Shown here piece by piece: positions 1 through 64,000 of a stretch of 64,000 bases of DNA. Each line of letters starts with the position of its first letter. Position 1 is the stretch's first letter. This DNA is from Patescibacteria group bacterium (lineage in GTDB: Bacteria; Patescibacteriota; Patescibacteriia; Patescibacteriales; JBAZCA01): positions 689 through 64,688 of the forward strand of contig JBAZCA010000003.1 in NCBI GenBank assembly GCA_041671125.1, written 5' to 3'. The notes below the pieces were generated by a model. That model did not search any database. It had not been told where the DNA came from and saw only the letters and a list, made by a program, of their open reading frames with translations. Both the position numbers and the translations under genes were made by a program.

Positions 1-40
1 TAATTGATCATTGGAAATTGTTCATTGATCATTGATTTCT

Positions 41-1414
41 ATGCATTGCCTAATACTCTGCGGGGGTTCCGGTACCCGCCTTTGGCCATTGTCGCGAAAA
101 AATTACCCGAAACAATTTCTTAAACTCTGCGGCGATTACTCCCTGCTTCAAGAAACTTTTTTAAGGATGAAAAAAATCATTCCGCCGGAAAATATTTATT
201 TGATCACCAACCGGGAAAACTTTTTTAACGCCTTAAACCAGATAAAAGAAATAGCGGACGATTTTAAAGAAGCGCAGATAATAGTAGAGCCAAAAAGCCT
301 GGACACGGCTCCGGCCATAGCGCTGGCAACAAGATACCTCGTTGAAAAAGTGAATATCAATCCCGAGGAAACTATAATTGAAGTCCATTCGGATCATTAC
401 ATAACCGAAGAAAATAAATTTCTGGAACTCGCCAGACTCGCTTTAAGGGAAACCGGCGATAACGTCGGGGCAATCGGCATCACCCCGGCAAAAGCCGAAA
501 CCGGCTACGGCTATATTAAAAAGGGTAAAAAAAAAGGCAGCCATTTTTCAGTCTCGCGATTCGTTGAGAAACCGGATCATGAAACCGCTTCCGGATACGT
601 CGCTTCCGGCGATTATCTTTGGAACGCCGGCATTTATCTTTTTACCCCGAAGACTCTCGCGCGCGAGCTTGAACTCCACGCTCCGGAAATATTTTCCATT
701 TATAAAAAAGATTATAAAACTTTCCTGAAAAACTTTTCCAGTTTAGGTCCGATAAGTTTTGACGTGGCTATATCAGAAAAGTCATCCAGCATCATCGTTT
801 TTGAAGGCGATTTCGGCTGGAATGATATCGGGTCGTTTGATTCTTTGGCCGAACTTAACCTGCCCGGCGCCAACCCGCGCCACATAAGCATTGACTCAAA
901 AAATATTTTCATCCAAGGCTCGGGAGACCGGCTGGTCGCGACCGTCGGCGTGGAAGACCTTATCATTGTTGATTCAAGCGACAGCATCCTTATCCAAAAA
1001 AAAGGCCGAAGCCAAGAAGTAAAAAAGGTCGTTGAACGCCTGAAAGAAAAAGGGATGAAGGAAGTTGAGCATAATCTCATCGGTTACCGGCCCTGGGGGA
1101 AGTACGAAGTGCTTATTGACCGGCCGAACCACAAAGTAAAAAAACTAATTGTCTATCCGGGCGCCAAGTTAAGTCTCCAATCGCATGAACGCCGGGCCGA
1201 ACATTGGGTAGTTATAAAAGGGACGGCAAAAATAGTCAACGGAGGAAAAGAAACCAGCCTCAAAAAAAATGAAAGTACGTTTATCCCGGTAAAAACAAAA
1301 CACCGGCTTTCAAATCCTGGCAAAGCCGACCTGGAAATTATTGAAGTCCAGACCGGCGATTATCTTGAAGAAGATGATATAAGAAGATACGATGACGTTT
1401 ACAACAGGTTGTAG
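41..1414 (+). CDS. manC: mannose-1-phosphate guanylyltransferase / mannose-6-phosphate isomerase (ManC/CpsB type)
   Basis: N-terminal nucleotidyltransferase motif LILCGGSGTRLWPLSR and C-terminal cupin segment LSLQSHERRAEHWVV. ATG at 41 preferred over the TTG at 32 used by the ORF track. Confidence 0.9.
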   Translation: MHCLILCGGSGTRLWPLSRKNYPKQFLKLCGDYSLLQETFLRMKKIIPPENIYLITNRENFFNALNQIKEIADDFKEAQIIVEPKSLDTAPAIALATRYLVEKVNINPEETIIEVHSDHYITEENKFLELARLALRETGDNVGAIGITPAKAETGYGYIKKGKKKGSHFSVSRFVEKPDHETASGYVASGDYLWNAGIYLFTPKTLARELELHAPEIFSIYKKDYKTFLKNFSSLGPISFDVAISEKSSSIIVFEGDFGWNDIGSFDSLAELNLPGANPRHISIDSKNIFIQGSGDRLVATVGVEDLIIVDSSDSILIQKKGRSQEVKKVVERLKEKGMKEVEHNLIGYRPWGKYEVLIDRPNHKVKKLIVYPGAKLSLQSHERRAEHWVVIKGTAKIVNGGKETSLKKNESTFIPVKTKHRLSNPGKADLEIIEVQTGDYLEEDDIRRYDDVYNRL

Positions 1415-1439
1415 CGAAAATCGGACTATAATTTTTCAC

Positions 1440-2528
1440 TTATACTTTTCCAAGCTCTTTTTTAAACCAGTTTACCCAGGCAACGTATTTCGGATCAACT
1501 CCGTTTAAGAGGCCTAAGTAATAACTGATCCATAATCCCGACTGGTAAATCTCAAAAGCCTCGCTAAGCTTAGTTTTGCCCGTTAACCCGATTTCTAAAA
1601 ATTTTATCCCGTTCTTGCTTACTACTTTTTTCGTCAGCGCGAGCCTTTTTAAAATTCTCGGGTGATACAGCTTTGAATCAAAAAATACAAACAGTAAATC
1701 CTTTCTGTTTAATTTGGGATGGCTTAACCCTTCCATGGCGTGATGGTTTAATTCGGGAACCGTTAGGTAGGCGCAGAAATTCTTGGCGCTTTCGTTTATC
1801 TGGTTCCTAAAAATATGCAGGTTGCCTTCAAACTGGTCTCCGGCAATAAGGACCGGAATCGTATTAAACATCTGCTTCGCGATTAGCTTCGCTTCATTAT
1901 TCTTCGCGGCAACGGCCGGCTCAAGCTTGCCGTTATTTTTTCTAAGTTCGCTCGCGATTGCCCTAATCTCCGCTAAATTGATTTTTAGCGCCCCAATTTC
2001 GTTAAGCAAAACCAAAGTTCCGGCCACTAAATACCCGAGCCCCATTCTCGGCTCCAACGAAGGATTATGTTTTGGGTTAAAAACGTAATTTGGCAAATCA
2101 TGCTTTTTTATTAATTTCAATAGCAGGTTATTTTTATCCTTTCCTTCGCTGGCGGTTATGGAGATTATTTTCGCCCCTTTTTTCCTGGCCGCGGCCAGGG
2201 TGGAAAGCGGCTCTTCGGTCGTACCGGAATATGAACAGATAATATACAAAGTTTTCTCATCTATAAAATCAGGCAGGACATAACCCGGCTCAATTATAAA
2301 CGGGATTTTTAATTCCCCTGCAAAAAGAGATTTTATCATCCGGGCGCCGAGGTTAGAGCCGCCCATGCCGTTAAGGACAATTTTATCAATCTCCTTGTAA
2401 TCTTTAGGTATTTTAATCGCGTCAATTTCATCCAAAACCTGCTCAACCTGATCCGGCAAAGCCGAGATAGATTCGGCCACGAATCCTGTGTCCAGTTTTT
2501 TTATCGCTTTAAGGTTGTTTAAATTCAT
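1440..2528 (-). CDS. bifunctional phosphoglucose/phosphomannose isomerase (SIS domain)
   Basis: SIS-domain motifs NGMGGSNLGA and ICSYSGTTEEP. Length and C-terminal region are typical of archaeal/bacterial PGI/PMI. Convergent with manC. Confidence 0.7.
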   Translation of the reverse strand: MNLNNLKAIKKLDTGFVAESISALPDQVEQVLDEIDAIKIPKDYKEIDKIVLNGMGGSNLGARMIKSLFAGELKIPFIIEPGYVLPDFIDEKTLYIICSYSGTTEEPLSTLAAARKKGAKIISITASEGKDKNNLLLKLIKKHDLPNYVFNPKHNPSLEPRMGLGYLVAGTLVLLNEIGALKINLAEIRAIASELRKNNGKLEPAVAAKNNEAKLIAKQMFNTIPVLIAGDQFEGNLHIFRNQINESAKNFCAYLTVPELNHHAMEGLSHPKLNRKDLLFVFFDSKLYHPRILKRLALTKKVVSKNGIKFLEIGLTGKTKLSEAFEIYQSGLWISYYLGLLNGVDPKYVAWVNWFKKELGKV

Positions 2529-2676
2529 ATTTTTCAGACAGCAAAAAAATTAATCCCAAACAATAACACAATGTATAATTAATATAATTATACTAGTAAC
2601 TTTCAACTATGTAAACATTGATTTCAGCCCGAAAACATGTTAATTTTATAATAGTCAAGCATAAATTGTAAATCCT

Positions 2677-3402
2677 ATGTCCGGACACTCCAAATGGGCG
2701 ACAACCAGAAGGCAAAAGGCCGTCGTTGACGCGAAAAAAGGTGCAATTTTTACAAAACTAGGCAACCTGATTACCATAGCGGCGAGGGAAAAGGGCGGCG
2801 ATCCGGCTATTAATTTTTCTTTGCGCATTGCCATAGAAAAAGCCAAAGCCGCCAATATGCCCAAAGATAATATTGAGCGGGCGGTTAAGCGCGGCACCGG
2901 AGAACTCTCCGGCGCCGAGATTGCCGAAATCTATTACGAGGCGATCGGCCCGGCCAATTCGCAATTCATCGTAAAGTCCTTAACCGACAACCGCAACCGC
3001 TCCGCCTCAAACATCCGCCATATTTTTACAAAGCACGGCGGCCAGTTCGGCGCCGTCGGTTGGAATTTTGGAAAAAAAGGCATTATAAGAATTGCGAATG
3101 AAGAATTAAAAAATAAGAATATAAATCCGGAAGAATTAGAGCTGGAATTGATTGATGCGGGAATAGATGATTTTATAAAGGAGGAGGAAGGAATAACAAT
3201 TTACACCACCATGGACAATCTTCAGAAAATCCGGGAATGGCTGGAAACGAAAAAAATTTCCGTTGAATCGGCAGAAATTGAATTTGTCGCTAAAGATAGC
3301 CTCCAGGTCGGCGGTGAAGACCGGGAAAAATTGGAAAAAATCATTGAAGAACTGGAGGATAATGAGGATGTTTCCGATTATTACGCCAACGTCAATATCT
3401 AA
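2677..3402 (+). CDS. yebC: YebC/PmpR family DNA-binding transcriptional regulator
   Basis: Hallmark N-terminus MSGHSKWATTRRQKAVVDAKKGAIFTKL; 241 aa. Confidence 0.9.
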   Translation: MSGHSKWATTRRQKAVVDAKKGAIFTKLGNLITIAAREKGGDPAINFSLRIAIEKAKAANMPKDNIERAVKRGTGELSGAEIAEIYYEAIGPANSQFIVKSLTDNRNRSASNIRHIFTKHGGQFGAVGWNFGKKGIIRIANEELKNKNINPEELELELIDAGIDDFIKEEEGITIYTTMDNLQKIREWLETKKISVESAEIEFVAKDSLQVGGEDREKLEKIIEELEDNEDVSDYYANVNI

Positions 3403-3474
3403 TGGGAGCCAAACATTTAAACGATTTATCTCAGCTTAGCGCGGCAGAATAAGGTCTTTCTAATATTTATCATT

Positions 3475-4005
3475 ATGCAAATATTTCTGTCATTCGCCGG
3501 TATTGTCATTTTTCTTGAAATTATTTTTGTTATCGTCGCTTTCTGGACATTCTTCACTATCTTTTTCACCCGGGTTCCTTTCGCGCCGACGCCGAAAAAA
3601 AACTTTAAACAGATTTTTAACGAGCTTGATCTCCGGCCGGGCGCCGAAATTTACGATTTAGGCTGTGGCGACGGCAGTTTTTTGTTTGAAGCCGAAAGGC
3701 TCGGTTTTAGAGCCTCAGGCTTTGAGCTTTCCCCTTATCCGTATTTCCTTTCCCTTTTAAAAAAATTCCGGCTAAAAAGCCGGGTAAAAATATCCAGAAA
3801 AAACTTTTTTAAAGAAGACATAAGCCGGGCGGATGCGGTGTTTGTTTTTTTAATCGCGAGCATCATGACAAAAGTCGGCGAAAAGCTGAAAAAAGATTTA
3901 AAACCCGGCACTCCAGTCATTTCTTACGGGTTCCAAATTCCCGGCTGGTCGACCGTAGAAATACTGGACACAAAACCGAGTAAAACTTTTATTTACCGCG
4001 CATGA
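3475..4005 (+). CDS. membrane-anchored class I SAM-dependent methyltransferase
   Basis: N-terminal hydrophobic helix followed by SAM motif I, YDLGCGDGSF. Its stop overlaps the ruvC start (ATGA). Confidence 0.6.
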   Translation: MQIFLSFAGIVIFLEIIFVIVAFWTFFTIFFTRVPFAPTPKKNFKQIFNELDLRPGAEIYDLGCGDGSFLFEAERLGFRASGFELSPYPYFLSLLKKFRLKSRVKISRKNFFKEDISRADAVFVFLIASIMTKVGEKLKKDLKPGTPVISYGFQIPGWSTVEILDTKPSKTFIYRA

Positions 4006-4490
4006 AAACCCGCTCTTCCATTATTCTCGGCATTGATCCCGGTATCGCCGATACCGGCTGGGGCGTCGTTTTTCGCGAAGGCCATAATTTAACCTGCCGG
4101 GACTATGGCTCAATCAAAACTCGTGCTAAAATGGAATTAAGCGAACGGCTTTTCATAATCCATAATGAACTCGGAAAAATTATAAAAAAATACCGGCCTG
4201 ACTTAATCGCCGTTGAAGAGCTCTTTTTCTGCAAAAACGTCAAAACCGCCCTTGTAGTCGGCCAGGCTCGCGGAGTGATTCTTCTAACCGCCCGCCAGTA
4301 TAACGCGCCGATTACTGAATTTACGCCGCTCCAGGTTAAGCAGGCGGTTTCCTCCTACGGCGCGGCTTCTAAAATGCAAGTGCAAAAAATGGTTAAATTG
4401 ATTCTAAATCTAAGAGAAATCCCTAAGCCCGACGACGCCGCCGACGCGTTAGCCATAGCCATTTGCGCCAGCAACGCGCGCTACACATAA
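4002..4490 (+). CDS. ruvC: crossover junction endodeoxyribonuclease RuvC
   Basis: ILGIDPGIADTGWGVV catalytic Asp motif and C-terminal DDAADALAIA motif; 162 aa. Confidence 0.9.
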   Translation: MKTRSSIILGIDPGIADTGWGVVFREGHNLTCRDYGSIKTRAKMELSERLFIIHNELGKIIKKYRPDLIAVEELFFCKNVKTALVVGQARGVILLTARQYNAPITEFTPLQVKQAVSSYGAASKMQVQKMVKLILNLREIPKPDDAADALAIAICASNARYT

Positions 4491-4533
4491 CAAATAACAG
4501 CCTGTGTTACGTGTTCCATGTTATGTGTTATGT
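4484..4533. repeat. inverted heptamer array (CATAACA-type units) between ruvC and the first pilin-fusion gene
   Basis: acacataacaaataaca / loop / tgtgttacgtgttccatgttatgtgttatgt. The two arms are reverse-complementary arrays with a 7-nt period. Confidence 0.7.
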
Positions 4534-4547
4534 TTAGATAAAACTCC

Positions 4548-5459
4548 ATGTCTAAAAAATCCGTAAAAATTCTTATCATCTCTAATTTGCTGTTTTTAGT
4601 TTTTTGTTTCACGCTTTTTCCCTCTTTGGCAAACGCCTGTAATTGCATGTGCTCTTTTAGCGGCGGCGCGGAACAATACGTCGGTACAGCTTCTGATAAT
4701 AATTGCAATTATTTTTGGTGCGATACTACCAAAGGCATGTCCGGCAGTCCGCATTGCGCTACTGACTCAACCCAGCAAACCGGCGCCGCCAATTTCACCC
4801 CCCAAATCGGCATTCCGGGTTCGGAGTTCCAGCAGGGCGCGTCCATCGCGGTTTCCAATAATACGGCCACTATCGCCAATTATGTCAAAGCCATTTACAA
4901 ATATTTAATCGGCATCGTCGGGATTACGGCGGCCATAATGCTTATGGTCGGCGGCGTAGTCTGGCTTACGGCCGGCGGCTCGCCGGAGCGAGTCAAACAG
5001 GCGCAGGATTATATCGTCGGCTCTCTAACCGGATTAGCCTTGGCTTTAGGATCTTTTTTAATTTTGGGCATGATAAATCCAGCCTTGGTGAATTTCAGGA
5101 TTTCGGGGATTGGAACGGTAAGTAGCCCTGCTCCATCCTCATCCACGACAGTGTCGGGCGTATCAACTACGGGATGTTGTAACGGCAGATATGGTTGCAT
5201 TGCTCCGTCAAAAGATGATTGCAATAATAATGGCGGAAACTGGCTTGACGCGACTAGCATAAATTACACGTGTGAAAACAACTATACTTGTACTGAAATA
5301 AAGAAAGAAGAGTTGGGGTGTTGTGAATTTTACGCGTTTATGAAGATTGGAAAAACCTGCCAGGGAAATCTTAATTATAGTGCCTGCATGAAGCTAGTAG
5401 ATAACCCCACCTTTAGTAAGGGTTACACGTGCGTTAGTCCTAATTGTGTTCCTCATTAA
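4548..5459 (+). CDS. secreted/membrane protein: VirB2/TrbC-like pilin core with Cys-rich N- and C-terminal regions (P1)
   Basis: Signal peptide MSKKSVKILIISNLLFLVFCFTLFPSLANA. Two-helix core IYKYLIGIVGITAAIMLMVGGVVWLTAGGSPERVKQAQDYIVGSLTGLALALGSFLIL, then a Ser/Thr linker and a C-terminal head with many Cys. Confidence 0.6.
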   Translation: MSKKSVKILIISNLLFLVFCFTLFPSLANACNCMCSFSGGAEQYVGTASDNNCNYFWCDTTKGMSGSPHCATDSTQQTGAANFTPQIGIPGSEFQQGASIAVSNNTATIANYVKAIYKYLIGIVGITAAIMLMVGGVVWLTAGGSPERVKQAQDYIVGSLTGLALALGSFLILGMINPALVNFRISGIGTVSSPAPSSSTTVSGVSTTGCCNGRYGCIAPSKDDCNNNGGNWLDATSINYTCENNYTCTEIKKEELGCCEFYAFMKIGKTCQGNLNYSACMKLVDNPTFSKGYTCVSPNCVPH

Positions 5460-5539
5460 AGCCATACTTTCTTCCCCGCGCCCGGCGGGAGTTTCCAGCA
5501 GGGACTCCCGCTCAAAGAAAAACAATTCTACAAATCCCC

Positions 5540-6724
5540 ATGCTAAAAAATTTCTTAAAACCGCTATTATTTTTCTGTTATCTGTTATCTGTTTTCTGTT
5601 TTCTGGCAATTCCCGCTCAGGCCATAAGTGATAGTTCTCCATACTGGGGCGATTTTGTCGCGCCACCCATACAAATCCCTATTCCGACCGTAAGTATAAC
5701 CAAAGATTCGGTTAAGTGCGAAGGCGACTACTGCGAAATCCCCTGGATCGGCCAATACGTCGCCGGCATCTATAAATACGCGATCGGCGTGGTCGGGATA
5801 ATCGCGGCCATCATGCTCATGGTCGGCGGAGTCAGATGGCTAACAGCCGGCGGCAACGCCTCAGCCGTGACAGACGCTCAAAGTTACATAACCGGCAGTC
5901 TCACCGGTCTGGTCTTAGCGCTTTTATCCTACACAATTCTTTATACCATCAACCCGGCGCTCGTATCATTTAAGCCGATCAGGGTAAAGATGGTGGAGAA
6001 GGTAGATATAATGAGCAATACCGGGGGATTAAGCTGCAGCGCTATAACCAATGAAAGCGAATGCAATGCGGATAAGCAACAATTAGGCTATGAATTTTAT
6101 AAAGGCGCGGAGTGTCCTGGCGCGGCTGATGCCTGCAAAAACAATCTCGAAGATTACAACGGTTGCATGAGCGGAAGAATGTGCTGTTGCACGAGAAGCG
6201 CGCAAGCTGGGTGTTCCTGGGCAACAGATCCAACGGATACCACCTGCGGAAATAACGCCCGGCAGGTTTCCGAGTACAGTAAATGCGGAACCAATACCGG
6301 AGGCATGTCCACTTGCTGTTGCAATTGGGCGAGCGAAGGGGGAGGGGACGCACAAAAATTATTAAACTGCATACAGGGCGCAACATCCGGTTTTGGAAGC
6401 GGTTCAATAAAAGGCTCAACTGAATCAAATAAACAGTGTTGCGAAAATTGGACTCCAAGTTGCGGACACTCCCAAACTAGATCAAATTCTTGCCACTTTG
6501 GATGCAAGAATGGATACCAGACCATGGCTATCGATTGGGGGTTGGGAGGTTCTAGAGATTGTAATAAAATTTGCGAAACAGCAAAAAATATTAGCTCGAA
6601 ATGTTCAGGTGACATCAAAGGTTCAATACTTGGACCTACTTTCTGTCCATCATGTAGCGGTTATAATCCATATCAAGATCATGACGATCATTTTCATATG
6701 AGTGTTAAGGGATGTATTCAATAA
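5540..6724 (+). CDS. secreted/membrane protein: pilin-like core fused to a Cys-rich head, possibly a LAS-type metallopeptidase (P2)
   Basis: Start moved to the ATG at 5540, giving signal peptide MLKNFLKPLLFFCYLLSVFCFLAIPAQA. Core IYKYAIGVVGIIAAIMLMVGGVRWLTAGGN and linker FKPIRVKMV. The head has CC/CCC runs and ends SCHFG..AIDWG..DHDDHFHMSV. Confidence 0.6.
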   Translation: MLKNFLKPLLFFCYLLSVFCFLAIPAQAISDSSPYWGDFVAPPIQIPIPTVSITKDSVKCEGDYCEIPWIGQYVAGIYKYAIGVVGIIAAIMLMVGGVRWLTAGGNASAVTDAQSYITGSLTGLVLALLSYTILYTINPALVSFKPIRVKMVEKVDIMSNTGGLSCSAITNESECNADKQQLGYEFYKGAECPGAADACKNNLEDYNGCMSGRMCCCTRSAQAGCSWATDPTDTTCGNNARQVSEYSKCGTNTGGMSTCCCNWASEGGGDAQKLLNCIQGATSGFGSGSIKGSTESNKQCCENWTPSCGHSQTRSNSCHFGCKNGYQTMAIDWGLGGSRDCNKICETAKNISSKCSGDIKGSILGPTFCPSCSGYNPYQDHDDHFHMSVKGCIQ

Positions 6725-6729
6725 ATACT

Positions 6730-7302
6730 ATGAGCAAAAAAAAATTGATAATTATTTTTTTGATAACAACAGTATTAACTATGGGAGGATTTTTTCTGTT
6801 CCGAAAAAAAATTTCAAAAAAATGTGTTAATTTAAAAGGAGACAACCAAGCCATTTGCATAAAGGAAGAAGCGGTTAATAGCGGCAATTTAAAAATGTGC
6901 GGACAAATTTTCAATAATAACTTGAAATACTGGTGTTATTATGAAATCGCCGATAAAAACAACGATCATAAAATATGCAAGAACCTAAGTGAATCCGACA
7001 ATTGTTACTTGAAAATCGCCATAAACTTAAAAGATGAAAAAATTTGCGAAAAAATTTTTCAAAAAGATATTAAGGCTTATTGCATAATCAACGCGGATCC
7101 CGAATGTCTTCCAAGTAAATTCTATACAATAGACAACGAAGGAAAATTCAATTGCGCTGACTCAAAAATCAAAAAAGAATGCGAGGTGAATGTAAACTGC
7201 CAGTGGAGTTATTATGAAAATAATACCGGCTCAAGCGACTGTACCTGCTGTCCCAAAGACCCGAATAAACAGCCTGACCGGTGCCTGGAAAAGGGGGAAT
7301 AA
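6730..7302 (+). CDS. membrane-anchored/secreted Cys-repeat protein (P3)
   Basis: ATG at 6730 lies 5 nt after the P2 stop. N-terminal hydrophobic helix, then about three 24-aa repeats of the form IC..I......C(Y)..IA... Confidence 0.5.
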   Translation: MSKKKLIIIFLITTVLTMGGFFLFRKKISKKCVNLKGDNQAICIKEEAVNSGNLKMCGQIFNNNLKYWCYYEIADKNNDHKICKNLSESDNCYLKIAINLKDEKICEKIFQKDIKAYCIINADPECLPSKFYTIDNEGKFNCADSKIKKECEVNVNCQWSYYENNTGSSDCTCCPKDPNKQPDRCLEKGE

Positions 7303-7337
7303 ATTTGTAATAGCTGATTACTAAATTAATTCGGAGC

Positions 7338-8528
7338 ATGAATAAAAAACTGAAAATATTTTTAACTTTTTTCCTTTTTGTCGCTTCTGTTTTTTTCTTC
7401 CCTTTTATTGCCCTGGCCGCCGACAAATGGATTCCGCCGACTTTGCAAATATCCATTCCGACCCTAACCGGATTCAGCGCGCCGGAGAAGTGCGATACGG
7501 CGCCGGACGGCCAGCCGATTTATTGCGTCGGTTGGATCGGCGAATATATCGGCGCGATCTATAAATACGCGATCGGCATTATCGGCATTGTCGCGGCTAT
7601 CGCCTTAATGATTGGCGGCGCTAGATGGCTTACGGCCGGCGGAAATCCTTCGGCCGTTAAAGACGCCCAAAGCTGGATTACCGGCGCGATTACCGGCCTC
7701 ATAATCGGCCTCGCTTCATACCTAATACTCTATCAAATCAATCCGAACCTGGTGATTTTTAAGCCGATCAGGGTAAAGATGGTAAAAGAAGTAGCAATCA
7801 GCTCGGTAAACGATCGTCTTATAAATTGCTCAATAAAATCGGCTTCGGAATGCGCCATCGGCTCTAACGGAATGAAAACTGACGATTCATGGAATAAATG
7901 CGCCAAACCAACTTGCGCCCCGGATGATATAGGCTGTCTGTCGCAAGTCTGCTGTTGTTTTGAAAGTCCCCTGCCTAACTGCCAATGGGAAACTGACTGC
8001 TCCGCTGGACGCGAACCGGCCGACGGCGCCGGTTGCGGAACTTTTTACGGCGGACTGGCTGAGAAATGCTGTTGTTCAAAGGCAACCGGAGGATGTAATC
8101 CGGCGGAAACAGGAGCTTGCTCGCCGAAACTTCTTCAGGCAAACGGCGGCAACTGTTTTGGAAGCAACATAAATGAAGCATCAGCAATATGCCAAAAAGA
8201 AAGTTCCGGAAACGAAACAAATACCAATCCTCAGGCAAAATGCAGTTATAATGGTAATAAATATCCTGTCGTAATCGGCTTATTTCAAATTAATATCAGC
8301 GCCAATATAGTAAGAGATTCGTCAGGTAACTCTTACAACTGCCGTTCCGCTTTTGACAAGCCATATTCTGATAAATCACCAAACTGCAACATAAATAATT
8401 GGGGTTTGTACGACCAATGCAAAAAACTTATGGAATCAGCCGCCAATAATATTGCGACTGCATGCAGTTTATCAAACAACGGAAGCAACTGGGGTAAATG
8501 GGTGGCCAACGATAATTGTAAATATTAG
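7338..8528 (+). CDS. secreted/membrane protein: pilin-like core fused to a Cys-rich linker and an SLT/lysozyme-like head (P4)
   Basis: Signal peptide. Core IYKYAIGIIGIVAAIALMIGGARWLTAGGN and linker FKPIRVKMV are shared with P2. The C-terminus carries ICQKESSGNE....VIGLFQIN, resembling the ES...GLMQ signature of lytic transglycosylases. Confidence 0.6.
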   Translation: MNKKLKIFLTFFLFVASVFFFPFIALAADKWIPPTLQISIPTLTGFSAPEKCDTAPDGQPIYCVGWIGEYIGAIYKYAIGIIGIVAAIALMIGGARWLTAGGNPSAVKDAQSWITGAITGLIIGLASYLILYQINPNLVIFKPIRVKMVKEVAISSVNDRLINCSIKSASECAIGSNGMKTDDSWNKCAKPTCAPDDIGCLSQVCCCFESPLPNCQWETDCSAGREPADGAGCGTFYGGLAEKCCCSKATGGCNPAETGACSPKLLQANGGNCFGSNINEASAICQKESSGNETNTNPQAKCSYNGNKYPVVIGLFQINISANIVRDSSGNSYNCRSAFDKPYSDKSPNCNINNWGLYDQCKKLMESAANNIATACSLSNNGSNWGKWVANDNCKY

Positions 8529-8532
8529 AAAT

Positions 8533-9123
8533 ATGCAAAAATATTTTTTTAAAATTTCCGCATTTATATTAATCATCATTCTTGTCTCTATTGGTGTATA
8601 TTATTATAATAGAACGAACCGAGAATTAATAATTATTTCAACGCCGCAAGGAGAGATAAAAATCGATAATATATATAAATTGGAAGGGGTCAAGGCTTTA
8701 TCCCTGAACGGAATAGCATTTAAAGAAACGGACAAATATTATTTGGCTTATTATCCCGAAGATCAAGGGTTTATAATCGCGATCTTAAATCCAAACATAG
8801 AGGACTCAAGAAAAGAAGCGGAAAAAGAGTTCATAAAACTGCTGGGTATAAATAAAACTGAGGCATGCAATCTGACCGTAGAATTATCTGTCCCATACAG
8901 CATAAATAAAGAAGTGTCTGGTAAAAACTACGGCCTCAGCTTCTGCCCGGACGGAATTCCATTTGACCAAACAGTATCCGAAGGGCAGGCCGAAAATTCA
9001 AGCGCTTCGCAGTCCGACTCCCTTCTGCAAAAACTTATGAACATTTTTAAAAATCCCCTCACCGTCGCCTTAGGAGCGGCGTTCGTTATAGTCGCCGGAA
9101 TCATTTTATTCGCGAGAAGATAA
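8533..9123 (+). CDS. bitopic membrane protein of unknown function (P5)
   Basis: ATG at 8533 lies 5 nt after the P4 stop. N-terminal TM helix, a soluble middle, and a C-terminal hydrophobic helix ending ...ILFARR. Confidence 0.45.
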   Translation: MQKYFFKISAFILIIILVSIGVYYYNRTNRELIIISTPQGEIKIDNIYKLEGVKALSLNGIAFKETDKYYLAYYPEDQGFIIAILNPNIEDSRKEAEKEFIKLLGINKTEACNLTVELSVPYSINKEVSGKNYGLSFCPDGIPFDQTVSEGQAENSSASQSDSLLQKLMNIFKNPLTVALGAAFVIVAGIILFARR

Positions 9124-9141
9124 TAAGCCTGCGCCAATCAT

Positions 9142-9360
9142 ATGATCCATTTTACCAAATACGCCGAAAAAAAATTTGAAATACTGAACGCTCACAAGGT
9201 TTTTATTACCCGCGAGCAGGTTGAAGAAACTGTTAAACTGCCGGACAAAGTTGAAAAGAAAGGCCGGCTAACTTCAGCTTGCCGGGACGGCGTGGGCGTG
9301 GTATATAAGAGGGAGGGGGAAGTTATTAAAGTATTAACTTTTTATCCGATAAAACAGTAA
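9142..9360 (+). CDS. small protein, DUF4258-like putative toxin
   Basis: 72 aa, immediately upstream of a DUF2283-like gene. The pairing and size fit the DUF4258/DUF2283 toxin-antitoxin arrangement. The sequence match is by recollection only. Confidence 0.4.
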   Translation: MIHFTKYAEKKFEILNAHKVFITREQVEETVKLPDKVEKKGRLTSACRDGVGVVYKREGEVIKVLTFYPIKQ

Positions 9361-9381
9361 CCGCGTTTATAAAATTTATTT

Positions 9382-9591
9382 ATGCTTTACGACCCCGAAT
9401 CCAACATATTATCCTGGGAGCTTGCAAAAGGGCCGATAAGCCGCGCCCGATCTTTCGGCAATTTTATAATCCACCTTTCCAAAGCCGGCCAGCCGGTTTT
9501 AATTGAAGTCTTAAACGCTTCCCGCTTCGTCGGGCAGTTTGAAAAAATTAAAGAACTTGGGAAGTTAAAAGCAGTTCAAACCGGAAATTGA
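9382..9591 (+). CDS. DUF2283-like putative antitoxin
   Basis: Pattern YDPESNILSWEL......PVLIEVLNAS matches the YD.E.D.L.I.L....G.IVGIEIL.AS signature of DUF2283. Confidence 0.55.
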   Translation: MLYDPESNILSWELAKGPISRARSFGNFIIHLSKAGQPVLIEVLNASRFVGQFEKIKELGKLKAVQTGN

Positions 9592-9608
9592 AAAATCAAA
9601 TATTTTTT

Positions 9609-10529
9609 ATGACAACTAATCCCGTCCAAGTTAAACCTAAATCAAAGCAACTCCTTTCCCCCGGTCATCGGGCTTGCGCCGGTTGCGCGCAGTTAATCGC
9701 CGCCCGAACCGTAGCCGAAGCGCTCGGACCGAACGTCATTATCGCTAACGCCACCGGCTGTCTTGAAGTTACGACCACCCCTTACCCTGAGTCAGCCTGG
9801 GGCATGCCGTGGATTCATTCGTTGTTTGAGAATGCCGCTTCTATAGCCTCCGGGGTTCAGGCGGCATTAATTTACAAAAACAAAATTCAAAGTTCCGTGA
9901 TGCCGAAGGTAGTCGCTCAAGGCGGGGATGGTTCCACTTTTGATATCGGTTTCGGAAACATTTCCGGCATGTGGGAACGGGGAGAGGATATCCTCTATAT
10001 CTGCTACGACAACGAGGCTTACGCCAATACCGGCGTTCAGGCTTCCGGCGCGACGCCTCCGGGCGCCAATACGACAACTTCCCCTTCGGGTCGGCAGTCA
10101 ATCGGTTCTGATTTAAGAAAAAAAGACATGATTGCCGTAGCGCTGGCTCATGGCTTAAAATACGTCGCGCAGACTACCGCCGGTTTCCCTTTAGACATAA
10201 CCGCCAAAGTAAAAAAAGCCATCGCCACCCCGGGTCCAAGTTATATCCAGATCATGGTGCCGTGCGTTCCTGGCTGGGGAATTGAACCGGCTGATTCAAT
10301 CCGGCTCGGAAAATTAGGCGCCCAAACCGGACTTTATCCGGTAATAGAATATATTGACGGCCGGTTTTCTGGCTCAATGAAAATTCCGAAGCCGACGCCG
10401 AGAGTGGAAGAATATTTAAAAGCCCAAAAACGGTTCGCCCATCTATTTAAATCCGAAGAAGGAAAAAAACAGATTGAGTTTTTGCAAATGATAGCCGATG
10501 AAAACATCAGAAAATACAATCTGAATTAA
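9609..10529 (+). CDS. porB: pyruvate/2-oxoacid:ferredoxin oxidoreductase beta subunit (TPP-binding)
   Basis: GHRACAGCAQ, GGDGSTFDIGFGNISG and YDNEAYANTGVQAS motifs. ATG at 9609 preferred over the TTG at 9588. Confidence 0.85.
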   Translation: MTTNPVQVKPKSKQLLSPGHRACAGCAQLIAARTVAEALGPNVIIANATGCLEVTTTPYPESAWGMPWIHSLFENAASIASGVQAALIYKNKIQSSVMPKVVAQGGDGSTFDIGFGNISGMWERGEDILYICYDNEAYANTGVQASGATPPGANTTTSPSGRQSIGSDLRKKDMIAVALAHGLKYVAQTTAGFPLDITAKVKKAIATPGPSYIQIMVPCVPGWGIEPADSIRLGKLGAQTGLYPVIEYIDGRFSGSMKIPKPTPRVEEYLKAQKRFAHLFKSEEGKKQIEFLQMIADENIRKYNLN

Positions 10530-10555
10530 AATGCAAAATGACAAAATTATTTTAT

Positions 10556-10635
10556 CGTCATCCTGAGCGTAGCGAAGGATCCCGTGAACAGAGCTATTGC
10601 CACGAGATTCTTCGGCCTTCGGCCTCAGAATGACG
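10556..10635. repeat. GC-rich double-hairpin repeat (CGTCATCCTGAGC...CTCAGAATGACG family), copy 1
   Basis: Outer arms cgtcatcctgag / ctcagaatgacg and inner arms gaaggatcccgtg / cacgagattcttc. Flanked by inverted AAAATGN heptamers. A second copy lies at 37624-37726. Confidence 0.75.
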
Positions 10636-10661
10636 AATTCAATTTTTACATTTTACATTAT

Positions 10662-10694
10662 AAAAAGACAGCCCTTCCGCAGGCTGTCTTTTAT
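10662..10694. terminator. bidirectional intrinsic terminator between convergent porB and rpoC
   Basis: Stem gacagcc/ggctgtc with an 8-nt loop, an A-run on one side and TTTTAT on the other. Confidence 0.6.
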
Positions 10695-10732
10695 ATTCTT
10701 AAATTCGTTTAGGCGAATGGCGTCCGCGCCTT

Positions 10733-13700
10733 TTATATCTGCTGAAACTTCTTGTTCGGATTAAATCCGGTTCCCGAAGGGATTAGGCGGCCGATAATTA
10801 CGTTTTCTTTCAGTCCTTCAAGATAATCAATTTTGCCGTTAATGGCGGCTTCAATTAAAACGCTTGACGTATTCTGGAACGAGGCGGCCGAGAGGAAGCT
10901 GTTCGTTGTAAGCGATGATTTGGTTATGCCAAGGAGTAATGTTTCCCCTTCAGATTCTTTTAATTTTTTTGATTTGGCTTCAATATTAGCGCGTTCAAAA
11001 ACGGCCTTTTCAACGATTTCTCCGGATAAAAGATCAGTGCCGCCGGCATCCTGGACGTAAATCCGGGAAAACATCTGCTTGGCGATTATTTCAATATGCT
11101 TTTCGTTTAAAGGCTGGCCTTGGGAAGAATATACGAACTGAATCTCTTTAATAATATTCTTTTGGGCCTCAAATTTCCCTTTAAGCCGGTAAAGCTGCTG
11201 GAGATCGAGCGACCCTTCCGTGAGCTGGTCGCCCTTATTAACAAGATCACCATCCTTAACCCAAACGGCAAAGCCTTTTGGAATTATGAACTCTTTGACT
11301 TTTTCGGCGCTTACTTTGACTTTGACGCATTTTTTATCCACCTGAACCAAGCCTTCTTTCTTGGCTTTTATTTCTTTCGCGCCGATAGTGAAAAGCGTGT
11401 CATTGGCTTTAACTTCGTCTCCGTCGGCCACGAGAATATTCGGTTTTAGCGCTTTCACCTTTTTCGTTTTTACCGCGAGGCCGTCCTTTTTATCCGATTT
11501 TTCCGAAGCCAGCTGCGCGTCTTTTATCGCTTCGGCAAAATAATATTTATCCGAATCAGTCCCTTCATAATAAACTTTTAAAATCTTGCTTTGAGAATTA
11601 TTGACGACCATTTTTCCCCGCTCATCCTCAATTATCCTTTCTGCCATTTCAATTTCCACCCGGCCGGAAACGTCAGCCATGTAGGCTTTTCTCTTCGGTG
11701 GACGGGCTTCAAAAATTTCTTCCACCCGGGGAAGACCCTGAGTGATGTCTTCCAATCCGGCTACGCCTCCGGTATGGAAAGTTCTCATGGTGAGCTGGGT
11801 TCCTGGTTCGCCGATTGATTGGGCGGCGATAATGCCAACCGCTGTTCCCATTTCCACCAGCTTGTTATAACCGAGATCAAAGCCGTAGCATTTGGCGCAG
11901 ACCCCACGGTTTAAATGACAGCTTAATACCGAGCGGACGCTGGCTTCGTTGATATTTTCCTTAGAAAGTTCTTCGGCTATTTTCTCCGAAATAAGTTCTC
12001 CGGCTTTAACCAGAACTTTTCCTTTGGCGTTTTTTAAATCTTTCGCCATCACCCGGCCGATAAGCCGCCGGGAAAGAGGAACGTTCATTTCCTCACTCTC
12101 GGTTAAGGTGATTAAGATGCCTTCTTCGTCGCCACAATCGTCCTTAGTAATAATTACGTCTTGGGCCACGTCTATGAGACGCCGGGTAAGGTATCCCGCG
12201 TTAGCGGTCCTTAGGGCCGTATCAGACAAACCTTTGCGAACGCCATGAGTGGAAATAAAATATTCAAGCACTTCAAATCCGGTTTTAAAGTTTCCTTTGA
12301 CCGGCAATTCAATAATATCTCCGGTCGGGGAAGTAACAAGGCCTTTCATTCCAAGAATCTGCGTCAGCTGGGCCCAGGAACCGCGCGCCCCGGACTCAAT
12401 CATGGAATAGATCGGCCCGTCTACCGGCAGACTGGCTTTGCATATTTCAGTAACCCGGTCTTTTACGCCGGTCCAAAGCTCAATGATTTTACTGTAGCGC
12501 TCGGAATCGGTTAAAAGTCCTTCTTCATACTGTTCCTGAATAATATCAACCTGTTTTTCGGCGTCACCTACCAACTTATCCCGTTCGGGTAAAGCCGGCA
12601 AATCGCCGATGCCCCAGGACAATCCGCTTTTGGTTATGTAGAAAAAACTGGCGGTTTTTAAGTTATCCAAAAAGTCCACGGTTTCTTCTTCGCTATAATG
12701 GAGCAGGCTCTTCCTTATAAGTTTTTTCAGCATTCCCTTGTCCGCCACTTCATTGACATAGCGGAGCTTTTCCGGCAGGACTTCGTTAAAAATTATCCGT
12801 CCGACGGAAGTTTCAACCATCTCTTTGCCTATTTTCACTTTTACCGAATGGTTCAATTTTACATGGCCGAGCTCATAAGCCAGCTTGGCCTCTTCCGCTC
12901 CGGAAAAATATTTCATTCCTTTTTCCCCGTTTTTCTCCACCGCGCCTGAAGGCTTTTTCTCGTCGGCCAGATTAGTCAGATAAAAGGCTCCCCAGACCAT
13001 ATCTTGCGAAGGCGCGACTATCGGGTCGCCGGTCGCCGGTTTTAAAAGGTTATGGGAAGAAAGCATTAAATCCCGGGCTTCGGCAATAGCTTCCTCGGTA
13101 AGAGGAACATGGACGGCCATCTGGTCTCCGTCAAAGTCGGCATTAAAAGCCGAACAAACCAAAGGATGAATCTGAATAGCTTTTCCTTCTATGAGTATCG
13201 GGCGGAAAGCCTGAATGCCGAGGCGGTGCAAGGTCGGGGCGCGATTCAAAAGCACGTATGACTCTTTGGTAATATTTTCTAAAATATCCCAGACTTCATT
13301 ATGGCCGGCTTCAATATAACGGCTGGCGCTCCGGACGTTATGGACCAACCCCATTTCAATAAGTTTACTGATTACAAAAGGCTTAAAAAGCTCCAAAGCC
13401 ATTACTTTGGGAAGGCCACATTCGTAAAGCCGCAGTTTGGGGTTGACGACGATTACGCTCCGGCCCGAATAATCAACTCTTTTTCCGAGGAGGTTCTGCC
13501 TGAAGCGTCCCTGCTTTCCTTTTAAGGAATCAGCCAGAGATTTTAGATTCCTTTTCTGGCCGGTGGAAGCGGTAACGGTTTTAGTATGGCGAGCCGAATT
13601 GTCAATTAAGGCGTCAACGGCTTCCTGAAGCATCCTTTTTTCGTTGCGGCAGATTACTTCCGGGGCGTTTAGCTCTAAAAGCTGTTTTAAGCGGTTATTC

Positions 13701-14731
13701 CGGTTTATTACCCGGCGATAAAGATCGTTTAAATCCGAAGTGGCAAACCGTCCGCCGTCTAAAGCGACCATCGGCCGCAGGTCCGGCGGAATGACGGGGA
13801 CGATGGACATAATCATCCATTCGGGGCGGATGTTGTTATGATGGAAGCTCTTAAAAGTTTTTAAGCGCTTGATCATTTTTTCCTTCTTTGATTCAACCGC
13901 TCCGACCAGCTCCTCTTCCAGCTCTTTGATGGACTTTCCCAAATCAATTTTTTCCAAAAGCTTCCTGATTGCTTCGGCGCCGATGCCGGCTTCAAAAATA
14001 TGACCGTACTTAAGGCTTAAATCCTGATAGGCGCTTTCCGAAATAATCGCCATCGGTTTCAGGTCTTTTAATTCTTTTATGGCCTTTTCAAAAACTTCGG
14101 CCAAGTCGCTTAACTTTTCGTCTTTAGCTTTTTGGAGCGACTCCAGCTCCTTGGACGAGGCGGGGTTGTTTTTACCGTCATCAGATTTTCCCTGCCTGCT
14201 TCTCACTTCTCCGGCCTGTTTTTTAAAATCGTTTTCAATCTGGAGTTTTTTTGACTTATATTCATCTTTTATCTGACTGATCGTGTCCTGCCTAAGCTGT
14301 TCGTTAACATCGGTTACGACGAACGAGGCAAAATAAATCACCTTCTCAAGCGCGAGCATGGAAAGGTCAAGGACTATTCCGAGCTTGGAAGAAAGGCCTC
14401 TTAAAAACCAAATGTGCGAAACCGGCGACTGGAGTCTGATGTGACCCATGCGGATCCGACGGACAATGCTTCTCGTCACTTCAACACCGCACTTGTCGCA
14501 GACAATGCCCTTGTAGCGGATTTTTTTGTACTTGCCACAATAGCACTCCCAGTCCTTAGAGGGGCCGAAAATCTTCTCGCAGAAAAGCCCGTCTTTTTCC
14601 GGCTTCTGGGTCCGGTAATTTATGGTTTCCGGCTTTAATACTTCGCCGTGAGACCAGGATAAAATGTCTTCCGGAGAAGCCAGCTTGAGTTTGATGGCTT
14701 CAAAATCGGTCGTTTTTATTGGATTTAACAT
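10733..14731 (-). CDS. rpoC: DNA-directed RNA polymerase subunit beta'
   Basis: 1332 aa with the Zn-finger CYCGKYK..CDKCGVEV and catalytic NADFDGDQMAVH. Confidence 0.97.
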   Translation of the reverse strand: MLNPIKTTDFEAIKLKLASPEDILSWSHGEVLKPETINYRTQKPEKDGLFCEKIFGPSKDWECYCGKYKKIRYKGIVCDKCGVEVTRSIVRRIRMGHIRLQSPVSHIWFLRGLSSKLGIVLDLSMLALEKVIYFASFVVTDVNEQLRQDTISQIKDEYKSKKLQIENDFKKQAGEVRSRQGKSDDGKNNPASSKELESLQKAKDEKLSDLAEVFEKAIKELKDLKPMAIISESAYQDLSLKYGHIFEAGIGAEAIRKLLEKIDLGKSIKELEEELVGAVESKKEKMIKRLKTFKSFHHNNIRPEWMIMSIVPVIPPDLRPMVALDGGRFATSDLNDLYRRVINRNNRLKQLLELNAPEVICRNEKRMLQEAVDALIDNSARHTKTVTASTGQKRNLKSLADSLKGKQGRFRQNLLGKRVDYSGRSVIVVNPKLRLYECGLPKVMALELFKPFVISKLIEMGLVHNVRSASRYIEAGHNEVWDILENITKESYVLLNRAPTLHRLGIQAFRPILIEGKAIQIHPLVCSAFNADFDGDQMAVHVPLTEEAIAEARDLMLSSHNLLKPATGDPIVAPSQDMVWGAFYLTNLADEKKPSGAVEKNGEKGMKYFSGAEEAKLAYELGHVKLNHSVKVKIGKEMVETSVGRIIFNEVLPEKLRYVNEVADKGMLKKLIRKSLLHYSEEETVDFLDNLKTASFFYITKSGLSWGIGDLPALPERDKLVGDAEKQVDIIQEQYEEGLLTDSERYSKIIELWTGVKDRVTEICKASLPVDGPIYSMIESGARGSWAQLTQILGMKGLVTSPTGDIIELPVKGNFKTGFEVLEYFISTHGVRKGLSDTALRTANAGYLTRRLIDVAQDVIITKDDCGDEEGILITLTESEEMNVPLSRRLIGRVMAKDLKNAKGKVLVKAGELISEKIAEELSKENINEASVRSVLSCHLNRGVCAKCYGFDLGYNKLVEMGTAVGIIAAQSIGEPGTQLTMRTFHTGGVAGLEDITQGLPRVEEIFEARPPKRKAYMADVSGRVEIEMAERIIEDERGKMVVNNSQSKILKVYYEGTDSDKYYFAEAIKDAQLASEKSDKKDGLAVKTKKVKALKPNILVADGDEVKANDTLFTIGAKEIKAKKEGLVQVDKKCVKVKVSAEKVKEFIIPKGFAVWVKDGDLVNKGDQLTEGSLDLQQLYRLKGKFEAQKNIIKEIQFVYSSQGQPLNEKHIEIIAKQMFSRIYVQDAGGTDLLSGEIVEKAVFERANIEAKSKKLKESEGETLLLGITKSSLTTNSFLSAASFQNTSSVLIEAAINGKIDYLEGLKENVIIGRLIPSGTGFNPNKKFQQI

Positions 14732-14735
14732 ATAG

Positions 14736-14841
14736 AATTTTTAATTTTGTAATTTTTAATTTCAAAATAATTTCTAATGTTTTAATGTTTAAAAATTTAA
14801 GCATTAATACATTATTTACAAAATTAAAAATTAAAAATTTT
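14736..14841. repeat. inverted AT-rich heptamer arrays in the rpoB-rpoC spacer
   Basis: gaatttttaattttgtaatttttaatttc (14736-14763) is reverse-complementary to acaaaattaaaaattaaaaatttt (14818-14841); 7-nt periodic units AATTTTN. Confidence 0.65.
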
Positions 14842-14855
14842 ATTATGTATCTTAT

Positions 14856-17800
14856 TTATTGCGCTCCTTCTTTCTTCTCGTCTTTATCGGCAATATAGTT
14901 TTCTCCGAAATCCACCTTTTGCATGTCTTCGTTTAAAAGCTCAACATCCAGACCAAGGCCTTTTAATTCCCTGACTAAAACATTGAAAGATTCCGGCACG
15001 TTTAGTTTCCTGATTTTTTCGCCCTTAATAATGGATTCATAAGCCTTGCTTCTTCCCGGAACGTCATCCGATTTAATAGTGAGCATTTCCTGCAGGGTGT
15101 GGGAAGCGCCATAGCCTTCCAGTGCCCAAACTTCCATTTCCCCAAACCGCTGTCCGCCGAATTGGGCTTTACCTCCCAAAGGCTGCTGGGTAATAAGCGA
15201 GTAAGGGCCGATTGACCGCTGGTGGACTTTATCTTCAACCATATGGTTAAGCTTTAGCATATACTTATAGCCAACGGTTATTTGGTGGTCATACGGGACG
15301 CCGGTCTTACCGTCATAAAGCGTCACCTTACCGTGTTCGGGCAGTCCGGCCCGCTTTAGTTCATCGGTAATGGTTTTCTCGCTGATTCCGTTTAGAGCCG
15401 GAGTGGCGACCGAGTAGCCGAGCTTTTTCGCGGCAAACCCAAGATGAGTTTCTAAAAGCTGCCCGAGATTCATCCGGGAAATAATGCCTAAAGGCGAAAG
15501 GATAATATCCGCCGGAGTGCCATCCTCAAGATACGGCATATCTTCCACCGGGACAATTTTGGAAATTACGCCTTTATTGCCGTGGCGGCCGGCCATTTTG
15601 TCGCCGATCTGAATTTTCCTTAAATTAGCTACTGAAATCTGGATAGTTTTTATCACGCCCGAAGAAAGCTTGTCGCCTTCTTCGCGGGAAAATATTTTTA
15701 TATCAACAACTTTCCCGTGTTCGCCATGTTCAAGATATAAAGACGAATCGCGGACGTCTTTGGCTTTCTCACCAAAAATCGCCCGGAGCAGTTTTTCCTC
15801 GGCTGAAAGTTCAGTCTCGCCCTTTGGGGTAATCTTGCCGACTAAAATATCGCCGGAAGAAACTTTAGCCCCGATCCGGACAATGCCTTCTTCGTCCAGA
15901 TTCTTTAGTTTTTCTTCCGAAATATTAGGAATATCGGAAGTAACCGCTTCAGGACCGAGTTTTGTGTCGCGAACGTCAATGGAATAGTCTTCAATATATA
16001 TGGAAGTATAAGTATCGTTAGCGACCATGCGTTCGGAAATAATAATCGCGTCTTCGTAGTTAAAACCCTCCCAGGTCATGAAGGCGACTAAGACGTTTTT
16101 TCCCAAAGCCAGCTCGCCTTTGTCAATCGCCGATGAATCGGTCAATACCTGCCCTTTTTTCACTTTCTCGCCTTTGGATACGATTGGTCGCTGATTGATG
16201 CAGGTGGAAGCGTTGGACCTTAAAAATTTCGTAAGCTGGTAGGATGCGGTTTTTCCGCCTTTCTCGCGAATGGCGATTGATCCGGAATCGGATTTTATCA
16301 CTTCGCCATCTTCTTCGGCGATTAAAATATGGCCAGAATAGCGGGCGGCCAGAGCTTCAACCCCGGTGCCGATAATCGGCGCCTCGGCGTTAATAAGCGG
16401 CACGGCCTGGCGTTGCATGTTGGTACCCATGAGCGCCCGTTGGCCGTCGTCATGTTCCATAAAAGGTATGAGCGAGGTGGCGACTGAAATTATTTGGTTA
16501 GCCGCTACCCCAAGATAATCTACTTTATCAGTATCCTCGGTGGCCGGCTGGCCGAATTTTCTCACTTCGGCCCTTTCAACCGTAAAATGATTATTATTAT
16601 CGGTCGGGGTAGTCGCCGACGTCGTAATGCTTCTTTCTTCTTCCAGGGCGTCAAGATAAACGATTTCATCGGTTACTACCGGCTTGATCGGGATAGTCTT
16701 GTTGTGTGGCACTTTTTCCCGAATTTCCCTAGCCTTTTCCTTACTAATCACTTCGCCCGCTTTAACCAACAGTTTGCCTTTAATTTCTTTCTGATCCTCT
16801 GTTTGGGATTCCCGCCCGCCTGACGCGTTCGGGCGGGTGGAATTTTGAATTTGTAATTTTATCTCGTGTATATCTTTCCGGGCGATTTTTCCTTCGGTAA
16901 TTTTCGGATCATTTTCCACGTCATGCAAAACCTTGCGGTAAGGCGCTTCCAAAAATCCATAATTATTCAGCCGGGCAAAACTCGCCAAATGGTTGACCAG
17001 ACCGATATTCGGGCCTTCAGGCGTCGCGATCGGACAAATGCGGCCGTAGTGAGTGGAGTGCACGTCCCGGACGTCAAAACCGGCCCGTTCACGGGTTAAG
17101 CCCCCGGGACCCATGGCTGAAAGCCTTCTTTTATGCTCCAGCTCGGACAACGGGTTGGTCTGATCCATGAACTGGGAAAGCTGGGAAGACATGAAAAATT
17201 CCCGCACCACGCCGATTACCGGACGGGCGTTAATAAGTTTGTTTGGCGTCAGGGCGTCCATGTCTATGGTGCTCATCCGGTCGCGAATAATCCGCTCCAT
17301 TCTCGCTAGTCCGACGCGAAATTTATTTTGCAAAAGTTCGCCGATGGCCCGAACGCGGCGGTTCCCGAGGTGGTCAATATCATCTTCTTTTTTCTGAGTG
17401 ATATTCAGGCGGATGATTTCGGATAAAATGGCAATCAAATCCTCTTTTCTTAAAATCCTGGTTTCTTTATTTACCGGAATGTCAAATTTAAAACGCTTAT
17501 TCAGCTTATAGCGGCCGACCCGGCCGAAATCATAACGGTCAAAACGGAAAAACATGGAGTAGATAAGCTGGCGGGCGTTGTCAGTCGTAGCGAGATCGCC
17601 CGGCCGGATCCTTTTATAGACTTCTTTTAAGCCGTCGGCTTCGTTCTGCGCTGCGTCCTTACCTATAGTCGCGGCAATGTAATTTTCCGCTTCGTCAAAT
17701 TCTTTATATAGACTTTTAAACAAAGCGTGAATTTCTTCGTCGGCGCCGAATCCGAAAGCCCGAAGAATAGAAGTGGCGGCCACTTTTCTTTTCCGGTCAA

Positions 17801-18323
17801 TCCGCACCCAGATGACTTTATTGGCGTCGGTTTCAAACTCAAGCCAGGCGCCGCGGTTAGGGATTATTTTAGCGCCGTAGTACTTTCGGCCGCGGATATT
17901 TTCCGATGAAAAAATTACGCCGGCTGACCGGATAAGCTGGGAAACAACGACCCTTTCAATTCCGTTAATAATAAAAGTACCATTCTTGGTCATGATCGGC
18001 AGGTCGCCCAAAAATACTTCCTGCACGGCGCTTTGGCCGGTGCGCTTATTCGTCAGCCTGGTTTTTACGCGGAGCGGAGCTTCGTAGGTGATATTTTTAG
18101 CTTTGCTTTCGCTTTCGTTGAATTTCGGGTCATCCAGGTAATAGTCTTCAAAGTATAATTCCAGGTCCCGGCCGATAAAATCCGTTACCGGGGATATTTC
18201 ATCAAACAAATCAGTTAGTCCTTCGCCCATGAACCAGTCAAAAGAATTTTTCTGAAGCTCAATCAGGTTTGGAGTGAAGGATACTTTTGGAACTTCGGCT
18301 AAATACTTTCTTTTATTAGACAT
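14856..18323 (-). CDS. rpoB: DNA-directed RNA polymerase subunit beta
   Basis: 1155 aa with conserved GDKMAGRHGNKGV and RFGEMEVWALEGYGA. Sits upstream of rpoC in the canonical order. Confidence 0.97.
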   Translation of the reverse strand: MSNKRKYLAEVPKVSFTPNLIELQKNSFDWFMGEGLTDLFDEISPVTDFIGRDLELYFEDYYLDDPKFNESESKAKNITYEAPLRVKTRLTNKRTGQSAVQEVFLGDLPIMTKNGTFIINGIERVVVSQLIRSAGVIFSSENIRGRKYYGAKIIPNRGAWLEFETDANKVIWVRIDRKRKVAATSILRAFGFGADEEIHALFKSLYKEFDEAENYIAATIGKDAAQNEADGLKEVYKRIRPGDLATTDNARQLIYSMFFRFDRYDFGRVGRYKLNKRFKFDIPVNKETRILRKEDLIAILSEIIRLNITQKKEDDIDHLGNRRVRAIGELLQNKFRVGLARMERIIRDRMSTIDMDALTPNKLINARPVIGVVREFFMSSQLSQFMDQTNPLSELEHKRRLSAMGPGGLTRERAGFDVRDVHSTHYGRICPIATPEGPNIGLVNHLASFARLNNYGFLEAPYRKVLHDVENDPKITEGKIARKDIHEIKLQIQNSTRPNASGGRESQTEDQKEIKGKLLVKAGEVISKEKAREIREKVPHNKTIPIKPVVTDEIVYLDALEEERSITTSATTPTDNNNHFTVERAEVRKFGQPATEDTDKVDYLGVAANQIISVATSLIPFMEHDDGQRALMGTNMQRQAVPLINAEAPIIGTGVEALAARYSGHILIAEEDGEVIKSDSGSIAIREKGGKTASYQLTKFLRSNASTCINQRPIVSKGEKVKKGQVLTDSSAIDKGELALGKNVLVAFMTWEGFNYEDAIIISERMVANDTYTSIYIEDYSIDVRDTKLGPEAVTSDIPNISEEKLKNLDEEGIVRIGAKVSSGDILVGKITPKGETELSAEEKLLRAIFGEKAKDVRDSSLYLEHGEHGKVVDIKIFSREEGDKLSSGVIKTIQISVANLRKIQIGDKMAGRHGNKGVISKIVPVEDMPYLEDGTPADIILSPLGIISRMNLGQLLETHLGFAAKKLGYSVATPALNGISEKTITDELKRAGLPEHGKVTLYDGKTGVPYDHQITVGYKYMLKLNHMVEDKVHQRSIGPYSLITQQPLGGKAQFGGQRFGEMEVWALEGYGASHTLQEMLTIKSDDVPGRSKAYESIIKGEKIRKLNVPESFNVLVRELKGLGLDVELLNEDMQKVDFGENYIADKDEKKEGAQ
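16811..16858. repeat. GC hairpin plus heptamer array lying in frame inside rpoB
   Basis: cccgcccg..9 nt..(tt)cgggcggg followed by tggaatt ttgaatt tgtaatt. Translated as KLQIQNSTRPNASGGRES. The same CCCGCCCG...TTCGGGCGGGTG hairpin plus heptamers occurs intergenically at 52412-52507. Confidence 0.7.
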
Positions 18324-18867
18324 AAAAATACGCTCACTCCGCCTTTTGTCCGGACAGAGGAGACGATTTTAATTTTTTAATCAGGAGAGGTTTGAGTTTA
18401 AAAACACTTATTTTATTATCCCTTCCGGCGTATATGCCGGCCGGAAAAAAATTTATTTCAAAAACACAAAAAAAACGGGTTTTAATTTTCCGCCCCGTTC
18501 CGCGATGCCGCGGGATTAAGGAGGACAATTCCGTTTTTCAGTAAGTCCCGACTCTATCCATGGATTTTTTCGCCTTTTTAATCAAAGACGAATGGTTATT
18601 TAAAATTTGCGAAAAAATCAGCCAAAAAAGAAGTTCTTTTAATTAAGATTATATTAACAAACTCTTTCCAGAAAGTCAAGCCATTATATAAAATATTTTA
18701 AAAAAATGCAAGCTATTTATTTATGGCTAATATTAAATTAATTTTCAAACATTTCTATTAGCGTCATTCGCGCGCATTAGCATATTGGTGTTTCGTTCAC
18801 GTTGTAATATAACGCCAATACGCGAATTTATGCGAATACCGCGAATGAATATTGAAATTCCTTTGCG

Positions 18868-20289
18868 TTAAATTAATTTTAATTCTTCGCGAACAACCGC
18901 CCGATCATCCCAAAGTAACTTTTCCCCATTAGCTACGCATATCGCCTGCTCGGATCCTTTACCGGTAATTAAAACTATGTCTCCGGTTCCGGCTGATCGC
19001 AAAGCTTTTTTTATAGCCATCCGGCGGTCAAGGACTTTAAATAAATTTTCGTTCATTGTTTTGCCGTTGTTCTCCGCTCCTAAAGATACTTGGTCAATAA
19101 TCACTCCCGGATCGTCGTCATAAGGGTCTTCGTTCGTAACGATGATCATGTCGGCATTGCGGGCGGCGATTCGTCCGAGTTCCGGGCGCCGGGCCTCATC
19201 CCTTCCGCCGCCGGCCGATCCGAGGACATGGATAATTTTTTTATGGGGAACCATGGCAACAAGCTCGTAAAGCTTAATTATCGCTTTGGGCTCAAAAGCG
19301 TAATCCACAATCACCGTGAACGGCTGGCCTTCATCAATTCTCTCCAACCGGCCAGGGATGCCGGAAATTTTTTCCAGGCCAATTTTTATTTTTTCCAAGG
19401 CTATCCCCTGCGATATGCCGAGGCACGCGGCCAGGCCGGCGTTCACCGCGTTAAATTCACCGAGCAATTTTAAATCTATTCTTTTATCTAAAATTCTAAA
19501 GCTCACGCCTTCTGCGCCAGCTTTCACACCATCAAGCGATATTGTCTCTACTCCCGAATCAAACTTTCTGTTTACTATTTCCTCTGCCTTGCTGGCAGGT
19601 AGGTGTTTACTATTTACTAAAACATATTTTTCTTCGGCCCAGAATTTAATAAAATATCCCGCCTGTTCGTCGTTGCCGTTAACGATAATCGTTTTTTTCA
19701 CCCGGTTTAATTCAATTTTTTTCAGGCTGGATATTCGGCCGCTCACTTTCTTTTCTTCGTCGCAGTATTTTGTTTTACATTTTTTTAAATGGGCGAATAA
19801 CCGGCCTTTAGCTTCTTTATAATTTTCAAAACTGCCGTGCGATTCAATATGTTCCGGGTAAAGCCCGGTAAAGATTAAAACATCATAATTGATAAACCGA
19901 TGGCGAAACTGCGTTATCCCTTCGGAAGTAGTCTCCACGATGGCGTATTGGCAACCGTTTCGGGTCATGTCCCGCAAAATTTTCTGGGTAAAAAACCGGC
20001 CGACCATGGTCATTTTTTTATCATTCAGCCACTCTTTTTTTCCGTCATTAAATATGGCAGTTGAAGTAAAACCGGCTCTATAGCCGGCCGCCTCAAGCGT
20101 CTTAGCGATAAGGTAAGCACAGGTGGTTTTTCCGGTCGTGCCGGTCACGCCAATGACGATTAATTTTTCCGAAGGCCGGCCGTACCACATAGCCGCCACA
20201 GCGCCCATAATAAAATGATAGGCCGGTTGCAAGGCTTTGAATATTTTTTTTGGGATTAGTTTTTTAATAAAATTTAATATCTTATTCAT
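18868..20289 (-). CDS. Mur ligase family protein (MurE-like UDP-MurNAc-dipeptide--amino acid ligase)
   Basis: P-loop VIGVTGTTGKTT and Mur ligase middle and C-terminal regions (GSAGGGRDEARRP, VTNEDPYDDDP). Substrate specificity is not assignable by eye. Confidence 0.7.
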   Translation of the reverse strand: MNKILNFIKKLIPKKIFKALQPAYHFIMGAVAAMWYGRPSEKLIVIGVTGTTGKTTCAYLIAKTLEAAGYRAGFTSTAIFNDGKKEWLNDKKMTMVGRFFTQKILRDMTRNGCQYAIVETTSEGITQFRHRFINYDVLIFTGLYPEHIESHGSFENYKEAKGRLFAHLKKCKTKYCDEEKKVSGRISSLKKIELNRVKKTIIVNGNDEQAGYFIKFWAEEKYVLVNSKHLPASKAEEIVNRKFDSGVETISLDGVKAGAEGVSFRILDKRIDLKLLGEFNAVNAGLAACLGISQGIALEKIKIGLEKISGIPGRLERIDEGQPFTVIVDYAFEPKAIIKLYELVAMVPHKKIIHVLGSAGGGRDEARRPELGRIAARNADMIIVTNEDPYDDDPGVIIDQVSLGAENNGKTMNENLFKVLDRRMAIKKALRSAGTGDIVLITGKGSEQAICVANGEKLLWDDRAVVREELKLI

Positions 20290-20290
20290 A

Positions 20291-20319
20291 TTGACAAAAC
20301 TATCAACTTAAACTAAGTT
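20291..20319 (+). promoter_or_regulatory. putative sigma70-type promoter for the small ORF at 20364
   Basis: TTGACA (20291-20296), 17-nt spacer, TAAGTT (20314-20319). Confidence 0.35.
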
Positions 20320-20363
20320 ACAAACTATAAGAGAAAATCGTTCACTCAACTAAGGAGGAGTAA

Positions 20364-20582
20364 ATGGCTAAAAAGGAAGAGGCAGTCGTGTTCGTAAATC
20401 GAGGCTTTGCCCCAAGAGATGAGGCTGAAGCAAATTTTCCTTGCGAATTCAGAGACCCCCCGTACTTTCTCGATGGCCAATTGGTCATTGACATAGTTGG
20501 CCGGGGGAGAGAGGTCCACACTGTGCCCATTAAAATCGGAGGAGATAACCTTACCATCGCTTCAAAGCTACCATGGAAATAG
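20364..20582 (+). CDS. hypothetical small protein (72 aa) with a canonical Shine-Dalgarno sequence
   Basis: AAGGAGG lies 5 nt upstream of the ATG, which is rare in this window. Has its own promoter-like and terminator-like signals. Opposite strand to both neighbours. One hand-counted 60-nt line gives 31/60 GC. Confidence 0.5.
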   Translation: MAKKEEAVVFVNRGFAPRDEAEANFPCEFRDPPYFLDGQLVIDIVGRGREVHTVPIKIGGDNLTIASKLPWK

Positions 20583-20624
20583 AACCTGTCGGTATTATCC
20601 CCCCGCATCCTACCTGACTCATCC

Positions 20625-20649
20625 CGAGGAAACTCCTCGAGATTTTTTT
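20625..20649 (+). terminator. weak intrinsic terminator after the small ORF
   Basis: cgagga / aac / tcctcg stem-loop followed by a T7 run. Confidence 0.35.
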
Positions 20650-21679
20650 AAAAAAATTTTCTTAAGACTCTAAAAACACTATATACCTTATACCACTTAT
20701 TTTCAAAGACCATATCAAACGTCCCCGGATAACTTATTTCTCTGCCGCCGAATCCCCGTTTAAAGCGTGTTACGCCCGGCCATTTTTTTTCGTCAATGCC
20801 GTAAAAATCATAATACCGGTAACCCTGGCACTTTGCCAGCTTAATCGTTTCCCACTGCAGAAGAAAAGGCGCCATTACGTTCCGGGATTCGCTTGAAGAG
20901 GCGCCGTGGATATAAGTAACCGTGTCCCCAAAAAATCCAACAATATTGGCCGCTATAACTCTACTGTTATATACGGCAAAATATAATTTAATCTTCAAGT
21001 TCTCCTTGCTGTTTTTTTCCCGGCTACAGTCTAATGACAGCATTTTGTCATAATATTTCTCCCCATGCAAACGAAAACCATCCCTCTTGCAGGTATCATC
21101 CAATAAGCACCAAAAACTATCAAATTCACCTGCCTCGGCCTCCCTGATAATTACCCCTTTTTTTTCCGCCAGCCGGATATTATATCTCGTTTTCGGATGC
21201 ATTTCTTTTAACAACTCTTCCTCGCTTACTGACAGGTTAAGGATTGCGGTTTTTGACGGCTGAACATCCAGCGTCCGCGCAAATTCCAAATTCTCCGCCA
21301 AAGGCGGATCCGCCTCGGGCAGGCAAATTCCAAATTCCAAATTATTTTCCGGTTCAAAACGCAGGAATATCGCATTTTGCTGTTTCGCCAAATCTTTAAT
21401 TGCGTCAAAAAATAATTTGTAATTTGGAATTTGTAATTTGTAATTAACGATCGGTCCTCTCGGACAATAAAAATAACTCTTGCCGAAAAAAAGCGGCTTT
21501 TTTATGAGTGTAGCCGCGGCAACCAGTTTTCCGCCGTCCTCCGCCCCCAGCCTGAATACTTTCTGTCCGGCCTTTTCCTGAAATTCTCCCCATTCCCAGG
21601 ATTGGTGAAAAACGCTGTTATCGGAATTACCAATAAATTCATTCAATATTTCTTTATGTTTAATAAAAACAATATTCAT
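20648..21679 (-). CDS. FemAB-family peptidoglycan interpeptide-bridge aminoacyltransferase (FemX-like)
   Basis: FHQSWEWGEFQEK, RYNIRLAEKKGV and YIHGASSSESRNVMAPFLLQWETIKLAKCQGYRYYDFYGI are typical of FemAB. Confidence 0.8.
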   Translation of the reverse strand: MNIVFIKHKEILNEFIGNSDNSVFHQSWEWGEFQEKAGQKVFRLGAEDGGKLVAAATLIKKPLFFGKSYFYCPRGPIVNYKLQIPNYKLFFDAIKDLAKQQNAIFLRFEPENNLEFGICLPEADPPLAENLEFARTLDVQPSKTAILNLSVSEEELLKEMHPKTRYNIRLAEKKGVIIREAEAGEFDSFWCLLDDTCKRDGFRLHGEKYYDKMLSLDCSREKNSKENLKIKLYFAVYNSRVIAANIVGFFGDTVTYIHGASSSESRNVMAPFLLQWETIKLAKCQGYRYYDFYGIDEKKWPGVTRFKRGFGGREISYPGTFDMVFENKWYKVYSVFRVLRKFF

Positions 21680-21703
21680 CTTGAATTGATTGATAATTGG
21701 TAA

Positions 21704-22279
21704 TTATTTTCCTAATTTTCTTAAAGCCTGGCGAATCCGCTCGCCCGAATCCTTGATATTCGCGTCCACTTCCCGCAAAGCCTCCCGCGCCTGCCCGAGA
21801 GAATAACCTAAGGCCATCAAAGCGTCAATCTCGTCGCCGGACGCTCCCATGCCGCCCGTACTTTTCTCGCCAGCCGGAAGATAGGCAATCTTATCCCTTA
21901 ATTCCAATACCACGCGTTCAGCAGTTTTTTTTCCGATGCCGGAAACTTTAGTTAAGAGGTGCGGGTCGCCGTGACTTATCGTTTCCTTTATTTCTTTGGG
22001 GCTGGCGATGGAGAGAACGCCCAAAGCCGACTTCGGGCCGATGCCGGAAACCGAGAGAAGCAGTTCAAAAAATTCCAGCTCTTCCAAAGTTTTAAACCCG
22101 AAAAGATCCAGCGAGTCTTCCCGGACATGCTGGTGGGTATAAAATTCCGCCGGCTCCCCGGCGGAGATTTCGCTAAAAGCCGGCGGACTTAAAAAAATCT
22201 TATAGCCGACGTCATGGGCTTCTAAAATCACGTAACCCTGGCCTTTGGCTAAAATTTTTCCTTTTAAATAAGAAATCAT
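21704..22279 (-). CDS. ruvA: Holliday junction branch migration complex subunit RuvA
   Basis: MISYLKGKILAKGQGYVILEAHDVGYKIF start and HhH motifs GIGPKSA / GIGKKTAERV. Start moved to the internal ATG at 22279 to remove the overlap with the upstream gene. Confidence 0.9.
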   Translation of the reverse strand: MISYLKGKILAKGQGYVILEAHDVGYKIFLSPPAFSEISAGEPAEFYTHQHVREDSLDLFGFKTLEELEFFELLLSVSGIGPKSALGVLSIASPKEIKETISHGDPHLLTKVSGIGKKTAERVVLELRDKIAYLPAGEKSTGGMGASGDEIDALMALGYSLGQAREALREVDANIKDSGERIRQALRKLGK

Positions 22280-22292
22280 AATATCCCGCGAC

Positions 22293-23612
22293 TCATAACC
22301 CATAGACCACAACACCTCTATTATCCGGGGCATGCTTTATAAGTCTTCTTAAGACGCTAAACTCAGGAATTAAAAAATTGCTTTCTATTAAAATCACCCG
22401 GTCGCTCCCGCCGTGCGCCTCAGCCAGATATTCGCCGGTCTCGGCGTCAGTCATATTATTCAGCTTCATTTTTATTATATCATAAACCGGGCTCACAATC
22501 TCAATTTCTTCGCCGACCCTTAACGTATTATGCACTTTAATACCTAACAAATATTTCTTATTTCTTACTTCTAACTTCTTGATTTTTACCACCTGCCCGC
22601 AAAATTCCCAATCGCAATTTTCTTTGGAAGTCGCGAGATTTTGCGCCAGCTTTCCCTCGTTAAAAAGAAACCCGGTCGTATAACCGCGGTTAAAAATTTT
22701 CTCTTCCAGATCGCTTTGCAACCGGCTGACCAGTTTAGCGTTACTCAAATTTTCCATGGCTTTTTTGTAAGCGCCAACCACGGTCGCGATATAATACACG
22801 CTCTTGGTCCGGCCTTCAATTTTAAAAGAAGTAACCCCGGCTTCAGCTAATTCCCGCAGATGTTTTATCAAGCACAAATCTTTTGAATTCAAAATATAAG
22901 AATAACCATCTTCCTCATAAAGTTCAAAGATGCCATTAACACCATCAGGGATGATCAACTTCTCACTTTTTACTTCTAACTTCTTACTTTTAACTTGATA
23001 CGGCCACCGGCAGGGCTGGACGCAGTCGCCGAGATTGGCGCTCCGGCCGGTTAAATATTTTGATAAAAAACAGCGACCCGAATAGGCCATGCACATGGCG
23101 CCATGGACAAAATATTCCAGTTCCAGTTTTGGCGCGGCTTTTTTTATGGCTTTAATATCTTTGAGGCTGGTTTCTCGCCCGAGAACAATCCGGCTGACAC
23201 CCTCTTTAAACCAGAACTTCGCGGCCGATGAATTTATACAATTCGCCTGGGTGGAAAGATGGATTATCGCTTTTGGCCAGATTTTTTTTACCGCGCTCAG
23301 TATGCCCGGATCGGAAATCACCAGGGCGTCCACTTTCATTTTTTTCATCTCCCGGATAATGCCGGGCAGTTTCTTAAAATGATCCTCGTGGGCGAAAATA
23401 TTAAACGTCGCGTAAACCCGCTTTTCCATCTTATGAGCGTAATCCACGGCTTTCTTAACAGACTTTAAATCAAAATCGTTAATCCGCGCCCGGAGCGAAT
23501 AATCCGGGATGCCGAGATAAACCGCGTCCGCCCCGAAAGCGAAAGCGGTCTTCATTTTTTCCAGGTTGCCGGCGGGAGCCAGGAGTTCAATTCTATTATT
23601 ATTCCTCATCAT
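22293..23612 (-). CDS. peptidase U32 family protein
   Basis: ELLAPAGNLEKMKTAFAFGADAVYLG and the ...EGR.KS..Y.. region. Contains two in-frame ACTTCTN heptamer arrays (22553-22587, 22958-22999). Confidence 0.85.
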   Translation of the reverse strand: MMRNNNRIELLAPAGNLEKMKTAFAFGADAVYLGIPDYSLRARINDFDLKSVKKAVDYAHKMEKRVYATFNIFAHEDHFKKLPGIIREMKKMKVDALVISDPGILSAVKKIWPKAIIHLSTQANCINSSAAKFWFKEGVSRIVLGRETSLKDIKAIKKAAPKLELEYFVHGAMCMAYSGRCFLSKYLTGRSANLGDCVQPCRWPYQVKSKKLEVKSEKLIIPDGVNGIFELYEEDGYSYILNSKDLCLIKHLRELAEAGVTSFKIEGRTKSVYYIATVVGAYKKAMENLSNAKLVSRLQSDLEEKIFNRGYTTGFLFNEGKLAQNLATSKENCDWEFCGQVVKIKKLEVRNKKYLLGIKVHNTLRVGEEIEIVSPVYDIIKMKLNNMTDAETGEYLAEAHGGSDRVILIESNFLIPEFSVLRRLIKHAPDNRGVVVYGL

Positions 23613-23625
23613 TATTAATTCCCTT

Positions 23626-25053
23626 TTACGCCTCTAAAAAAGCTTTGTAAGCGAGGTAGGCGCAGTAGAGGTCGCCTTTGGACGAAATTTCCAGCGGAGC
23701 GTGCATGTTAAAAAGCGGGATGCCCATATCAACCACCTCAATGTTGCGGTTGGCCAGGTACTTTGCGATCGTTCCGCCGCCGCCGGTATCAACTTTGCCG
23801 ATGCCGCCGCCAATCTGATAAATAATATTTTTGTCTTTCTTAAAAATAGTCCTTAATTCGGCGATAAATTCGGCCGAGGCTTCAGAGGTAGAATACTTTC
23901 CTCCGACGCCGGTATATTTTTCAATCGCCGCGCCGTAACTTAGGCGCGCGGCATTTCTTAAATCAAAAACATCCTTGTAATCAGGATCAACAGCTACTGT
24001 TACGTCCGCCGAAATGGCATGGCTCATGGAAAAAATATTATAAACGTCTTCCATGCTGGCCGCTCCGCCCGCGAGCTTTGATAATTCCAGGATAAAAGAT
24101 TCTAAAAAATAGGAGCGGGCGCTCGTATTGCCTTCGGAACCGATTTCTTCCCGCTCGGTCCAGACGGCGATCTGGGTTTCATTGGCCAGCTTCGCGTCCG
24201 CCATTGATTGCAATACGGCGTAAGAACAGGAACGATCATCCTGGCCGAAAGCGGAAATCATGGATCGGTCAAAGCCTAAATCGCGGGCTTTTTCAGACGG
24301 CACTACCTGCAGTTCGGCTGACGACAAATCTTCCTCTTTGATGCCGTATTCAGTATTTAAATACGTAAGAACCGCCAGCTTAACTTTTTCTTTTACTTTT
24401 TCATTTTCCACCGGCATGGATCCGACTACCAGGTTTAAATCTTCACCCTGCACTTCGCGGTTTTTCGGCGGAGTTCCCGGACCGCCGGCCCGGTCAAGAT
24501 GAGGCAGAAGATCGGTAATCATAAATATTGGGTCGTTCTCTTTTTCACCGATTACGATTTCCACGTCTTTGCCGTTTTCAAGATGGACGACACCGTGCAG
24601 GGCGAGGGCGATTGTCGGCCATTGGTATTTTTTAATTCCGCCGTAATAATGGGTCTTTAAAAAAGCCACGTTTTCTTCCTCGTACAACGGCTGGATTTTT
24701 AAATCAAGATGCGGCACGTCAACGTGCGACATCAGCATGCGAAAACCGTTTTTCAGCCCCTTTTTTCCGATCCGGGCGAGAAAAAGATTCCGGCCCCGGT
24801 TAACGGCGTAAACTTTATCGCCGACTTTTAAATTCTTCGCCTCTTTAATATCGCGAAACCCGGCCTGTCTGGCGAGCTTAACGCCTTGTCTAACGACCTC
24901 TCTTTCGGTTTTTCCTTTGTTTAGAAATTCCTTATAGGGTTCGGCGAAACGCATTGCTTCATTTTTAGTTTTTTCGTCCCAAACCTCCCAGACATTTTTC
25001 TTCGGGGTTTTTAACTCTTTTTCCAGTTTCTCGTAATCAATTTTTTTTGCCAT
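23626..25053 (-). CDS. M18-family aminopeptidase (aminopeptidase 1 type)
   Basis: MSHVDVPHLDLK, GQDDRSCSY and EREEIGSEG metal-site motifs. Start moved to the ATG at 25053 (MAKKIDYEK). Confidence 0.75.
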   Translation of the reverse strand: MAKKIDYEKLEKELKTPKKNVWEVWDEKTKNEAMRFAEPYKEFLNKGKTEREVVRQGVKLARQAGFRDIKEAKNLKVGDKVYAVNRGRNLFLARIGKKGLKNGFRMLMSHVDVPHLDLKIQPLYEEENVAFLKTHYYGGIKKYQWPTIALALHGVVHLENGKDVEIVIGEKENDPIFMITDLLPHLDRAGGPGTPPKNREVQGEDLNLVVGSMPVENEKVKEKVKLAVLTYLNTEYGIKEEDLSSAELQVVPSEKARDLGFDRSMISAFGQDDRSCSYAVLQSMADAKLANETQIAVWTEREEIGSEGNTSARSYFLESFILELSKLAGGAASMEDVYNIFSMSHAISADVTVAVDPDYKDVFDLRNAARLSYGAAIEKYTGVGGKYSTSEASAEFIAELRTIFKKDKNIIYQIGGGIGKVDTGGGGTIAKYLANRNIEVVDMGIPLFNMHAPLEISSKGDLYCAYLAYKAFLEA

Positions 25054-25084
25054 ATGGTTAATATAATAGTTAATATTTAGCGGG

Positions 25085-26182
25085 TTAGATAAAAAGGAAA
25101 TATATAAGCGCTCCGGCCGCCACGAGGAAACTATAGTTAATTTTAGCCGTAATGACAAGAGCTAACCCGTAAATGATTATCCGTCCGGCGTTAACCATTA
25201 TTTCCCGGGTAACAATAAATTCATCAATATTTTCGCTCTTGGCAAGGGAATAATTTATGGAATTAATGGGCACGGCCATTAAAATCATAAAAAATCCGGC
25301 TAAAATTGAAAGTATATAATAGACTTTTTCGTCCACGGCGAAATATCTTAAAATCCAGATAATAATCATGAACGCGGCTCCGATTTTCAGAAGCTTTTGC
25401 TTATTATATTTATCGGAAAATTTGCCGATTAGAAGGGTAAAAATAATTGCTCCAGCTCCGGCCATGGCGCCGATTGTTCCGACGGAAATGATGTTTTTAA
25501 ACGCGAGAAAAACAAAAATCGGCAATATAACCCCTTCAGCCTCGGCTACCAGATAATAATTCATGCTGGCGAAAAAAAATTTCCTGTGCTTTTTGAATAA
25601 TCGCCAGATTATTTTCGGCTGGAACCTAATTTTTGATTGCCAGTTTTTAAGGTAAAATAGCGGAACTGCGGCGATCAGGTGGACGGCGGCGCTTAAAAGA
25701 AATAGAAAATTATAGCCAAATTTAGCGGCGACCAGCGCGCCCGACAACGGAGCGACGATGGATAGAGCCTGAGTGTAAGCGCTTAGTTTTCCGACGTCCC
25801 GCCCCATCCGGTCTTCGCTCGCGGTCTGGGTAAAAATAACGTGATAGGGAAACCAATAAAAAGAAATCTGGATCGCGTGGATTATAGCTAAAGGAAAAAA
25901 TAGAAAGCCCGCCCGGGGAAGAAAAAAAAGCATTCCGAGCTGAAGGAACCGGAGCGGCAATCTCGCGAACAAACATCCTTTTACCCCGAACCGGGTGGCA
26001 AAAAAACCGGCGATAAAAAAGAAAACCGCGATCCCAAAACAGCAAATCAAAAAGTAAGTAAGAATTTTGGAAATTGAATAACCGAGGGAAATGAAATAAA
26101 TAGGAAGCAAAATTCCTATGAGAGTATAGGCAAACCAGTCAACGGAATGCATCACGTATAAAGCCCGAAGCTGTTTTTTCAT
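25085..26182 (-). CDS. MFS-type transporter
   Basis: 365 aa that is almost entirely hydrophobic helices, with a GKFSDKYNKQK loop resembling the MFS D-R/K-x-G-R-R/K motif. Confidence 0.6.
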   Translation of the reverse strand: MKKQLRALYVMHSVDWFAYTLIGILLPIYFISLGYSISKILTYFLICCFGIAVFFFIAGFFATRFGVKGCLFARLPLRFLQLGMLFFLPRAGFLFFPLAIIHAIQISFYWFPYHVIFTQTASEDRMGRDVGKLSAYTQALSIVAPLSGALVAAKFGYNFLFLLSAAVHLIAAVPLFYLKNWQSKIRFQPKIIWRLFKKHRKFFFASMNYYLVAEAEGVILPIFVFLAFKNIISVGTIGAMAGAGAIIFTLLIGKFSDKYNKQKLLKIGAAFMIIIWILRYFAVDEKVYYILSILAGFFMILMAVPINSINYSLAKSENIDEFIVTREIMVNAGRIIIYGLALVITAKINYSFLVAAGALIYFLFI

Positions 26183-26190
26183 AAAGAAAA

Positions 26191-27111
26191 CTAGACATTC
26201 ATCCCCCGAAGCGCCGCGATTCTTTCCTCTACCGGCGGGTGGGTCATGAAAGCTTTGGCAAAAAATCCGGTTTTCTTCCGTCCGATCGCGTCGGATTTAA
26301 AGGGCGAAACAATATAAAGGTGGGCGGTCGCCCGGTTGGCGGCTTCCAGCGGTTCCCGGTCAGAGGAAATTTTTTCTAAAGCCCGGGCGAGTCCTTCGGG
26401 ATAGCGGGTTAAGAGCGCGCCGTCGGCGTCAGCGGCGAATTCGCGTTTTCGGGAAATGGCCATTTGCATGAGCATGGCAAAAATTGGCGCCAGAATGGAA
26501 AGAGCTATGGCGACAATCATGATTATGAGCTGTAATTGTCCGCCGCCGCGTTCTGAGTCCCGCCTTCTTCCGCCGAAAAAAGACCAATGCCGAAACCAGT
26601 CGGCGAGTAAAACTATCAAACCGACCATAACGGTTACGATAGTAGAAATTAAAATATCCCGGTTGCCGACATGCGATAATTCATGGGCGATCACGCCTTC
26701 CAACTCAGCCTTTTCCAGTTTCTGCAATATGCCGGTGGTAACCGCTATAACCGCGTGTTTTGGGTCGCGGCCGGTCGCAAAAGCGTTCGGCGCCGTGTCA
26801 TTAATAATATAAATTTTCGGCATTGGCAGTCCGGCGGTAATGCAAAGGTTTTCAACAATATGGTAAAGTTCCCTATTAGAATCGTGGTCAATGGGCCGGG
26901 CAGAGCTCATGGCTAAAACAATTTTATCGGAAAACCAATAGCTCGCGAACGAGGAAATCATGCTAAAACCCACGGCAATATATAAAATCGCCGAGTCGTT
27001 CATGGCCTGCGAAAAAACATAACCGACAATCATTATAAACACGAAAAACCCGGTCATTAGTAGCCAGGTTTTTCTTTTATTGGAATCGCTGTGAGTATAG
27101 AGGGTGGGCAT
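26191..27111 (-). CDS. htpX: zinc metalloprotease HtpX (M48)
   Basis: HELSHV zinc motif, four TM segments, and adjacency to lemA. Start moved to the ATG at 27111; the upstream MLCVTCPMLRV extension is encoded by a heptamer array. Confidence 0.9.
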   Translation of the reverse strand: MPTLYTHSDSNKRKTWLLMTGFFVFIMIVGYVFSQAMNDSAILYIAVGFSMISSFASYWFSDKIVLAMSSARPIDHDSNRELYHIVENLCITAGLPMPKIYIINDTAPNAFATGRDPKHAVIAVTTGILQKLEKAELEGVIAHELSHVGNRDILISTIVTVMVGLIVLLADWFRHWSFFGGRRRDSERGGGQLQLIIMIVAIALSILAPIFAMLMQMAISRKREFAADADGALLTRYPEGLARALEKISSDREPLEAANRATAHLYIVSPFKSDAIGRKKTGFFAKAFMTHPPVEERIAALRGMNV

Positions 27112-27181
27112 AACACGTAACATAGGACACGTAACACATAACAATTAATTATTTTTGTTACGTGCTATGTGTTGCGTTCAG
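27112..27181. repeat. inverted heptamer arrays (YRTAACA units) in the lemA-htpX spacer
   Basis: cataaca cgtaaca taggaca cgtaaca cataaca ... tgttacg tgctatg tgttgcg. The arms are mutually complementary. Confidence 0.7.
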
Positions 27182-27733
27182 CTAAAATTTTACCTTCACC
27201 GCTTCTTTTTCAGCCTCGTCAGCCGCGAAGAATTCTCTTACTTTGAAGCCGAGCATGTTTCCGATCAGGTTAGTCGGGAAAACCTGCAGTTTAGTATTGA
27301 AGTCCCGGACATTGCCGTTATAGAACCGGCGGGCGGCCATAATTTTATCTTCGGTATCAGTCAGTTCGCGCTGTAATTCTAAAAAGTTCTGGTTGGCTTT
27401 TAAATCCGGATAGGCTTCGGCTAAAGCGAAAATTGATTTCAAAGTCTGCGAAAGGGCGTTTTCGGCTTTAGCTTTTTCTTCGGCTCCGCCGGCGGACATG
27501 GCCGCGTTCCGGGCTTTAATTACCGAATCCAGAGTCTCGCGCTCATGCTTTGCGTAACCTTTCACGGTTTCTACCAGGTTAGGGATAAGGTCATACCTTC
27601 TTTTTAACTGGACATCAATATCCGACCAGGCTTCGTCAACGCGGACTTTTAAACGGACCAGTCCGTTATAAAGCCCGATGAGCGCGATAGCCAGAACCGC
27701 TAAGACGCCTAAGACGATAAGTGTAATTTCCAT
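27182..27733 (-). CDS. lemA: LemA family protein
   Basis: N-terminal TM helix and LYNGLVRLKVRVDEAWSDIDVQLKRRYDLIPNLVETVKGYAKHE. Confidence 0.9.
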   Translation of the reverse strand: MEITLIVLGVLAVLAIALIGLYNGLVRLKVRVDEAWSDIDVQLKRRYDLIPNLVETVKGYAKHERETLDSVIKARNAAMSAGGAEEKAKAENALSQTLKSIFALAEAYPDLKANQNFLELQRELTDTEDKIMAARRFYNGNVRDFNTKLQVFPTNLIGNMLGFKVREFFAADEAEKEAVKVKF

Positions 27734-27758
27734 AAGAGTTTAGTTCCCGGGGAACTGG

Positions 27759-28136
27759 TTATGAGTTAATATTAAAATTTTCTTCAACTCCTTCTGCATA
27801 AGCATTTACTAAGTCCGGCCTCTCGCATAATTTAGAAGCTTCAATGGCGATTTTAAACAATAATTTTTTATTTACTACCGGATTATCCAATAGTTGGCGC
27901 ACTTCAACCGCTAATTCATCCAACCTAGTAATAATGTTTTTTTCTTTCTCTGATACTTTAAAGGGAAGGCCACTGAAAGTCATATCAGGATATCTTTCGG
28001 AAAATCCACGCGGAAGACGAGGCTTGGCCTTTATGTTTCCAAGCATATCAAAAAAAGAAATATATTCATTCATATAATCTCCTCTCAATAATTTTCTACA
28101 AGCATCTACAGGATGCTCGTAAGACAGTTGCTCCAT
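27759..28136 (-). CDS. hypothetical protein (125 aa)
   Basis: Intact ORF on the same strand as the surrounding operon, with tight spacing. No recognisable motif. Confidence 0.4.
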   Translation of the reverse strand: MEQLSYEHPVDACRKLLRGDYMNEYISFFDMLGNIKAKPRLPRGFSERYPDMTFSGLPFKVSEKEKNIITRLDELAVEVRQLLDNPVVNKKLLFKIAIEASKLCERPDLVNAYAEGVEENFNINS

Positions 28137-28143
28137 ACTACAT

Positions 28144-29379
28144 CTATTTTATCCTTATATTTAACATTACCTTTTTTCCCCTCGCCTTAGTCGCGTAATA
28201 ACCGGTTAACAGTCCGGCAATCTCCAAAATATCTTCTTCACTCTTTATTTTCTCCATTTCAAGCCTCATTAAATCAAATTTTTCCGGAATTTTCATTTCT
28301 AATAAATCATTCTTAATTTGTAATTTGTAATTTGTAATTCGCATAAGCGTCGTCGGCCCCATCGTCCTTTCCAATCTTACCACGATATCCCCTTTTTTCG
28401 CCAGTCTTTCCAGTTTTTCGCTCTCAGCCTTATCCCGGCCGACTACAACTAAAACCCAATGGAAATTTATGTCGGCTTCCACTTTTACGTCTTTCAAATT
28501 CGCGCCGGTGAGCGATTTTAATGAATTCTTTAAAAATAAAGTAACTTTTGGCGTTTTTTGGCGTTTTCTCGCGGCTTCCGGCATGGCTAATTTCAGCCAA
28601 AACACCCGCCCGTGTTTTAACAATTCTACGTCTTCGGTTTTGCAATCCGGGCAATGAGTAATAATATCTAAAACTTTTTTTGACCCTTCCGGGTCGGTTA
28701 AAAGACAGCCGCCGGCGGGCGTTGGATAATCTTTAATGCCAAATTTTCCAGCCAATTTCATCTGCTCTTCTCTAGATCGGCCTTCAATATTCAGAAGCTT
28801 TTCCCGCTTTACCAGGCCTTTCTTTTCCATAGCCGTTTCCGGCAGGAGCCTCGCTGACAATGGCCGCAAAACCTCCACCCCCGCCATCCTTACCACTCTT
28901 AATAATGCTTCTTTATTTTGAGAAAACGGCCGCTGGCCAAGCACCTCGCCGGTAGCGATAAAGTCAAAAATGTCACATCCCCTCCCCGCGACGTCAGGAG
29001 TCGGGGAGGGGTTGGGGGTGGGGTGTTGCGGGAAAGACGAAGAAAGAATTTTCCGAGGAGCGGCTCCAGGTTTTAAATACTTACCAGCTTCGCGGATCAT
29101 GAGACTGTGGCAGTCTATGCAGGGATTCATGTTTTTTCCGTAACCGCAGGACGGGCATTTCACGATTGATAAAATCTTTTCCGCAAGATCCTCTTCAATC
29201 AAATTAATCTTAAGTTCCTTCGCGCTCTCCCGCGCCCGCTCGCAATTAAAAAAATTACTGGAAAAACAGATTCCAATAACTTCTATCCCCTGATTCATTA
29301 GCACTTTGGCGGCGAGCATTGAATCCAGTCCGCCGGAAAAAAGGACAAGAGCTCTCGCTTCATTTTTGCTTTTTCCCAT
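28144..29379 (-). CDS. PP-loop ATP pyrophosphatase family protein, tRNA-thiolation-like (ThiI/MnmA-related)
   Basis: SGGLDS PP-loop, NPCIDCH and ATGEVLGQRPFSQ motifs. Carries an in-frame GC palindrome (28979-29027) and a TAATTTG heptamer array (28314-28341). Confidence 0.55.
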   Translation of the reverse strand: MGKSKNEARALVLFSGGLDSMLAAKVLMNQGIEVIGICFSSNFFNCERARESAKELKINLIEEDLAEKILSIVKCPSCGYGKNMNPCIDCHSLMIREAGKYLKPGAAPRKILSSSFPQHPTPNPSPTPDVAGRGCDIFDFIATGEVLGQRPFSQNKEALLRVVRMAGVEVLRPLSARLLPETAMEKKGLVKREKLLNIEGRSREEQMKLAGKFGIKDYPTPAGGCLLTDPEGSKKVLDIITHCPDCKTEDVELLKHGRVFWLKLAMPEAARKRQKTPKVTLFLKNSLKSLTGANLKDVKVEADINFHWVLVVVGRDKAESEKLERLAKKGDIVVRLERTMGPTTLMRITNYKLQIKNDLLEMKIPEKFDLMRLEMEKIKSEEDILEIAGLLTGYYATKARGKKVMLNIRIK

Positions 29380-29467
29380 AGTTTATTTTTTTGCCGACAT
29401 TTATTTATTTTATCGGAATACTAGCTTCAGACGCTAAGGCTTAACAATTATTTCATTAAACGGTTGG

Positions 29468-30994
29468 TTATCTCTTCTTTAATAACCTGCCTAACCTTTC
29501 TTTCATGCCCGGCCAAGTACTATAATATCCAAAGCCCTGGCGATTCTTAATTTTTTCGTAAACCATTGTTTGTAGTTCATCATCCTTAAAAATCAAACGG
29601 TCCACTGGATTGTGTAATTTTCCCGAAACAAACAGGCTGTAACGATCTATGTAGGAATCCAATATCACGCTAATATTTATATCTTGATTATACTTGGCTA
29701 ATTTCCATAACGCCTCTAAATATTTATTTTCCCACAGCTGTCCGGGGATCTTGTTTATTTGACTGATTAAACCTTCCGGAATTGGGCCGTAATAATTATT
29801 TTGGATTACTAGCGTAAGAGCGCGGCCCAAAAAATGGCTACGTTGAAAATTATAATCTTCACATTCCTCTAATAAATCTGTCAATTTTGTTTTTAATTTT
29901 TTTGGCAAAGACAAAAAGGGCGGACTTTTTTTAAGCTGCTCATAATTTTCTGCCTTATAAATGAGTTTTGATTCATCATAATCTTCAAAAAATTCTTTAA
30001 TTTGACCGGGTTTGAAATCTAACTTTTCCTCAACAGCATTTTTTAAAACAACCCTCTCAACCAGCATCTTCTTAAGCAATTCGCCGTAATATTCAATAAC
30101 TTTAATTAAATTGTCGCTGGTCGCTTGTTCCTCTTCCATCAATTCAAACACAATCGGCTCAATTCTTGGAAGAGTGTTGTCAAAATCAACCGCTTTTCCC
30201 GTTTTTTCATCAAAAGTCCCCCAAGTAACATCAGGAACACAAATTTGAACTCTTTGTTCATTATCAATGTTTAAAAATAAATTCCATGAATGCAACAACT
30301 CATCTTCTGAACGGGCAGGAAGATGAACGTCGTAATCCGTTCCCACCTCATAAAGACAATATGAATTTTTTACGGCTCCATCTTCAGACTGGCAAGCTTT
30401 TATCGCGTTAAAAACGGCTTTGACGCTAGAGGCAAAAGTGCGGCAAACTCCCGTGCCAATCCAATCAGGATTTTCACAATTTTCCAATCCCTTTCTCAAC
30501 ACTTCCAGCGCCGTAGAATCGTCAGTTTGAGATGCAAGGATAGTTTGACCGTTATCTAAGTCTCTCGGAGAGTCATATACTTCAAAATCGTTATATTTTG
30601 TAAGTTTGCTTACTATTCCTAGTGATAAGCCAAAAAGCTGTCTGGGAGAGAGACCATCTAATTTATCAACCGCGTAAGCATCTGCAATATTTTTGCCTTT
30701 ATTATTTAAAAAATTTCTCACAAAGTCATAAAGCTCGTCTTCCCACCCTTTCTTCTCTATCGTATTCTCAAAAACGTAGTTTTGTCTGGAACCCCAGTCC
30801 TTTTCCTGCTTAATAAATCTTTTATTTAAAATTCTATTAATCTCCTCGGGAATAAAAAATGTCTCTTTAGAACCCTGAGGATTAAAATTTTCCCATTCGG
30901 AAAATACAATCCTGGTGCCGTCTTTCAGCTCTAAATCCAATAACGGGCCTCTTTCCCTCTCTGAACTTTGCTCCCTTAAACCTTCTATGCTCAT
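29468..30994 (-). CDS. hypothetical 508-aa protein with a possible transglutaminase-like Cys-His-Asp core
   Basis: GVCRTFASSVKAVFNAIK ... HSWNLFLNID......VPDVTWG resembles the G.C..FA / H.W / D.T arrangement of transglutaminase-like cysteine proteases. Weak, by-eye call. Confidence 0.4.
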   Translation of the reverse strand: MSIEGLREQSSERERGPLLDLELKDGTRIVFSEWENFNPQGSKETFFIPEEINRILNKRFIKQEKDWGSRQNYVFENTIEKKGWEDELYDFVRNFLNNKGKNIADAYAVDKLDGLSPRQLFGLSLGIVSKLTKYNDFEVYDSPRDLDNGQTILASQTDDSTALEVLRKGLENCENPDWIGTGVCRTFASSVKAVFNAIKACQSEDGAVKNSYCLYEVGTDYDVHLPARSEDELLHSWNLFLNIDNEQRVQICVPDVTWGTFDEKTGKAVDFDNTLPRIEPIVFELMEEEQATSDNLIKVIEYYGELLKKMLVERVVLKNAVEEKLDFKPGQIKEFFEDYDESKLIYKAENYEQLKKSPPFLSLPKKLKTKLTDLLEECEDYNFQRSHFLGRALTLVIQNNYYGPIPEGLISQINKIPGQLWENKYLEALWKLAKYNQDINISVILDSYIDRYSLFVSGKLHNPVDRLIFKDDELQTMVYEKIKNRQGFGYYSTWPGMKERLGRLLKKR

Positions 30995-31027
30995 AAATAA
31001 TATCTCCGCCTAAAATAAAAAACAAAA

Positions 31028-34000
31028 CTATTTTTTTACTATCCCTAGCCAAAGCTCTTGTCCTTCCACTTTCACATTTTTTTCCGCGAGAATTGCTTCG
31101 CTCCCGCCTTCGGCCAAAGCGTCGGCCAAAGTGTCCTTTATTATTGAGTCCCTGTAATTACTTATGGCTTTTTTTATTTCTTCATCAGCAGTCGCGTAAT
31201 AAATTTCAATCCGGTCTTTAATTGTCAGTCCGGCATCTTTTCGCATGCCATTCACCAGGCGGACAATTTCGCGTTTTACGCCTTCCTGCTTTAATTCAGG
31301 GGTGATTTTCGTGTCCAGCTCCACTTCCATATTACCTTTTCCGGAGCTCACAATCACATTTTTAACATTCACCTCGTCTTTTATTAATTCAACAAACTCA
31401 TTATCAATTCGTAATTCATAATTCTTAATTTTTAATTCATTCAATGGTTGTCTGACTTTTATTCCCGCCTCATCCCTTTTCGCCAGCGCCAATTCCACGA
31501 TTTGTCTGACCGTTTCCATATCTTTTAAAATTCTGTTGTCTGTTATCTGCTGTCTGTTGTCTAATTTTGGCCACGCTTCCAAATGCACCGATTTATTCTC
31601 ATCCTTAAAATCATTCCCGGTTATTCTCTGCCAGATATTTTCCGCCGAGAACGGCATATAGGGCGCCATGACTTTTACGAGCTGTGAAAGAACATGGGCG
31701 GTAGTCTTTATAGCCGCTTCTTTGTCTTTCTCGTCATCAGATTTAAACCGATCCCTTGACCTTCTTAAATACCAGGTTGATAAATCGTCAATAAATTCGG
31801 TAATCGGCCGGGCGCCGGAAGGCAAATCGTATCTTTCCAAAGCCGCGGTTACCTCTTTGGTAAGCTGGTTAAGCCGCGTCAGTATCCATTCATCCAAAAT
31901 ATTTTTTTTCCTTTCTTTAGAAACTCCCTCTCCCTGATCCGCCAGTTGGCGGAGAATAGGGGGAGGGACGGGGAGGGGGCTTGCGCCATCACCCGCAAAC
32001 ATTTCGTAAAACTTATAAACATTCCAAAGCAGGATTACGTTTTTCCGGAGCGAAGTTTGCAAATCCGTTTCCGAAAGGCTCATGTCGTCGCCGAGCATGA
32101 TAGGAGAAGACATAAAATACATTCGTAGAGCGTCGGAGCCGTATTTTTCCAGGGTCGCTTTCGGATCCGGGTAATTGCCGTAGGACTTGCTCATCTTCCG
32201 GCCGTCAGTCCCGGCGAGTACTCCGGTAGTAATAACATTTTTAAAAGCCCGGTCGCCAAACAAAGCGTTGCCAAGGACATGGAGATAATAGAACCAGCCG
32301 CGGAGCTGCCCGGTATATTCAATGATAAAATCGGCCGGGAAAAGATTTTTCCACTCATTTTTTCTTTCAAAAGGGTAGTGAAACTGCCCGAACGGCATAG
32401 CGCCGGACTCAAACCAACAATCCAAAACCTCCGGCACCCGGCGCATCAACCCGCCGCATTTATCGCAAGGAAATTCTGTTTCATCAATTCCGGGCTTATG
32501 CAAATCAGTTATTTTTTTCCCGCTTAACTTTTCCAGCTCTTCAATTGACCCGACCACTTTTATTTCCTTGCACTTATTCTCTTCCGCATTTTTGGAATTT
32601 GGAATTTGGAATTTGGAATTTCCCGTGCATTTCCAGACCGGTATGGGCGAGCCCCAGTAGCGCGAACGGGAAAGGCACCAATCCGGAGCCGATTCAAGGT
32701 TGTAGCGAAACCGGCCTTCTTTAAAATGTTCCGGCACCCAATTTATTTTTTCGTTAGTCTTAATCATCTTTTCCCGAATATCGGAAATCTTTAAGTACCA
32801 GGCTTTCTGCGCCTTATAGATCAAAGGCGTGCCGCAACGGTAGCAAAAAGGATAGCTATGGGTGTAGTCAAAAGAGGAAAATAGCCTTTCGCCCAAATCT
32901 TCAAAGACTTTTTTTCCGGCTTTGGAAAAATACTGCCCGGCCCAATCACCGGCGTTTTTCGTGTAAATCCCGTTTTCGTCCATCAAATCCACCATCGGTA
33001 AACCGGATTTTTTTCCCAGCTCAAAATCGTCCTCGCCGAAATTCGGGGCGATATGGACGATTCCGGTCCCTTCTTCGGTATTAACAAACCCGCCCGCGTA
33101 AATTTTAAACGCGTTCCTGTTTTCTTTTATTATTTCATTGCCTAAATCAAACAAAGGCTCGTATTCCAGTCCGAGTAAATCCTTGCCTTTTAATTCGGAG
33201 AGTAGCTTATATTCTTTTTCTTTAAAAATTTCTTCTGTTTTTTCCTTGGCTAAAACATATATTTCTTTACCGATCGCAACAACCTGGTAAACCACATCTT
33301 CTCCCACCGCCAGCGCTAAATTTCCCGGCAAAGTCCAAGGCGTCGTCGTCCAGGCCAGCATATAAACATCGCTGTTGACTTTTTCTTTCGGTAAATTCTT
33401 AATTCTTAATTCGTAATTCTTAATTCTAAATTTCACCACCACCGACTTTTCCCGGACATCTTTGTACGACCCGGCGTCCATGGTAATTTCAAACTTGGAC
33501 AAAGGCGTGGCGCAGCGCGGGCAATGGAGTGACGAACGGTAGCCTTCATAAATAAGGCTATCGTCATACAACTTTTTAAAAGCCCAGATAACGCTTTCCA
33601 TAAAAGAAAGATCCATGGTTTTGTAAGCGTTTCGCATGTCCACCCATCTTCCGATCCGGTTAATATACCATTCCCATTGTTCCGAGCCGACATTAACATA
33701 ATTGCGGCAGGCGGCGATGAATTTATCCACTCCGAGTTTTTCAATATCTTTTTTATTTCGGAGGCCTAGTTCCTGCTCAACTTTATTTTCGGCCGGTAAA
33801 CCGTGGCAGTCCCAGCCCCAAACCCGCTCCACCCGGTAACCTTTCATGGTCCAGTATCGCGGAACGACGTCTTTGGCAATGCTCGGCAATAACGTGGCGT
33901 AATGTGGCAGGCCGGTGATAAACGGCGGGCCATCGTAAAAAACATAATCAGGCGGATTTTTTCCCTCCTCACTAAGGAGGGGACTAAGGGGAGGTTTTGC

Positions 34001-34105
34001 TACAGATTTTTCAAAAATTTTCGCCCGATTCCAAAATTCCAAAACTTCCTCTTCCATTTTTGGAAAGGGATTTGATGAGGCTTTTTTATCTTTTTCATTA
34101 GTCAT
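31028..34105 (-). CDS. ileS: isoleucine--tRNA ligase (type 2)
   Basis: PFITGLPHYATLLP (HIGH-like), WTTTPWTLPGN and KMSKSYGN; 1025 aa. Contains at least six in-frame repeat insertions (see findings). Confidence 0.97.
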   Translation of the reverse strand: MTNEKDKKASSNPFPKMEEEVLEFWNRAKIFEKSVAKPPLSPLLSEEGKNPPDYVFYDGPPFITGLPHYATLLPSIAKDVVPRYWTMKGYRVERVWGWDCHGLPAENKVEQELGLRNKKDIEKLGVDKFIAACRNYVNVGSEQWEWYINRIGRWVDMRNAYKTMDLSFMESVIWAFKKLYDDSLIYEGYRSSLHCPRCATPLSKFEITMDAGSYKDVREKSVVVKFRIKNYELRIKNLPKEKVNSDVYMLAWTTTPWTLPGNLALAVGEDVVYQVVAIGKEIYVLAKEKTEEIFKEKEYKLLSELKGKDLLGLEYEPLFDLGNEIIKENRNAFKIYAGGFVNTEEGTGIVHIAPNFGEDDFELGKKSGLPMVDLMDENGIYTKNAGDWAGQYFSKAGKKVFEDLGERLFSSFDYTHSYPFCYRCGTPLIYKAQKAWYLKISDIREKMIKTNEKINWVPEHFKEGRFRYNLESAPDWCLSRSRYWGSPIPVWKCTGNSKFQIPNSKNAEENKCKEIKVVGSIEELEKLSGKKITDLHKPGIDETEFPCDKCGGLMRRVPEVLDCWFESGAMPFGQFHYPFERKNEWKNLFPADFIIEYTGQLRGWFYYLHVLGNALFGDRAFKNVITTGVLAGTDGRKMSKSYGNYPDPKATLEKYGSDALRMYFMSSPIMLGDDMSLSETDLQTSLRKNVILLWNVYKFYEMFAGDGASPLPVPPPILRQLADQGEGVSKERKKNILDEWILTRLNQLTKEVTAALERYDLPSGARPITEFIDDLSTWYLRRSRDRFKSDDEKDKEAAIKTTAHVLSQLVKVMAPYMPFSAENIWQRITGNDFKDENKSVHLEAWPKLDNRQQITDNRILKDMETVRQIVELALAKRDEAGIKVRQPLNELKIKNYELRIDNEFVELIKDEVNVKNVIVSSGKGNMEVELDTKITPELKQEGVKREIVRLVNGMRKDAGLTIKDRIEIYYATADEEIKKAISNYRDSIIKDTLADALAEGGSEAILAEKNVKVEGQELWLGIVKK

Positions 34106-34137
34106 AAATGACGGTAATTTACTGAATTATATGATTT

Positions 34138-34166
34138 ATTCTATTCTAAAATTAGCTGAATGTCAA
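34138..34166 (-). promoter_or_regulatory. putative sigma70-type promoter of ileS
   Basis: On the minus strand: TTGACA (34166-34161), 17-nt spacer, TAGAAT (34143-34138). About 30 nt upstream of the ATG. Confidence 0.5.
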
Positions 34167-34430
34167 AATTATCAGCCATTTTCGCTAGACCTTATTAATG
34201 CGACGCGCTAGCCATCGGTATGCGACGCGCTAAATTTGACATAACGCAACTGTGCTTAAATCAAGGGTCGTTTAACGACCCTATTTTGATTGGTTTCCAA
34301 TCAGGAATAGTAGTTATTATTCCATAAAAATCGCCGGAAACAAACTCTTTAAAAACCGGAAAACTCACACAAGCCAGAAGATTTTCCCCTCCCTGGAGCG
34401 AAGCGATTGGGGAGGGGTTAGGGGGCTCCG

Positions 34431-34472
34431 CCAAAAAACAAAAGCGCGTCCACTATTTTGCGGATGCGCTTT
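34431..34472 (-). terminator. intrinsic terminator downstream of pilin paralogue A
   Basis: aagcgcgtcc / ggatgcgctt imperfect stem, followed on the minus strand by TTTTGTTTTTT. Confidence 0.55.
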
Positions 34473-34496
34473 TTTCTTGGGATTGTTTTAAAAAAT

Positions 34497-34913
34497 TTAC
34501 GGCGACCCGCCAGGTCCTCCCGTTCCTCCCCACGGTAAAACTGTGAAGACAAAATAGGTGATGGCATAGGCGGCGATTATTATAATAAGGCCGATGACAG
34601 CGTGGCGGATCTGATCCAGGGATTCTTTGGTTTTCTGCTCGTCGCCGCGGGCGTTCATATATTTCCAGCCGGCTAAAATTATGAGAATAATAAAAATGAT
34701 CCCCAATAGAGCCATGAAACCCATAATCACCGCCGTAATAATGGAACCAATGGAAACTGTATCGCCGAAACCGGCGCCTGTTTTTAGGGGGTCGGTTTGG
34801 GACGTAATCGCCGACTTACCCGTATCGCTTAAAAGTCCGGCTCGACAAAAAGACGGCGTTAAAATTAACACCGAAGCCGCCATATAAATAATCTTAAGCA
34901 AATTTTTCCGCAT
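34497..34913 (-). CDS. VirB2/TrbC-like (T4SS-pilin-like) small membrane protein, paralogue A
   Basis: Signal peptide plus two-helix core LLGIIFIILIILAGWKYMNARGDEQKTKESLDQIRHAVIGLIIIIAAYAITYF. Confidence 0.65.
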   Translation of the reverse strand: MRKNLLKIIYMAASVLILTPSFCRAGLLSDTGKSAITSQTDPLKTGAGFGDTVSIGSIITAVIMGFMALLGIIFIILIILAGWKYMNARGDEQKTKESLDQIRHAVIGLIIIIAAYAITYFVFTVLPWGGTGGPGGSP

Positions 34914-34942
34914 ATCACATTAAACCTAAGCGCTTAACAAAC

Positions 34943-35081
34943 CCTCACCCCCGGCCCCTCTCCCGCTCCTAATCGTCGCGGTAAAGGGGAGCTGAAATAA
35001 TAAGGGTATTTTTTATTAAATTCATTCCTCTGGCTCCCCTCTCTATTAACATCAGTTAATGGAGAGGGGTTGGGGGTGAGG
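34943..35081. repeat. about 140-nt GC-armed structured element between pilin paralogues A and B
   Basis: Outer arms cctcacccccggcccctctcc / ggagaggggttgggggtgagg differ only by G.T-type mismatches. An inner 15-bp hairpin, cccctctctattaac/gttaatggagagggg, competes for the same right arm. Confidence 0.6.
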
Positions 35082-35092
35082 CAAACCCCATT

Positions 35093-35482
35093 TTAAGCCC
35101 CAACAAAATATTTAAACACAAAGCCCCAAATCGCATAGGCGCTAATGGTAATAATCAGCCCGACAATCGCCTGCCGGATGGTCGCGAGTGATTTTTTTAC
35201 TTTTTCTTCCTCGCCCCGAGCCATCATATATTCATAGCCGGCAAATACTATTAAAACAATAAAGATTACTCCGAGGACTGAAATAAAAACCCCAATCACC
35301 TGTCCGGCGATCGCGCCGATTGAAAGACCACCCGAATCGCTTTGCGACTGGTATCCGGCCGGTTCGGCGACTTTTTTTAGCTTATCCAACGGCCCATCGC
35401 CCTCGGCAAAAACGAAAGCGGGTAGTAAAAGAAATAAAAACAGAAAGCCGCTGATCGCTAATTTTTTAAAAAAAATAATCAT
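35093..35482 (-). CDS. VirB2/TrbC-like small membrane protein, paralogue B
   Basis: Core VLGVIFIVLIVFAGYEYMMARGEEEKVKKSLATIRQAIVGLIITISAYAIWGF. ATG at 35482 preferred over the TTG at 35500. Confidence 0.65.
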   Translation of the reverse strand: MIIFFKKLAISGFLFLFLLLPAFVFAEGDGPLDKLKKVAEPAGYQSQSDSGGLSIGAIAGQVIGVFISVLGVIFIVLIVFAGYEYMMARGEEEKVKKSLATIRQAIVGLIITISAYAIWGFVFKYFVGA

Positions 35483-35510
35483 AATAATGGCTTTAAGCAA
35501 TAATCTAAAA

Positions 35511-35942
35511 CTACTGCGGAGTTGAAGATGACTTTATCAGCCCGCTTCCGAGCTGATAAATCACAAAATAACTTATAACATAAGCGGCAAGGACAATAAC
35601 TAAACCGATTACCGCGTTTTTCATTATGTCTTTGGCTTTGGTAACTTTGGCTTCGTCGCCGCGAGCTGTCATCCATTCAAACCCGGCGTAAATCAAAAGG
35701 GCTAAAAAAATCACCCCTAAGAGCGAAAGGGCAATATTAATAATCATTCCGATAGTAGTATAAACAGTTTCTTCGCCGCTGCCCGTAACCGGCTTATAGC
35801 CGGCTTTACCGGCAAATTTGCCTAAAGTGCCTTCGCCGAAAGCGTCGCTAATTCCGACGGCCTGAATAACCGGGACTACGGAAGAAAAAATCAACGCTCC
35901 GAAAAAAATAATGGTAAAAACCGTAACTAGTTTTTTTCGCAT
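35511..35942 (-). CDS. VirB2/TrbC-like small membrane protein, paralogue C
   Basis: Core LLGVIFLALLIYAGFEWMTARGDEAKVTKAKDIMKNAVIGLVIVLAAYVISYF. Its stop (35511) lies about 28 nt upstream of paralogue B's preferred ATG (35482). Confidence 0.65.
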   Translation of the reverse strand: MRKKLVTVFTIIFFGALIFSSVVPVIQAVGISDAFGEGTLGKFAGKAGYKPVTGSGEETVYTTIGMIINIALSLLGVIFLALLIYAGFEWMTARGDEAKVTKAKDIMKNAVIGLVIVLAAYVISYFVIYQLGSGLIKSSSTPQ

Positions 35943-35948
35943 AAAAGA

Positions 35949-36374
35949 TTAAGTGCCGGTTGTCGGTTTCGTTAAAATTTCCCCGGCAAACTTCGTAATA
36001 ACGTAAGCCGAAAGGACAATAACGAGGCCGATTACCGCCTGCTGAATAAGTTCCTTGGCCTTGTCGGCTTCCTGCTGGTTACCGCGGGCGAGCATCCACG
36101 TAAATCCGGCATAAATCATGATCCCTAAAAAAATTATTCCGATAAATGAAAGAGCTATTCCTAAAATTGACCCGGCCCGGTCGTAAAAATCAATGGCTTG
36201 AGGTTCAGTTCCATAACCCGCTTTAAAAGTTTCCAGCAGTCCGGCCGTGGTTTTGCCGGTAAGGCCGGTGGGCGCGGGAGTTTGAGCCAAAACCGCCGAG
36301 ATGCTAAAAAAAATAAAAAATAAAAACAGACTGGACAGAATAAAAGCTTTAAATATTTTTGAAGCATTTGACAT
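35949..36374 (-). CDS. VirB2/TrbC-like small membrane protein, paralogue D
   Basis: Core FIGIIFLGIMIYAGFTWMLARGNQQEADKAKELIQQAVIGLVIVLSAYVITKF. ATG at 36374 preferred. 6 nt from paralogue C. Confidence 0.65.
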   Translation of the reverse strand: MSNASKIFKAFILSSLFLFFIFFSISAVLAQTPAPTGLTGKTTAGLLETFKAGYGTEPQAIDFYDRAGSILGIALSFIGIIFLGIMIYAGFTWMLARGNQQEADKAKELIQQAVIGLVIVLSAYVITKFAGEILTKPTTGT

Positions 36375-36554
36375 AATTTTCACAAAGAGAAACAAAAAAA
36401 AGGAATTGTCTGAACTTATTTTCGTTACGCGTTACACTATTTTTCAGTATAATTGCCTTAAACATGAATTTTTCGCGTCCTGTCCAAAGCAATGGGCCCG
36501 TCCGCTGTCTTCTCGTATTTGAGTCTCTGAAGACAGGCCCGAAGAATTTCCATA

Positions 36555-36950
36555 TTATACTGCCGGGGTTCCGCCGGTGGCCTCAAAAATCGTATTAATA
36601 AGAAATTGGGTGATTCCAAAGGCGGCGAGTACTATAACCAAACCGATAGCGCCGGCTTGGATCAATTTTCTCGCTTCCGTGATTTTGTCGTCGTTTCCCT
36701 GCGCGGTCATCCATTTAAAACCGCCAATCAGGATGATGATAACGGCTATCAGGCCGAGAAAGCCTAAAATAACCCTGATAACGTTTACGATAATGCTTTT
36801 TGGATCTTCATTTCCTAATCCGATATCGTTGGCGTCGTTAAGTCCGAGATCGTTGGTTGTCAGCGCCTGGGCGTTAACCGTTACGGCGACGGACAAAAGC
36901 GGGATGATAACCATCATCGCCATCATCAGCTGAATAAGTTTTTTCTTCAT
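36555..36950 (-). CDS. VirB2/TrbC-like small membrane protein, paralogue E
   Basis: Core FLGLIAVIIILIGGFKWMTAQGNDDKITEARKLIQAGAIGLVIVLAAFGITQF. Confidence 0.65.
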   Translation of the reverse strand: MKKKLIQLMMAMMVIIPLLSVAVTVNAQALTTNDLGLNDANDIGLGNEDPKSIIVNVIRVILGFLGLIAVIIILIGGFKWMTAQGNDDKITEARKLIQAGAIGLVIVLAAFGITQFLINTIFEATGGTPAV

Positions 36951-37016
36951 AATTCACCCCCTTTCCTTTCCAAAGAGAAAAATTTATATTCTCTTTATGT
37001 TAAAAGTAAAAACAAA

Positions 37017-37406
37017 TTAATCGTTGACAACATTATTCTGGATAGTGGTAATGAGAAAATTAGCAATAGCAAAAGCGGCCAGAACAATTAATAGCCCGAT
37101 GGCGCCGTTAACTATATACTTCCTGCCCTGGGTTACCTTGTCGTCGTTGCCTCCGGCAGTCATCCAGAGGAATCCGCCGATTAGGATAACAACAACGGCG
37201 ATAATGCCTAGAAAGCTTAAAGCCACCTGGATAATGTTAACAATAACATTCTTCGGGTTGGCATTTTGAAGCCCGATGTTGTTGGCAAAATTGAGGCCAA
37301 AATTACCGAGATTATCTTGTGCTAAAACTGCCGTTGATGGCAGAAGGACAGCCGCTAAAAGAAACGCCGCCGCCGCTAACTTAATCTTCTTTGTCCATTT
37401 ACACAT
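37017..37406 (-). CDS. VirB2/TrbC-like small membrane protein, paralogue F
   Basis: Core FLGIIAVVVILIGGFLWMTAGGNDDKVTQGRKYIVNGAIGLLIVLAAFAIANF. Closest to E and to the cores of P1/P2/P4. Confidence 0.65.
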   Translation of the reverse strand: MCKWTKKIKLAAAAFLLAAVLLPSTAVLAQDNLGNFGLNFANNIGLQNANPKNVIVNIIQVALSFLGIIAVVVILIGGFLWMTAGGNDDKVTQGRKYIVNGAIGLLIVLAAFAIANFLITTIQNNVVND

Positions 37407-37623
37407 AATTTTTCTTCTCTTTTAAAGAGAGTATAATAAATAGTTTAATTAAGGTTTTTTCCTCTGCAATAATTTTAGCATTTTCAGGATTTTGTTGCAA
37501 TGCTCACCTTGTATCATGTATTATGTATATTGTATCATGTATATCTTTTACCGCAACAGTAAAAATACCAGAACTTGCGCGTTTCGCGAATAAATATATT
37601 TTTTCATTCCGGCATTTCTTATC

Positions 37624-37726
37624 CCCCGTCATCCTGAGCGGAGTGAAACGGAGCGAAGGATCTCGTGTTTAGCGGAAATGCCACGAGATTCTTCGTCCCG
37701 AGTGCTCGGGACTCAGAATGACGGGG
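37624..37726. repeat. GC-rich double-hairpin repeat (CGTCATCCTGAGC family), copy 2
   Basis: ccccgtcatcctgagc...gaaggatctcgtg...cacgagattcttc..gtcccgag tg ctcgggac tcagaatgacgggg. Same orientation as copy 1 at 10556-10635. Confidence 0.75.
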
Positions 37727-37768
37727 TAAAAAAGCATTTCGTAATTCAAAGTAATATCAATAACAATC

Positions 37769-39433
37769 ATGAATAAAATTTCCTTTAAGACGATATTCTG
37801 GACGCTTTTTTACGTTTTTCTTTTCTGCCTGCTTTTGAACAATTCTTTCGGCTATCTTGATCCGGACTTGGGCTGGCATCTTAAAGCCGGGGAAGATATT
37901 CTAAGAGAAAAAAGCGTGCCTCATCTTAACTATTATAATTATACCTTGGAAAGGACGACTTGGGTAGACCATGAATGGCTTATTAATCTCGTCTCGTTTC
38001 TAATTTATTCTCGCTCCGGCAATATTGGCCTGAATATTTTTTTCGCCCTGCTGGCGCTTTCGACCTTAGCCGCTTTGCATGTTTTCGCGAAAAAACAGCT
38101 AGCAGGTTCAGAGGACAGTCCCGGCAATGTCCTTTTGGTTGTCTTTTTTATGATTTTAGGAGTTATCGCCATGTCGCCGCACCTCGGAGTCAGGATGCAG
38201 GAAACCGCCCTTTTATGCCTCGTGTTCCTATATATAATTTTGCGCCGCTATGATGAAAAAAAAGATTTTAAAATCCTTCTTATCCTGCCCCTGCTTTTTT
38301 ATTTCTGGGCTTCGGCTCACGCCAGCTTCCTGATTGGACTTTTCCTTATTTTTTTAAGGCTCATTACCATGCTTATGGAGAATACTCTAATTAAATATTT
38401 TCCCGGCTCAAAAATCAGTTCTTTTTTCGGGCTAAAAACGCCGTTGGATAGAAGGCATATCGCGTCTCTCGCTGTTTTTTTTGGCCTCAGCCTTATTGCC
38501 ACGCTCCTCACTCCTTACGGCCTGGAGCTTTACGGGTTCTTAAGTGATTACGGTAATACTTTTTACATGACCCATATAGCCGAATGGCTGCCGGCCTGGT
38601 ATTTGCCGATCGCTTACTGGCAGATGGCCTACATGGCTTTTGCCTTGGCCGGCCTTTTGCTTTACTCGCTTAACAAAAATAAGGAAGAGGGGGCTGGTTT
38701 ATGGGAATTTTCGCTTTTTTTCCTTTTCATGGCTCTGGCCTTTAAATCCAAAAGGCATTTCCCGCTGTTTTTTATCAGTTCCTTTCCTCTAATATTGAAT
38801 AGCTACGGAAGCGTTCTTTGGGGCGAATCGGCTCTCGGCGCGTCCTCCGGTCGTAACGAAGACGCCGGGGCCGGCGCTTCTTCCGGATTTTTTAGCGACG
38901 CGCCAAAATTCCCCCGGGTAATCCTCATTACTACCATAATCCTTGTTTCCGCGAGCCTTCTTCTAAAAACTAATTTTATATCCAACCCTTTTAAATATTT
39001 TTGCGGCGACTATCCTTGCGGGGCGTCTTCATTTTTAAAAGCCAGCCCCCAATATGAAAAACTGAACATCTTTAATGAATACGCCTGGGGCGGTTATCTT
39101 ATCTGGACTTACCCGGAAAGAAAACTTTTTATTGATGGCCGCCTGCCGCAACTGCCTTTCAAAAAACACACTTTTTTAGAAGAATATTTTGAATTGCTTG
39201 ATAAAGATAAGCTCGCCGCGAAGCTTAATGAATACGATATCCGGCTGGTTTTAATCCGAGCCAGCGAAAGGAAAATAAGATTCAATTTTATTGAAAAGAA
39301 AATCCTCGGACTTAACGAAGAAAAAGAAAATAAAGGCAAAAACGAACTGGCCGAGTTTTTAAAAAGTTCCGGCGCCTGGCGCGAAATTTACCGCGATGGT
39401 TTGGCGGTTATTTACTTATATGAAAACCGTTGA
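37769..39433 (+). CDS. large polytopic membrane protein, possible GT-C-type glycosyltransferase
   Basis: 554 aa with many hydrophobic helices, an early loop motif LDPDLGWHLKAGEDIL..VDHEWL, and a soluble C-terminal domain. Followed by, and overlapping, a GT2 gene. The functional call is tentative. Confidence 0.45.
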   Translation: MNKISFKTIFWTLFYVFLFCLLLNNSFGYLDPDLGWHLKAGEDILREKSVPHLNYYNYTLERTTWVDHEWLINLVSFLIYSRSGNIGLNIFFALLALSTLAALHVFAKKQLAGSEDSPGNVLLVVFFMILGVIAMSPHLGVRMQETALLCLVFLYIILRRYDEKKDFKILLILPLLFYFWASAHASFLIGLFLIFLRLITMLMENTLIKYFPGSKISSFFGLKTPLDRRHIASLAVFFGLSLIATLLTPYGLELYGFLSDYGNTFYMTHIAEWLPAWYLPIAYWQMAYMAFALAGLLLYSLNKNKEEGAGLWEFSLFFLFMALAFKSKRHFPLFFISSFPLILNSYGSVLWGESALGASSGRNEDAGAGASSGFFSDAPKFPRVILITTIILVSASLLLKTNFISNPFKYFCGDYPCGASSFLKASPQYEKLNIFNEYAWGGYLIWTYPERKLFIDGRLPQLPFKKHTFLEEYFELLDKDKLAAKLNEYDIRLVLIRASERKIRFNFIEKKILGLNEEKENKGKNELAEFLKSSGAWREIYRDGLAVIYLYENR

Positions 39434-40175
39434 TATCTGCCTGCCGATATATAATGAAGAAAAAATCCTGGAAAAAAATGTCCTGTTCCTTCTTGATTTT
39501 CTGAAAAAACAAAATTATCCTTTTAGCTGGAAAATCGTAATACTGAATAACGGCTCCACGGATAAATCAAAAGAAATAGGCGAACGCCTGGCGGAGTGGG
39601 GCATAAAAATGGAGAACGCTTTAAGACCGGGAAAAGGCGGGGCAATAAAAGAGTATTGGATGAAAAGCCGGGCTGATATTGCTTGCTACATGGATATTGA
39701 TCTGGCCGTGTCTTTAGAAAATATTTCCGACTTGCTTGTCCCGTTGGTTAACGAAAATTGCGACATGATCATTGGCTCCCGCTTGCTCTATGAATCCAAA
39801 ATTGACCGGTCGCTCATCCGGGAAATAAGCTCCCAGGGCTACAACCTTCTTTCGCGGCTAATCTGCGACCATAAATTCTCGGATCTGCAATGCGGATTTA
39901 AAGCGGTCCGAACCGATATTTTTAAAAAAATCGCGCCTTTTATCACTGACCGTAAATGGTTTTTTGATACAGAATTGGTTATTTACGCGGGAAAACTGGG
40001 CTACAAAATAAAGGAGGTTCCGGTTGAATGGTCGGAAAATCGTTATGATAAAAGAAAGAGTAAAGTGAACCTTTTTAAGGACACTCTTACCTTTATCATC
40101 AATCTTCTTAAACTTAACCGCAGAATGAAAAAGCAAGGGGCCGGAGCGGATCGCCTTGAAATCCCTAATATTTAA
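39420..40175 (+). CDS. family 2 glycosyltransferase (polyprenyl-phosphate glycosyltransferase-like)
   Basis: ICLPIYNEEKILEKNV, ILNNGSTDKS and MDIDLA (DxD). ATG at 39420 overlaps the upstream stop by 14 nt. Confidence 0.8.
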   Translation: MKTVDICLPIYNEEKILEKNVLFLLDFLKKQNYPFSWKIVILNNGSTDKSKEIGERLAEWGIKMENALRPGKGGAIKEYWMKSRADIACYMDIDLAVSLENISDLLVPLVNENCDMIIGSRLLYESKIDRSLIREISSQGYNLLSRLICDHKFSDLQCGFKAVRTDIFKKIAPFITDRKWFFDTELVIYAGKLGYKIKEVPVEWSENRYDKRKSKVNLFKDTLTFIINLLKLNRRMKKQGAGADRLEIPNI

Positions 40176-40250
40176 TGATATATTGCAATCACATCGGCAA
40201 CCGTTAATAACCTGATAAATTTTCTCCTAGCAATTTAAGACACCAATCCT

Positions 40251-41381
40251 ATGGCGCGAAAAAAAACAACTAAACCAATAATTTTTTCCGGCATCCAGCC
40301 TTCGGGAAATCTCCATCTCGGTAACTATCTCGGGGCGATCGTCCAGTGGGTGGAACTGCAGGATCAGTACGACTGCGTATTTTGCGTCGTTGATTATCAC
40401 GCCATTACCGTTAAGCAGGATCCGAAAATTTTAAAGGAGAAAATCGTAGAAATCGCTAAAATCTATTTAGCCTCGGGCATTGACCCGAAAAAATCCATAA
40501 TCTTTCAGCAATCAGCCCGGCCGGAGCATACTGAATTAGCGTGGATTTTAAATACGATAACCAGAATGTCTGATTTATTCAGGATGACTCAGTTTAAAGA
40601 TAAATCTGGCGCGGTTATCTTGAAGAAAAAATTAAAAATAAAACATAAAGAGAAAATAAATGGTGAGGTTAAATCTGTGAGAGAAGATGTTTTTGAAATC
40701 GGTCGGGAAAAACTAAGTCCTGAGGAATATAGTCAATATTTACTAAACAGAACCGGGGTAGGGCTTTTCGACTATCCCGTCCTCATGGCCGCCGACATAT
40801 TATTGTATGACACTGATTTAGTGCCGGTCGGCGAAGACCAGTCTCAGCATGTTGAACTTTGCCGGACACTGGCAAGAAGATTTAATCAGCAATTTAACGA
40901 GACTTTTAAAATACCGGAAGTTAAAATAAAAGAAGAATCGGCCCGGATCATGGGGCTGGATGACCCGGCAAAAAAAATGAGTAAGAGCGCGTCCAGTGAG
41001 AATAATTACATTGCCCTAACCGATTCTCCGGAGAAAGCCGGAAAAAAAATAACTCGCGCCGTTACTGACTCGGGTTCGGAAGTTAAATATGATAAAATCG
41101 CGAAGCCGGCCATTTCCAATTTAATGACTATCTATTCGCTTCTCGCGAACACATCTTTTGAAAATATTGAGAAAAAATATAAAGGCAAGGGTTACGGCGA
41201 ATTTAAAAAAGACCTCGCTGAAATTGTCGTGGATTTTTTAACCGCTTTCCAGAAAAAATACAACGCCATCCCGGACGAAGAAGTAAAAAAAATCCTGGCG
41301 CAAGGCGCGGAAAAATTAGCGCCGATCGCCAAAAAAAATATGGAGAAAGTAAAAAATAATATCGGCGTGCTGTTAGAATAA
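40251..41381 (+). CDS. trpS: tryptophan--tRNA ligase
   Basis: IFSGIQPSGNLHLGNYLGA (HIGH region), YPVLMAADIL and KMSKS. Contains a Lys-rich insertion of about 45 aa after QFKDKSG. Confidence 0.95.
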   Translation: MARKKTTKPIIFSGIQPSGNLHLGNYLGAIVQWVELQDQYDCVFCVVDYHAITVKQDPKILKEKIVEIAKIYLASGIDPKKSIIFQQSARPEHTELAWILNTITRMSDLFRMTQFKDKSGAVILKKKLKIKHKEKINGEVKSVREDVFEIGREKLSPEEYSQYLLNRTGVGLFDYPVLMAADILLYDTDLVPVGEDQSQHVELCRTLARRFNQQFNETFKIPEVKIKEESARIMGLDDPAKKMSKSASSENNYIALTDSPEKAGKKITRAVTDSGSEVKYDKIAKPAISNLMTIYSLLANTSFENIEKKYKGKGYGEFKKDLAEIVVDFLTAFQKKYNAIPDEEVKKILAQGAEKLAPIAKKNMEKVKNNIGVLLE

Positions 41382-41404
41382 CCTTCAAAAACAATTCGGA
41401 AATA

Positions 41405-41442
41405 AAACACCCCACTTTTTAAAAAAGGTGGGGTGATTTTTA
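41405..41442. terminator. bidirectional intrinsic terminator between convergent trpS and valS
   Basis: caccccac / gtggggtg stem flanked by an A-run and a T-run. Confidence 0.65.
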
Positions 41443-41470
41443 ATTCCGCGACAATCAAGGTTTTAATTTC

Positions 41471-44137
41471 TTAATTTCCACTTTTAAGCTTTTCCAGCTC
41501 AATTTTCCAATTTTCCAGTTTTTCTTTTTCCTTTTTAATTATTTCCTCCGGCGCTTTTTCCATAAATTCTTTATTTTCTAAACGCCCGGTAAGCCCGCTG
41601 ATCATTTTTTCCAAACGCTCCACTTCTTTTTTTATCCGCTCTTTTTCCTTTACTTCATCAATCGCACCGACAAGGTAAATTTCAACGCCGCCGACTGCCG
41701 CGTGGATCGCTTTTTCAATTTTCTCTCCGGTTTCCAGAATTTCCAGTTCGTTGATACCGGTCCGAAGTCCTTTTATTAATCCGGCCTGCGATTCAATCAA
41801 TTTAATATCCTTTCCGGCATAAATTATGGCTTTGACTTTTTTCGCCGGTTCAACTTTATTTTCCGCCCGCGCGTTCCTTATGGACTTAATCACTTCAATT
41901 ACTATATCAAATCCGCTCTCCTCATATTCCGCCGCTTTTTCCTCCGGCCACTCGGTTATCAAAAGCGGCTTATCAGCGCCTAGTCCGCTCCAGACGGCCT
42001 CAGTAATAAAAGGGATAAAAGGATGCCAGAGTTTTAGTAATCCCTCAAGGACATATTTAAGAACTTTGTTCTTTTCGGATGTTTTTTCAAATTTGCTTAA
42101 TTCAAGATACCAGTCAGCAAATTCGCTCCGGGTGAAATCTCTTAGCTTTTCGCCGGCCTGGGAAAACCTAAAGTTGCTAAAATCATTATTAACCTGTTTT
42201 ATCAAAGCCTGAAATTTCGCCAAAATCCATTTATCCGCCAAAGTCAGATTAGCATTATTAAATTCCGAATTCCCAACGCCATTCTCCTGGTTAGAAAAAA
42301 CGAATAAGGAAATATTCCAGAGTTTAGTGATAAAATTCCTCGCGCCGATAATTTTTTCCTCGTAAAATTTTGAATCATTTCCCGGCGATACTCCTAAAAG
42401 GAGGCTCAGGCGGAGCGAATCAGTGCCATAGTCCCTTATTACGTCCAGCGGGTCAATATTATTGCCGGATGATTTTGAAAACTTCCGGCCCTTTTCGTCG
42501 CGCAACATGCCGTGGATATATACGTCGCGGAAAGGAATTTCATCTAGCGTGTAAGTCGTCATTAAAATCATCCGCGCCATCCAAAAAAATAAAATTTCAT
42601 AACCCATCTGCATCCAGGCAGTCGGATGGAATGTCTTTAAATCATCATTATCGGCGGGTTTACCCGCCGTAGCTTCAGCGGAGGCGGGCCACCCAAGGGT
42701 TGAAAAAGTCCATAACGCCGAAGAATACCAGGTGTCCAAAGTATCTTCGTCTTGGATCCACCCCTCGCCTTCCGGAGGTTCAATCCCAACATAAATATCT
42801 TCCAAATTTTTGGAATTTGGAATTTGAGATTTGGAATTTGCATACCATACGGGTATGCGGTGTCCCCACCAAATTTGCCGCGAAATGCACCAGTCGCGCA
42901 AATTATCAATCCAGTTTAAATAAGTCTTATGGAACCTCTCCGGAATGATGGTTATTTTTTGAGCCGGATCGTTATTTAAGCCGGCCTCAACCGCTTCCCG
43001 CATCAGGTCTTTTAAACTTTTTCCTTTTCCCGGGATGATTTTATTGACGCTTACGAACCACTGCTCTTTTATCTGAGGTTCAACCAAACCATCACTCCGA
43101 TCCCCTTTGGCGACCCGATGAATATAATCTTCTTCCACCTTAACCAAAAGATTTTTTTCTTTTAATCTTTCTATTATCTTCGGTCTGGCTTTTAGAATAT
43201 CCATTCCTGCAAACTCACCCGCGATCGGCATCAATTCGCCGTTAAAATCAATAATTTGTTCTCCCTCTAAATTGTGTCTTTCCGCGATTTCAAAATCAAC
43301 CATGTCATGCCATGGCGTAATAGTCATGACTCCGGTTCCAAATTCCGGTTCAATGATACTATCCTTAATTATCGTTGCCGTAACCTTTCCATTAATCCAT
43401 TCACATTCAAACTTATCACCGTGTTTGTATTGCGCGTACCGTTCATCATCCGGATGCATAACTACATATTTGTCGCCAAATTTGGTTTCCGGGCGGGCGG
43501 TCGCGATTACGAATGGGCCGTATTGAAGATAATAAAAGGGCGCTTTTTCCTCGTGCCAAACTATCTCGTCGTCGGAAATTGTAGTTTGGAGTTTTGCATC
43601 CCAATTAACAATCCTTTTTCCGCGATAGATAAGCCCGTCGTCGTACATTTTTTTAAAAACCGTATTAACCGCCAGGTTGCGCTCGTCGTCAAAAGTATAA
43701 GCCAGGCGCGACCAGTCGCAGGAAGTCCCCATCTTCCGAATCTGCGAAAGGATGGTGGCTTTTGATTCTTCGGCATATTTTTTTATCTCTTTTAAAAGCC
43801 CCTCACGCCCGAGTTCCTGCCTCGGATTTTTTACGCCCTTTTCCATTAAGAGTTTTTCCACTTTAGCCTGCGTGGCCACGGCCGCGTGATCGGTTCCGGG
43901 GACGAGAAGAACTTTTTTTCCGCACATCCGCTGATAACGAGCCATGACGTCCATGAGGGAGTTTTCTAAAGCATGCCCAAGATGCAAAACTCCGGTAACG
44001 TTCGGCGGCGGCATCATGATTGAATAGGGATCGCCTTTCAGATTATCAGGATTAAAAAAACCCGACTGTTCCCATTTTTCATAAATTCCGTCTTCGTGCT
44101 CGGCTGGGTTATAGGTTTTGGGCAATTCTTTTTTCAT
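41471..44137 (-). CDS. valS: valine--tRNA ligase
   Basis: PPPNVTGVLHLGHA, KFSKSSGN and a C-terminal coiled coil; 888 aa. In-frame TGGAATT array at 42811-42838. Confidence 0.97.
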   Translation of the reverse strand: MKKELPKTYNPAEHEDGIYEKWEQSGFFNPDNLKGDPYSIMMPPPNVTGVLHLGHALENSLMDVMARYQRMCGKKVLLVPGTDHAAVATQAKVEKLLMEKGVKNPRQELGREGLLKEIKKYAEESKATILSQIRKMGTSCDWSRLAYTFDDERNLAVNTVFKKMYDDGLIYRGKRIVNWDAKLQTTISDDEIVWHEEKAPFYYLQYGPFVIATARPETKFGDKYVVMHPDDERYAQYKHGDKFECEWINGKVTATIIKDSIIEPEFGTGVMTITPWHDMVDFEIAERHNLEGEQIIDFNGELMPIAGEFAGMDILKARPKIIERLKEKNLLVKVEEDYIHRVAKGDRSDGLVEPQIKEQWFVSVNKIIPGKGKSLKDLMREAVEAGLNNDPAQKITIIPERFHKTYLNWIDNLRDWCISRQIWWGHRIPVWYANSKSQIPNSKNLEDIYVGIEPPEGEGWIQDEDTLDTWYSSALWTFSTLGWPASAEATAGKPADNDDLKTFHPTAWMQMGYEILFFWMARMILMTTYTLDEIPFRDVYIHGMLRDEKGRKFSKSSGNNIDPLDVIRDYGTDSLRLSLLLGVSPGNDSKFYEEKIIGARNFITKLWNISLFVFSNQENGVGNSEFNNANLTLADKWILAKFQALIKQVNNDFSNFRFSQAGEKLRDFTRSEFADWYLELSKFEKTSEKNKVLKYVLEGLLKLWHPFIPFITEAVWSGLGADKPLLITEWPEEKAAEYEESGFDIVIEVIKSIRNARAENKVEPAKKVKAIIYAGKDIKLIESQAGLIKGLRTGINELEILETGEKIEKAIHAAVGGVEIYLVGAIDEVKEKERIKKEVERLEKMISGLTGRLENKEFMEKAPEEIIKKEKEKLENWKIELEKLKSGN

Positions 44138-44146
44138 ATACCATTT

Positions 44147-44854
44147 TTATTTTATAATCGTCCCGACGCATTTTTTTCCGGCCAGGCAGTCTTTTAAGTT
44201 GGCTAAATTTTTTCCGTTCATGATCACTATTTCCATGCCGAGCTTATGGGCTTCCCGCGACGCGATCGGATCAAAGGGGGCGTTTAGGCCCGGATCCCAT
44301 TTATCGCCGACGATTTTCCGGAAATCGCTCCAGGAAATATTTTCAATTTTTCTGGCATCTTTAAATTTTTTCGGATCCTTGTCGTAGACGTGAGAAATAT
44401 TGGAAAGGTTAATAATGGTTTTTGCCCCGAGCCTTTTCGCGAGAACTACCGCGTCGTGGTCGGTTGAAAATCCCGGACGCCAGCCGGCGGCGACCATGAG
44501 CCCTTCGCCTTTTTTAAAATGTTTATTTAAATCTTCCTTAGTATTTGGATTTTTATTAATCCGCGGATGGGCGTAGTCGCGGAAAATAGTTTTTATGAGA
44601 TGGGCGTTTAATCGGGTGGTATGGATCCCGAGCCAATCCCGGTCGTCGTCGGTCAATTTCATCACCTTGCTCGCCGCCTGCTGGTAATCCCGGCAGGTTC
44701 TTCCGCCGCCGGTTACGATTATGAAGCGGTCGCCGTCCTTTATCCGCTCAATTATCAACTGCCTGAATTTTTTTAAAAATTTCCAGTCAATTCCGCCAGC
44801 CGGAACGATAAGTGATCCGCCGAGCGAGATAACATAAATTTTTTCTTGAGTCAT
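44147..44854 (-). CDS. pyrH: UMP kinase, archaeal type
   Basis: IYVISLGGSLIVP, IIVTGGGRTCRDY, GWRPGFSTDHDAV and NISHVYDKDPKK parallel archaeal PyrH. Start moved to the ATG at 44854. Confidence 0.8.
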   Translation of the reverse strand: MTQEKIYVISLGGSLIVPAGGIDWKFLKKFRQLIIERIKDGDRFIIVTGGGRTCRDYQQAASKVMKLTDDDRDWLGIHTTRLNAHLIKTIFRDYAHPRINKNPNTKEDLNKHFKKGEGLMVAAGWRPGFSTDHDAVVLAKRLGAKTIINLSNISHVYDKDPKKFKDARKIENISWSDFRKIVGDKWDPGLNAPFDPIASREAHKLGMEIVIMNGKNLANLKDCLAGKKCVGTIIK

Positions 44855-44957
44855 AAATTTAATAACCGATTTCCAGAAAACAGACAAACTCCAATGCGGC
44901 TTGGCTATATCTACCGTCTGGCCATCAATAATCCGGACGCGATAATTTATTAGCCGG

Positions 44958-45677
44958 CTACTTTCCGGCGATTAAATAATAATTAAATTCGTCTTTAAAA
45001 ACGCTTTCTACTTTTAACCCGGATTTTTCCGCTGTTCTTTTTAGTTCTCCGGCGGTAAAGGCGTGATAATAGCGAAGGCTCATAAGCCCCTGGCCTTTCC
45101 AGTGGAAAAAAATATCGCCGAAGTCATATTCATACAGTCCGAAAACCTTTTTCAGCGAACTCGTAAATAAACGCGGCCAAAACTTTTTCTGACCCCAGAT
45201 ATTCCAGGCGGTTAAAAGGATTTTCCCGTCTTCCTTGAGGTATTTTTTTGCCTCATTCAGGAATCGCTCCCTGACTTCGCTCCCGGGAAGGTGGTGCAGG
45301 ACAGCCAGGCAGAATATGTAATCATATTTTTTTTCCTGAATTTCGCCGATTTTTTCCAGTTCAAGAATATCGCCGGTTAAAAATTCAACCGAACTGCTAA
45401 TATTGCCAAAATTCTTTTTCGCGTATTCTATTATTTCCGGAATAAAATCAATCCCCGTGTAAATTATTTTGTTATCTTCAAAAGCCTGCAAAAGCCTTCC
45501 GTTGCCGCAACCTAAATCAAGAATAGAACTGCCCTCTTTTGCTTTGCCGGCGAATTTTATCACTTCGGACCAAAGCGGCCCGAGATGCCGCTTTCTTGTT
45601 TCATTAAAATCGTCAACAATCTCCGTGTAGTTTTTTTTGACTATCGCATGTAATTTTTCCTGGGCCTTTTCATTCAT
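44958..45677 (-). CDS. class I SAM-dependent methyltransferase
   Basis: ILDLGCGNGRL motif I and a downstream acidic loop GIDF. Confidence 0.7.
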   Translation of the reverse strand: MNEKAQEKLHAIVKKNYTEIVDDFNETRKRHLGPLWSEVIKFAGKAKEGSSILDLGCGNGRLLQAFEDNKIIYTGIDFIPEIIEYAKKNFGNISSSVEFLTGDILELEKIGEIQEKKYDYIFCLAVLHHLPGSEVRERFLNEAKKYLKEDGKILLTAWNIWGQKKFWPRLFTSSLKKVFGLYEYDFGDIFFHWKGQGLMSLRYYHAFTAGELKRTAEKSGLKVESVFKDEFNYYLIAGK

Positions 45678-45690
45678 AATCCGGACTATG

Positions 45691-47820
45691 TTACGCTTTA
45701 TTTTTTCTATACTTAGCCGCGCAAAACCTTATCTCGCCATATGTAATCTCATCCCCGATCAGCTCTTTTATTGGCTTCATTTTTTCATCGCCGACGAGTT
45801 TTATGGCCGCCATAATTTTCTTTTCCGCCTTTTCGGGAAGCCATTCGCTTAAATCTTTAATTAGATCCCTTTCGTATAAATAGACAATATGCTTTTCCAC
45901 CGTCTCAACGGTTAATTCTCTTTCCTCGGCTATTGCTTCAAGGCTCATCCCTTCCTTAAATAAATCATATGTTGCCAATTGAGTCAATTTTGTCTCCAGC
46001 TTTATTGACGGTTCTCTTTTCTCTTTATGGCTGTATCCGGCTCGGTCGGATTTCGGCTCCCTTTTCGGCGGCGCGTTTTTTCTCGCGTAACCGGAACCGA
46101 CGAGGCAGTTATCGCATTTATCGCACTCCCGCGGCTCTTCTTCGCCAAAATAATCAAGGATATATTTCTGCCGGCAACCGAAATGGTAAACATAATTTTC
46201 CATGGCCTCCAATTTTTCGTAGGCTCGGCTTAGTTTCTCTTTGATGGCGCGGAAATCCAGCTTTACTTCTTCCTTATTCACCCTTTTTAAAATGCGGATC
46301 TCGGTTCCTTTGAAAGGCGGGCGGTATTCAAGAAAACCTTGCTCGGCCGATTTGCGCAATGCCCGGTTCAGGCTGTCTTTTTTTATCCCTAACACCCCGG
46401 CTGCTTCTTCGGCGTTAAAATCCAGGCCCTCGTTAATTTTCCGGCCATAATAGTCAAAAAGCTTTTCCATAGTTTCAATTCGTTTCGTTGACCGGCCGGA
46501 AACGAGATTGGCCATCTTCCGTGTATCTTCAAGGAATTTTAAATAAGCATTACCGCTTTTTTCCCGCGCCCGGCTTAGATAGCCTTCCCGTTCAAGAATT
46601 TTCAACGCCGTGCCGATAGCCATATCCGGAACGTCGTGGCCAGCGAGCATCTCCTTTAAAGATGAATAGGTTACAAGTATTGGATCAGTATCCATGGAAC
46701 ATAGTATTTCATACAAATCCAGAGTCATCTCTGGCGGCGGGTTGTCGCCTTTGATAAAAAATTCCCTTAAATAGCGGTCGCGGGGCGAATAGAGAAGGAG
46801 GCATAAAGCCGGTTTGCCGTCGCGTCCGGCCCGGCCGGCTTCCTGGTAATAGGCTTCAATCGTGCCGGGCATGTCGTGATGGATTACAAAGCGGATATCT
46901 TTTTTATCAATTCCCAGGCCGAAGGCGTTGGTGGCAACAATGACGCGAGCCTTGCCAGACATAAAATCCTCCTGCACCCATTTGCGTTCTTCGGCTTCCA
47001 TGCCGGCGTGATAGCCGACCGCCTCTATTCCCTGGTTTAAAAGCTCGGTTAAAATTTCATCAGCTTTGGCTCTGGTGCCGGCATAAACGATGCCGCCGCC
47101 TTCGTTCATGGAATTAATGGTATTGAAAATAATCTGGATTTTTGTAGCCGAGTTTGCCTGGATGGCGCCGAACTGGAGACCGGGGCGGCTAAAGCCGGTA
47201 ACGACCGATGCCGGATTTTCCATTTTCAGCTGTTTTTTTATGTCTTCGCGGACTTCGGGCGTGGCCGTGGCCGTTAAAGCGATAACCGGCGGCCTGCCCG
47301 CCGAAGAAGAAGGACGCCCGACCGCGGAAATGGCTGACCAAAGTTTCATATAACTCGGGCGGAAATCATGTCCCCATTCCGAGATACAATGGGCTTCGTC
47401 AATGGCAAAAAGGCTTACTTTTAAATCTTTCAGAGCGACCATAAAATCGGCGTTGTAAAATCTTTCCGGCGCGATATAGAGAAGTTTAACGGCGCCGGTC
47501 TTCGCCTCGCCGAGCCGCCGGGCGCTTTCTTCGGGCGTTAAAGAACTGTTAATGAATGTCGCCGGAATGTTTCTTCTTTGCAGGGAGTCCACCTGGTCTT
47601 TCATTAGGGCGATTAAAGGGGAAATAACAATGGTCAGGCCGTCCATGATAAGCGCCGGGAGCTGGTAGCATAAAGATTTTCCCCCGCCGGTCGGCATGAT
47701 TATTAAAGCATCTTTGCCTTCCAGCGCGGCGGAAATCGCCCGCTCCTGTCCGGGCCGAAAATGATCATAGTTAAAATATACCTTTAAAGCCTCGCTGATT
47801 TTATTATTAATTTCAGACAT
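45691..47820 (-). CDS. recQ: ATP-dependent DNA helicase RecQ
   Basis: FRPGQERAI, MPTGGGKSLCYQLPAL, DEAHCISEWGHDFRPSY and a Zn-binding CxxC..C..C region. Start moved to the ATG at 47820. Confidence 0.9.
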   Translation of the reverse strand: MSEINNKISEALKVYFNYDHFRPGQERAISAALEGKDALIIMPTGGGKSLCYQLPALIMDGLTIVISPLIALMKDQVDSLQRRNIPATFINSSLTPEESARRLGEAKTGAVKLLYIAPERFYNADFMVALKDLKVSLFAIDEAHCISEWGHDFRPSYMKLWSAISAVGRPSSSAGRPPVIALTATATPEVREDIKKQLKMENPASVVTGFSRPGLQFGAIQANSATKIQIIFNTINSMNEGGGIVYAGTRAKADEILTELLNQGIEAVGYHAGMEAEERKWVQEDFMSGKARVIVATNAFGLGIDKKDIRFVIHHDMPGTIEAYYQEAGRAGRDGKPALCLLLYSPRDRYLREFFIKGDNPPPEMTLDLYEILCSMDTDPILVTYSSLKEMLAGHDVPDMAIGTALKILEREGYLSRAREKSGNAYLKFLEDTRKMANLVSGRSTKRIETMEKLFDYYGRKINEGLDFNAEEAAGVLGIKKDSLNRALRKSAEQGFLEYRPPFKGTEIRILKRVNKEEVKLDFRAIKEKLSRAYEKLEAMENYVYHFGCRQKYILDYFGEEEPRECDKCDNCLVGSGYARKNAPPKREPKSDRAGYSHKEKREPSIKLETKLTQLATYDLFKEGMSLEAIAEERELTVETVEKHIVYLYERDLIKDLSEWLPEKAEKKIMAAIKLVGDEKMKPIKELIGDEITYGEIRFCAAKYRKNKA

Positions 47821-47884
47821 GAGAATTCTAATTTCCAAATTTATTTTAAGCTATCCTAACATTACCAGCAATAAATTTTTCCGT

Positions 47885-47908
47885 CAAAAAAACCGCGATA
47901 AGCGGTTT
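47885..47908 (-). terminator. intrinsic terminator after folD
   Basis: aaccgc / gcggtt stem, followed on the minus strand by a T8 run. Confidence 0.55.
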
Positions 47909-47933
47909 AATTTTCAACTCTAACTAAAAGATC

Positions 47934-48782
47934 TTAGGAAATATGCCTTTTCTTATAAAGCTCCAAAGTGTTCCGTAAAGTGATCGCCACGGTCATCGGC
48001 CCGACGCCGCCGGGCACGGGAGTAATATAGCCATCCAGGTCTTTTACGTCGGAAAAATCCACGTCGCCGTAAGTTGAACCCTGGTCGCGGGTAATACCGA
48101 CGTCAATCACGATCGCGCCGTTCTTAACCATGTTCTTTTTTATGAATTTCGGCCGGCCGATTACCGGAATTAATATATCGGCTTTCGCGGTTTTCTCCGC
48201 CAGTTCCGGATCATCAGGATGAACTTTTTCCGCTTTCGCGCCTTTGCAGGCAAAAACTTTTACCAGGTTGCCGCCGAATATTTCACTTTTGGAGACCACT
48301 GCCACGTTCTTATCCCGGACGTCATATTGCAGGCTCTTTAGCATTTCAAAAATAACGCCGTAAACCGGCGGCAGGATATGGCTTGAGTCGCAGGCGGTAG
48401 TAACGGGCAGAATATTTTTCGGATGAAAGCAGTCAACGTCTTTTTCCGGGCTGATCCGGGAAACGACTTCATCAGTATCGTAACCCATGTCTTTCGGCAA
48501 AGGCAGTTGGACTAAAATCGCGTCAATCGTTTCATCCTTATTTAAAAAATCTATGGTTTTTAAAAGTTCGGCCTGACCGACATTAGCCGGACATTTATAA
48601 AGATGCGTATCCACGCCGACTTTTTTTCCGGCTTCAAGTTTTTTCCGGACGTAAAGATCCGAATCCGGATTATCGCCGACTAAAACTACTGCCAGGTTCG
48701 GCCGCTCGCCCAGCTTTATGACTTCAGCCACGGTTTGATCATTTACTTTTTCCGCCAATTTTTTTCCGTCAATTATATTCAT
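47934..48782 (-). CDS. folD: bifunctional methylenetetrahydrofolate dehydrogenase/cyclohydrolase
   Basis: MNIIDGKKLA start, LVGDNPDSDLYVRKK, ILVQLPLP and PVPGGVGPMTVA. Start moved to the ATG at 48782; the upstream MSYGLRV extension is heptamer-encoded. Confidence 0.93.
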   Translation of the reverse strand: MNIIDGKKLAEKVNDQTVAEVIKLGERPNLAVVLVGDNPDSDLYVRKKLEAGKKVGVDTHLYKCPANVGQAELLKTIDFLNKDETIDAILVQLPLPKDMGYDTDEVVSRISPEKDVDCFHPKNILPVTTACDSSHILPPVYGVIFEMLKSLQYDVRDKNVAVVSKSEIFGGNLVKVFACKGAKAEKVHPDDPELAEKTAKADILIPVIGRPKFIKKNMVKNGAIVIDVGITRDQGSTYGDVDFSDVKDLDGYITPVPGGVGPMTVAITLRNTLELYKKRHIS

Positions 48783-48869
48783 AACTCGTAACCCATAACT
48801 CATAACCTGATCTCTGCAACTTTTTGTGATGAGTGAAAGTTACGAGTTATGGGTTACGAGTTATGAGAT
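48783..48869. repeat. near-perfect inverted heptamer arrays (RTAACYC units) in the glyA-folD spacer
   Basis: ataactcgtaacccataactcataac (from 48781) and gttacgagttatgggttacgagttatgag (48839-48867) are reverse complements with one mismatch, separated by about 32 nt. Confidence 0.8.
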
Positions 48870-50114
48870 CTATATACTCGGAATGGGGTGAGCTAAACAC
48901 ATTTCACGCACTTCTTCCCTTATCCTCTCAAGCACTTCCGGTTCGTCGCGGTGCTCAATCGCGGCGTTAATCCAGGTAACGATTTTTTTAATTTCATCTT
49001 CTTTCATGCCCCGGGTAGTTATGGCCGGAGTGCCGAAGCGGACGCCGGACGGGTTGGCCGGCGGGTTGGGGTCGTTCGGGATAGTTGAGCGGCTGGAGGA
49101 AATTCCCACCTTATCCAAAATTATTTCCGTATCTTTGCCCCTTAAATTTTTTGAAGTCATATCAACGACCATTAAGTGGTTGTCGGTTCCGTCAGAAACG
49201 ATACGGTAACCCAGTTTTTTCAATTCCTCGGCCATAAGTTTGGCGTTCTTTATCACCTGCCCCGCGTATTCCTTAAACTCCGGCTGGAGCGCTTCGCCGT
49301 AAGCGACGGCTTTGGCGGCCTGGATATGGTCGTGCGGCCCGCCTTGCATGCCCGGGAATACCGCCCGATCTACCTGCTTGGCAAATTGCTCTTTGCACAT
49401 GATCATAGCGCCGCGCGGTCCGCGGAGGGTTTTATGGGTGGTGGTTGTAACAACGTCAAAGAGCGGCACCGGGTTATTCATGAGGCCAGCGGCGATTAGC
49501 CCTGCCGTATGGGCGATATCGGCGAAAGTAAACGCCCCGACTTCATCGGCGATTTCTTTGAATTTCTGCCAGTCAATTTCCCGGCTGTAGGCGCTATAGC
49601 CGGCGACGATCATTTTCGGCTTTTCGCGTAAAGCCACTTCCCGGACTTTTTCCATGTCCAGCCGGCCAGCTTCCGCGTCAAGCTCGTATTGGACGAAATT
49701 GTAAAGCATGCCGGAAAAATTTATCGGGTGGCCATGCGAAAGGTGGCCGCCGTGATCAAGGCGAAGCCCCAATACCTTATCGCCGGGCTTTAAAAAAGCA
49801 AAGTAAACCGCCGCGTTGGCCGGAGAGCCGGAAAGGGGCTGGACATTCACATGTTCGGCATTAAATAATTTTTTTGCCCGGTCAATGGCGATGTCGTCCA
49901 CTTCGTCAATGTTCTGGTTGCCGCCGTAATAGCGGTGTCCGCCGTAGCCTTCAGAATATTTATTGGTCAGAACCGTGGCCATGGCTTCCATAACCGCTTT
50001 GGAGGCGTAATTTTCCGAGGCAATAAGCTCCATCTCTTCCGACTGCCGCTTCATTTCCTTTTTTACCGCCGCCATGATTTCCGGATCTCCTTTTGATAAG
50101 TTTGGATACTCCAT
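48870..50114 (-). CDS. glyA: serine hydroxymethyltransferase
   Basis: LIASENYASKAV, TTTTHKTLRGPRG (PLP Lys) and overall length. Start moved to the ATG at 50114. Confidence 0.95.
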   Translation of the reverse strand: MEYPNLSKGDPEIMAAVKKEMKRQSEEMELIASENYASKAVMEAMATVLTNKYSEGYGGHRYYGGNQNIDEVDDIAIDRAKKLFNAEHVNVQPLSGSPANAAVYFAFLKPGDKVLGLRLDHGGHLSHGHPINFSGMLYNFVQYELDAEAGRLDMEKVREVALREKPKMIVAGYSAYSREIDWQKFKEIADEVGAFTFADIAHTAGLIAAGLMNNPVPLFDVVTTTTHKTLRGPRGAMIMCKEQFAKQVDRAVFPGMQGGPHDHIQAAKAVAYGEALQPEFKEYAGQVIKNAKLMAEELKKLGYRIVSDGTDNHLMVVDMTSKNLRGKDTEIILDKVGISSSRSTIPNDPNPPANPSGVRFGTPAITTRGMKEDEIKKIVTWINAAIEHRDEPEVLERIREEVREMCLAHPIPSI

Positions 50115-50295
50115 AAAATAAAAGAGGCAGATAACGGCCAGTAGTTTGCGCCACTTATTCCTATTATCCGCGTTAATTAGCAACTTTTCTATTTTAATCC
50201 TATGCCAAATTCAGCTGTTTGTCAAAACGCCGAACGCGCGAGCGAGGCGTCCCGCGGCCGAAGACGCGCGGGAACTCTCGCGCGGACAGAGATTA

Positions 50296-50328
50296 ACAAA
50301 ACAAAACTGTCCGAAAATATCGGACAGT
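50296..50328 (-). terminator. intrinsic terminator after the HD-domain gene
   Basis: ctgtccg / cggacag stem, followed on the minus strand by TTTTGTTTTGTT. Confidence 0.55.
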
Positions 50329-50341
50329 CTATATACCACGC

Positions 50342-50935
50342 TCACCTATATAATTTTTCGTAAGTCATCTTTTTTAATCCCTTCCACCAATCGGTAAATT
50401 TGGTTTTTTTCATTTCCTTGATTATTTTTTTGGCTGACGCGGTCTCCAGGGCTTTTTCCACGTTTTTTATCCAATCTTCAGTAAAGACGAAACCGACGTC
50501 CACGTATTCTTTGGCCTGAAAAGCGGTTTCCAGCCAGTCGGCGTCTTTAGCGATTATGCCTTCCTTAGTATTCCGATTTTCAAATTCATTAAAATAAGCC
50601 TGCCACTTTTTTTCAATCTCGCCGCCTAAGTTTTTAAGCTGGTCGCTAAAAGCTTCAGCTTCGGCGTCTTTAACGGAAAAATAGCGGGCTGATACTTTAT
50701 TCTGGTCGCCGACCCTAGCTTCGCCGTTATCATGAATTAAAACCATAGCCGCCACTTTTTCCGGATTAGCGTCTCCTTCCATGACCGCGAGAATATAACC
50801 GATCTGAGCCGCGCGCATGACATGCTCGGCCACGGTATCCGGGTTCTTAACGCCGGCCAGCTGAAACCCCGAGTGCCGCTGGCGCTTTAACTGGCTCATT
50901 TCAAAAATATGATTGACGATGTTTTTGATATTCAT
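50342..50935 (-). CDS. HD-domain phosphohydrolase (YfbR-like 5'-nucleotidase family)
   Basis: VAEHVMRAAQIGYILA ... LIHDNGEARVGDQ (H...HD...D pattern). Confidence 0.7.
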   Translation of the reverse strand: MNIKNIVNHIFEMSQLKRQRHSGFQLAGVKNPDTVAEHVMRAAQIGYILAVMEGDANPEKVAAMVLIHDNGEARVGDQNKVSARYFSVKDAEAEAFSDQLKNLGGEIEKKWQAYFNEFENRNTKEGIIAKDADWLETAFQAKEYVDVGFVFTEDWIKNVEKALETASAKKIIKEMKKTKFTDWWKGLKKMTYEKLYR

Positions 50936-50955
50936 AAAAACATTATATCACAATA

Positions 50956-52365
50956 TCACGCTTTTCCTAAAAACCTCTTCTTTCTTAAAAGCCGGTGATA
51001 GCCGATGGCAAAACGGTGGGCTTCGTCTCTGACCCGCTTAATTAAATGCAAGGCGGGCGAGGCGAGCGGCAGTTCCAAAGGAGTTTTTTCCCCGGCGAAA
51101 AAAAGCTTGTCCGGCGCTAAGGCTGATCTTAAACCTTCACCTTTTGAAATAGCGATTACCGGAATATCCAGTTTATATTTTTTCAGCGCGCGCAAAGCCA
51201 CGTTCAATTGCGCCTTGCCGCCGTCAATAATTACGAGGTCCGGCAAAGGCCAATTATCTTTCTCTCGCCCCCTCCCCTCTGATTCGCCAGCTGGCGGAGA
51301 TAGGGGGAGGTCAGGGAGGGGGTTTTTGCGAGAGAGAAAATGTTTAAATCTCCTCGCTAGCACCTCTTCAAGCATTTTTATATCCCCGCCGCGAGCCTTT
51401 AAGCCGGTAAAAATTATCTTATCCGCCTTAATCTTAAATTTCCGATACTGGCTTCTATCGGGCTCGCCGCCGGAAAATACCACCATTGATCCGACCGCCT
51501 CTCTGCCGAAAATATTAGATATATCATAGCCTTCAATCCGTTCAGGCACAACCGGCAATGACATTATTTTCGCGAGTTCCAGAACGTCGTTTTGGTATTT
51601 TTCCCCGATACTTATAACCCGGGACATTTCAATAACTTTTTCTATATTTAACAAACGATAATTAAGGAGGTCAATATTTTTTTCCAACAATTCTCTTTCT
51701 TCTCCGTTAGCCGGTAAATTTTTAATTCGTAATTCATAATTCTTAATTCTTTTCTTTATATCGTTAACCACGTCCTTTTTCCTTCCTTCTAAAAATCTTA
51801 TGACCTGTTTTACGTACTCAAGATACTCTTTATGGCTGATTTTTTTTTCGCACATTCCGGCGCACTTACCAACGTAATAATACAGGCAGGCGCGTTTTGG
51901 TAAATTATAGCAAGTTCGGTAGGGCCAGATCCGACGGATGATTTTTAAAGTTTCACGCACCGCCAGTCCTGAAATAAACGGACCGAAATATTTTCCGGAT
52001 TTATCAATCGTCCGGGTGGAGTAAATCCGCGGCCACTCCTCTTCAACGGAAACCTTTATATAAGAAAAGCGTTTGTCGTCGCGGAACAGGATATTGTATT
52101 TAGGCTGATATTTTTTTATCAGGTTAGCTTCCAGTAAAAACGCCTCTACTTCGCTTTCCACTGTTATCCATTTTACGCGCGCGATTTCCCCGACCATGCG
52201 CTCTTTGGCCGGCGTAAGACCAGAACCTTTTTGCCAATATGAAAGAACGCGGGATTTCAGGTTTACCGCTTTTCCCGCGTAAATAATTTCCCCGGCGCCG
52301 TCAAAAAATTCATAACAGCCGGGAGATTCGGGAATGTTCAATTTTTTTATTTGTTCCAGCTTCAT
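50956..52365 (-). CDS. uvrC: excinuclease ABC subunit C, short form (469 aa)
   Basis: GIY-YIG (PGCYEFFDGAGEIIYAGKAVNLKSRV) and an RNase H-like endonuclease region (IEGYDISN, DGGKAQL, DEAHRFAI). It ends before any (HhH)2 domain. Carries an in-frame heptamer array and a GC palindrome. Confidence 0.85.
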   Translation of the reverse strand: MKLEQIKKLNIPESPGCYEFFDGAGEIIYAGKAVNLKSRVLSYWQKGSGLTPAKERMVGEIARVKWITVESEVEAFLLEANLIKKYQPKYNILFRDDKRFSYIKVSVEEEWPRIYSTRTIDKSGKYFGPFISGLAVRETLKIIRRIWPYRTCYNLPKRACLYYYVGKCAGMCEKKISHKEYLEYVKQVIRFLEGRKKDVVNDIKKRIKNYELRIKNLPANGEERELLEKNIDLLNYRLLNIEKVIEMSRVISIGEKYQNDVLELAKIMSLPVVPERIEGYDISNIFGREAVGSMVVFSGGEPDRSQYRKFKIKADKIIFTGLKARGGDIKMLEEVLARRFKHFLSRKNPLPDLPLSPPAGESEGRGREKDNWPLPDLVIIDGGKAQLNVALRALKKYKLDIPVIAISKGEGLRSALAPDKLFFAGEKTPLELPLASPALHLIKRVRDEAHRFAIGYHRLLRKKRFLGKA

Positions 52366-52411
52366 GGGGTTAACGTAAAATGAATTATGCTTACTGCTGA
52401 TTTTGAAGTTC

Positions 52412-52507
52412 CATTATTCATAATTCGTAATTCATAATTCAATTTTTTCATTTTACATTGTCATTTTTATTTTCCCGCCCGACTGAACGCCAGTCGTTCG
52501 GGCGGGT
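52412..52507. repeat. heptamer array plus CCCGCCCG...TTCGGGCGGG hairpin, intergenic copy
   Basis: cattatt cataatt cgtaatt cataatt caatttt ... then cccgcccgactgaacgccagtcgttcgggcggg followed by tgattttt. Related to the in-frame rpoB copy at 16811-16858. Confidence 0.7.
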
Positions 52508-52550
52508 GATTTTTACATTTTAATTTAAACTATCATATCATCCTCCTAAT

Positions 52551-52579
52551 AAAAAACAACCCCGGATTACCGGGATTGT
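52551..52579 (-). terminator. intrinsic terminator after the ferredoxin gene
   Basis: On the minus strand: acaatcccgg taat ccggggttgt followed by TTTTTTATT. Confidence 0.6.
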
Positions 52580-52589
52580 CTGGGAGCTT

Positions 52590-52781
52590 TTATTCCTCAA
52601 TCGTTATCGCCTGAACCGGGCAGGAAGCGGCCGCGTTCTTTGTGCATTCATTTACTTCATCGTCCCGCGTAGTGCGGGGTTCGGCTTTGCCGGTCTCGTC
52701 ATTCATCTTAAAATGTTCCGGGCAAAGGGCCGCGCAGGCGCCGCAGCCGATGCAGGTGTCTTCGTCAATTTTCACGGGCAT
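52590..52781 (-). CDS. fdx: small 4Fe-4S ferredoxin
   Basis: 63 aa with CIGCGACAALCP plus a distal C..CP. Confidence 0.85.
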   Translation of the reverse strand: MPVKIDEDTCIGCGACAALCPEHFKMNDETGKAEPRTTRDDEVNECTKNAAASCPVQAITIEE

Positions 52782-52891
52782 AATTCAGGTATGGTTATTT
52801 AGTAATTAAACTTTCATTTTATTATAACAGTTATTAAAAATAATAAAAGTTTTTTTGACAAACCGGCTTTTTTCCCATAATATCAGAGTAT

Positions 52892-54133
52892 ATGAAACAA
52901 TCGCAACTTTTTACCAAAACCTTAAAACAGACTCCCTCCGACGAACAAAGCTATAACGCCCGGGCGCTTATCCAGGGAGGATTTATTAATAAAGAAATGG
53001 CCGGGGTTTATGATTTTCTGCCGCTTGGGCTTCGGGTACTGAATAAAATCATCGCCATTATAAGAGAAGAGATTAATGCCGTCGGCGGGCAGGAAACCTT
53101 TTTAGCGTCGCTCCAAAATCCGGAACTTTGGAAAAAAACCAACCGCTGGGACGACGCGATTTATGATGTCTGGTTTAAGACCAAACTGAAAAACGATACC
53201 GAACTCGGCCTCGCGACGACGCACGAAGAACCGCTGACCAACCTCTTAAGAAAACATATTTCCTCTTACAAAGACCTGCCGAAAAGCATTTATCATTTCC
53301 AGACTAAATTCCGGAACGAAACCCGGGCAAAGTCTGGCCTGATGCGGCTTCGGGAGTTTATCATGAAAGACGCTTATTCTTTCCACGCGAGCGAAGAAGA
53401 CCTTGACGCCTATTACGAAAAAATGAAAGCGGCCTATACGAATATTTTTAAGCGGGCGGGCTTGGGCGATCTGACTTACCTCACTTTCGCTTCGGGCGGA
53501 ACCTTTTCAAAATATTCCCATGAATTTCAAACCTTAACTTCGGCCGGCGAAGATATTATTTACATCTGCGAAAAATGCCGCGTTGCCCTAAACCGGGAGA
53601 TTATTGAAGACGTGAACCATAAATGCACGGAATGCGGCAACGACAAGCTGAGAGAAGAAAAGGCGGTTGAAGTCGGGAATATTTTTAAGCTAAAAACAAA
53701 ATACTCCAGTCCCTTAGGCCTTGCGTTCATGGATGAAGAAGGCGTTTCAAAAGACGTGGTTATGGGCTGTTACGGCATTGGGCCGCAAAGGCTCATGGGA
53801 ACGGTGGTTGAAACCTTGCATGACGAAAAAGGGATAATCTGGCCGGAAGCCATCGCCCCTTTTAAGGTGCATATCCTGAGCTTAAACAAAGGAACCGAAG
53901 CGGAAAAAATCTACGCTGATTTAAGCTCAGCCGGTATTGAAGTTCTCTTTGACGACCGGGAATTAACCGCCGGAGAAAAATTCGCCGACGCGGATCTAAT
54001 CGGCATCCCTTACCGCGTCGTCGTCAGCGAAAAGTCGCTCGCGGCCGGCGGGGTGGAAGTGAAAAAAAGAAGTGAGAAGGAAGGGGATATTGAAAAAGTT
54101 GAAAACTTGTTGAAGCTGTTTTTAAAAAATTAA
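52892..54133 (+). CDS. proS: proline--tRNA ligase, minimal bacterial-type form lacking the INS editing domain
   Basis: MKQSQLFTKTLKQTPSDEQSYNARALIQGGFI start, motif 2 FRNETRAKSGLMRLREFIMKDAYSF, and a C-terminal anticodon-binding domain. Only 413 aa, with CEKC...CTEC between motifs 2 and 3. Confidence 0.9.
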   Translation: MKQSQLFTKTLKQTPSDEQSYNARALIQGGFINKEMAGVYDFLPLGLRVLNKIIAIIREEINAVGGQETFLASLQNPELWKKTNRWDDAIYDVWFKTKLKNDTELGLATTHEEPLTNLLRKHISSYKDLPKSIYHFQTKFRNETRAKSGLMRLREFIMKDAYSFHASEEDLDAYYEKMKAAYTNIFKRAGLGDLTYLTFASGGTFSKYSHEFQTLTSAGEDIIYICEKCRVALNREIIEDVNHKCTECGNDKLREEKAVEVGNIFKLKTKYSSPLGLAFMDEEGVSKDVVMGCYGIGPQRLMGTVVETLHDEKGIIWPEAIAPFKVHILSLNKGTEAEKIYADLSSAGIEVLFDDRELTAGEKFADADLIGIPYRVVVSEKSLAAGGVEVKKRSEKEGDIEKVENLLKLFLKN

Positions 54134-54323
54134 GAGATGCGAGCATTGAAAAATTTCGGCGATAATCGCGAGCGTAGAAAGTGTGCAAAATTCCACTGCT
54201 TGAGGAGTCCCGCCATCAGGCGGGGCGACGAGTTTGGAATTTTGCTAGCTTTCCTAGCGAGTGATCCGAAATTTTTCCTGCTCGCGATTTTTGCGCCACT
54301 TTTTCTAAAAAAGTGGCAAAAAG
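54133..54323 (+). ncRNA. about 190-nt highly structured repeat element (unclassified), copy 1, filling the proS-proC spacer
   Basis: Nested long-range helices (gcgagcattgaaaaatttcgg/ccgaaatttttcctgctcgc; gcaaaattcca/tggaattttgc; cccgcc/ggcggg) plus a 3' hairpin gccactttttctaaaaaagtggc. The second copy at 61544-61730 shows compensatory changes. The strand and RNA nature are inferred. Confidence 0.5.
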
Positions 54324-54324
54324 A

Positions 54325-55119
54325 ATGGGCACAAAATTGAAACAATCAATCGGAATTTTCGGCTTTGGCCACATGGGTCAGGCTATTTTTAAATTACTAA
54401 AAACCAATAAAAAATTCAGTAACTGCCGGTTTTTTGTCTGCTCGCTCGGGCTGGATAAGGTTAAAGGCGCCGAACGTACTGACAACTTAAAAGCGCTCGC
54501 TGAAAAGTCCGATATTATTTTTCTTTGCGTCAAACCGCAGGAATTTAAAAAAATAGCGCCGGAGAAAATCGGCTCTTTAAAGACCATCATTATTTCCATC
54601 ATGGCTGGCGTAAAAATAGACGCTATCAGGAAGACTATCGGCGCGAAAAGAATAATTCGCGCCATGCCTAACCTCGCTCTGGCGGCCGGAAAAAGCATGA
54701 CCGGCTGGTATGCCGATAAAGAGCGGCTCACGCGATCCGAATTGCGGACAGCAAAAATAATTTTTGACGCGTTCGGCAAACAAATTTTTCTAAAAAACGA
54801 AAAACAGCTTAACGCCGTAACCGCTGTTTCCGGTTCGGGTCCGGCTTATGTTTTTCTTTTTATGGACGCCCTGGTAAATGCGGCAATGAAACTCGGTTTT
54901 CAGAGAAGCGACGCCTTAACGCTGGTAAAAGAGACGATTGCCGGATCGCTTAAGTATTCCGAAAACGAGAATGATCTGGCCGAGCTGGTTAAAAAAGTAA
55001 CCTCAAAAAAAGGCACGACTGAAGCGGCCTTAAAAAGCCTGGATGTTGTTCGGTTTTATAAACAATGGGAAAGGGCCGTAAAAAAAGCCTATGAAAGAGC
55101 TGAGGAACTATCAAGCTAG
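54325..55119 (+). CDS. proC: pyrroline-5-carboxylate reductase
   Basis: IGIFGFGHMGQAI Rossmann motif, MPNLALAAG, and C-terminal SKKGTTEAAL. ATG at 54325 preferred over the GTG at 54313, which lies inside the repeat. Confidence 0.85.
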   Translation: MGTKLKQSIGIFGFGHMGQAIFKLLKTNKKFSNCRFFVCSLGLDKVKGAERTDNLKALAEKSDIIFLCVKPQEFKKIAPEKIGSLKTIIISIMAGVKIDAIRKTIGAKRIIRAMPNLALAAGKSMTGWYADKERLTRSELRTAKIIFDAFGKQIFLKNEKQLNAVTAVSGSGPAYVFLFMDALVNAAMKLGFQRSDALTLVKETIAGSLKYSENENDLAELVKKVTSKKGTTEAALKSLDVVRFYKQWERAVKKAYERAEELSS

Positions 55120-56422
55120 AAAGCAGACAACGGAAAGCCCGCTTCGCCGGAGCGAGAGCGAGGCGAGCAAACAGCAGAAAAAAATTTTATCGGTTAAACA
55201 TGCTTCAGCCGGACTTCTTCGTCTTTCTTCAGAACAAAAAAATAAGGCGCTCAACTCTTTGGCAAGCGCTTTAATGAAAAATTCCGCTCATATTATCCTG
55301 GCTAATAAGGCCGATATCCGAGCCGCGGAAAAAAATGGAAAGAGCCGAAGTTTTATTGAACGCCTGGCTTTGGATAAAACTAAAATCAGCGCCATGGCCG
55401 ATTCTCTAAAAGACGTGGCCAGCCTGACTGACTACATTGGACAAATTTTAGAGGAAAAAAAGCGGCCGAGCGGGATTCATCTGAAAAAAATCCGGGTGCC
55501 TCTCGGCCTCGTCGCGATAATTTACGAATCCCGTCCGAACGTGACCATAGACGCTTTTGCCCTGGCTTTTAAAAGCTCTAACGCGGTTATTTTAAAAGGC
55601 GGCAAAGAAATCAAAAACACCAACCGGATTTTAGTTAAAATTATCAAAGACACTTTAAAAAAATACAACATCAGCCAGGAGATACTCCTTGATCTGACCG
55701 GACTGGATAAACCGGGGACGCTTGAACTTATGGCCGACAGAAATATTGACTGCCTTATCCCCCGCGGCGGCAAAGGCCTTATAGATTTTGTCCGTGAAAA
55801 CGCCAAAATCCCGGTTATTATCACCGGCGCTTCCGTCGTCCATGCTTATGTTGACGAAGACGCGGATCTGAAATTGGCAAGACGGGTAATTATAAACGCC
55901 AAAACCAGACGGGTTTCCATCTGCAACGCTCTGGACGTTTTACTTTTACATAAAAAAATTAGCGATCCCATGTTAAGACTGCTGGCTAAAGGCTTAGCGG
56001 CTAAAAACGTGGAAATAAGGGCGGACAAAGATAGCTATCGGATTTTAAAAAAGCTTAATTACTCAAAATTAAAACCGGCTGGTATTGCCGATTTTGACAC
56101 CGAATTTCTTGATTATATCCTCGCCGTAAAAACGGTTAACGGTTTAGATGAAGCTTTGAGCCATATAGCGGCGCACACCTTAGGCCACAGCGAAGCGATT
56201 ATTACCCGCTCAAAAGTTAAAGCCCAAAAATTTTTTCAGTCCATTGACGCCGCCTGCCTTTACCATAATACTTCCACCCAATTTTCCGACGGCGGCGAAT
56301 TCGGCCTTGGGTCGGAAATCGGCATCTCAACCCAAAAACTCCACGCCCGCGGCCCGTTCGCCCACGAGGCACTGACGACGTACAAATACATTGTTGAGAG
56401 CAAAGGTACTACGAGAAAATAG
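55091..56422 (+). CDS. proA: gamma-glutamyl phosphate reductase
   Basis: VPLGLVAIIYESRPNVTIDA, IPRGGKGL, NTSTQFSDGGEFGLG and STQKLHARGP. The only in-frame ATG/GTG/TTG is at 55091, giving a roughly 25-aa N-terminal extension that contains a GC hairpin (55137-55170). Confidence 0.88.
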   Translation: MKELRNYQARKQTTESPLRRSESEASKQQKKILSVKHASAGLLRLSSEQKNKALNSLASALMKNSAHIILANKADIRAAEKNGKSRSFIERLALDKTKISAMADSLKDVASLTDYIGQILEEKKRPSGIHLKKIRVPLGLVAIIYESRPNVTIDAFALAFKSSNAVILKGGKEIKNTNRILVKIIKDTLKKYNISQEILLDLTGLDKPGTLELMADRNIDCLIPRGGKGLIDFVRENAKIPVIITGASVVHAYVDEDADLKLARRVIINAKTRRVSICNALDVLLLHKKISDPMLRLLAKGLAAKNVEIRADKDSYRILKKLNYSKLKPAGIADFDTEFLDYILAVKTVNGLDEALSHIAAHTLGHSEAIITRSKVKAQKFFQSIDAACLYHNTSTQFSDGGEFGLGSEIGISTQKLHARGPFAHEALTTYKYIVESKGTTRK

Positions 56423-56499
56423 TATCCCGCGAATCAGCAGGCATTTTTATAAATGTATAAATATTTGTGCATTTGTGAAATAATTTGTTGATTTGTAAT

Positions 56500-57624
56500 C
56501 TATTCAAATACAAGATAATCATAATGCACGGCGATTTTTTTTCCGCCCTCAATCCTTTCACCTTCAATGTGCGATTCCTTGTGCTTCTTTATTTCCAATA
56601 CCAGCTCATCGCGGGCAAAACGGGATTGGCCTTTGGCTAAAACCGTCCCGTCAATATCACAAACCGCGATAACATCGCCTTTTTTAAACTCGCCCTCCAC
56701 GCCCTCTACGCCAGAAAGAAGCACCGAAGCCGGCTGCTTCTTTTTTAATATGTCAGCGAGATAACAGCTGGTAATTATCCTGCCTTTGGGATGGGCGGCG
56801 AGGGCGAGCCAGCCTTTCAACGGTTTTATTTTCTTTTTTATGGCCTTAAAATGAGTGCCAATTTTTTCGTTATGGAGAATTATTTTTGACAATATTTCCG
56901 GTTCAAAACCGCTTGCGATGTCCATCTCAATTCCGAGCGAAATAATTTGAGCGGCGGTAATTAATTTACTTTTCATTCCGCCCCGGCCGACTTCGCTCTT
57001 TCCCGCGCCCATGCTTTTTATCATCTTCTCAATATCTTCTAGCTCAGTTAAAAGTTTGGCGCCTTTTTCTTTCGGGTCTTTGTCGTAGACCCCAGCCACG
57101 TTGGTTAAAATTAATAATCTGTCCGCCACCAGCATGGCCGCGATCATCGCCGAAAGCTGGTCATTATCGGAAAAATCAAGCTCTTCCGGCGACAAAACGT
57201 CGTTCTCGTTAAAAATCGGGATAATGCCGAGACTTACTAAGTTTTCCGTTACTGTCCGCAAGCTTAAATATCTCTGCCGGTCGGAAAAATCCGCCCGGGT
57301 TACTAAAACTTGCGCGCAGTTAAGGCCGTGCCTTTTAAACTCAGACTTATAAACCGCCATCAATTCCGGCTGTCCGACCGCGGCAAGCATCTGCTCGCGA
57401 ATTATTTTTTTCGGCTGGCCGTCTGCTTTGACCCGGAACTCACCGACGAGTTCTTTCGCCGCCCGACCGCTCGCGACCGCTCCGGATGAGACTATGATAA
57501 TCTTTTTTCCAGCTTTAATGACCCGGGCGGCGTCGCTTATTAGGCTGGCAATTACCGGAAGGTTTAAATCGCCGCCGCTATTAGCAATAAGCTGGGAGCC
57601 AATTTTTACCACAACTTTTTCCAT
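56500..57624 (-). CDS. proB: glutamate 5-kinase with a C-terminal PUA domain
   Basis: VVVKIGSQLI, IIVSSGAVASG, and a PUA-like C-terminus. Start moved to the ATG at 57624; the longer ORF reads through the tRNA trailer repeat. Confidence 0.9.
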   Translation of the reverse strand: MEKVVVKIGSQLIANSGGDLNLPVIASLISDAARVIKAGKKIIIVSSGAVASGRAAKELVGEFRVKADGQPKKIIREQMLAAVGQPELMAVYKSEFKRHGLNCAQVLVTRADFSDRQRYLSLRTVTENLVSLGIIPIFNENDVLSPEELDFSDNDQLSAMIAAMLVADRLLILTNVAGVYDKDPKEKGAKLLTELEDIEKMIKSMGAGKSEVGRGGMKSKLITAAQIISLGIEMDIASGFEPEILSKIILHNEKIGTHFKAIKKKIKPLKGWLALAAHPKGRIITSCYLADILKKKQPASVLLSGVEGVEGEFKKGDVIAVCDIDGTVLAKGQSRFARDELVLEIKKHKESHIEGERIEGGKKIAVHYDYLVFE

Positions 57625-57628
57625 ACAG

Positions 57629-57715
57629 TTTTTGTGGACGCTAGTGGACTCGCCCGGCATCCAGCATACGCCAGACAAGTCCGCCGGGCGTCCAGCGAAT
57701 GCTGGACGAACCTTA
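57629..57715 (-). repeat. conserved tRNA-Val trailer, copy A (ends with a 24-nt duplicate of the tRNA-Val-GAC 3' end)
   Basis: Minus-strand TAAGGTTCGTCCAGCATTCGCTGGACGCCCGGCGGACTTGTCTGGCGTATGCTGGATGCCGGGCGAGTCCACTAGCGTCCACAAAAA. Nearly identical to 61453-61540. 57629-57652 repeats 57726-57749. Confidence 0.8.
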
Positions 57716-57731
57716 ACTTAAGTCATTTTTG

Positions 57732-57805
57732 TGGACGCTAGTGGACTCGAACCACTGACCTTTACGATGTCAACGTAACGCTCTAACCAACTGAGCTAAG
57801 CGTCC
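57732..57805 (-). tRNA. tRNA-Val (anticodon GAC)
   Basis: Folds by hand into a 74-nt cloverleaf: GGACGCT/AGCGTCC acceptor, GCTC/GAGC D stem, TTACG-TTGACAT-CGTAA anticodon arm, AGTGG-TTCGAGT-CCACT T arm. No encoded CCA. Confidence 0.9.
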
Positions 57806-57822
57806 TGTTAATTTTCTCCCTG

Positions 57823-57896
57823 TGCGCCCAGATGGACTTGAACCATCGACCCCGGCTTTATAAGAGCCGTGCTCTAACCAGCTGAGCTATGGGCGC
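57823..57896 (-). tRNA. tRNA-Ile (anticodon UAU)
   Basis: 74-nt cloverleaf: GCGCCCA/TGGGCGC acceptor, CGGCT-CTTATAA-AGCCG anticodon arm (TAT at positions 34-36), GATGG-TTCAAGT-CCATC T arm. Confidence 0.85.
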
Positions 57897-57950
57897 ATCT
57901 TCCTTTGTCCTTTCCATCGCGGCGACATATATAGAAGATTAACACTAATA

Positions 57951-59096
57951 TTATTCCTTTTCAAGAATGGCCTTTAATTTTTCCTCAAGCCTGCCGATTA
58001 TAAGCTTTTTCCCGGAAGAAAGCGGTTCGTTTAAATCAAATTTAACAAGGGTTCTTCCCCCGGCCGGGTTAAAACTGGCGGCGAACTCCATGGAATTTAA
58101 GCTCTTAACGGTGTGAACCCAGACCCTGGTTTTACCTTCTTCGTTTTCAAATATCAGGGCAATAACTTTGGCCGCCGGAACGCTGGTTATCATCTCTTCT
58201 ATAACCTCATCCAAATCTGACTCAGTGGATCCTGTCTTTAAAAAATCGCTCTGACTAAGCATTGACCAGATAAGCCGATCGTTTAACGAGCTTTCCAGTC
58301 GCGCCAGCACCCGGCCCCAGAGCTTTAAGACGTTAAAAGACCGCGAGCGGAAAAGATGGTTGATAATTTCATCCTTCCGGGCGCCGAAAGTAATGAGATC
58401 CGAAACCGTTTCCAGCGCTCGCGGGGTTATTGTCCTGATCCTGAAATTCCTCGTACCCGCGATCATGCCCGCGAGCAGGCAGGTAGCAATATCTTCGTCT
58501 ATGAGCGCCTGATCCAGCGACTTAAAAAACGGAAATAAAATTTCCGCGAGCGAAACCGCGGTGAGTTCCGCGAGGTTGATCTGGCCAAAGCTCTCATTAT
58601 CCGAATCGTTGTCAATATTTATGAGAGGAGTCTTATAAAAAAAGTCCGGATTGTCCTCAAAAATCCGGCCGAGCGACTGTAAATCAGGAGTTCCGACCGC
58701 GATGATGAGGTCATACTTATATCCGCAGGCGCAAGAGGTAACCTCCTGGCCGGTAAAAACCCCTTCTTTGGGTGTGATAATAAAATCCAGCCGCCCGTCT
58801 TCCACTACGTATTTTACCTGGTCAACTTTGGTCCGGGAAATGTCTAAAGAAACGATTAGATTCTGCAGACCGTCAGCCGCGTCTTTTATTTCGGCGAATC
58901 CGGGTAAAAAACTTAAATCTTTCTTAACGTTCAAACCCTCAATTATCAGATCCGCGCTCTTGCCCATCTTTTTTAAATACAAAAAAAGAGCCAGGGCATT
59001 AGCCGGAGCGTCTTTATTTTCATCGCGCGGGGCGACAATGAGAATATTTTCGGACTTTTTAATCAGTTCTTCTGCTTGTTTTCTCTCTGATAACAT
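57951..59096 (-). CDS. DHH/DHHA1-family (NrnA-like) protein with degenerate catalytic motifs
   Basis: Overall NrnA-like layout, but motif I reads VAPRDENKDAPANA and the DHH motif position reads INIDNDSDNESFG. Confidence 0.6.
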   Translation of the reverse strand: MLSERKQAEELIKKSENILIVAPRDENKDAPANALALFLYLKKMGKSADLIIEGLNVKKDLSFLPGFAEIKDAADGLQNLIVSLDISRTKVDQVKYVVEDGRLDFIITPKEGVFTGQEVTSCACGYKYDLIIAVGTPDLQSLGRIFEDNPDFFYKTPLINIDNDSDNESFGQINLAELTAVSLAEILFPFFKSLDQALIDEDIATCLLAGMIAGTRNFRIRTITPRALETVSDLITFGARKDEIINHLFRSRSFNVLKLWGRVLARLESSLNDRLIWSMLSQSDFLKTGSTESDLDEVIEEMITSVPAAKVIALIFENEEGKTRVWVHTVKSLNSMEFAASFNPAGGRTLVKFDLNEPLSSGKKLIIGRLEEKLKAILEKE

Positions 59097-59122
59097 AAAT
59101 GGCGAGCTACCGGGGACACTTC

Positions 59123-59151
59123 AATATATATAAAAAGCAATTGACTGTCAA
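59123..59151 (-). promoter_or_regulatory. putative sigma70-type promoter for the DHH gene / tRNA-Ile / tRNA-Val / proB transcription unit
   Basis: On the minus strand: TTGACA (59151-59146), 17-nt spacer, TATATT (59128-59123). Confidence 0.5.
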
Positions 59152-59165
59152 ATTGACGCGCCATA

Positions 59166-60992
59166 CTAGGTTTCCAAAAGCTTCTTGGAAAGCTCTTTTT
59201 TAATCGTCATGGGAGTTATATTATGCGCCGTATTATACTCTTCCTGGCGTTTGCGGCGCCGGTTGGTTTCCGAGATGGCAAAACTCATGGCCGGAGTAAT
59301 TTTTTCGGCGTACATGATTACTTTGCCGTCCACGTTTCGGGCCGCCCGGCCGATAGTCTGCAGAAGCGAGGTTTCATTCCTTAAAAATCCGGACATGTCC
59401 GCGTCCAATATGGCGACGAGCGAAACTTCGGGAAGATCTAATCCTTCGCGAAGGAGATTAATCCCGACGATTACGTCAACTTTCCCGCTTCTTAAATCAT
59501 TTAAAATATCCACCCGATCCAAAGTGTCAATTTCGCTATGTAAATATTTAACTTTTATGAGGTTCTCGGTAAGGTATTCGGCGAGTTCTTCGGCCATCCG
59601 CTTAGTCAGGGTGGTAACGAGCGCCCGCTGTTTTTTTTCCACTCTCAATTTAATCTCTTTAATTAAATCTTCCAGCTGGTTTTTTCCCGGCCGGACAAAA
59701 ATTTCCGGATCCATAAGCCCGGTCGGGCGGATGATCTGCTCGGCTACCTGTTTTGAATTGCTGATTTCAAAAACGGACGGCGTGGCGCTCACGTAAATTA
59801 CCTTATTTATCTTTTTCCGGAATTCGTCAAAATTAAGCGGCCGGTTGTCTTTGGCCGACGGCAGGCGAAAACCGAAATTAACGAGGGTTTCCTTTCTTGA
59901 CTGGTCGCCAGCGTACATCCCCCGAATCTGCGGCAGGGTAACGTGCGACTCGTCAATAAACAGAAGATAATCCCTAGGGAAAAAATCTATAAGCGTTGAA
60001 GGCGGTTCGCCCGGAGCGCGGCCTGAAAGATGCCGCGAATAATTTTCAATGCCGTTGCAGTAGCCTACCTGCTCAATCATCTCAAGATCATAGTTTGTTT
60101 TCCGTTCCAGCCGATACGCCTCCACGTCCATTTTTTCTTCTTTTAATTTTTTCAGCCGTTCTTTTAATTCCTGCCGGATGCTTACGAGGGCGCCTTTTAT
60201 TTTTTCTTCCGGCGCCATGTAATGTTTGGCCGGCAGAATCATTATTTTTTCCAGTTCAATCCCGTCCTTTTCCCGAAGTCCTTCCATCCAGGGTTTTTTC
60301 GGGTCTTCAGGATGAACTGCGAACTGGGTGATCTTTTCAACCGTATCGCCGGCCATGACAATCCGGACAATAAACTCGCCGTTAACGAGAAAAATATCAA
60401 TCGTATCGCCTGATACCCGTAATTTTCCCCGGTAAAATTCTTTGTCATTCCTCTCAAACTGGATTTTGACGAGCTCAGCTAAAATCGTGTTGCGCTTCAT
60501 TTTCTGGCCGCGGAAAAAAAACCGCCCCAAAGCGAGGTAATCTTCTTTTTCGCCGATGCCGTAGATGCAGGAAACGCTGGCAATCACGATCACGTCGTCC
60601 CTGAATAATAATGACTGGGTGGCGGCATGCCGCAGGCGGTCAATTTCCTCGTTGATAGTCGCTTCTTTTTCAATGTAAGTGTCGGTATGGGGGATGTAAG
60701 CCTCGGGCTGGTAATAGTCGTAATAGGAAACAAAATAATGCACCGCGTTTTCCGGAAAAAAATGCCTGAACTCGCCGTAAAGCTGGGCGGCCAGAGTCTT
60801 ATTATGGGAAATTACGAGGGTCGGCTTTTGCGTTTTTTCTATAATCCCGGCCATGGTAAAAGTCTTTCCCGAACCAGTAACTCCGAGAAGAGTCTGGTCT
60901 TTATAGCCCTTCTTTAAGCCCTCCGCGAGTTTTTCAATCGCTTTGGGTTGGTCGCCGGCCGGCTCGTATTCTGAATGGATTTTAAATTTCAT
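59166..60992 (-). CDS. uvrB: excinuclease ABC subunit B, short form lacking the C-terminal UVR domain
   Basis: [26 protein letters not shown] and helicase motifs. Ends ...[17 protein letters not shown] at 608 aa. Confidence 0.95.
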
Positions 60993-61282
60993 AATTTTAG
61001 TATTTCCTCATAATCATCTCCTTCGGCTTTTTTTACCCTATGCCCGTACCCGCACTTCACGCAAGTATAGACTATTTTTGCCTCTCCATGTTTCAGTTCT
61101 AGCCCGGACGGTCTCATAAGACCCTGGCAGGCGGCCGCGCGATCGCCCGGGTTAACGTCAACATGCTTTGACCAAAGGCAAACCGGACAATGATCAGTAT
61201 AACCGTCGCCCTTCACCTTTACCCCGCAATTTTCGCAGGTAAAATCTTCAATCTTCCGCTGAAATTTTCTTTTTCCGGTCAT
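60989..61282 (-). CDS. RNHCP-domain zinc-ribbon protein
   Basis: [38 protein letters not shown]...CVKCG matches the RNHCP family pattern. Its stop overlaps the uvrB start (ATGA). Confidence 0.7.
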
Positions 61283-61374
61283 CTTAGATATCCCTTAAAA
61301 CGCTTTATGTTCGGTGCCTTGAAATAATATACTCTATCATGTTAATCTTATCATGTAAATGGGATTAATCAGGA

Positions 61375-61448
61375 GGACAATTAGCTCAGTTGGTTAGAGC
61401 GCACGCTTCACACGCGTGAGGTCGGAGGTTCGAGCCCTCCATTGTCCA
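61375..61448 (+). tRNA. tRNA-Val (anticodon CAC)
   Basis: 74-nt cloverleaf: GGACAAT/ATTGTCC acceptor, CACGC-TTCACAC-GCGTG anticodon arm, GGAGG-TTCGAGC-CCTCC T arm. Confidence 0.9.
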
Positions 61449-61452
61449 CGAA

Positions 61453-61540
61453 TAAGGTTCGTCCAGCATTCGCTCCCCGCCCGGCGGACTTGTCTGGCGT
61501 ATGCTGGATGCCGGGCGAGTCCACTAGTGACCACAAAAAA
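61453..61540 (+). repeat. conserved tRNA-Val trailer, copy B
   Basis: Differs from copy A only at GGAC->CCCC and CGT->TGA. Inverted relative to copy A. Confidence 0.8.
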
Positions 61541-61543
61541 ACC

Positions 61544-61730
61544 AGAGATGCGAGCATTGAAAAATTTCGGAAAAATCATGAGCGTGGAAGCCGTGTAAAA
61601 TTCCACTGTCTGAGGACCCGCCGAATCGGCGGGGACGAGTTTGGAATTTTACTAGGCTTCACAGCGAATGATCCAAAATTTTTCCTGCTCGCAATTTTTG
61701 CGCAACTTTTTCTAAAAAAGTTGCAAAAAT
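61544..61730 (+). ncRNA. about 190-nt highly structured repeat element, copy 2
   Basis: Collinear with 54133-54323. Helix changes are compensatory (gtaaaattcca/tggaattttac, gcaac/gttgc, gaagcc/ggcttc). Followed by a terminator. Confidence 0.5.
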
Positions 61731-61752
61731 CCATCGCGCAAACTGCCTCTAT

Positions 61753-61786
61753 AAAAAAACGCTTTAAACAAAAAGCGTTTTTTTTA
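61753..61786. terminator. bidirectional intrinsic terminator (end of the tRNA-Val/trailer/element unit and of clpP)
   Basis: aaaaaaacgcttt aaacaa aaagcgtttttttt; the stem is flanked by an A-run and a T-run. Confidence 0.65.
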
Positions 61787-61808
61787 ATTCACTTAAACCC
61801 GCGACTCT

Positions 61809-62387
61809 CTACTTCGTAATAATCTTATCAATAATCCCGTATTTCTTCGCTTCTTCGGCGCTCATAAAATTATCACGGTCAGTATCTTTTTCTATGGTCG
61901 CGAGTTTTTGCCCGGTGTGGCCGGCTAAAATATTATTCAGCCGGTCTTTTAATTTTAAAATCCGCTCAGCGCCGATTTTTATATCGGTCGCCTGCCCCTC
62001 AATCCCGCCCATGATCTGATGGATCATTATTTCCGAATTCGGGAGAGCGAATCTTTTGCCTTTAGCTCCGGCGGCGAGTAAAAACGCGCCCATGCTGGCC
62101 GCGAGGCCGACGCAGATTGTTGAGACGTCCGGCTTTATATACTGCATGGTGTCATAAATAGCGAGGCCGGACGAAACCGAGCCGCCCGGGGAGTTTATAT
62201 AAAATTTAATTTCCTTGTCTTTATCCTGGGCGGCTAAAAATAAAAGTTGGGCGATAACGATATTGGCCGTATGGTCGCCGATCGGTTCGCCTAAAAATAT
62301 GATCCGATCCTTTAAGAGCCGGGAATAAATATCGTAAGCCCGTTCGCCGTGGCTGGATTTTTCAATGACTGTTGGTATTAATGGCAT
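61809..62387 (-). CDS. clpP: ATP-dependent Clp protease proteolytic subunit
   Basis: [33 protein letters not shown] (catalytic Ser) and MIHQ (His). Start moved to the ATG at 62387 (MPLIPTVIE). Confidence 0.95.
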
Positions 62388-62470
62388 ATTTTTCTCATAA
62401 CTCATAACCCATATCTCGCAACGCCTGTTTATAAATCGGGTTATGGGTTGCGCTTTATGGGTTGCGAGAA
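62388..62470. repeat. inverted heptamer arrays (CATAACY/CGCAACC units) in the clpP 5' UTR
   Basis: ctcataactcataacccatatctcgcaac ... gggttatgggttgcgctttatgggttgcgag; arms are complementary. On the mRNA strand the proximal arm supplies ATG triplets at 7-nt spacing just upstream of the clpP start. Confidence 0.7.
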
Positions 62471-62480
62471 TATTATCTTA

Positions 62481-62509
62481 ACTTTAATTCAATATGCCTA
62501 TATTGTCAA
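62481..62509 (-). promoter_or_regulatory. putative clpP promoter
   Basis: On the minus strand: TTGACA (62509-62504), 17-nt spacer, TAAAGT (62486-62481). This places the whole heptamer hairpin in the 5' UTR. Confidence 0.45.
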
Positions 62510-62631
62510 AGTTTCTTTAATTTTTCATGAACATTCCCCGCGGGAAATCATAGTCCATCAAATAATCATAAAAATCATAGTTCAAGACTTATCCGCATAC
62601 CAGCCCATATTTCCATTTCCCCCGCAACATC

Positions 62632-62661
62632 TTGACAACCCTCTCTCTCGTATGCGAGAAT
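62632..62661 (+). promoter_or_regulatory. putative extended -10 promoter of the GC-rich cassette
   Basis: TTGACA (62632-62637), 18-nt spacer ending in TG-c, GAGAAT (62656-62661). Confidence 0.35.
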
Positions 62662-62667
62662 TTTAAA

Positions 62668-62992
62668 AGATGAGCCGGGGTTCCAAGTTGAAGCACCCCG
62701 CCTTAAAGAGGCTTTCCCGCCTCTTTTCATGTGGTAGCTCAAAGGGGCTACACCCGGCTCAGGCTAGTGCTCTTTTCATTTACAACGTGAACTTAACCCA
62801 AAATAGGGAAAATGCGACGCCCGGAAAGGAGAAATTAGATCGCAACGGAACACCCTCCCGGAGAATCCGGAGAGGGAGTAAAGAGGCCGCAAGGAGCCGC
62901 CTCCCTCGCATTTCGGAGGGAGGCGGCGCAACGCAAGGGCCGGTTTTATTACGGCCAAAACAACGGATTTCCAACTTTTGGAGGTGTAAAAG
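62668..62992 (+). promoter_or_regulatory. about 320-nt GC-rich multi-hairpin leader (unclassified structured RNA candidate)
   Basis: Hand-found helices:
- 62672-79/62753-60 (GAGCCGGG/CCCGGCTC), which encloses 62705-12/62719-26 and 62734-38/62747-51
- 62853-62876
- a perfect 12-bp stem 62896-907/62916-927
- 62938-62956
The leader ends in the SD GGAGGTG (62980-62986). Confidence 0.4.
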
Positions 62993-63445
62993 ATGGTACA
63001 GCAACTGATCGAGCAATACCGCCCCCCGATTCTGGCAGGAAACCGGATCCCGGCTCCCTTACTGAGTGAAGCCATGGTCGATCCTCGTCATCTGCAGCTC
63101 AACACCAAACCCTTCAACTACATCGAAGCCAAGAACCCGCTGAAACCCGACACTGTTCTGACCGTTGTTATGGAAACCGGAGCCTCTTCCCGCATCTGCG
63201 ACGCCGTGGCCAGCTCCGCTCTACTGCAGGCTCATGAAGCGCGCGTGGTCTACGTCGATGGTATCTGCTGTCTGGTTCCCGAGGGTACGCCCAACAATCT
63301 CAACAAGGGCTTCGGTGAAGATCGCAGATTCGGGCATTTCTGGCAGGGTACCGGTGCGGCGCGGATGAAGTTGCGGCAGACCGGTTGGACAAAGCTGAGC
63401 GGACATCTGGATCTCCGGCGCGACGGCAATGTCGACGGCCGGTAG
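62993..63445 (+). CDS. orphan 150-aa protein in a compositionally foreign cassette
   Basis: GGAGGTG lies 6 nt upstream of the ATG. Codon choice (CTG, GCC, AAC, ATC, CGC) is unlike neighbouring genes. Two hand-counted 60-nt lines each give 37/60 GC. No motif recognised. Several overlapping antisense ORFs look like GC artefacts. Confidence 0.5.
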   Translation: MVQQLIEQYRPPILAGNRIPAPLLSEAMVDPRHLQLNTKPFNYIEAKNPLKPDTVLTVVMETGASSRICDAVASSALLQAHEARVVYVDGICCLVPEGTPNNLNKGFGEDRRFGHFWQGTGAARMKLRQTGWTKLSGHLDLRRDGNVDGR

Positions 63446-63592
63446 CCCCACTGCTGATGGAGTACCGCCGGCTCAAAAAGCCGGCGGGTAACAAGTAGCA
63501 AAGATGGGTTCACGTTACCAAGTTCTTTTTACAATCCTCCTGAATCTATTTTCAGAGGAAGTCTCGCAATACCAGCGAGAAACGTGAATTTT

Positions 63593-63638
63593 CGCCCCGC
63601 ATCAAGCAAAGATCGCTTTTTTCGGGGTTTTTGTTTTG
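63593..63638 (+). terminator. terminator-like hairpin with a T-run closing the GC-rich cassette
   Basis: ccccg (63595-99) / cgggg (63623-27) with an internal mini-stem, followed by TTTTTGTTTTG. Confidence 0.4.
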
Positions 63639-63648
63639 TCGCGCTTTT

Positions 63649-63748
63649 GTCTGAACCACTGATTATCACTGATTAAAATGATTTCACTGATTTAATAATC
63701 AATAATCAGTGTAATCTGAGAAATCACGTGCTAATCTGTGGTTCAGAC
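63649..63748. repeat. 100-nt palindromic heptamer region upstream of the relB/dinJ-like gene
   Basis: gtctgaaccac (63649-59) / gtggttcagac (63738-48) enclose repeated cactgat(t) units and their complements (aatcagtg). Confidence 0.65.
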
Positions 63749-63818
63749 AAATAGTATTGACAATTAAATAAAAAAGCAATACACTATAATTATAAATACC
63801 AACAAAATAAATAATATT

Positions 63819-64000
63819 ATGAACGCCAACAGAGAGCAAATTCAAATCCGGATTGATTCAAAAACTAAGTCCGAGGCGAAAAAGATCCTGGATGAATTAG
63901 GCCTGGATATGAGTTCGGCAATAAAGCTTTTTTTTCGCCAGCTTATAATCGCGAGAAATTTTCCCTGCGAATTAAAGGATGCCAACGGCTTTACCCTGCG
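63819..64000 (+). CDS. RelB/DinJ-family antitoxin (partial, runs off the window)
   Basis: MNANREQIQIRIDSKTKSEAKKILDELGLDMSSAIKLFFRQLIIARNFPCEL matches the ribbon-helix-helix DinJ pattern. Not in the ORF track because there is no stop within the window. Confidence 0.7.
   Translation, partial: MNANREQIQIRIDSKTKSEAKKILDELGLDMSSAIKLFFRQLIIARNFPCELKDANGFTL

Follow-up and report, generated by a model that had tools for sequence, protein, structure and literature searches.

Two near-identical sequences of 87 nt, referred to here as trailers A and B, follow the two tRNA-Val genes of the window, i.e., the whole 64,000-nt stretch of Patescibacteria DNA analysed here, and both are insertions private to the lineage of this genome. 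On balance, we lean towards regarding them as gene-less relics of tRNA-breaking selfish DNA, copy A being the remnant of a hairpin-interrupted pseudo-tRNA-Val and copy B a secondary copy. In copy A, a 24-nt end of tRNA-Val(GAC) would have been left in its ancestral place, 4 nt before the start codon of proB, and a double hairpin called M2 would have been wedged into the former T loop. The T loop is where the tRNA was broken, and an analogous architecture is present in relatives.

Genomic context of the trailers

The best homologues of the proB and RNHCP genes of the window are all labelled Patescibacteria or Parcubacteria, and sister contigs were obtained by way of the homologues of these two genes. 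One RNHCP homologue, P0121, is 99% identical to that of the window, and one relative found through proB (L075, 61% identity) was set aside for comparison as it is non-syntenic and therefore uninformative. Three tRNAs, confirmed by both ARAGORN and Rfam and constituting the sole Rfam matches above threshold, are carried by the window: tRNA-Val-GAC (57732-57805, minus strand), identical to the tRNA-Val-GAC of L027; tRNA-Ile-TAT (57823-57896, minus strand); and tRNA-Val-CAC (61375-61448, plus strand), identical to those of L004 and L027. The proB gene, encoding a glutamate 5-kinase recognized by its Pfam AA_kinase and PUA domains, occupies 56500..57624 on the minus strand with its ATG at 57624. 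The window also carries a further small lineage-specific insert, a 190-nt element.

In the sister contigs, the genes succeed one another as clpP, tRNA-Val-CAC (on the opposite strand), RNHCP, uvrB, a DHH-like gene, tRNA-Ile, tRNA-Val-GAC, and proB, with proA/proC/proS on the other strand past proB. From clpP to proB, order and orientation are the same in the window, L004, L027, and L076.

An earlier note on this DNA had described near-identical trailers behind two different tRNA-Val genes, and this description holds. Trailer A (57629-57715, minus strand) and trailer B (61453-61539, plus strand) are identical at 82 of 87 positions. They form an inverted repeat with arms 94% complementary, and the 3737 nt between these arms include, as the note had pointed out, tRNAs, the DHH gene, uvrB, and the RNHCP gene. 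A 46-nt core of the repeat occurs exactly twice in the window, against zero occurrences expected from 100 shuffles. Both units lie 4-16 nt past a tRNA-Val in the same orientation as that tRNA, and their ends are discrete and common to both (TAAGG...CCACAAAAA), whereas their flanks are unrelated. Within the unit, the arms TCCAGCATTCGC and GCGTATGCTGGA constitute an inverted repeat matching at 11 of 12 positions. Outside this unit, the only similarity between the loci is one of 35 nt at the 5' end of the tRNAs, so that the trailers do not belong to a larger segmental duplication, a circumstance that the note had named as fatal to its reading.

The note had further suggested that such a repeat could mediate inversion of the segment that it brackets. 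The window shows no such inversion, as its 3.7-kb segment has the ancestral order and the orientation of its counterparts in L004, L027, and L076. The whole spacer between tRNA-Val-GAC and proB is trailer A, and no promoter-like or terminator-like site was found between these two genes, while trailer B is located between tRNA-Val-CAC and the terminator of that tRNA. Because they lie inside tRNA transcription units, both copies are probably transcribed.

A tRNA end in its ancestral place beside proB

The 24-mer CGAGTCCACTAGCGTCCACAAAAA occurs at 57629-57652 and, exactly duplicated, at 57726-57749, with 73 nt between both occurrences; a third one, with two mismatches, stands at 61516-61539 (zero expected). 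The proximal 24-mer (57726-57749) is made of the last 18 nt of the working tRNA-Val-GAC followed by CAAAAA. The distal one (57629..57652, minus strand) runs from C56 of the T loop to the discriminator, again followed by CAAAAA, and is thus a true duplicate of the segment between the T loop and the 3' end of tRNA-Val-GAC. Only CTGT separates position 57629 from the ATG of proB, in agreement with the distance of 4 nt given earlier.

The comparison with L001, in which proB has 88% nucleotide identity with that of the window, clarifies which of the two 24-mers is the older in place. In L001, an intact tRNA-Val-GAC ending in ...CGAGTCCACTATTGTCCACAAAAACTGTATGG (...GGTTCGAGTCCACTATTGTCCACAAAAACTGTATGG) directly abuts proB through a junction, CAAAAACTGT (...GTCCACAAAAACTGTATGG), that the window shares. 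With blastn, this single tRNA 3' end aligns twice, once to 57629-57652 contiguously with proB and once to 57726-57749 contiguously with the tRNA, and the 73 nt at 57653-57725 have no counterpart in L001. From this junction and this double alignment, it follows that the 24-mer beside proB is the 3' end of the tRNA, still where it was in the ancestor at the junction between tRNA and proB, and that the rest was added. In L027, the tRNA-Val-GAC is identical to that of the window and the trailer is absent. On the other side, L004, L027, L076, and L081 have a simple terminator hairpin directly behind tRNA-Val-CAC, and no alignment of window positions 61450-61810 to any relative was obtained. Thus, both trailers are missing at the orthologous sites across these five relatives.

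Read on the tRNA strand, copy A consists of tRNA-Val-GAC; the spacer CAAAAATGACTTAAGT; TAAGGTT; the pieces CG, TCCAGC, ATTC, GCTGGA, CG, and CCCGGC, then 24 nt and GCCGGG; CGAGTCCACTAGCGTCCA with CAAAAA; and CTGT followed by the ATG. The spacer (57716..57731, minus strand), whose first 6 nt belong to the proximal 24-mer, sets the repeat unit 16 nt apart from the working tRNA. The left end of the 87-nt unit, TAAGGTT (57709..57715, minus strand), is a putative remnant of the 5' side of the T stem and T loop (GGTT, then CG). Next comes M2-A (57653..57708, minus strand), a GC-rich insert of 56 nt delineated from the sequence, a hairpin scan, and folds. Its hairpin 1, CGTCCAGC-ATTC-GCTGGACG, has 8 bp and spans 57689-57708, and is followed by CCCGGC and GCCGGG enclosing 24 nt. 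No counterpart of M2-A was found in any relative.

M2 is flanked by GGTT(CG) and CGAGTCC, which are the two halves of the T loop (GGTTCGAGTCC), so that the break falls between GGTT and CGAG. The ancestral 3' end, the M2 insert in the T loop, and the intact tRNA 16 nt upstream together point to copy A as a truncated, hairpin-interrupted pseudo-tRNA standing behind a working replacement. The shortness of the left remnant, GGTTCG, of 6 nt, counts against the pseudo-tRNA relic reading. A split or permuted tRNA or a T-loop intron was considered and rejected, as everything upstream of the T loop is missing from the host copy and there was no sign of a complementary partner. The endonuclease gene of the presumed element would have been lost from the trailer or would never have been there.

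Copy B and its differences from copy A

Copy B is composed of TAAGGTT (61453..61459, plus strand), forming the left end of the unit; M2-B (61460..61515, plus strand), a 56-nt insert like M2-A but with GGA replaced by CCC and hairpin 1 thereby broken; and a pseudo 3' end of the Val-GAC type, CGAGTCCACTAGTGACCACAAAAA (61516..61539, plus strand). This last part does not belong to tRNA-Val-CAC, which itself ends in CGAGCCCTCCATTGTCCACGAA. Indeed, the end CGAGTCCACTAGTGACCA with CAAAAA is of the Val-GAC/proB type and mismatches the tRNA-Val-CAC end CGAGCCCTCCATTGTCCA, and no pairing is possible between it and the Val-CAC acceptor strand GGACAAT. Moreover, a tRNA remnant behind tRNA-Val-CAC is found in no relative. 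Given this Val-GAC-type end and the lack of a remnant at that place in relatives, copy B is probably a copy of an A-type unit including its flanks rather than the product of independent decay.

Copying therefore appears to have proceeded from A to B. Under this scenario, the whole 87-nt A-type unit would have been set behind the inverted tRNA-Val-CAC by non-reciprocal copying between the tRNA-Val arms, through ectopic conversion or template switching. An inverted repeat is also formed by the tRNA-Val genes themselves, which have 35 nt at their 5' end and the T loop in common, and B occupies the position equivalent to that of A. What counts against such a mechanism for placing B 4 nt behind tRNA-Val-CAC is that homology at the B junctions is limited to TCCAC.AA and a run of A.

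The five nucleotides that differ between the copies are the three consecutive ones of GGA/CCC and two within AGCGTCC/AGTGACC (C.T/T.A). The earlier note had reported GGAC/CCCC and CGT/TGA as the only differences; the confinement to two patches stands, whereas each of these blocks contains one base identical in both copies. The segments TGGACGC and GCGTCCA, said to be complementary to each other in copy A, are indeed present. With its own bases at these positions, A has a perfect 8-bp hairpin (57689-57708), owing to GGA, and a pseudo end that, owing to C.T, agrees at 24/24 positions with the genuine end of the tRNA, 97 nt further upstream. The change from C to T found in B yields the palindrome CACTAGTG. 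Quasi-palindrome and direct-repeat corrections are established mutational mechanisms in which templating gives clustered patches, and the five differences look like corrections of this sort. The two copies are 94% identical, whereas divergence from the closest relatives amounts to at least 12% in coding DNA. Selection on an RNA would explain this similarity as readily as recency or gene conversion, which weighs against the relic reading.

Search for further copies and the possibility of a mobile unit

No trailer copy beyond the two in the 64-kb window was found, either in the window itself or in public collections, a lack of further copies being among the outcomes that, according to the earlier note, would refute its reading. 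For the trailer interior, no homologue was found in GTDB species genomes (18-mer, 596 Gb) or in JGI metagenomes (18-mer), and no match in IMG/VR (a 22-mer and two 16-mers). According to blastn, all k-mer matches from these three collections are due to chance and limited to the k-mer itself.

These searches bear on an alternative in which the 87-nt unit is a MITE-like non-autonomous element whose 3' end mimics tRNA-Val, inserted past tRNA-Val genes by a recombinase encoded elsewhere. A and B would then be independent insertions, and the 24-nt repeat of A would result from Campbell-type recombination. We regard this as unlikely, even if several features of the units fit it: their discrete common ends between unrelated flanks, their position 4-16 nt past tRNA-Val with a common orientation, the 11/12 inverted repeat of the internal arms, and the emptiness of both sites in all relatives. 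The 190-nt element, as another small lineage-specific insert in this genome, also speaks in its favor. Against it stand the presence of only two copies in 64 kb, the failure of 16- to 22-mers from the interior to match GTDB, JGI, or IMG/VR, and the lack of any recombinase or transposase among the 28 ORFs, a subset of those of the window, scanned with Pfam. There is, moreover, no target duplication at B, the 24-nt repeat of A is too long for a staggered cut, and a circle of 97 nt is implausible as a recombination substrate.

Interrupted tRNAs, hairpin modules, and GIY-YIG cassettes in relatives

The reading as relics of tRNA-breaking DNA draws on what is found at the same place in sister genomes. 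In L007, L008, and L009, GTCCAGAAGTTC, a 21-nt hairpin CCTGCCCGCCGATGAGGCGGG, and GAGCCCTCTCGCGTCCACAT precede proB, and L076 has at its intact tRNA-Val-GAC end the uninterrupted form GGCCAGAGGTTCGAGCCCTCTCGCGTCCACAT. In view of this uninterrupted form, the L007 trailer is what is left of an older tRNA-Val: a T arm whose loop contains a hairpin. It stands behind a different, working tRNA-Val-GAC. The distal fragment of L007 does not match the acceptor stem of the present working tRNA. Among the tRNA-Val-GAC alleles, the acceptor types are GGACGCT, GGACAAT, GGGCGGC, and GGGTTTA.

The L007 fragment is also relevant to the site-specific integration raised in the earlier note. Spelled out, the 24-mers would be the attL/attR cores of a tyrosine-integrase island or prophage, mostly deleted since, at the 3' end of tRNA-Val. 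Integrase att cores typically begin in the T loop and extend past the end of the tRNA, as the repeat of copy A does; the duplicate is exact, one intact tRNA is present, and the sites are empty in relatives. Nevertheless, the insert between the repeats has only 73 nt, no integrase was found among the 28 ORFs, and no viral contig was matched. The unit also stands behind a second tRNA, and its distal end misfits this tRNA-Val-CAC, so that there is no displaced native end at B. A simple T-loop crossover cannot yield the misfit between the distal fragment of L007 and its current tRNA, and the break points of sister genomes hold GIY-YIG cassettes or hairpin modules instead of integrase islands. Of the earlier proposal, inserted DNA at a tRNA 3' end, the empty sites, and, for copy A, the 24-mer repeat are thus retained, whereas the lack of a recombinase among the 28 ORFs, the 73-nt insert, and the mismatched end of B speak against it, and we consider an integrase scar very unlikely.

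GIY-YIG cassettes and hairpin modules occur in several relatives. In L009, the native tRNA-Ile is split after GATGGTT, where an 82-aa GIY-YIG ORF starts, followed by an intact tRNA-Ile and then by a 3' pseudo-copy of tRNA-Ile in which a 46-nt double hairpin, M1, lies between GGTT and CAAGTCC and which ends in the native downstream flank. L004 and L006 carry a block of 1.35 kb with tRNA-Val-GAC, a GIY-YIG gene, and an MBL-fold gene, and this block is followed, before proB, by CATGGTT, an M1-like module of 56 nt, and CGAGCCCTCTTAAACCCA CAAAAA. In L004, the sequence behind CATGGTT and its 56-nt module is CGAGCCCTCTTAAACCCACAAAAA. The left end TAAGGTT of the window is comparable with the bases at which the tRNA is broken in L009 (GATGGTT), L004 (CATGGTT), and L007 (GAAGTTC). 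L007-L009, L004/L006, and the window agree in their break point, in the retention of the 3' end, and in a GC-rich module that ends in GGG(G).

M1 consists of a 7-bp hairpin with a GNGNGA loop and of a hairpin 2 of the form (A)TCCCG...CGGG. Its stems covary, with compensatory changes in 4 of 7 pairs and 83% of cells paired versus at most 38% in shifted controls; its hairpin 2 was misaligned by MAFFT. L004 contains four M1 copies, one of them in the spacer between uvrB and DHH, where M1 is absent from L027 and from the window. M1 also occurs in the 5' leader of tRNA-Val-CAC in L004, L027, L076, and L081 and is absent there in the window. The M1 hairpin module is thus mobile. A regex scan of the window gave no convincing M1 copy, the one weak match (5/7 pairs, near position 485 on the minus strand) being far from the trailers. 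M2 is without the GNGNGA loop and resembles M1 in its architecture only, no sequence being common to both. As M2 was also found nowhere else in the sequences compared, it is at most a putative mobile module, which counts against the relic reading. Outside the tRNA part, no similarity of the trailers to relatives was found. A homology between M2 and the L007 trailer was also considered, MAFFT showing the tRNA-derived parts and GTCCAG.A only, which was judged unconvincing.

Homologues of the L009 GIY-YIG ORF are found in unrelated contigs, flanked by hairpin-interrupted pseudo-tRNAs and located beside an intact tRNA. At tRNA-Gly in L077, the 5' fragment has D-loop hairpins and the stop codon of the ORF is the TAG at tRNA positions 8-10. 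At tRNA-Asp in L078-L080, both pseudo-copies have TCTCGCC-loop-GGCGAGA in place of the anticodon-to-T-stem stretch. The GIY-YIG ORF is present in L004, L006, L009, L077, and L078. Full-text literature searches retrieved no description of an architecture combining a GIY-YIG ORF, an intact tRNA, and a hairpin-interrupted pseudo-tRNA.

In the window, an intact target likewise stands beside its broken copy, the intact tRNA being followed by GGTTCG, M2, and CGAGTCC, and a T-loop break is also seen in L009 and L004. The same architecture is made elsewhere by GIY-YIG cassettes or double-hairpin elements at tRNA-Ile, tRNA-Val, tRNA-Gly, and tRNA-Asp. The trailers would thus be linked to an event involving a GIY-YIG or hairpin element. 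This link rests on analogy, because tblastn with the L004 and L009 proteins revealed no GIY-YIG gene or fragment in the window.

Folding of the trailers and processing of the transcript

Copy A folds at -43 kcal/mol, with z = -4.5 alone and z = -4.7 together with the tRNA. For copy B, z is -2.0 alone and -1.6 with the tRNA, no better than chance; hairpin 1 is broken by the CCC patch, and the acceptor-like pairing is broken as well. In both copies, full-length folds favor a 15-bp helix which, because of its four G-U pairs, can form only on the tRNA-sense strand, a specificity that counts against the relic reading. In the MFE fold of tRNA plus trailer A, the distal pseudo 3' end has the 5' acceptor strand of the tRNA as its pairing partner. 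The interleaved stems CCAGCAT/ATGCTGG and GCCCGGC/GCCGGGC, from which a pseudoknot-like topology had been deduced, are present in the sequence, but the topology itself is not borne out. It would combine stems of 12 bp and 8 bp through a 1-nt linker, whereas the MFE folds use the different, 15-bp helix. In the standard geometry of an H-type pseudoknot, a 1-nt linker cannot span a 12-bp stem, and the two stems would not be able to form fully together.

Neither trailer matches an Rfam family or the tRNA covariance model (E up to 10), and ARAGORN detects no tRNA in them. A permuted-tmRNA match (Rfam, E = 0.76, 57540-57791) was dismissed as driven by the tRNA.

These folds raise the question of a functional structured RNA co-transcribed with tRNA-Val, which would act either as a small RNA of the 3'ETS type or as a module recruiting RNase P/RNase Z that, in copy A, fixes the start of the proB mRNA where it was in the ancestor. 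Such a role would account for a copy A that folds far beyond its shuffles, for the strand specificity of the 15-bp helix, and for a distal pseudo end that pairs with the 5' strand of the tRNA. It would also suit the location of the copies, with no terminator or promoter before proB and with B upstream of a terminator; in L001, proB starts 10 nt past the tRNA, which implies a tRNA-mRNA co-transcript. The trailer is, however, missing from every relative, including L027 with its identical tRNA, it has no Rfam match, and copy B, with its broken hairpin 1 and acceptor-like pairing, folds at chance level. Only two near-identical copies are, in addition, available as material for covariation. A functional RNA is on these grounds distinctly improbable, somewhat more so than a MITE-like element. 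An effect on the processing of tRNA or proB transcripts may still exist, considering the location of the trailers in tRNA transcription units, the lack of a terminator before proB, and the predicted pairing between tRNA and pseudo end. As relics of selfish DNA, the trailers are expected to have no selected function and are probably inert.

Relation to known tRNA-associated elements

Small palindromic mobile elements include REP/BIME, the Rickettsia palindromic elements, and the GC clusters or double-hairpin elements of mitochondria. The trailers resemble them in being short, non-coding, GC-rich relative to the genome, hairpin-forming, and polymorphic for presence or absence, and such elements can sit in RNA genes. 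M2 differs from them by its mere two known copies, its flanks that are always tRNA-derived, its dissimilarity to M1, and the lack of a known transposase. A further parallel is 3'ETS-leuZ of E. coli, the 3' external transcribed spacer of a tRNA that acts as a small RNA. The trailers are likewise structured sequences just past a tRNA in its transcription unit, but they are absent from relatives.

The closest analogue found is SegB of phage T4, a GIY-YIG homing endonuclease in a tRNA gene cluster (PMC2330249) and an example of free-standing cassettes that carry along a portion of the gene they target. The sister genomes are similar to this system by their GIY-YIG ORF next to an intact tRNA, with partial copies of that tRNA on both sides, whereas the trailer shows the 3' partial-copy architecture in a window without the endonuclease gene. 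Unlike SegB, the sister cassettes are chromosomal, occurring in Patescibacteria and other bacteria, and their pseudo-tRNAs carry GC-rich hairpins; they are putative homing elements. Group I introns are also known from Patescibacteria tRNAs, as spliced ribozymes at position 35/36 of the anticodon loop (PMC13011429). The phylum and the interruption of tRNAs are common to both cases. A group I intron was nevertheless rejected for the trailers, whose insert has 56 nt, sits in the T loop of a truncated host copy, and gives no Rfam intron match.

Implications

Tentatively, the trailers may be placed one step further, as miniature gene-less derivatives of a class, apparently not yet described, of selfish elements invading tRNA genes of Patescibacteria and other bacteria. 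Such elements would consist of a GIY-YIG gene, a replacement tRNA, and hairpin-capped pseudo-tRNA fragments, with breaks in the D, anticodon, or T loop, and the pseudo 3' end of copy A might still serve as an RNase P/Z-type signal setting the 5' end of the proB mRNA. This wider reading, processing signal included, is possible rather than probable. Were the processing signal real, cleavage would occur after the pseudo discriminator at 57634/57635, the proB mRNA would start with CAAAAACUGU, and this would be a bacterial case of tRNA punctuation. From their location in tRNA transcription units and, for copy A, before proB, the trailers could affect tRNA maturation or proB expression. If the cassettes are a homing system, they would illustrate a way of invading an essential single-copy tRNA gene that leaves its function intact. 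The element family to which the trailers point merits a systematic survey.

The trailers are best read as a by-product of tRNA-targeting selfish DNA active in this clade. Duplicated tRNA 3' segments in the reduced genomes of Patescibacteria hence need not mean prophages or islands; here, tRNA-like ends would mark places where selfish DNA of very small size has time and again broken tRNA genes and replaced them.

tRNA-associated GIY-YIG ORFs

Small free-standing ORFs of 82-84 aa encoding GIY-YIG proteins were found next to tRNA genes, each adjoining an intact copy of tRNA-Ile, tRNA-Val, tRNA-Gly or tRNA-Asp. Such loci occur in the relative Patescibacteria contigs L009 (349-838), L004 (6448-7965) and L006 (400-800), as well as in unrelated contigs that carry homologues of the L009 protein beside tRNA-Gly (L077, 2388-2819) or tRNA-Asp (L078, 2265-2830; also L079 and L080). 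The ORFs are flanked by pseudo-copies of the neighbouring tRNA, in which a hairpin interrupts or replaces the D loop, the anticodon arm or the T loop. In L009 and L077, the ORF overlaps the intact tRNA by 10 nt, its TAG stop codon being formed by tRNA positions 8-10. Full-text literature searches returned no description of this arrangement of a GIY-YIG ORF, an intact tRNA and a hairpin-interrupted pseudo-tRNA.

tRNA 5' fragments with a perfect 20-nt palindrome, CCTGCCTGCCGGCAGGCAGG, in the D loop are also present in L001 (327-387) and L004 (6276-6330). The fragment derives from a tRNA-Val of the window type in L001 and from a tRNA-Ile in L004, and lies directly upstream of an intact tRNA in both.

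Dispersed hairpin elements

M1, a double-hairpin element about 45-55 nt long, is dispersed in the sister genomes. Its first hairpin has a conserved GNGNGA loop, the other is of the form CCCG...CGGG, and the stems covary; M1 matched no Rfam family. Copies are located in L004 at about 2670-2720(-), 4960-5010(-), 15050-15100(-) and 7887-7942(+), and in L027 (2275-2320, -), L076 (6885-6940, -), L081 (about 1290-1340, -) and L009 (777-823, +). A presence/absence polymorphism of M1 is seen between L004 and L027. In the 5' leader of tRNA-Val-CAC, M1 is conserved in four lineages and missing from that spot in the window.

The window itself contains two copies, about 88% identical, of a long imperfect hairpin of about 190 nt, whose stems show compensatory changes and whose apex reads CCCGCC-loop-GGCGGG. 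Copy 1 (54134-54322) separates proS from proC, two genes that directly adjoin each other in L001 and L004, and copy 2 (61549-61729) comes after trailer B, the tail of tRNA-Val-CAC. Both are lineage-specific insertions lying in sense orientation inside transcription units.

Other window repeats include a second hairpin family with two copies (10555-10640 and 37625-37735; CGTCATCCTGAGCG..AGCGAAGGATC.CGTG...CCACGAGATTCTTCG...CTCAGAATGACG), which resembles a MITE-like repeat that occurs widely among metagenomic bacteria. Short AT-rich periodic families (AATTCGTAATTC..., GGAATTTGGAATTT...) recur at intergenic spots (21405-21446, 22548-22589, 28303-28341, 31387-31439, 33389-33430, 51712-51753, 52403-52441, 32580-32621 and 42798-42839). 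Neighbouring ORFs each contain one copy of a 262-nt direct repeat (5744-6005 and 7533-7794), with 71% identity between the copies. The ORF at 7338-8528, which holds one copy, and the nearby ORF 4548-5459 gave a weak T4SS-pilin-like Pfam match, and a Pfam search with ORF 5444-6724, which holds the other, gave none; the ORFs around this repeat are probably paralogous surface proteins.

The tRNA-Val-GAC/proB junction

A tRNA-Ile whose genomic anticodon is TAT, one uncommon in bacteria, is conserved beside tRNA-Val-GAC in all relatives of the clade (window 57823-57896).

In L001 (388-475), only 10 nt separate the tRNA-Val-GAC discriminator from the proB start, without a Shine-Dalgarno-like sequence, which suggests a tRNA-proB co-transcript. 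Judging from this layout, tRNA processing would set the mRNA 5' end of the predicted transcript. The same junction is kept in the window (57622-57652), where it stands behind the pseudo 3' end, the duplicate of the tRNA-Val-GAC 3' end that closes trailer A. In the minimum-free-energy fold of tRNA-Val-GAC with trailer A (57625-57805, minus strand), the 5' acceptor strand of the tRNA is matched not to its own 3' end but to this distal pseudo 3' end. On this predicted pairing, the duplicate could act as a competitor during tRNA-Val-GAC maturation.

Follow-up and report, generated by a model that had tools for sequence, protein, structure and literature searches.

The stretch of Patescibacteria DNA analysed here (64,000 nt, hereafter the window) carries on its forward strand, at positions 62593–63659, one transcription unit made up of a near-consensus promoter, a leader, a Shine–Dalgarno (SD) sequence with its ATG, an ORF of 150 aa, a structured 3′ domain and a probable terminator. 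We give about an even chance to its being a resident, autonomous, lineage-restricted orphan mRNA gene whose structured untranslated regions (UTRs) act in cis and whose small basic protein is diversifying. The unit is a curiosity, not a demonstrated new mechanism. Its reach is limited, as the known sequences are three of this kind (type A) and three of an unrelated kind of the same build (type B), all from one genus-level clade.

Organization and composition of the unit

The initial annotation, made from the letters of the window, had described a self-contained unit, running from promoter to terminator, with UTRs that are unusually structured and a GC content jumping to about 62%, and both observations are supported. 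GC reaches 0.617 at positions 63200–63499, and the peak of the unit in 400-nt intervals (0.593) is the highest of the whole window (mean 0.444, sd 0.048). The codon usage, said to be unlike that of the neighbours, does differ: GC at the three codon positions is 0.65/0.44/0.68 in the ORF versus about 0.5/0.35/0.54 in clpP and uvrB. The neighbours of the unit in the window are clpP, RNHCP, uvrB and relB.

The features of the unit are collected in Table 1. The promoter described initially (TTGACA, an 18-nt spacer and TG/GAGAAT) was found, as were GGAGGTG 6 nt ahead of the ATG and the 150-aa ORF behind it. Both promoter hexamers are identical in the three type-A members (the window, L001 and L005), and the -35 hexamer TTGACA is the same as at clpP and relB. 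The conserved block upstream of the -35 forms the left edge of the homology among the three members and may be a regulator site or an UP element. Across 62590–62664, the window is 96% identical to L005 and 76% identical to L001; the spacer between the clpP promoter and the unit is different in each genome. In L001 and L005, the SD reads AAAGGAGCAA, with an ATG spacing similar to that of the window. Palindromes flank the unit on either side (62396–62468 and 63646–63751), the second being missing from L001, and a RelB gene lies downstream (Pfam, on the identical contig L003); both the palindromes and the RelB gene had been noted before.

Table 1. Features of the type-A unit in the window
Feature	Coordinates	Strand	Basis and remarks
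Conserved block CCGCATACCAGCCCATATTTCCATTTCCCCCGCAACATC upstream of the -35	62593..62631	+	Alignments of three type-A members
Sigma-70-type promoter, TTGACA / 18-nt spacer / TG-extended GAGAAT	62632..62661	+	10/12 matches, TG present
5′ leader, ~325 nt, non-coding, hairpin-rich	62668..62992	+	Start placed from the -10; consensus fold
5′ four-way-junction domain	62671..62761	+	Predicted fold; P1 62671-79/62753-61, P2 ~62680-84/62689-93, P3 62705-12/62719-26, P4 62734-40/62745-51
Conserved box CAACGTGAACTTAA	62783..62796	+	Repeats 3′-domain strand AACGTGAAT (63581-89); complementary to GTTCACGTT (63508-16)
Conserved motif GCGACGCCCGGAAAGGA, holding SD-like GGAAAGGA	62814..62830	+	All but one base invariant across three members
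Leader hairpin CCCUCCCGGA...UCCGGAGAGGG	62853..62876	+	Predicted fold and consensus
Perfect 12-bp hairpin GCCGCCUCCCUC/GAGGGAGGCGGC	62896..62927	+	Stem 62896-907/62916-927; inverted-repeat search and fold
Hairpin GGCCG-loop-CGGCC	62938..62957	+	~35 nt ahead of the start codon; stem invariant in all members
Shine–Dalgarno GGAGGTG and ATG	62980..62995	+	SD 62980-62986, 6 nt upstream of ATG 62993
ORF, 150 aa, hypervariable mosaic orphan	62993..63445	+	ORF translation, searches, alignments
123-nt block within the ORF, encoding LQAHEARVVYVDGICCLVPEGTPNNLNKGFGEDRRFGHFWQ	63224..63346	+	122/123 identical to L001
9-bp GC hairpin	63465..63487	+	20 nt past the stop codon; fold
3′ three-way junction, closing helix GUUCACGUU/AACGUGAAU	63508..63589	+	Fold; closing strands 63508-16/63581-89
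Long imperfect hairpin GCCCCG...CGGGGU with U-run	63594..63640	+	Fold; also in L001
Right edge, final stretch common with L001, TTTGTCTGAACCA	63646..63659	+	Alignment; doubles as left arm of the window palindrome 63646-63751

Structure of the untranslated regions

The leader folds better than shuffled sequences in the window (z -4.29, with no shuffle folding as well) and in L001 (z -3.08), and so does the 3′ region (z -4.54, again with no shuffle folding as well, and z -6.6, respectively). The helices proposed initially for the leader were recovered in these predicted folds, together with the 3′ hairpin, the three-way junction and the terminator-like hairpin with its U-run; the several GNRA loops found no support. 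By the same measure, the ORF body gave z +2.1 in the window, +0.18 in L001 and +0.72 in the type-B ORF of L012. Since only the UTRs fold better than shuffled sequences and the ORF does not, a non-coding RNA of 1 kb whose ORF would be fortuitous, a reading that the initial annotation had kept open, is unlikely; the coding-type GC periodicity of the ORF and the retention of its SD, ATG and stop also disfavour it.

The four-way-junction domain has a constant length in all members (66 nt between GGTTCCAAGT and CGGCTCAGGCTA), and one pair of its P1 helix is G-C, G-U and A-U in the three sequences. Pairing of J2/3 with the P4 loop as a pseudoknot was rejected (p 0.06–0.35 vs shuffled sequence). The box at 62783–62796 might pair over a long range with GTTCACGTT at 63508–63516, to judge from complementarity; its L005 version is AACGTGAGC, in which the pairing would persist via G-U. 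In the minimum-energy fold, the motif at 62814–62830 pairs with CUCUUUUC (62770–62777). The site of the 62853 hairpin has another sequence in L001 that still forms a hairpin, with two pairs changed on both sides, and the outer 8 bp of the perfect 12-bp hairpin are preserved in L001 and L005. Type-B units have, as the last hairpin ahead of their SD, one comparable to that at 62938–62957.

Beyond the stop codon, an 8-bp hairpin of unrelated sequence occupies in L001 the position of the GC hairpin of the window. The three-way junction encloses the unpaired stretch CAAGUUCUUUUUACA and two hairpins (63535–63559 and 63562–63580, the latter with the loop AAUACCA). One junction stem, UCUCGC/GCGAGA in the window, is UCCUGC/GCAGGA in L001, two pairs being altered on both sides. 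The long hairpin that follows, with its U-run, is predicted to be a probable intrinsic terminator; a simple terminator scan skips it because its loop is above the limit of the scan.

Across the three distinct sequences, 90.9% of the cells in the proposed UTR helices pair, compared with 39–52% when the partners are slid. Four pairs show double changes, a number that 88 of the 500 shuffles equal or exceed, so the covariation is not significant (n=3). The covariance model of the type-A 5′ domain matched nothing else in the window or in the type-B loci. A long ORF overlapping the leader begins at ATG 62670 in the window; L001 reads ATG AGC TGA there, with a stop after two codons, and we rejected it as a gene since its frame is not conserved. 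Antisense ORFs in the unit were rejected on the same ground.

The reading frame and its product

The product of the ORF is basic (pI 8.9) and hydrophilic (GRAVY -0.34). SD, ATG and stop positions are preserved in the three type-A members, the frame is open in all three (single-sequence shuffle p ~0.05–0.1 each), and the blocks conserved between the window and L001 remain in frame across indels. The ORF evolves about 20 times faster than clpP, with dN of 0.5–0.7 and dN/dS of 0.4–1.6, against 0.026 and 0.03 for clpP. Its substitutions show no third-position excess (32/25/36, 10/10/10 and 46/30/39 by codon position). The host clpP genes are 86.6% identical and differ at 8/4/68 sites by codon position.

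The members are mosaic, the closest pair switching from segment to segment. The 123-nt block, nearly identical in the window and L001, is free of synonymous changes, at a clpP dS of 0.84 for that genome pair; in L005, the block is diverged and shortened. The ORF core of L005 also contains a frameshift, and the type-B ORF of L007 has been shortened by a Fic fragment. In both cases the UTRs are kept, and the protein could thus be dispensable.

The AlphaFold2 model of the product, built on a two-sequence alignment, had a pLDDT of 30.7 and is unusable. The DsrE/TusD-like look reported initially found no support (Pfam, no families). VVYVDGICC, which we take to resemble an RNase H strand motif, was rejected as such for want of Pfam support and of enough residues after the motif.

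Distribution and relatives

Searches of about 15 billion proteins, both by word index and exhaustively with HMMER, retrieved only two other distinct members of the type-A family. Neither the A nor the B protein had a significant match in searches of Pfam, NCBIfam, PHROGs, PADLOC and PDB sequences. Rfam 15 cmscan of 61000–64000 (E<=1) detected just tRNA-Val and sub-threshold noise, its sole hit inside the unit being a nonsense mir-505 on the opposite strand; at the gathering score, the whole window contains three tRNAs and nothing on the unit, and the type-B unit has no Rfam match either. An orphan ORF outside the known RNA families, as initially described, thus agrees with these libraries. Scans of genomes and metagenomes by peptide and leader pattern returned no further copies, and neither viral-contig pattern scans nor phage and plasmid BLAST searches yielded relatives. 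Among the species-representative genomes, other lineages yielded no relative, and within the window no part of the unit recurs. A full-text literature search retrieved nothing relevant to the unit.

Each of the three type-A members is located upstream of clpP and on the strand opposite to it; their hosts are closely related Patescibacteria. In the sister lineages L012, L007 and L011, the same site is occupied by the type-B unit, which also has structured UTRs and a GC content of 55–60%. Homology between the two types was rejected (BLASTP E 0.83; hhalign probability <1%, profile-to-sequence and profile-to-profile). An 8-mer shared by A and B units, GTAACAAG, is probably due to chance, as its copies are in non-homologous places and L012 has another sequence where the L007 copy aligns. 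Since either the type-A unit or the unrelated unit of the same build adjoins clpP in every sampled close relative (six lineages), at the same position and orientation, the locus looks resident and recombining.

Several kinds of mobile or diversifying element were rejected. Integron cassettes, arrayed or located close to an integrase, consist of a promoterless ORF followed by attC; in the unit the promoter is its own and conserved, we saw no integrase in the neighbourhood, and by eye the arms GTCTGAAC/GTTCAGAC of 63646–63751 do not fit the RYYYAAC...GTTRRRY core-site consensus of attC. There is no template/variable repeat pair of a diversity-generating retroelement (DGR) in 62300–64000, nor a second copy in the 64-kb window. 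An IS, MITE or other mobile element was likewise discarded, with no flanking repeats around 62593–63659 and no match among phages, plasmids or viral contigs.

Proposed function and alternatives

If the unit is a resident mRNA gene, the strong promoter would give a transcript of about 975 nt, the translation of whose ORF would be controlled in cis by the 325-nt leader with its four-way junction, three hairpins and conserved single-stranded boxes. An anti-SD-like UCUUUU/UCCUUU may pair either with the SD or with the SD-like GGAAAGGA; in the window itself, the anti-SD pairing depends on wobble pairs. The 3′ domain and the terminator would stabilise and end the transcript, the stabilising role being conjectural, and the former may supply another copy of AACGUGAAY, a box for binding protein or RNA. 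The product would be under relaxed or diversifying selection and might be involved in conflict (defence, addiction or interaction with the host). The locus would be a recombination hot spot in a region gathering toxin–antitoxin (TA) modules, which would account for the mosaicism of the alleles and for the nearly identical tract of 123 nt; GC-biased gene conversion at such a hot spot may have raised the GC content.

It is unlikely that the main product is the RNA, as a dual-function or scaffold molecule with conserved 5′ and 3′ domains acting in trans or forming a ribonucleoprotein, maybe with the protein, while the ORF is secondary and open to variation or decay. The promoter and UTR motifs are more conserved than the ORF between the window and L005, the leaders stay intact where the ORF is frameshifted (L005) or truncated (L007), and substitutions lack a third-position bias. 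The AACGTGAAY box is present in both UTRs, along with its complement, and the encoded proteins are basic (pI 8.9–9.6). Against this, terminator scan and folding revealed no terminator or obvious processing signal between leader and ORF, all members conserve the SD and the ATG, the ORF has a coding-type composition and no Rfam family matches. The type-B ORF, moreover, is more conserved than its leader (dN/dS 0.29, at 45% leader identity).

A TA or abortive-infection-like module, in which the structured RNA, acting in cis or in the role of an RNA antitoxin, restrains a small protein that is harmful, seems less likely still. The surroundings would suit it: the region is variable and rich in TA modules, with RelB/YafQ, AbiE (AbiEi/AbiEii), a Fic fragment and a putative HEPN gene. 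So would the strong promoter with a long leader able to pair with the SD, and the fast protein evolution with occasional gene disruption that is common in conflict genes. However, the leader differs from that of ToxIN in having no tandem repeats (none in 62600–63000 by TRF at a minimum score of 30, in agreement with a repeat search) and no terminator before the ORF, and no promoter-like site was found on the minus strand within 62600–63650 from which an antisense RNA could start. The protein is not small and hydrophobic and has no PADLOC, Pfam or NCBIfam match; presence of the unit at the same site in 6/6 sampled close lineages is unusual for accessory defence cargo.

More doubtful again is a broader proposal, that this is a new kind of locus in Patescibacteria: a fixed site with interchangeable, idiomorph-like A and B cassettes, in which structured RNA ends frame a diversifying, recombining ORF and RNA and protein act jointly, for example as a self-binding ribonucleoprotein in strain recognition, defence or addiction. 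If so, the 123-nt tract would reflect either a function at the RNA level or ongoing segmental exchange between co-occurring strains.

The initial annotation had favoured horizontal acquisition, and a recent arrival from a mobile element or a donor of higher GC would explain the GC content (0.59 vs 0.44 in the window; GC3 0.68 vs ~0.54), the location in a variable region and the fact that the unit is missing from more distant relatives, whose clpP gene order differs. We nevertheless consider it improbable, at the low end of the readings weighed here. None of the ~15 billion proteins, species-representative genomes, viral contigs, phages and plasmids offered a relative from another lineage that could be a donor, no terminal inverted or direct repeats, target duplications, integrase or adjoining tRNA were found at the unit, its promoter looks native in sharing its -35 with clpP and relB, and its position and orientation are constant in all close relatives.

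A chimeric join made by the assembly where the GC changes, for which only the abrupt change in composition speaks, has a negligible probability, as L003, an independent Logan assembly, matches window positions 62459–64000 exactly (0 mismatches in 1542 nt), spanning both boundaries, and homologous units lie beside clpP in contigs of other samples.

Comparison with known systems

Structured cis-regulatory leaders, such as riboswitches and protein-binding autoregulatory or cspA-type leaders, resemble the unit: a strong promoter is separated from the SD/ATG by a 5′ UTR that is long and folded, with a compact 5′ domain of several helices and constant length, conserved single-stranded motifs and possible alternative pairing with the SD. 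The unit differs from them in lacking an Rfam match and a terminator/antiterminator before the ORF, in the orphan nature of the regulated gene and in its second conserved structured domain after the ORF. If the UTR domains are functional, they would be new structured RNA motifs in a phylum with almost no regulatory RNA described.

In type III TA systems (ToxIN, CptIN and TenpIN), a single promoter also precedes a structured RNA, which is followed by a protein of ~150–170 aa, and the surroundings are likewise those of defence and TA genes. The unit, however, lacks tandem antitoxin repeats, a terminator separating RNA from ORF and a ToxN/AbiQ/CptN-like protein. Type I toxin mRNAs such as hok/sok are also highly structured and can sequester their SD; the ends of the unit could pair similarly, its 5′ box AACGUGAAC being complementary to the 3′ box GUUCACGUU. 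Unlike these, it encodes a hydrophilic product of 150 aa instead of a small membrane peptide (<~60 aa) and has no antisense promoter.

The large non-coding RNAs OLE, GOLLD, ROOL, HEARO and raiA resemble the unit as GC-rich, hairpin-rich islands of ~1 kb in an AT-richer genome. The unit departs from them in having no covariance-model match and in its central 450 nt, which are unstructured (z +2.1) and have a coding-type periodicity.

Polymorphic, recombining specificity loci with conserved flanks include the agr and com pherotype loci and idiomorph-like alleles. By analogy, the unit may be likened to these in its conserved regulatory ends, its hypervariable mosaic coding part and the unrelated A and B alleles at one site, but it has no features of a peptide signal, kinase, immunity protein or surface protein, and no link to signalling or recognition emerged. 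With its conserved RNA ends, mosaic ORF, two allele types and TA surroundings, the locus is a case of strain-level diversification in reduced, symbiotic genomes. In L012, which carries a type-B unit, a gene for an NTP_transf_2/Polbeta nucleotidyltransferase lies on the other side of clpP.

Anatomy and integrity of the unit

The type-A unit is genuine and autonomous, a gene restricted to one lineage that most likely specifies an mRNA with structured untranslated regions; it is apparently resident at a variable site adjoining clpP, and its ORF seems to be a small, basic, fast-diversifying and recombining orphan. The promoter, leader helices, SD, ORF and 3' elements described in the initial annotation were all located at the coordinates it gives, and the reported jump in GC content was borne out, with a peak of 0.59–0.62 that is the maximum of the window (mean 0.444, sd 0.048). 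Both the leader (z −4.29) and the 3' region (z −4.54) fold far better than dinucleotide shuffles. The ORF product, from a Patescibacteria (CPR) metagenome-assembled genome, is named in NCBI 'MAG: hypothetical protein WCW25_01360 [Patescibacteria group bacterium]'. An assembly artefact, including a chimeric join at the GC boundaries, is ruled out by a Logan contig (L003) that spans both composition boundaries and agrees with window 62459-64000 at all 1542 nt, and by contigs from other samples in which homologous units adjoin clpP.

Features of the type-A unit (window coordinates) and positions of type-B units
Feature	Sequence	Position	Strand	Remarks
Promoter	window	62632-62661	+	TTGACA-18-(TG)GAGAAT
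Closing stem of the ~325-nt leader	window	62671-79/62753-61	+	encloses inner hairpins
Leader hairpins	window	62853-76; 62896-927; 62938-57	+	62896-927 is a perfect 12 bp
SD	window		+	GGAGGTG, 6 bases 5' of ATG at 62993
ORF, 150 aa	window	62993-63445	+	starts with ATG
Hairpin after stop	window	63465-87	+
Three-way junction	window	63508-89	+
Long hairpin + U-run	window	63594-63640	+
Type-B unit	L012	3830-4800	−	upstream of clpP
Type-B unit	L007	4174-4770	−	upstream of clpP
Type-B unit	L011	1-420	−	upstream of clpP
Type-B unit	L010	1-350	−	upstream of clpP

Distribution of type-A and type-B units

The ORF is confirmed as an orphan: its protein has no match in Pfam, NCBIfam, PHROGs, PADLOC or PDB sequences, and only three distinct members (the window protein, P0002 and P0003) were retrieved by a word-index search across 5.8 billion clusters, by the same search repeated with a profile and by exhaustive HMMER of 1.84 billion representatives. 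P0002 (50% identity) is encoded at loci L001, L002, L004 and L006, and P0003 at L005. The AlphaFold2 model of the product has a pLDDT of 30.7, too low for comparing folds. The suggested Rfam search matched no known RNA family in the unit. Species-representative genomes, JGI metagenome contigs, viral contigs, phages and plasmids yielded no further type-A copies; with no relatives in phages, plasmids, viral contigs or species-representative genomes, the proposed horizontal acquisition is without support.

In each of the three members, the type-A unit is found upstream of clpP and on the strand opposite to it, with an AbiEii/AbiEi pair inserted between the two in L001 and L006. Between the window and L001, clpP is 86.6% identical (8/4/68 differences by codon position; dN 0.026, dS 0.84), and the hosts of type-A members are close relatives. 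Following ClpP homologues to sister lineages (L012, L007-9 and L010/11; ClpP 90–94% identical) retrieved a different unit, type B, which is unrelated in sequence to the window's and occupies this site in an identical orientation. Its ORF, starting with MKTFWGMPCAFQ (158 aa in L012), has an SD and is preceded by a separate promoter and a leader of ~280 nt rich in hairpins (z −4.4); a hairpin-rich 3' region (z −5.0) with a terminator comes after it, and GC is 55–60%. Type-B units share the promoter (GCGTTCATT..), a first hairpin CUGCC...GGCAG and a long closing helix (CCUUGUCGC.../...GGCGAUAAGG). No homology was detected between type-A and type-B proteins, and a covariance model of the type-A 5' domain found no match in type-B loci. 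In more distant relatives (ClpP identity 85%), gene order differs and the unit is absent.

RNA structure

The leader 5' domain is predicted to fold as a four-way junction and has a fixed length: in every member, its two invariant motifs are 66 nt apart. One pair of its helix P1 forms a G-C, G-U, A-U series among type-A sequences, the 62853 hairpin keeps its helix through two double changes, a stem reads UCUCGC/GCGAGA in the window and UCCUGC/GCAGGA in L001, and the post-stop hairpin of L001 keeps a helix of unrelated sequence. Across the three sequences, the four double-change pairs were matched by 88 of 500 shuffles and are not statistically significant. Paired cells reach 90.9%, against 39–52% in slid controls, for a structure derived from the same sequences. 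Conserved unpaired motifs are GGUUCCAAGU, CAACGUGAACUUAA, GCGACNCCCGGAAAGGA, CAAGUUCUUUUUACA and the loop AAUACCA. Two features may be taken as leads only: the anti-SD-like UCUUUU/UCCUUU, which could pair with the SD or with the SD-like GGAAAGGA, and the box AACGUGAAY, present once in the leader and once in the 3' domain, both copies being complementary to GUUCACGUU. A candidate pseudoknot did not exceed chance expectation.

Coding potential and mosaic evolution of the ORF

An alternative raised initially, a 1-kb non-coding RNA with a fortuitous ORF, is disfavoured because the ORF bodies show no folding advantage over shuffles (z +2.1 in the window, +0.18 in L001 and +0.72 in the type-B L012); RNA structure is limited to the untranslated regions. 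GC by codon position (0.65/0.44/0.68), the conserved SD, ATG and stop position, and conserved blocks that keep frame across indels count for coding. All three sequences keep the frame open, each with only marginal significance by itself (p ~0.05–0.1), and a long ORF overlapping the leader of the window is not conserved. On the other side, substitutions by codon position (32/25/36, 10/10/10 and 46/30/39) lack a third-position excess, dN is 0.5–0.7 and dN/dS 0.4–1.6. The L005 ORF has a frameshift within the conserved core, the original frame resuming downstream to the same stop, and the type-B ORF of L007 is truncated to 104 aa by a Fic fragment. The substitution pattern, dN, dN/dS, frameshift and truncation argue against ordinary purifying selection on what we read as a protein-coding gene.

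The nearest pair among type-A members shifts segment by segment. In the promoter, leader and post-stop hairpin, the window is nearest to L005 (96%, 81% and 89% identity), whereas in the N-terminal half of the ORF the nearest pair is L005 and L001. In the core (63224-63346), the window and L001 are identical at 122 of 123 positions with zero synonymous changes, against a clpP dS of 0.84 in the same genomes; outside it, ORF DNA identity is 40–55%, near that of unrelated sequence. Repeated homologous exchange among diverged alleles is the simplest account of the mosaic ORFs, and the core may conceivably function at the nucleotide level. Frequent recombination could raise GC through biased gene conversion. 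A 17-nt direct repeat inside the ORF (63030-63046 and 63338-63354; TTCTGGCAGGAAACCGG and TTCTGGCAGGGTACCGG), whose second copy extends across the right-hand boundary of the ultra-conserved block, is probably due to chance, because the first copy is not kept in L001.

In outline, the unit resembles type III and type I TA systems, integron cassettes, DGR targets, mobile elements and large ncRNAs, but it fails the defining tests of each. It may be an RNA-protein module; the type-A family is tiny and gives no pointer to a mechanism.

Neighbourhood of the unit

Toxin-antitoxin modules accumulate in the region near the unit: RelB/YafQ, AbiE, a Fic fragment and a probable HEPN gene, the last called by eye on its first 32 residues in L001. 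In L012, an NTP_transf_2/Polbeta nucleotidyltransferase gene and a 128-aa partner lie on the other side of clpP. The type-B ORF of L007 overlaps by 35 nt with the 104-aa Fic fragment, which carries a HPFSDGNGRAGR motif and is followed by AbiEi/AbiEii; the arrangement (3894-4488, minus strand) suggests that the unit received an insertion in its 3' part. Past the terminator in L001 (3300-3600), ~250 nt of further GC-rich hairpins with U-runs precede the HEPN-like gene. In L005 (400-575), the unit is ~200 nt farther from the clpP promoter than in the window, the extra stretch including a GC-rich hairpin (GCCTGCCTGCTCGCC...GGCGAGGCAGG) and TTATGTG repeats.

Palindromes flank the unit in the window. 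One, long and imperfect (62396-62468; clpP 5' UTR and start region, minus strand), consists of short repeats, TTATGGGTTGCG twice (62441-52 and 62455-66) and CTCATAA 3.4 times, and lies between the clpP promoter (−35 at 62509) and start codons, covering the first ATG. It could be an operator or RNA element controlling clpP. At this site, the palindrome of L005 is built from unrelated heptamers (ACAGACA...), and L012 has none. The other, of 106 nt (63646-63751), has 24-nt arms that are 92% complementary and four copies of CACTGATTT, separates the unit's terminator from the relB promoter (TTGACA at 63757), and gives a weak sub-threshold match to RNA-OUT (23 bits; gathering score 41). L001 lacks it, yet the left arm (TTTGTCTGAACCA) is common to both. 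Elsewhere in the window, the start of uvrB shares 4 nt with an RNHCP-domain gene (60989-61282, minus strand), a pair also present in L012, and a tRNA-Val(CAC) (61375-61449) lies between the RNHCP gene and clpP.
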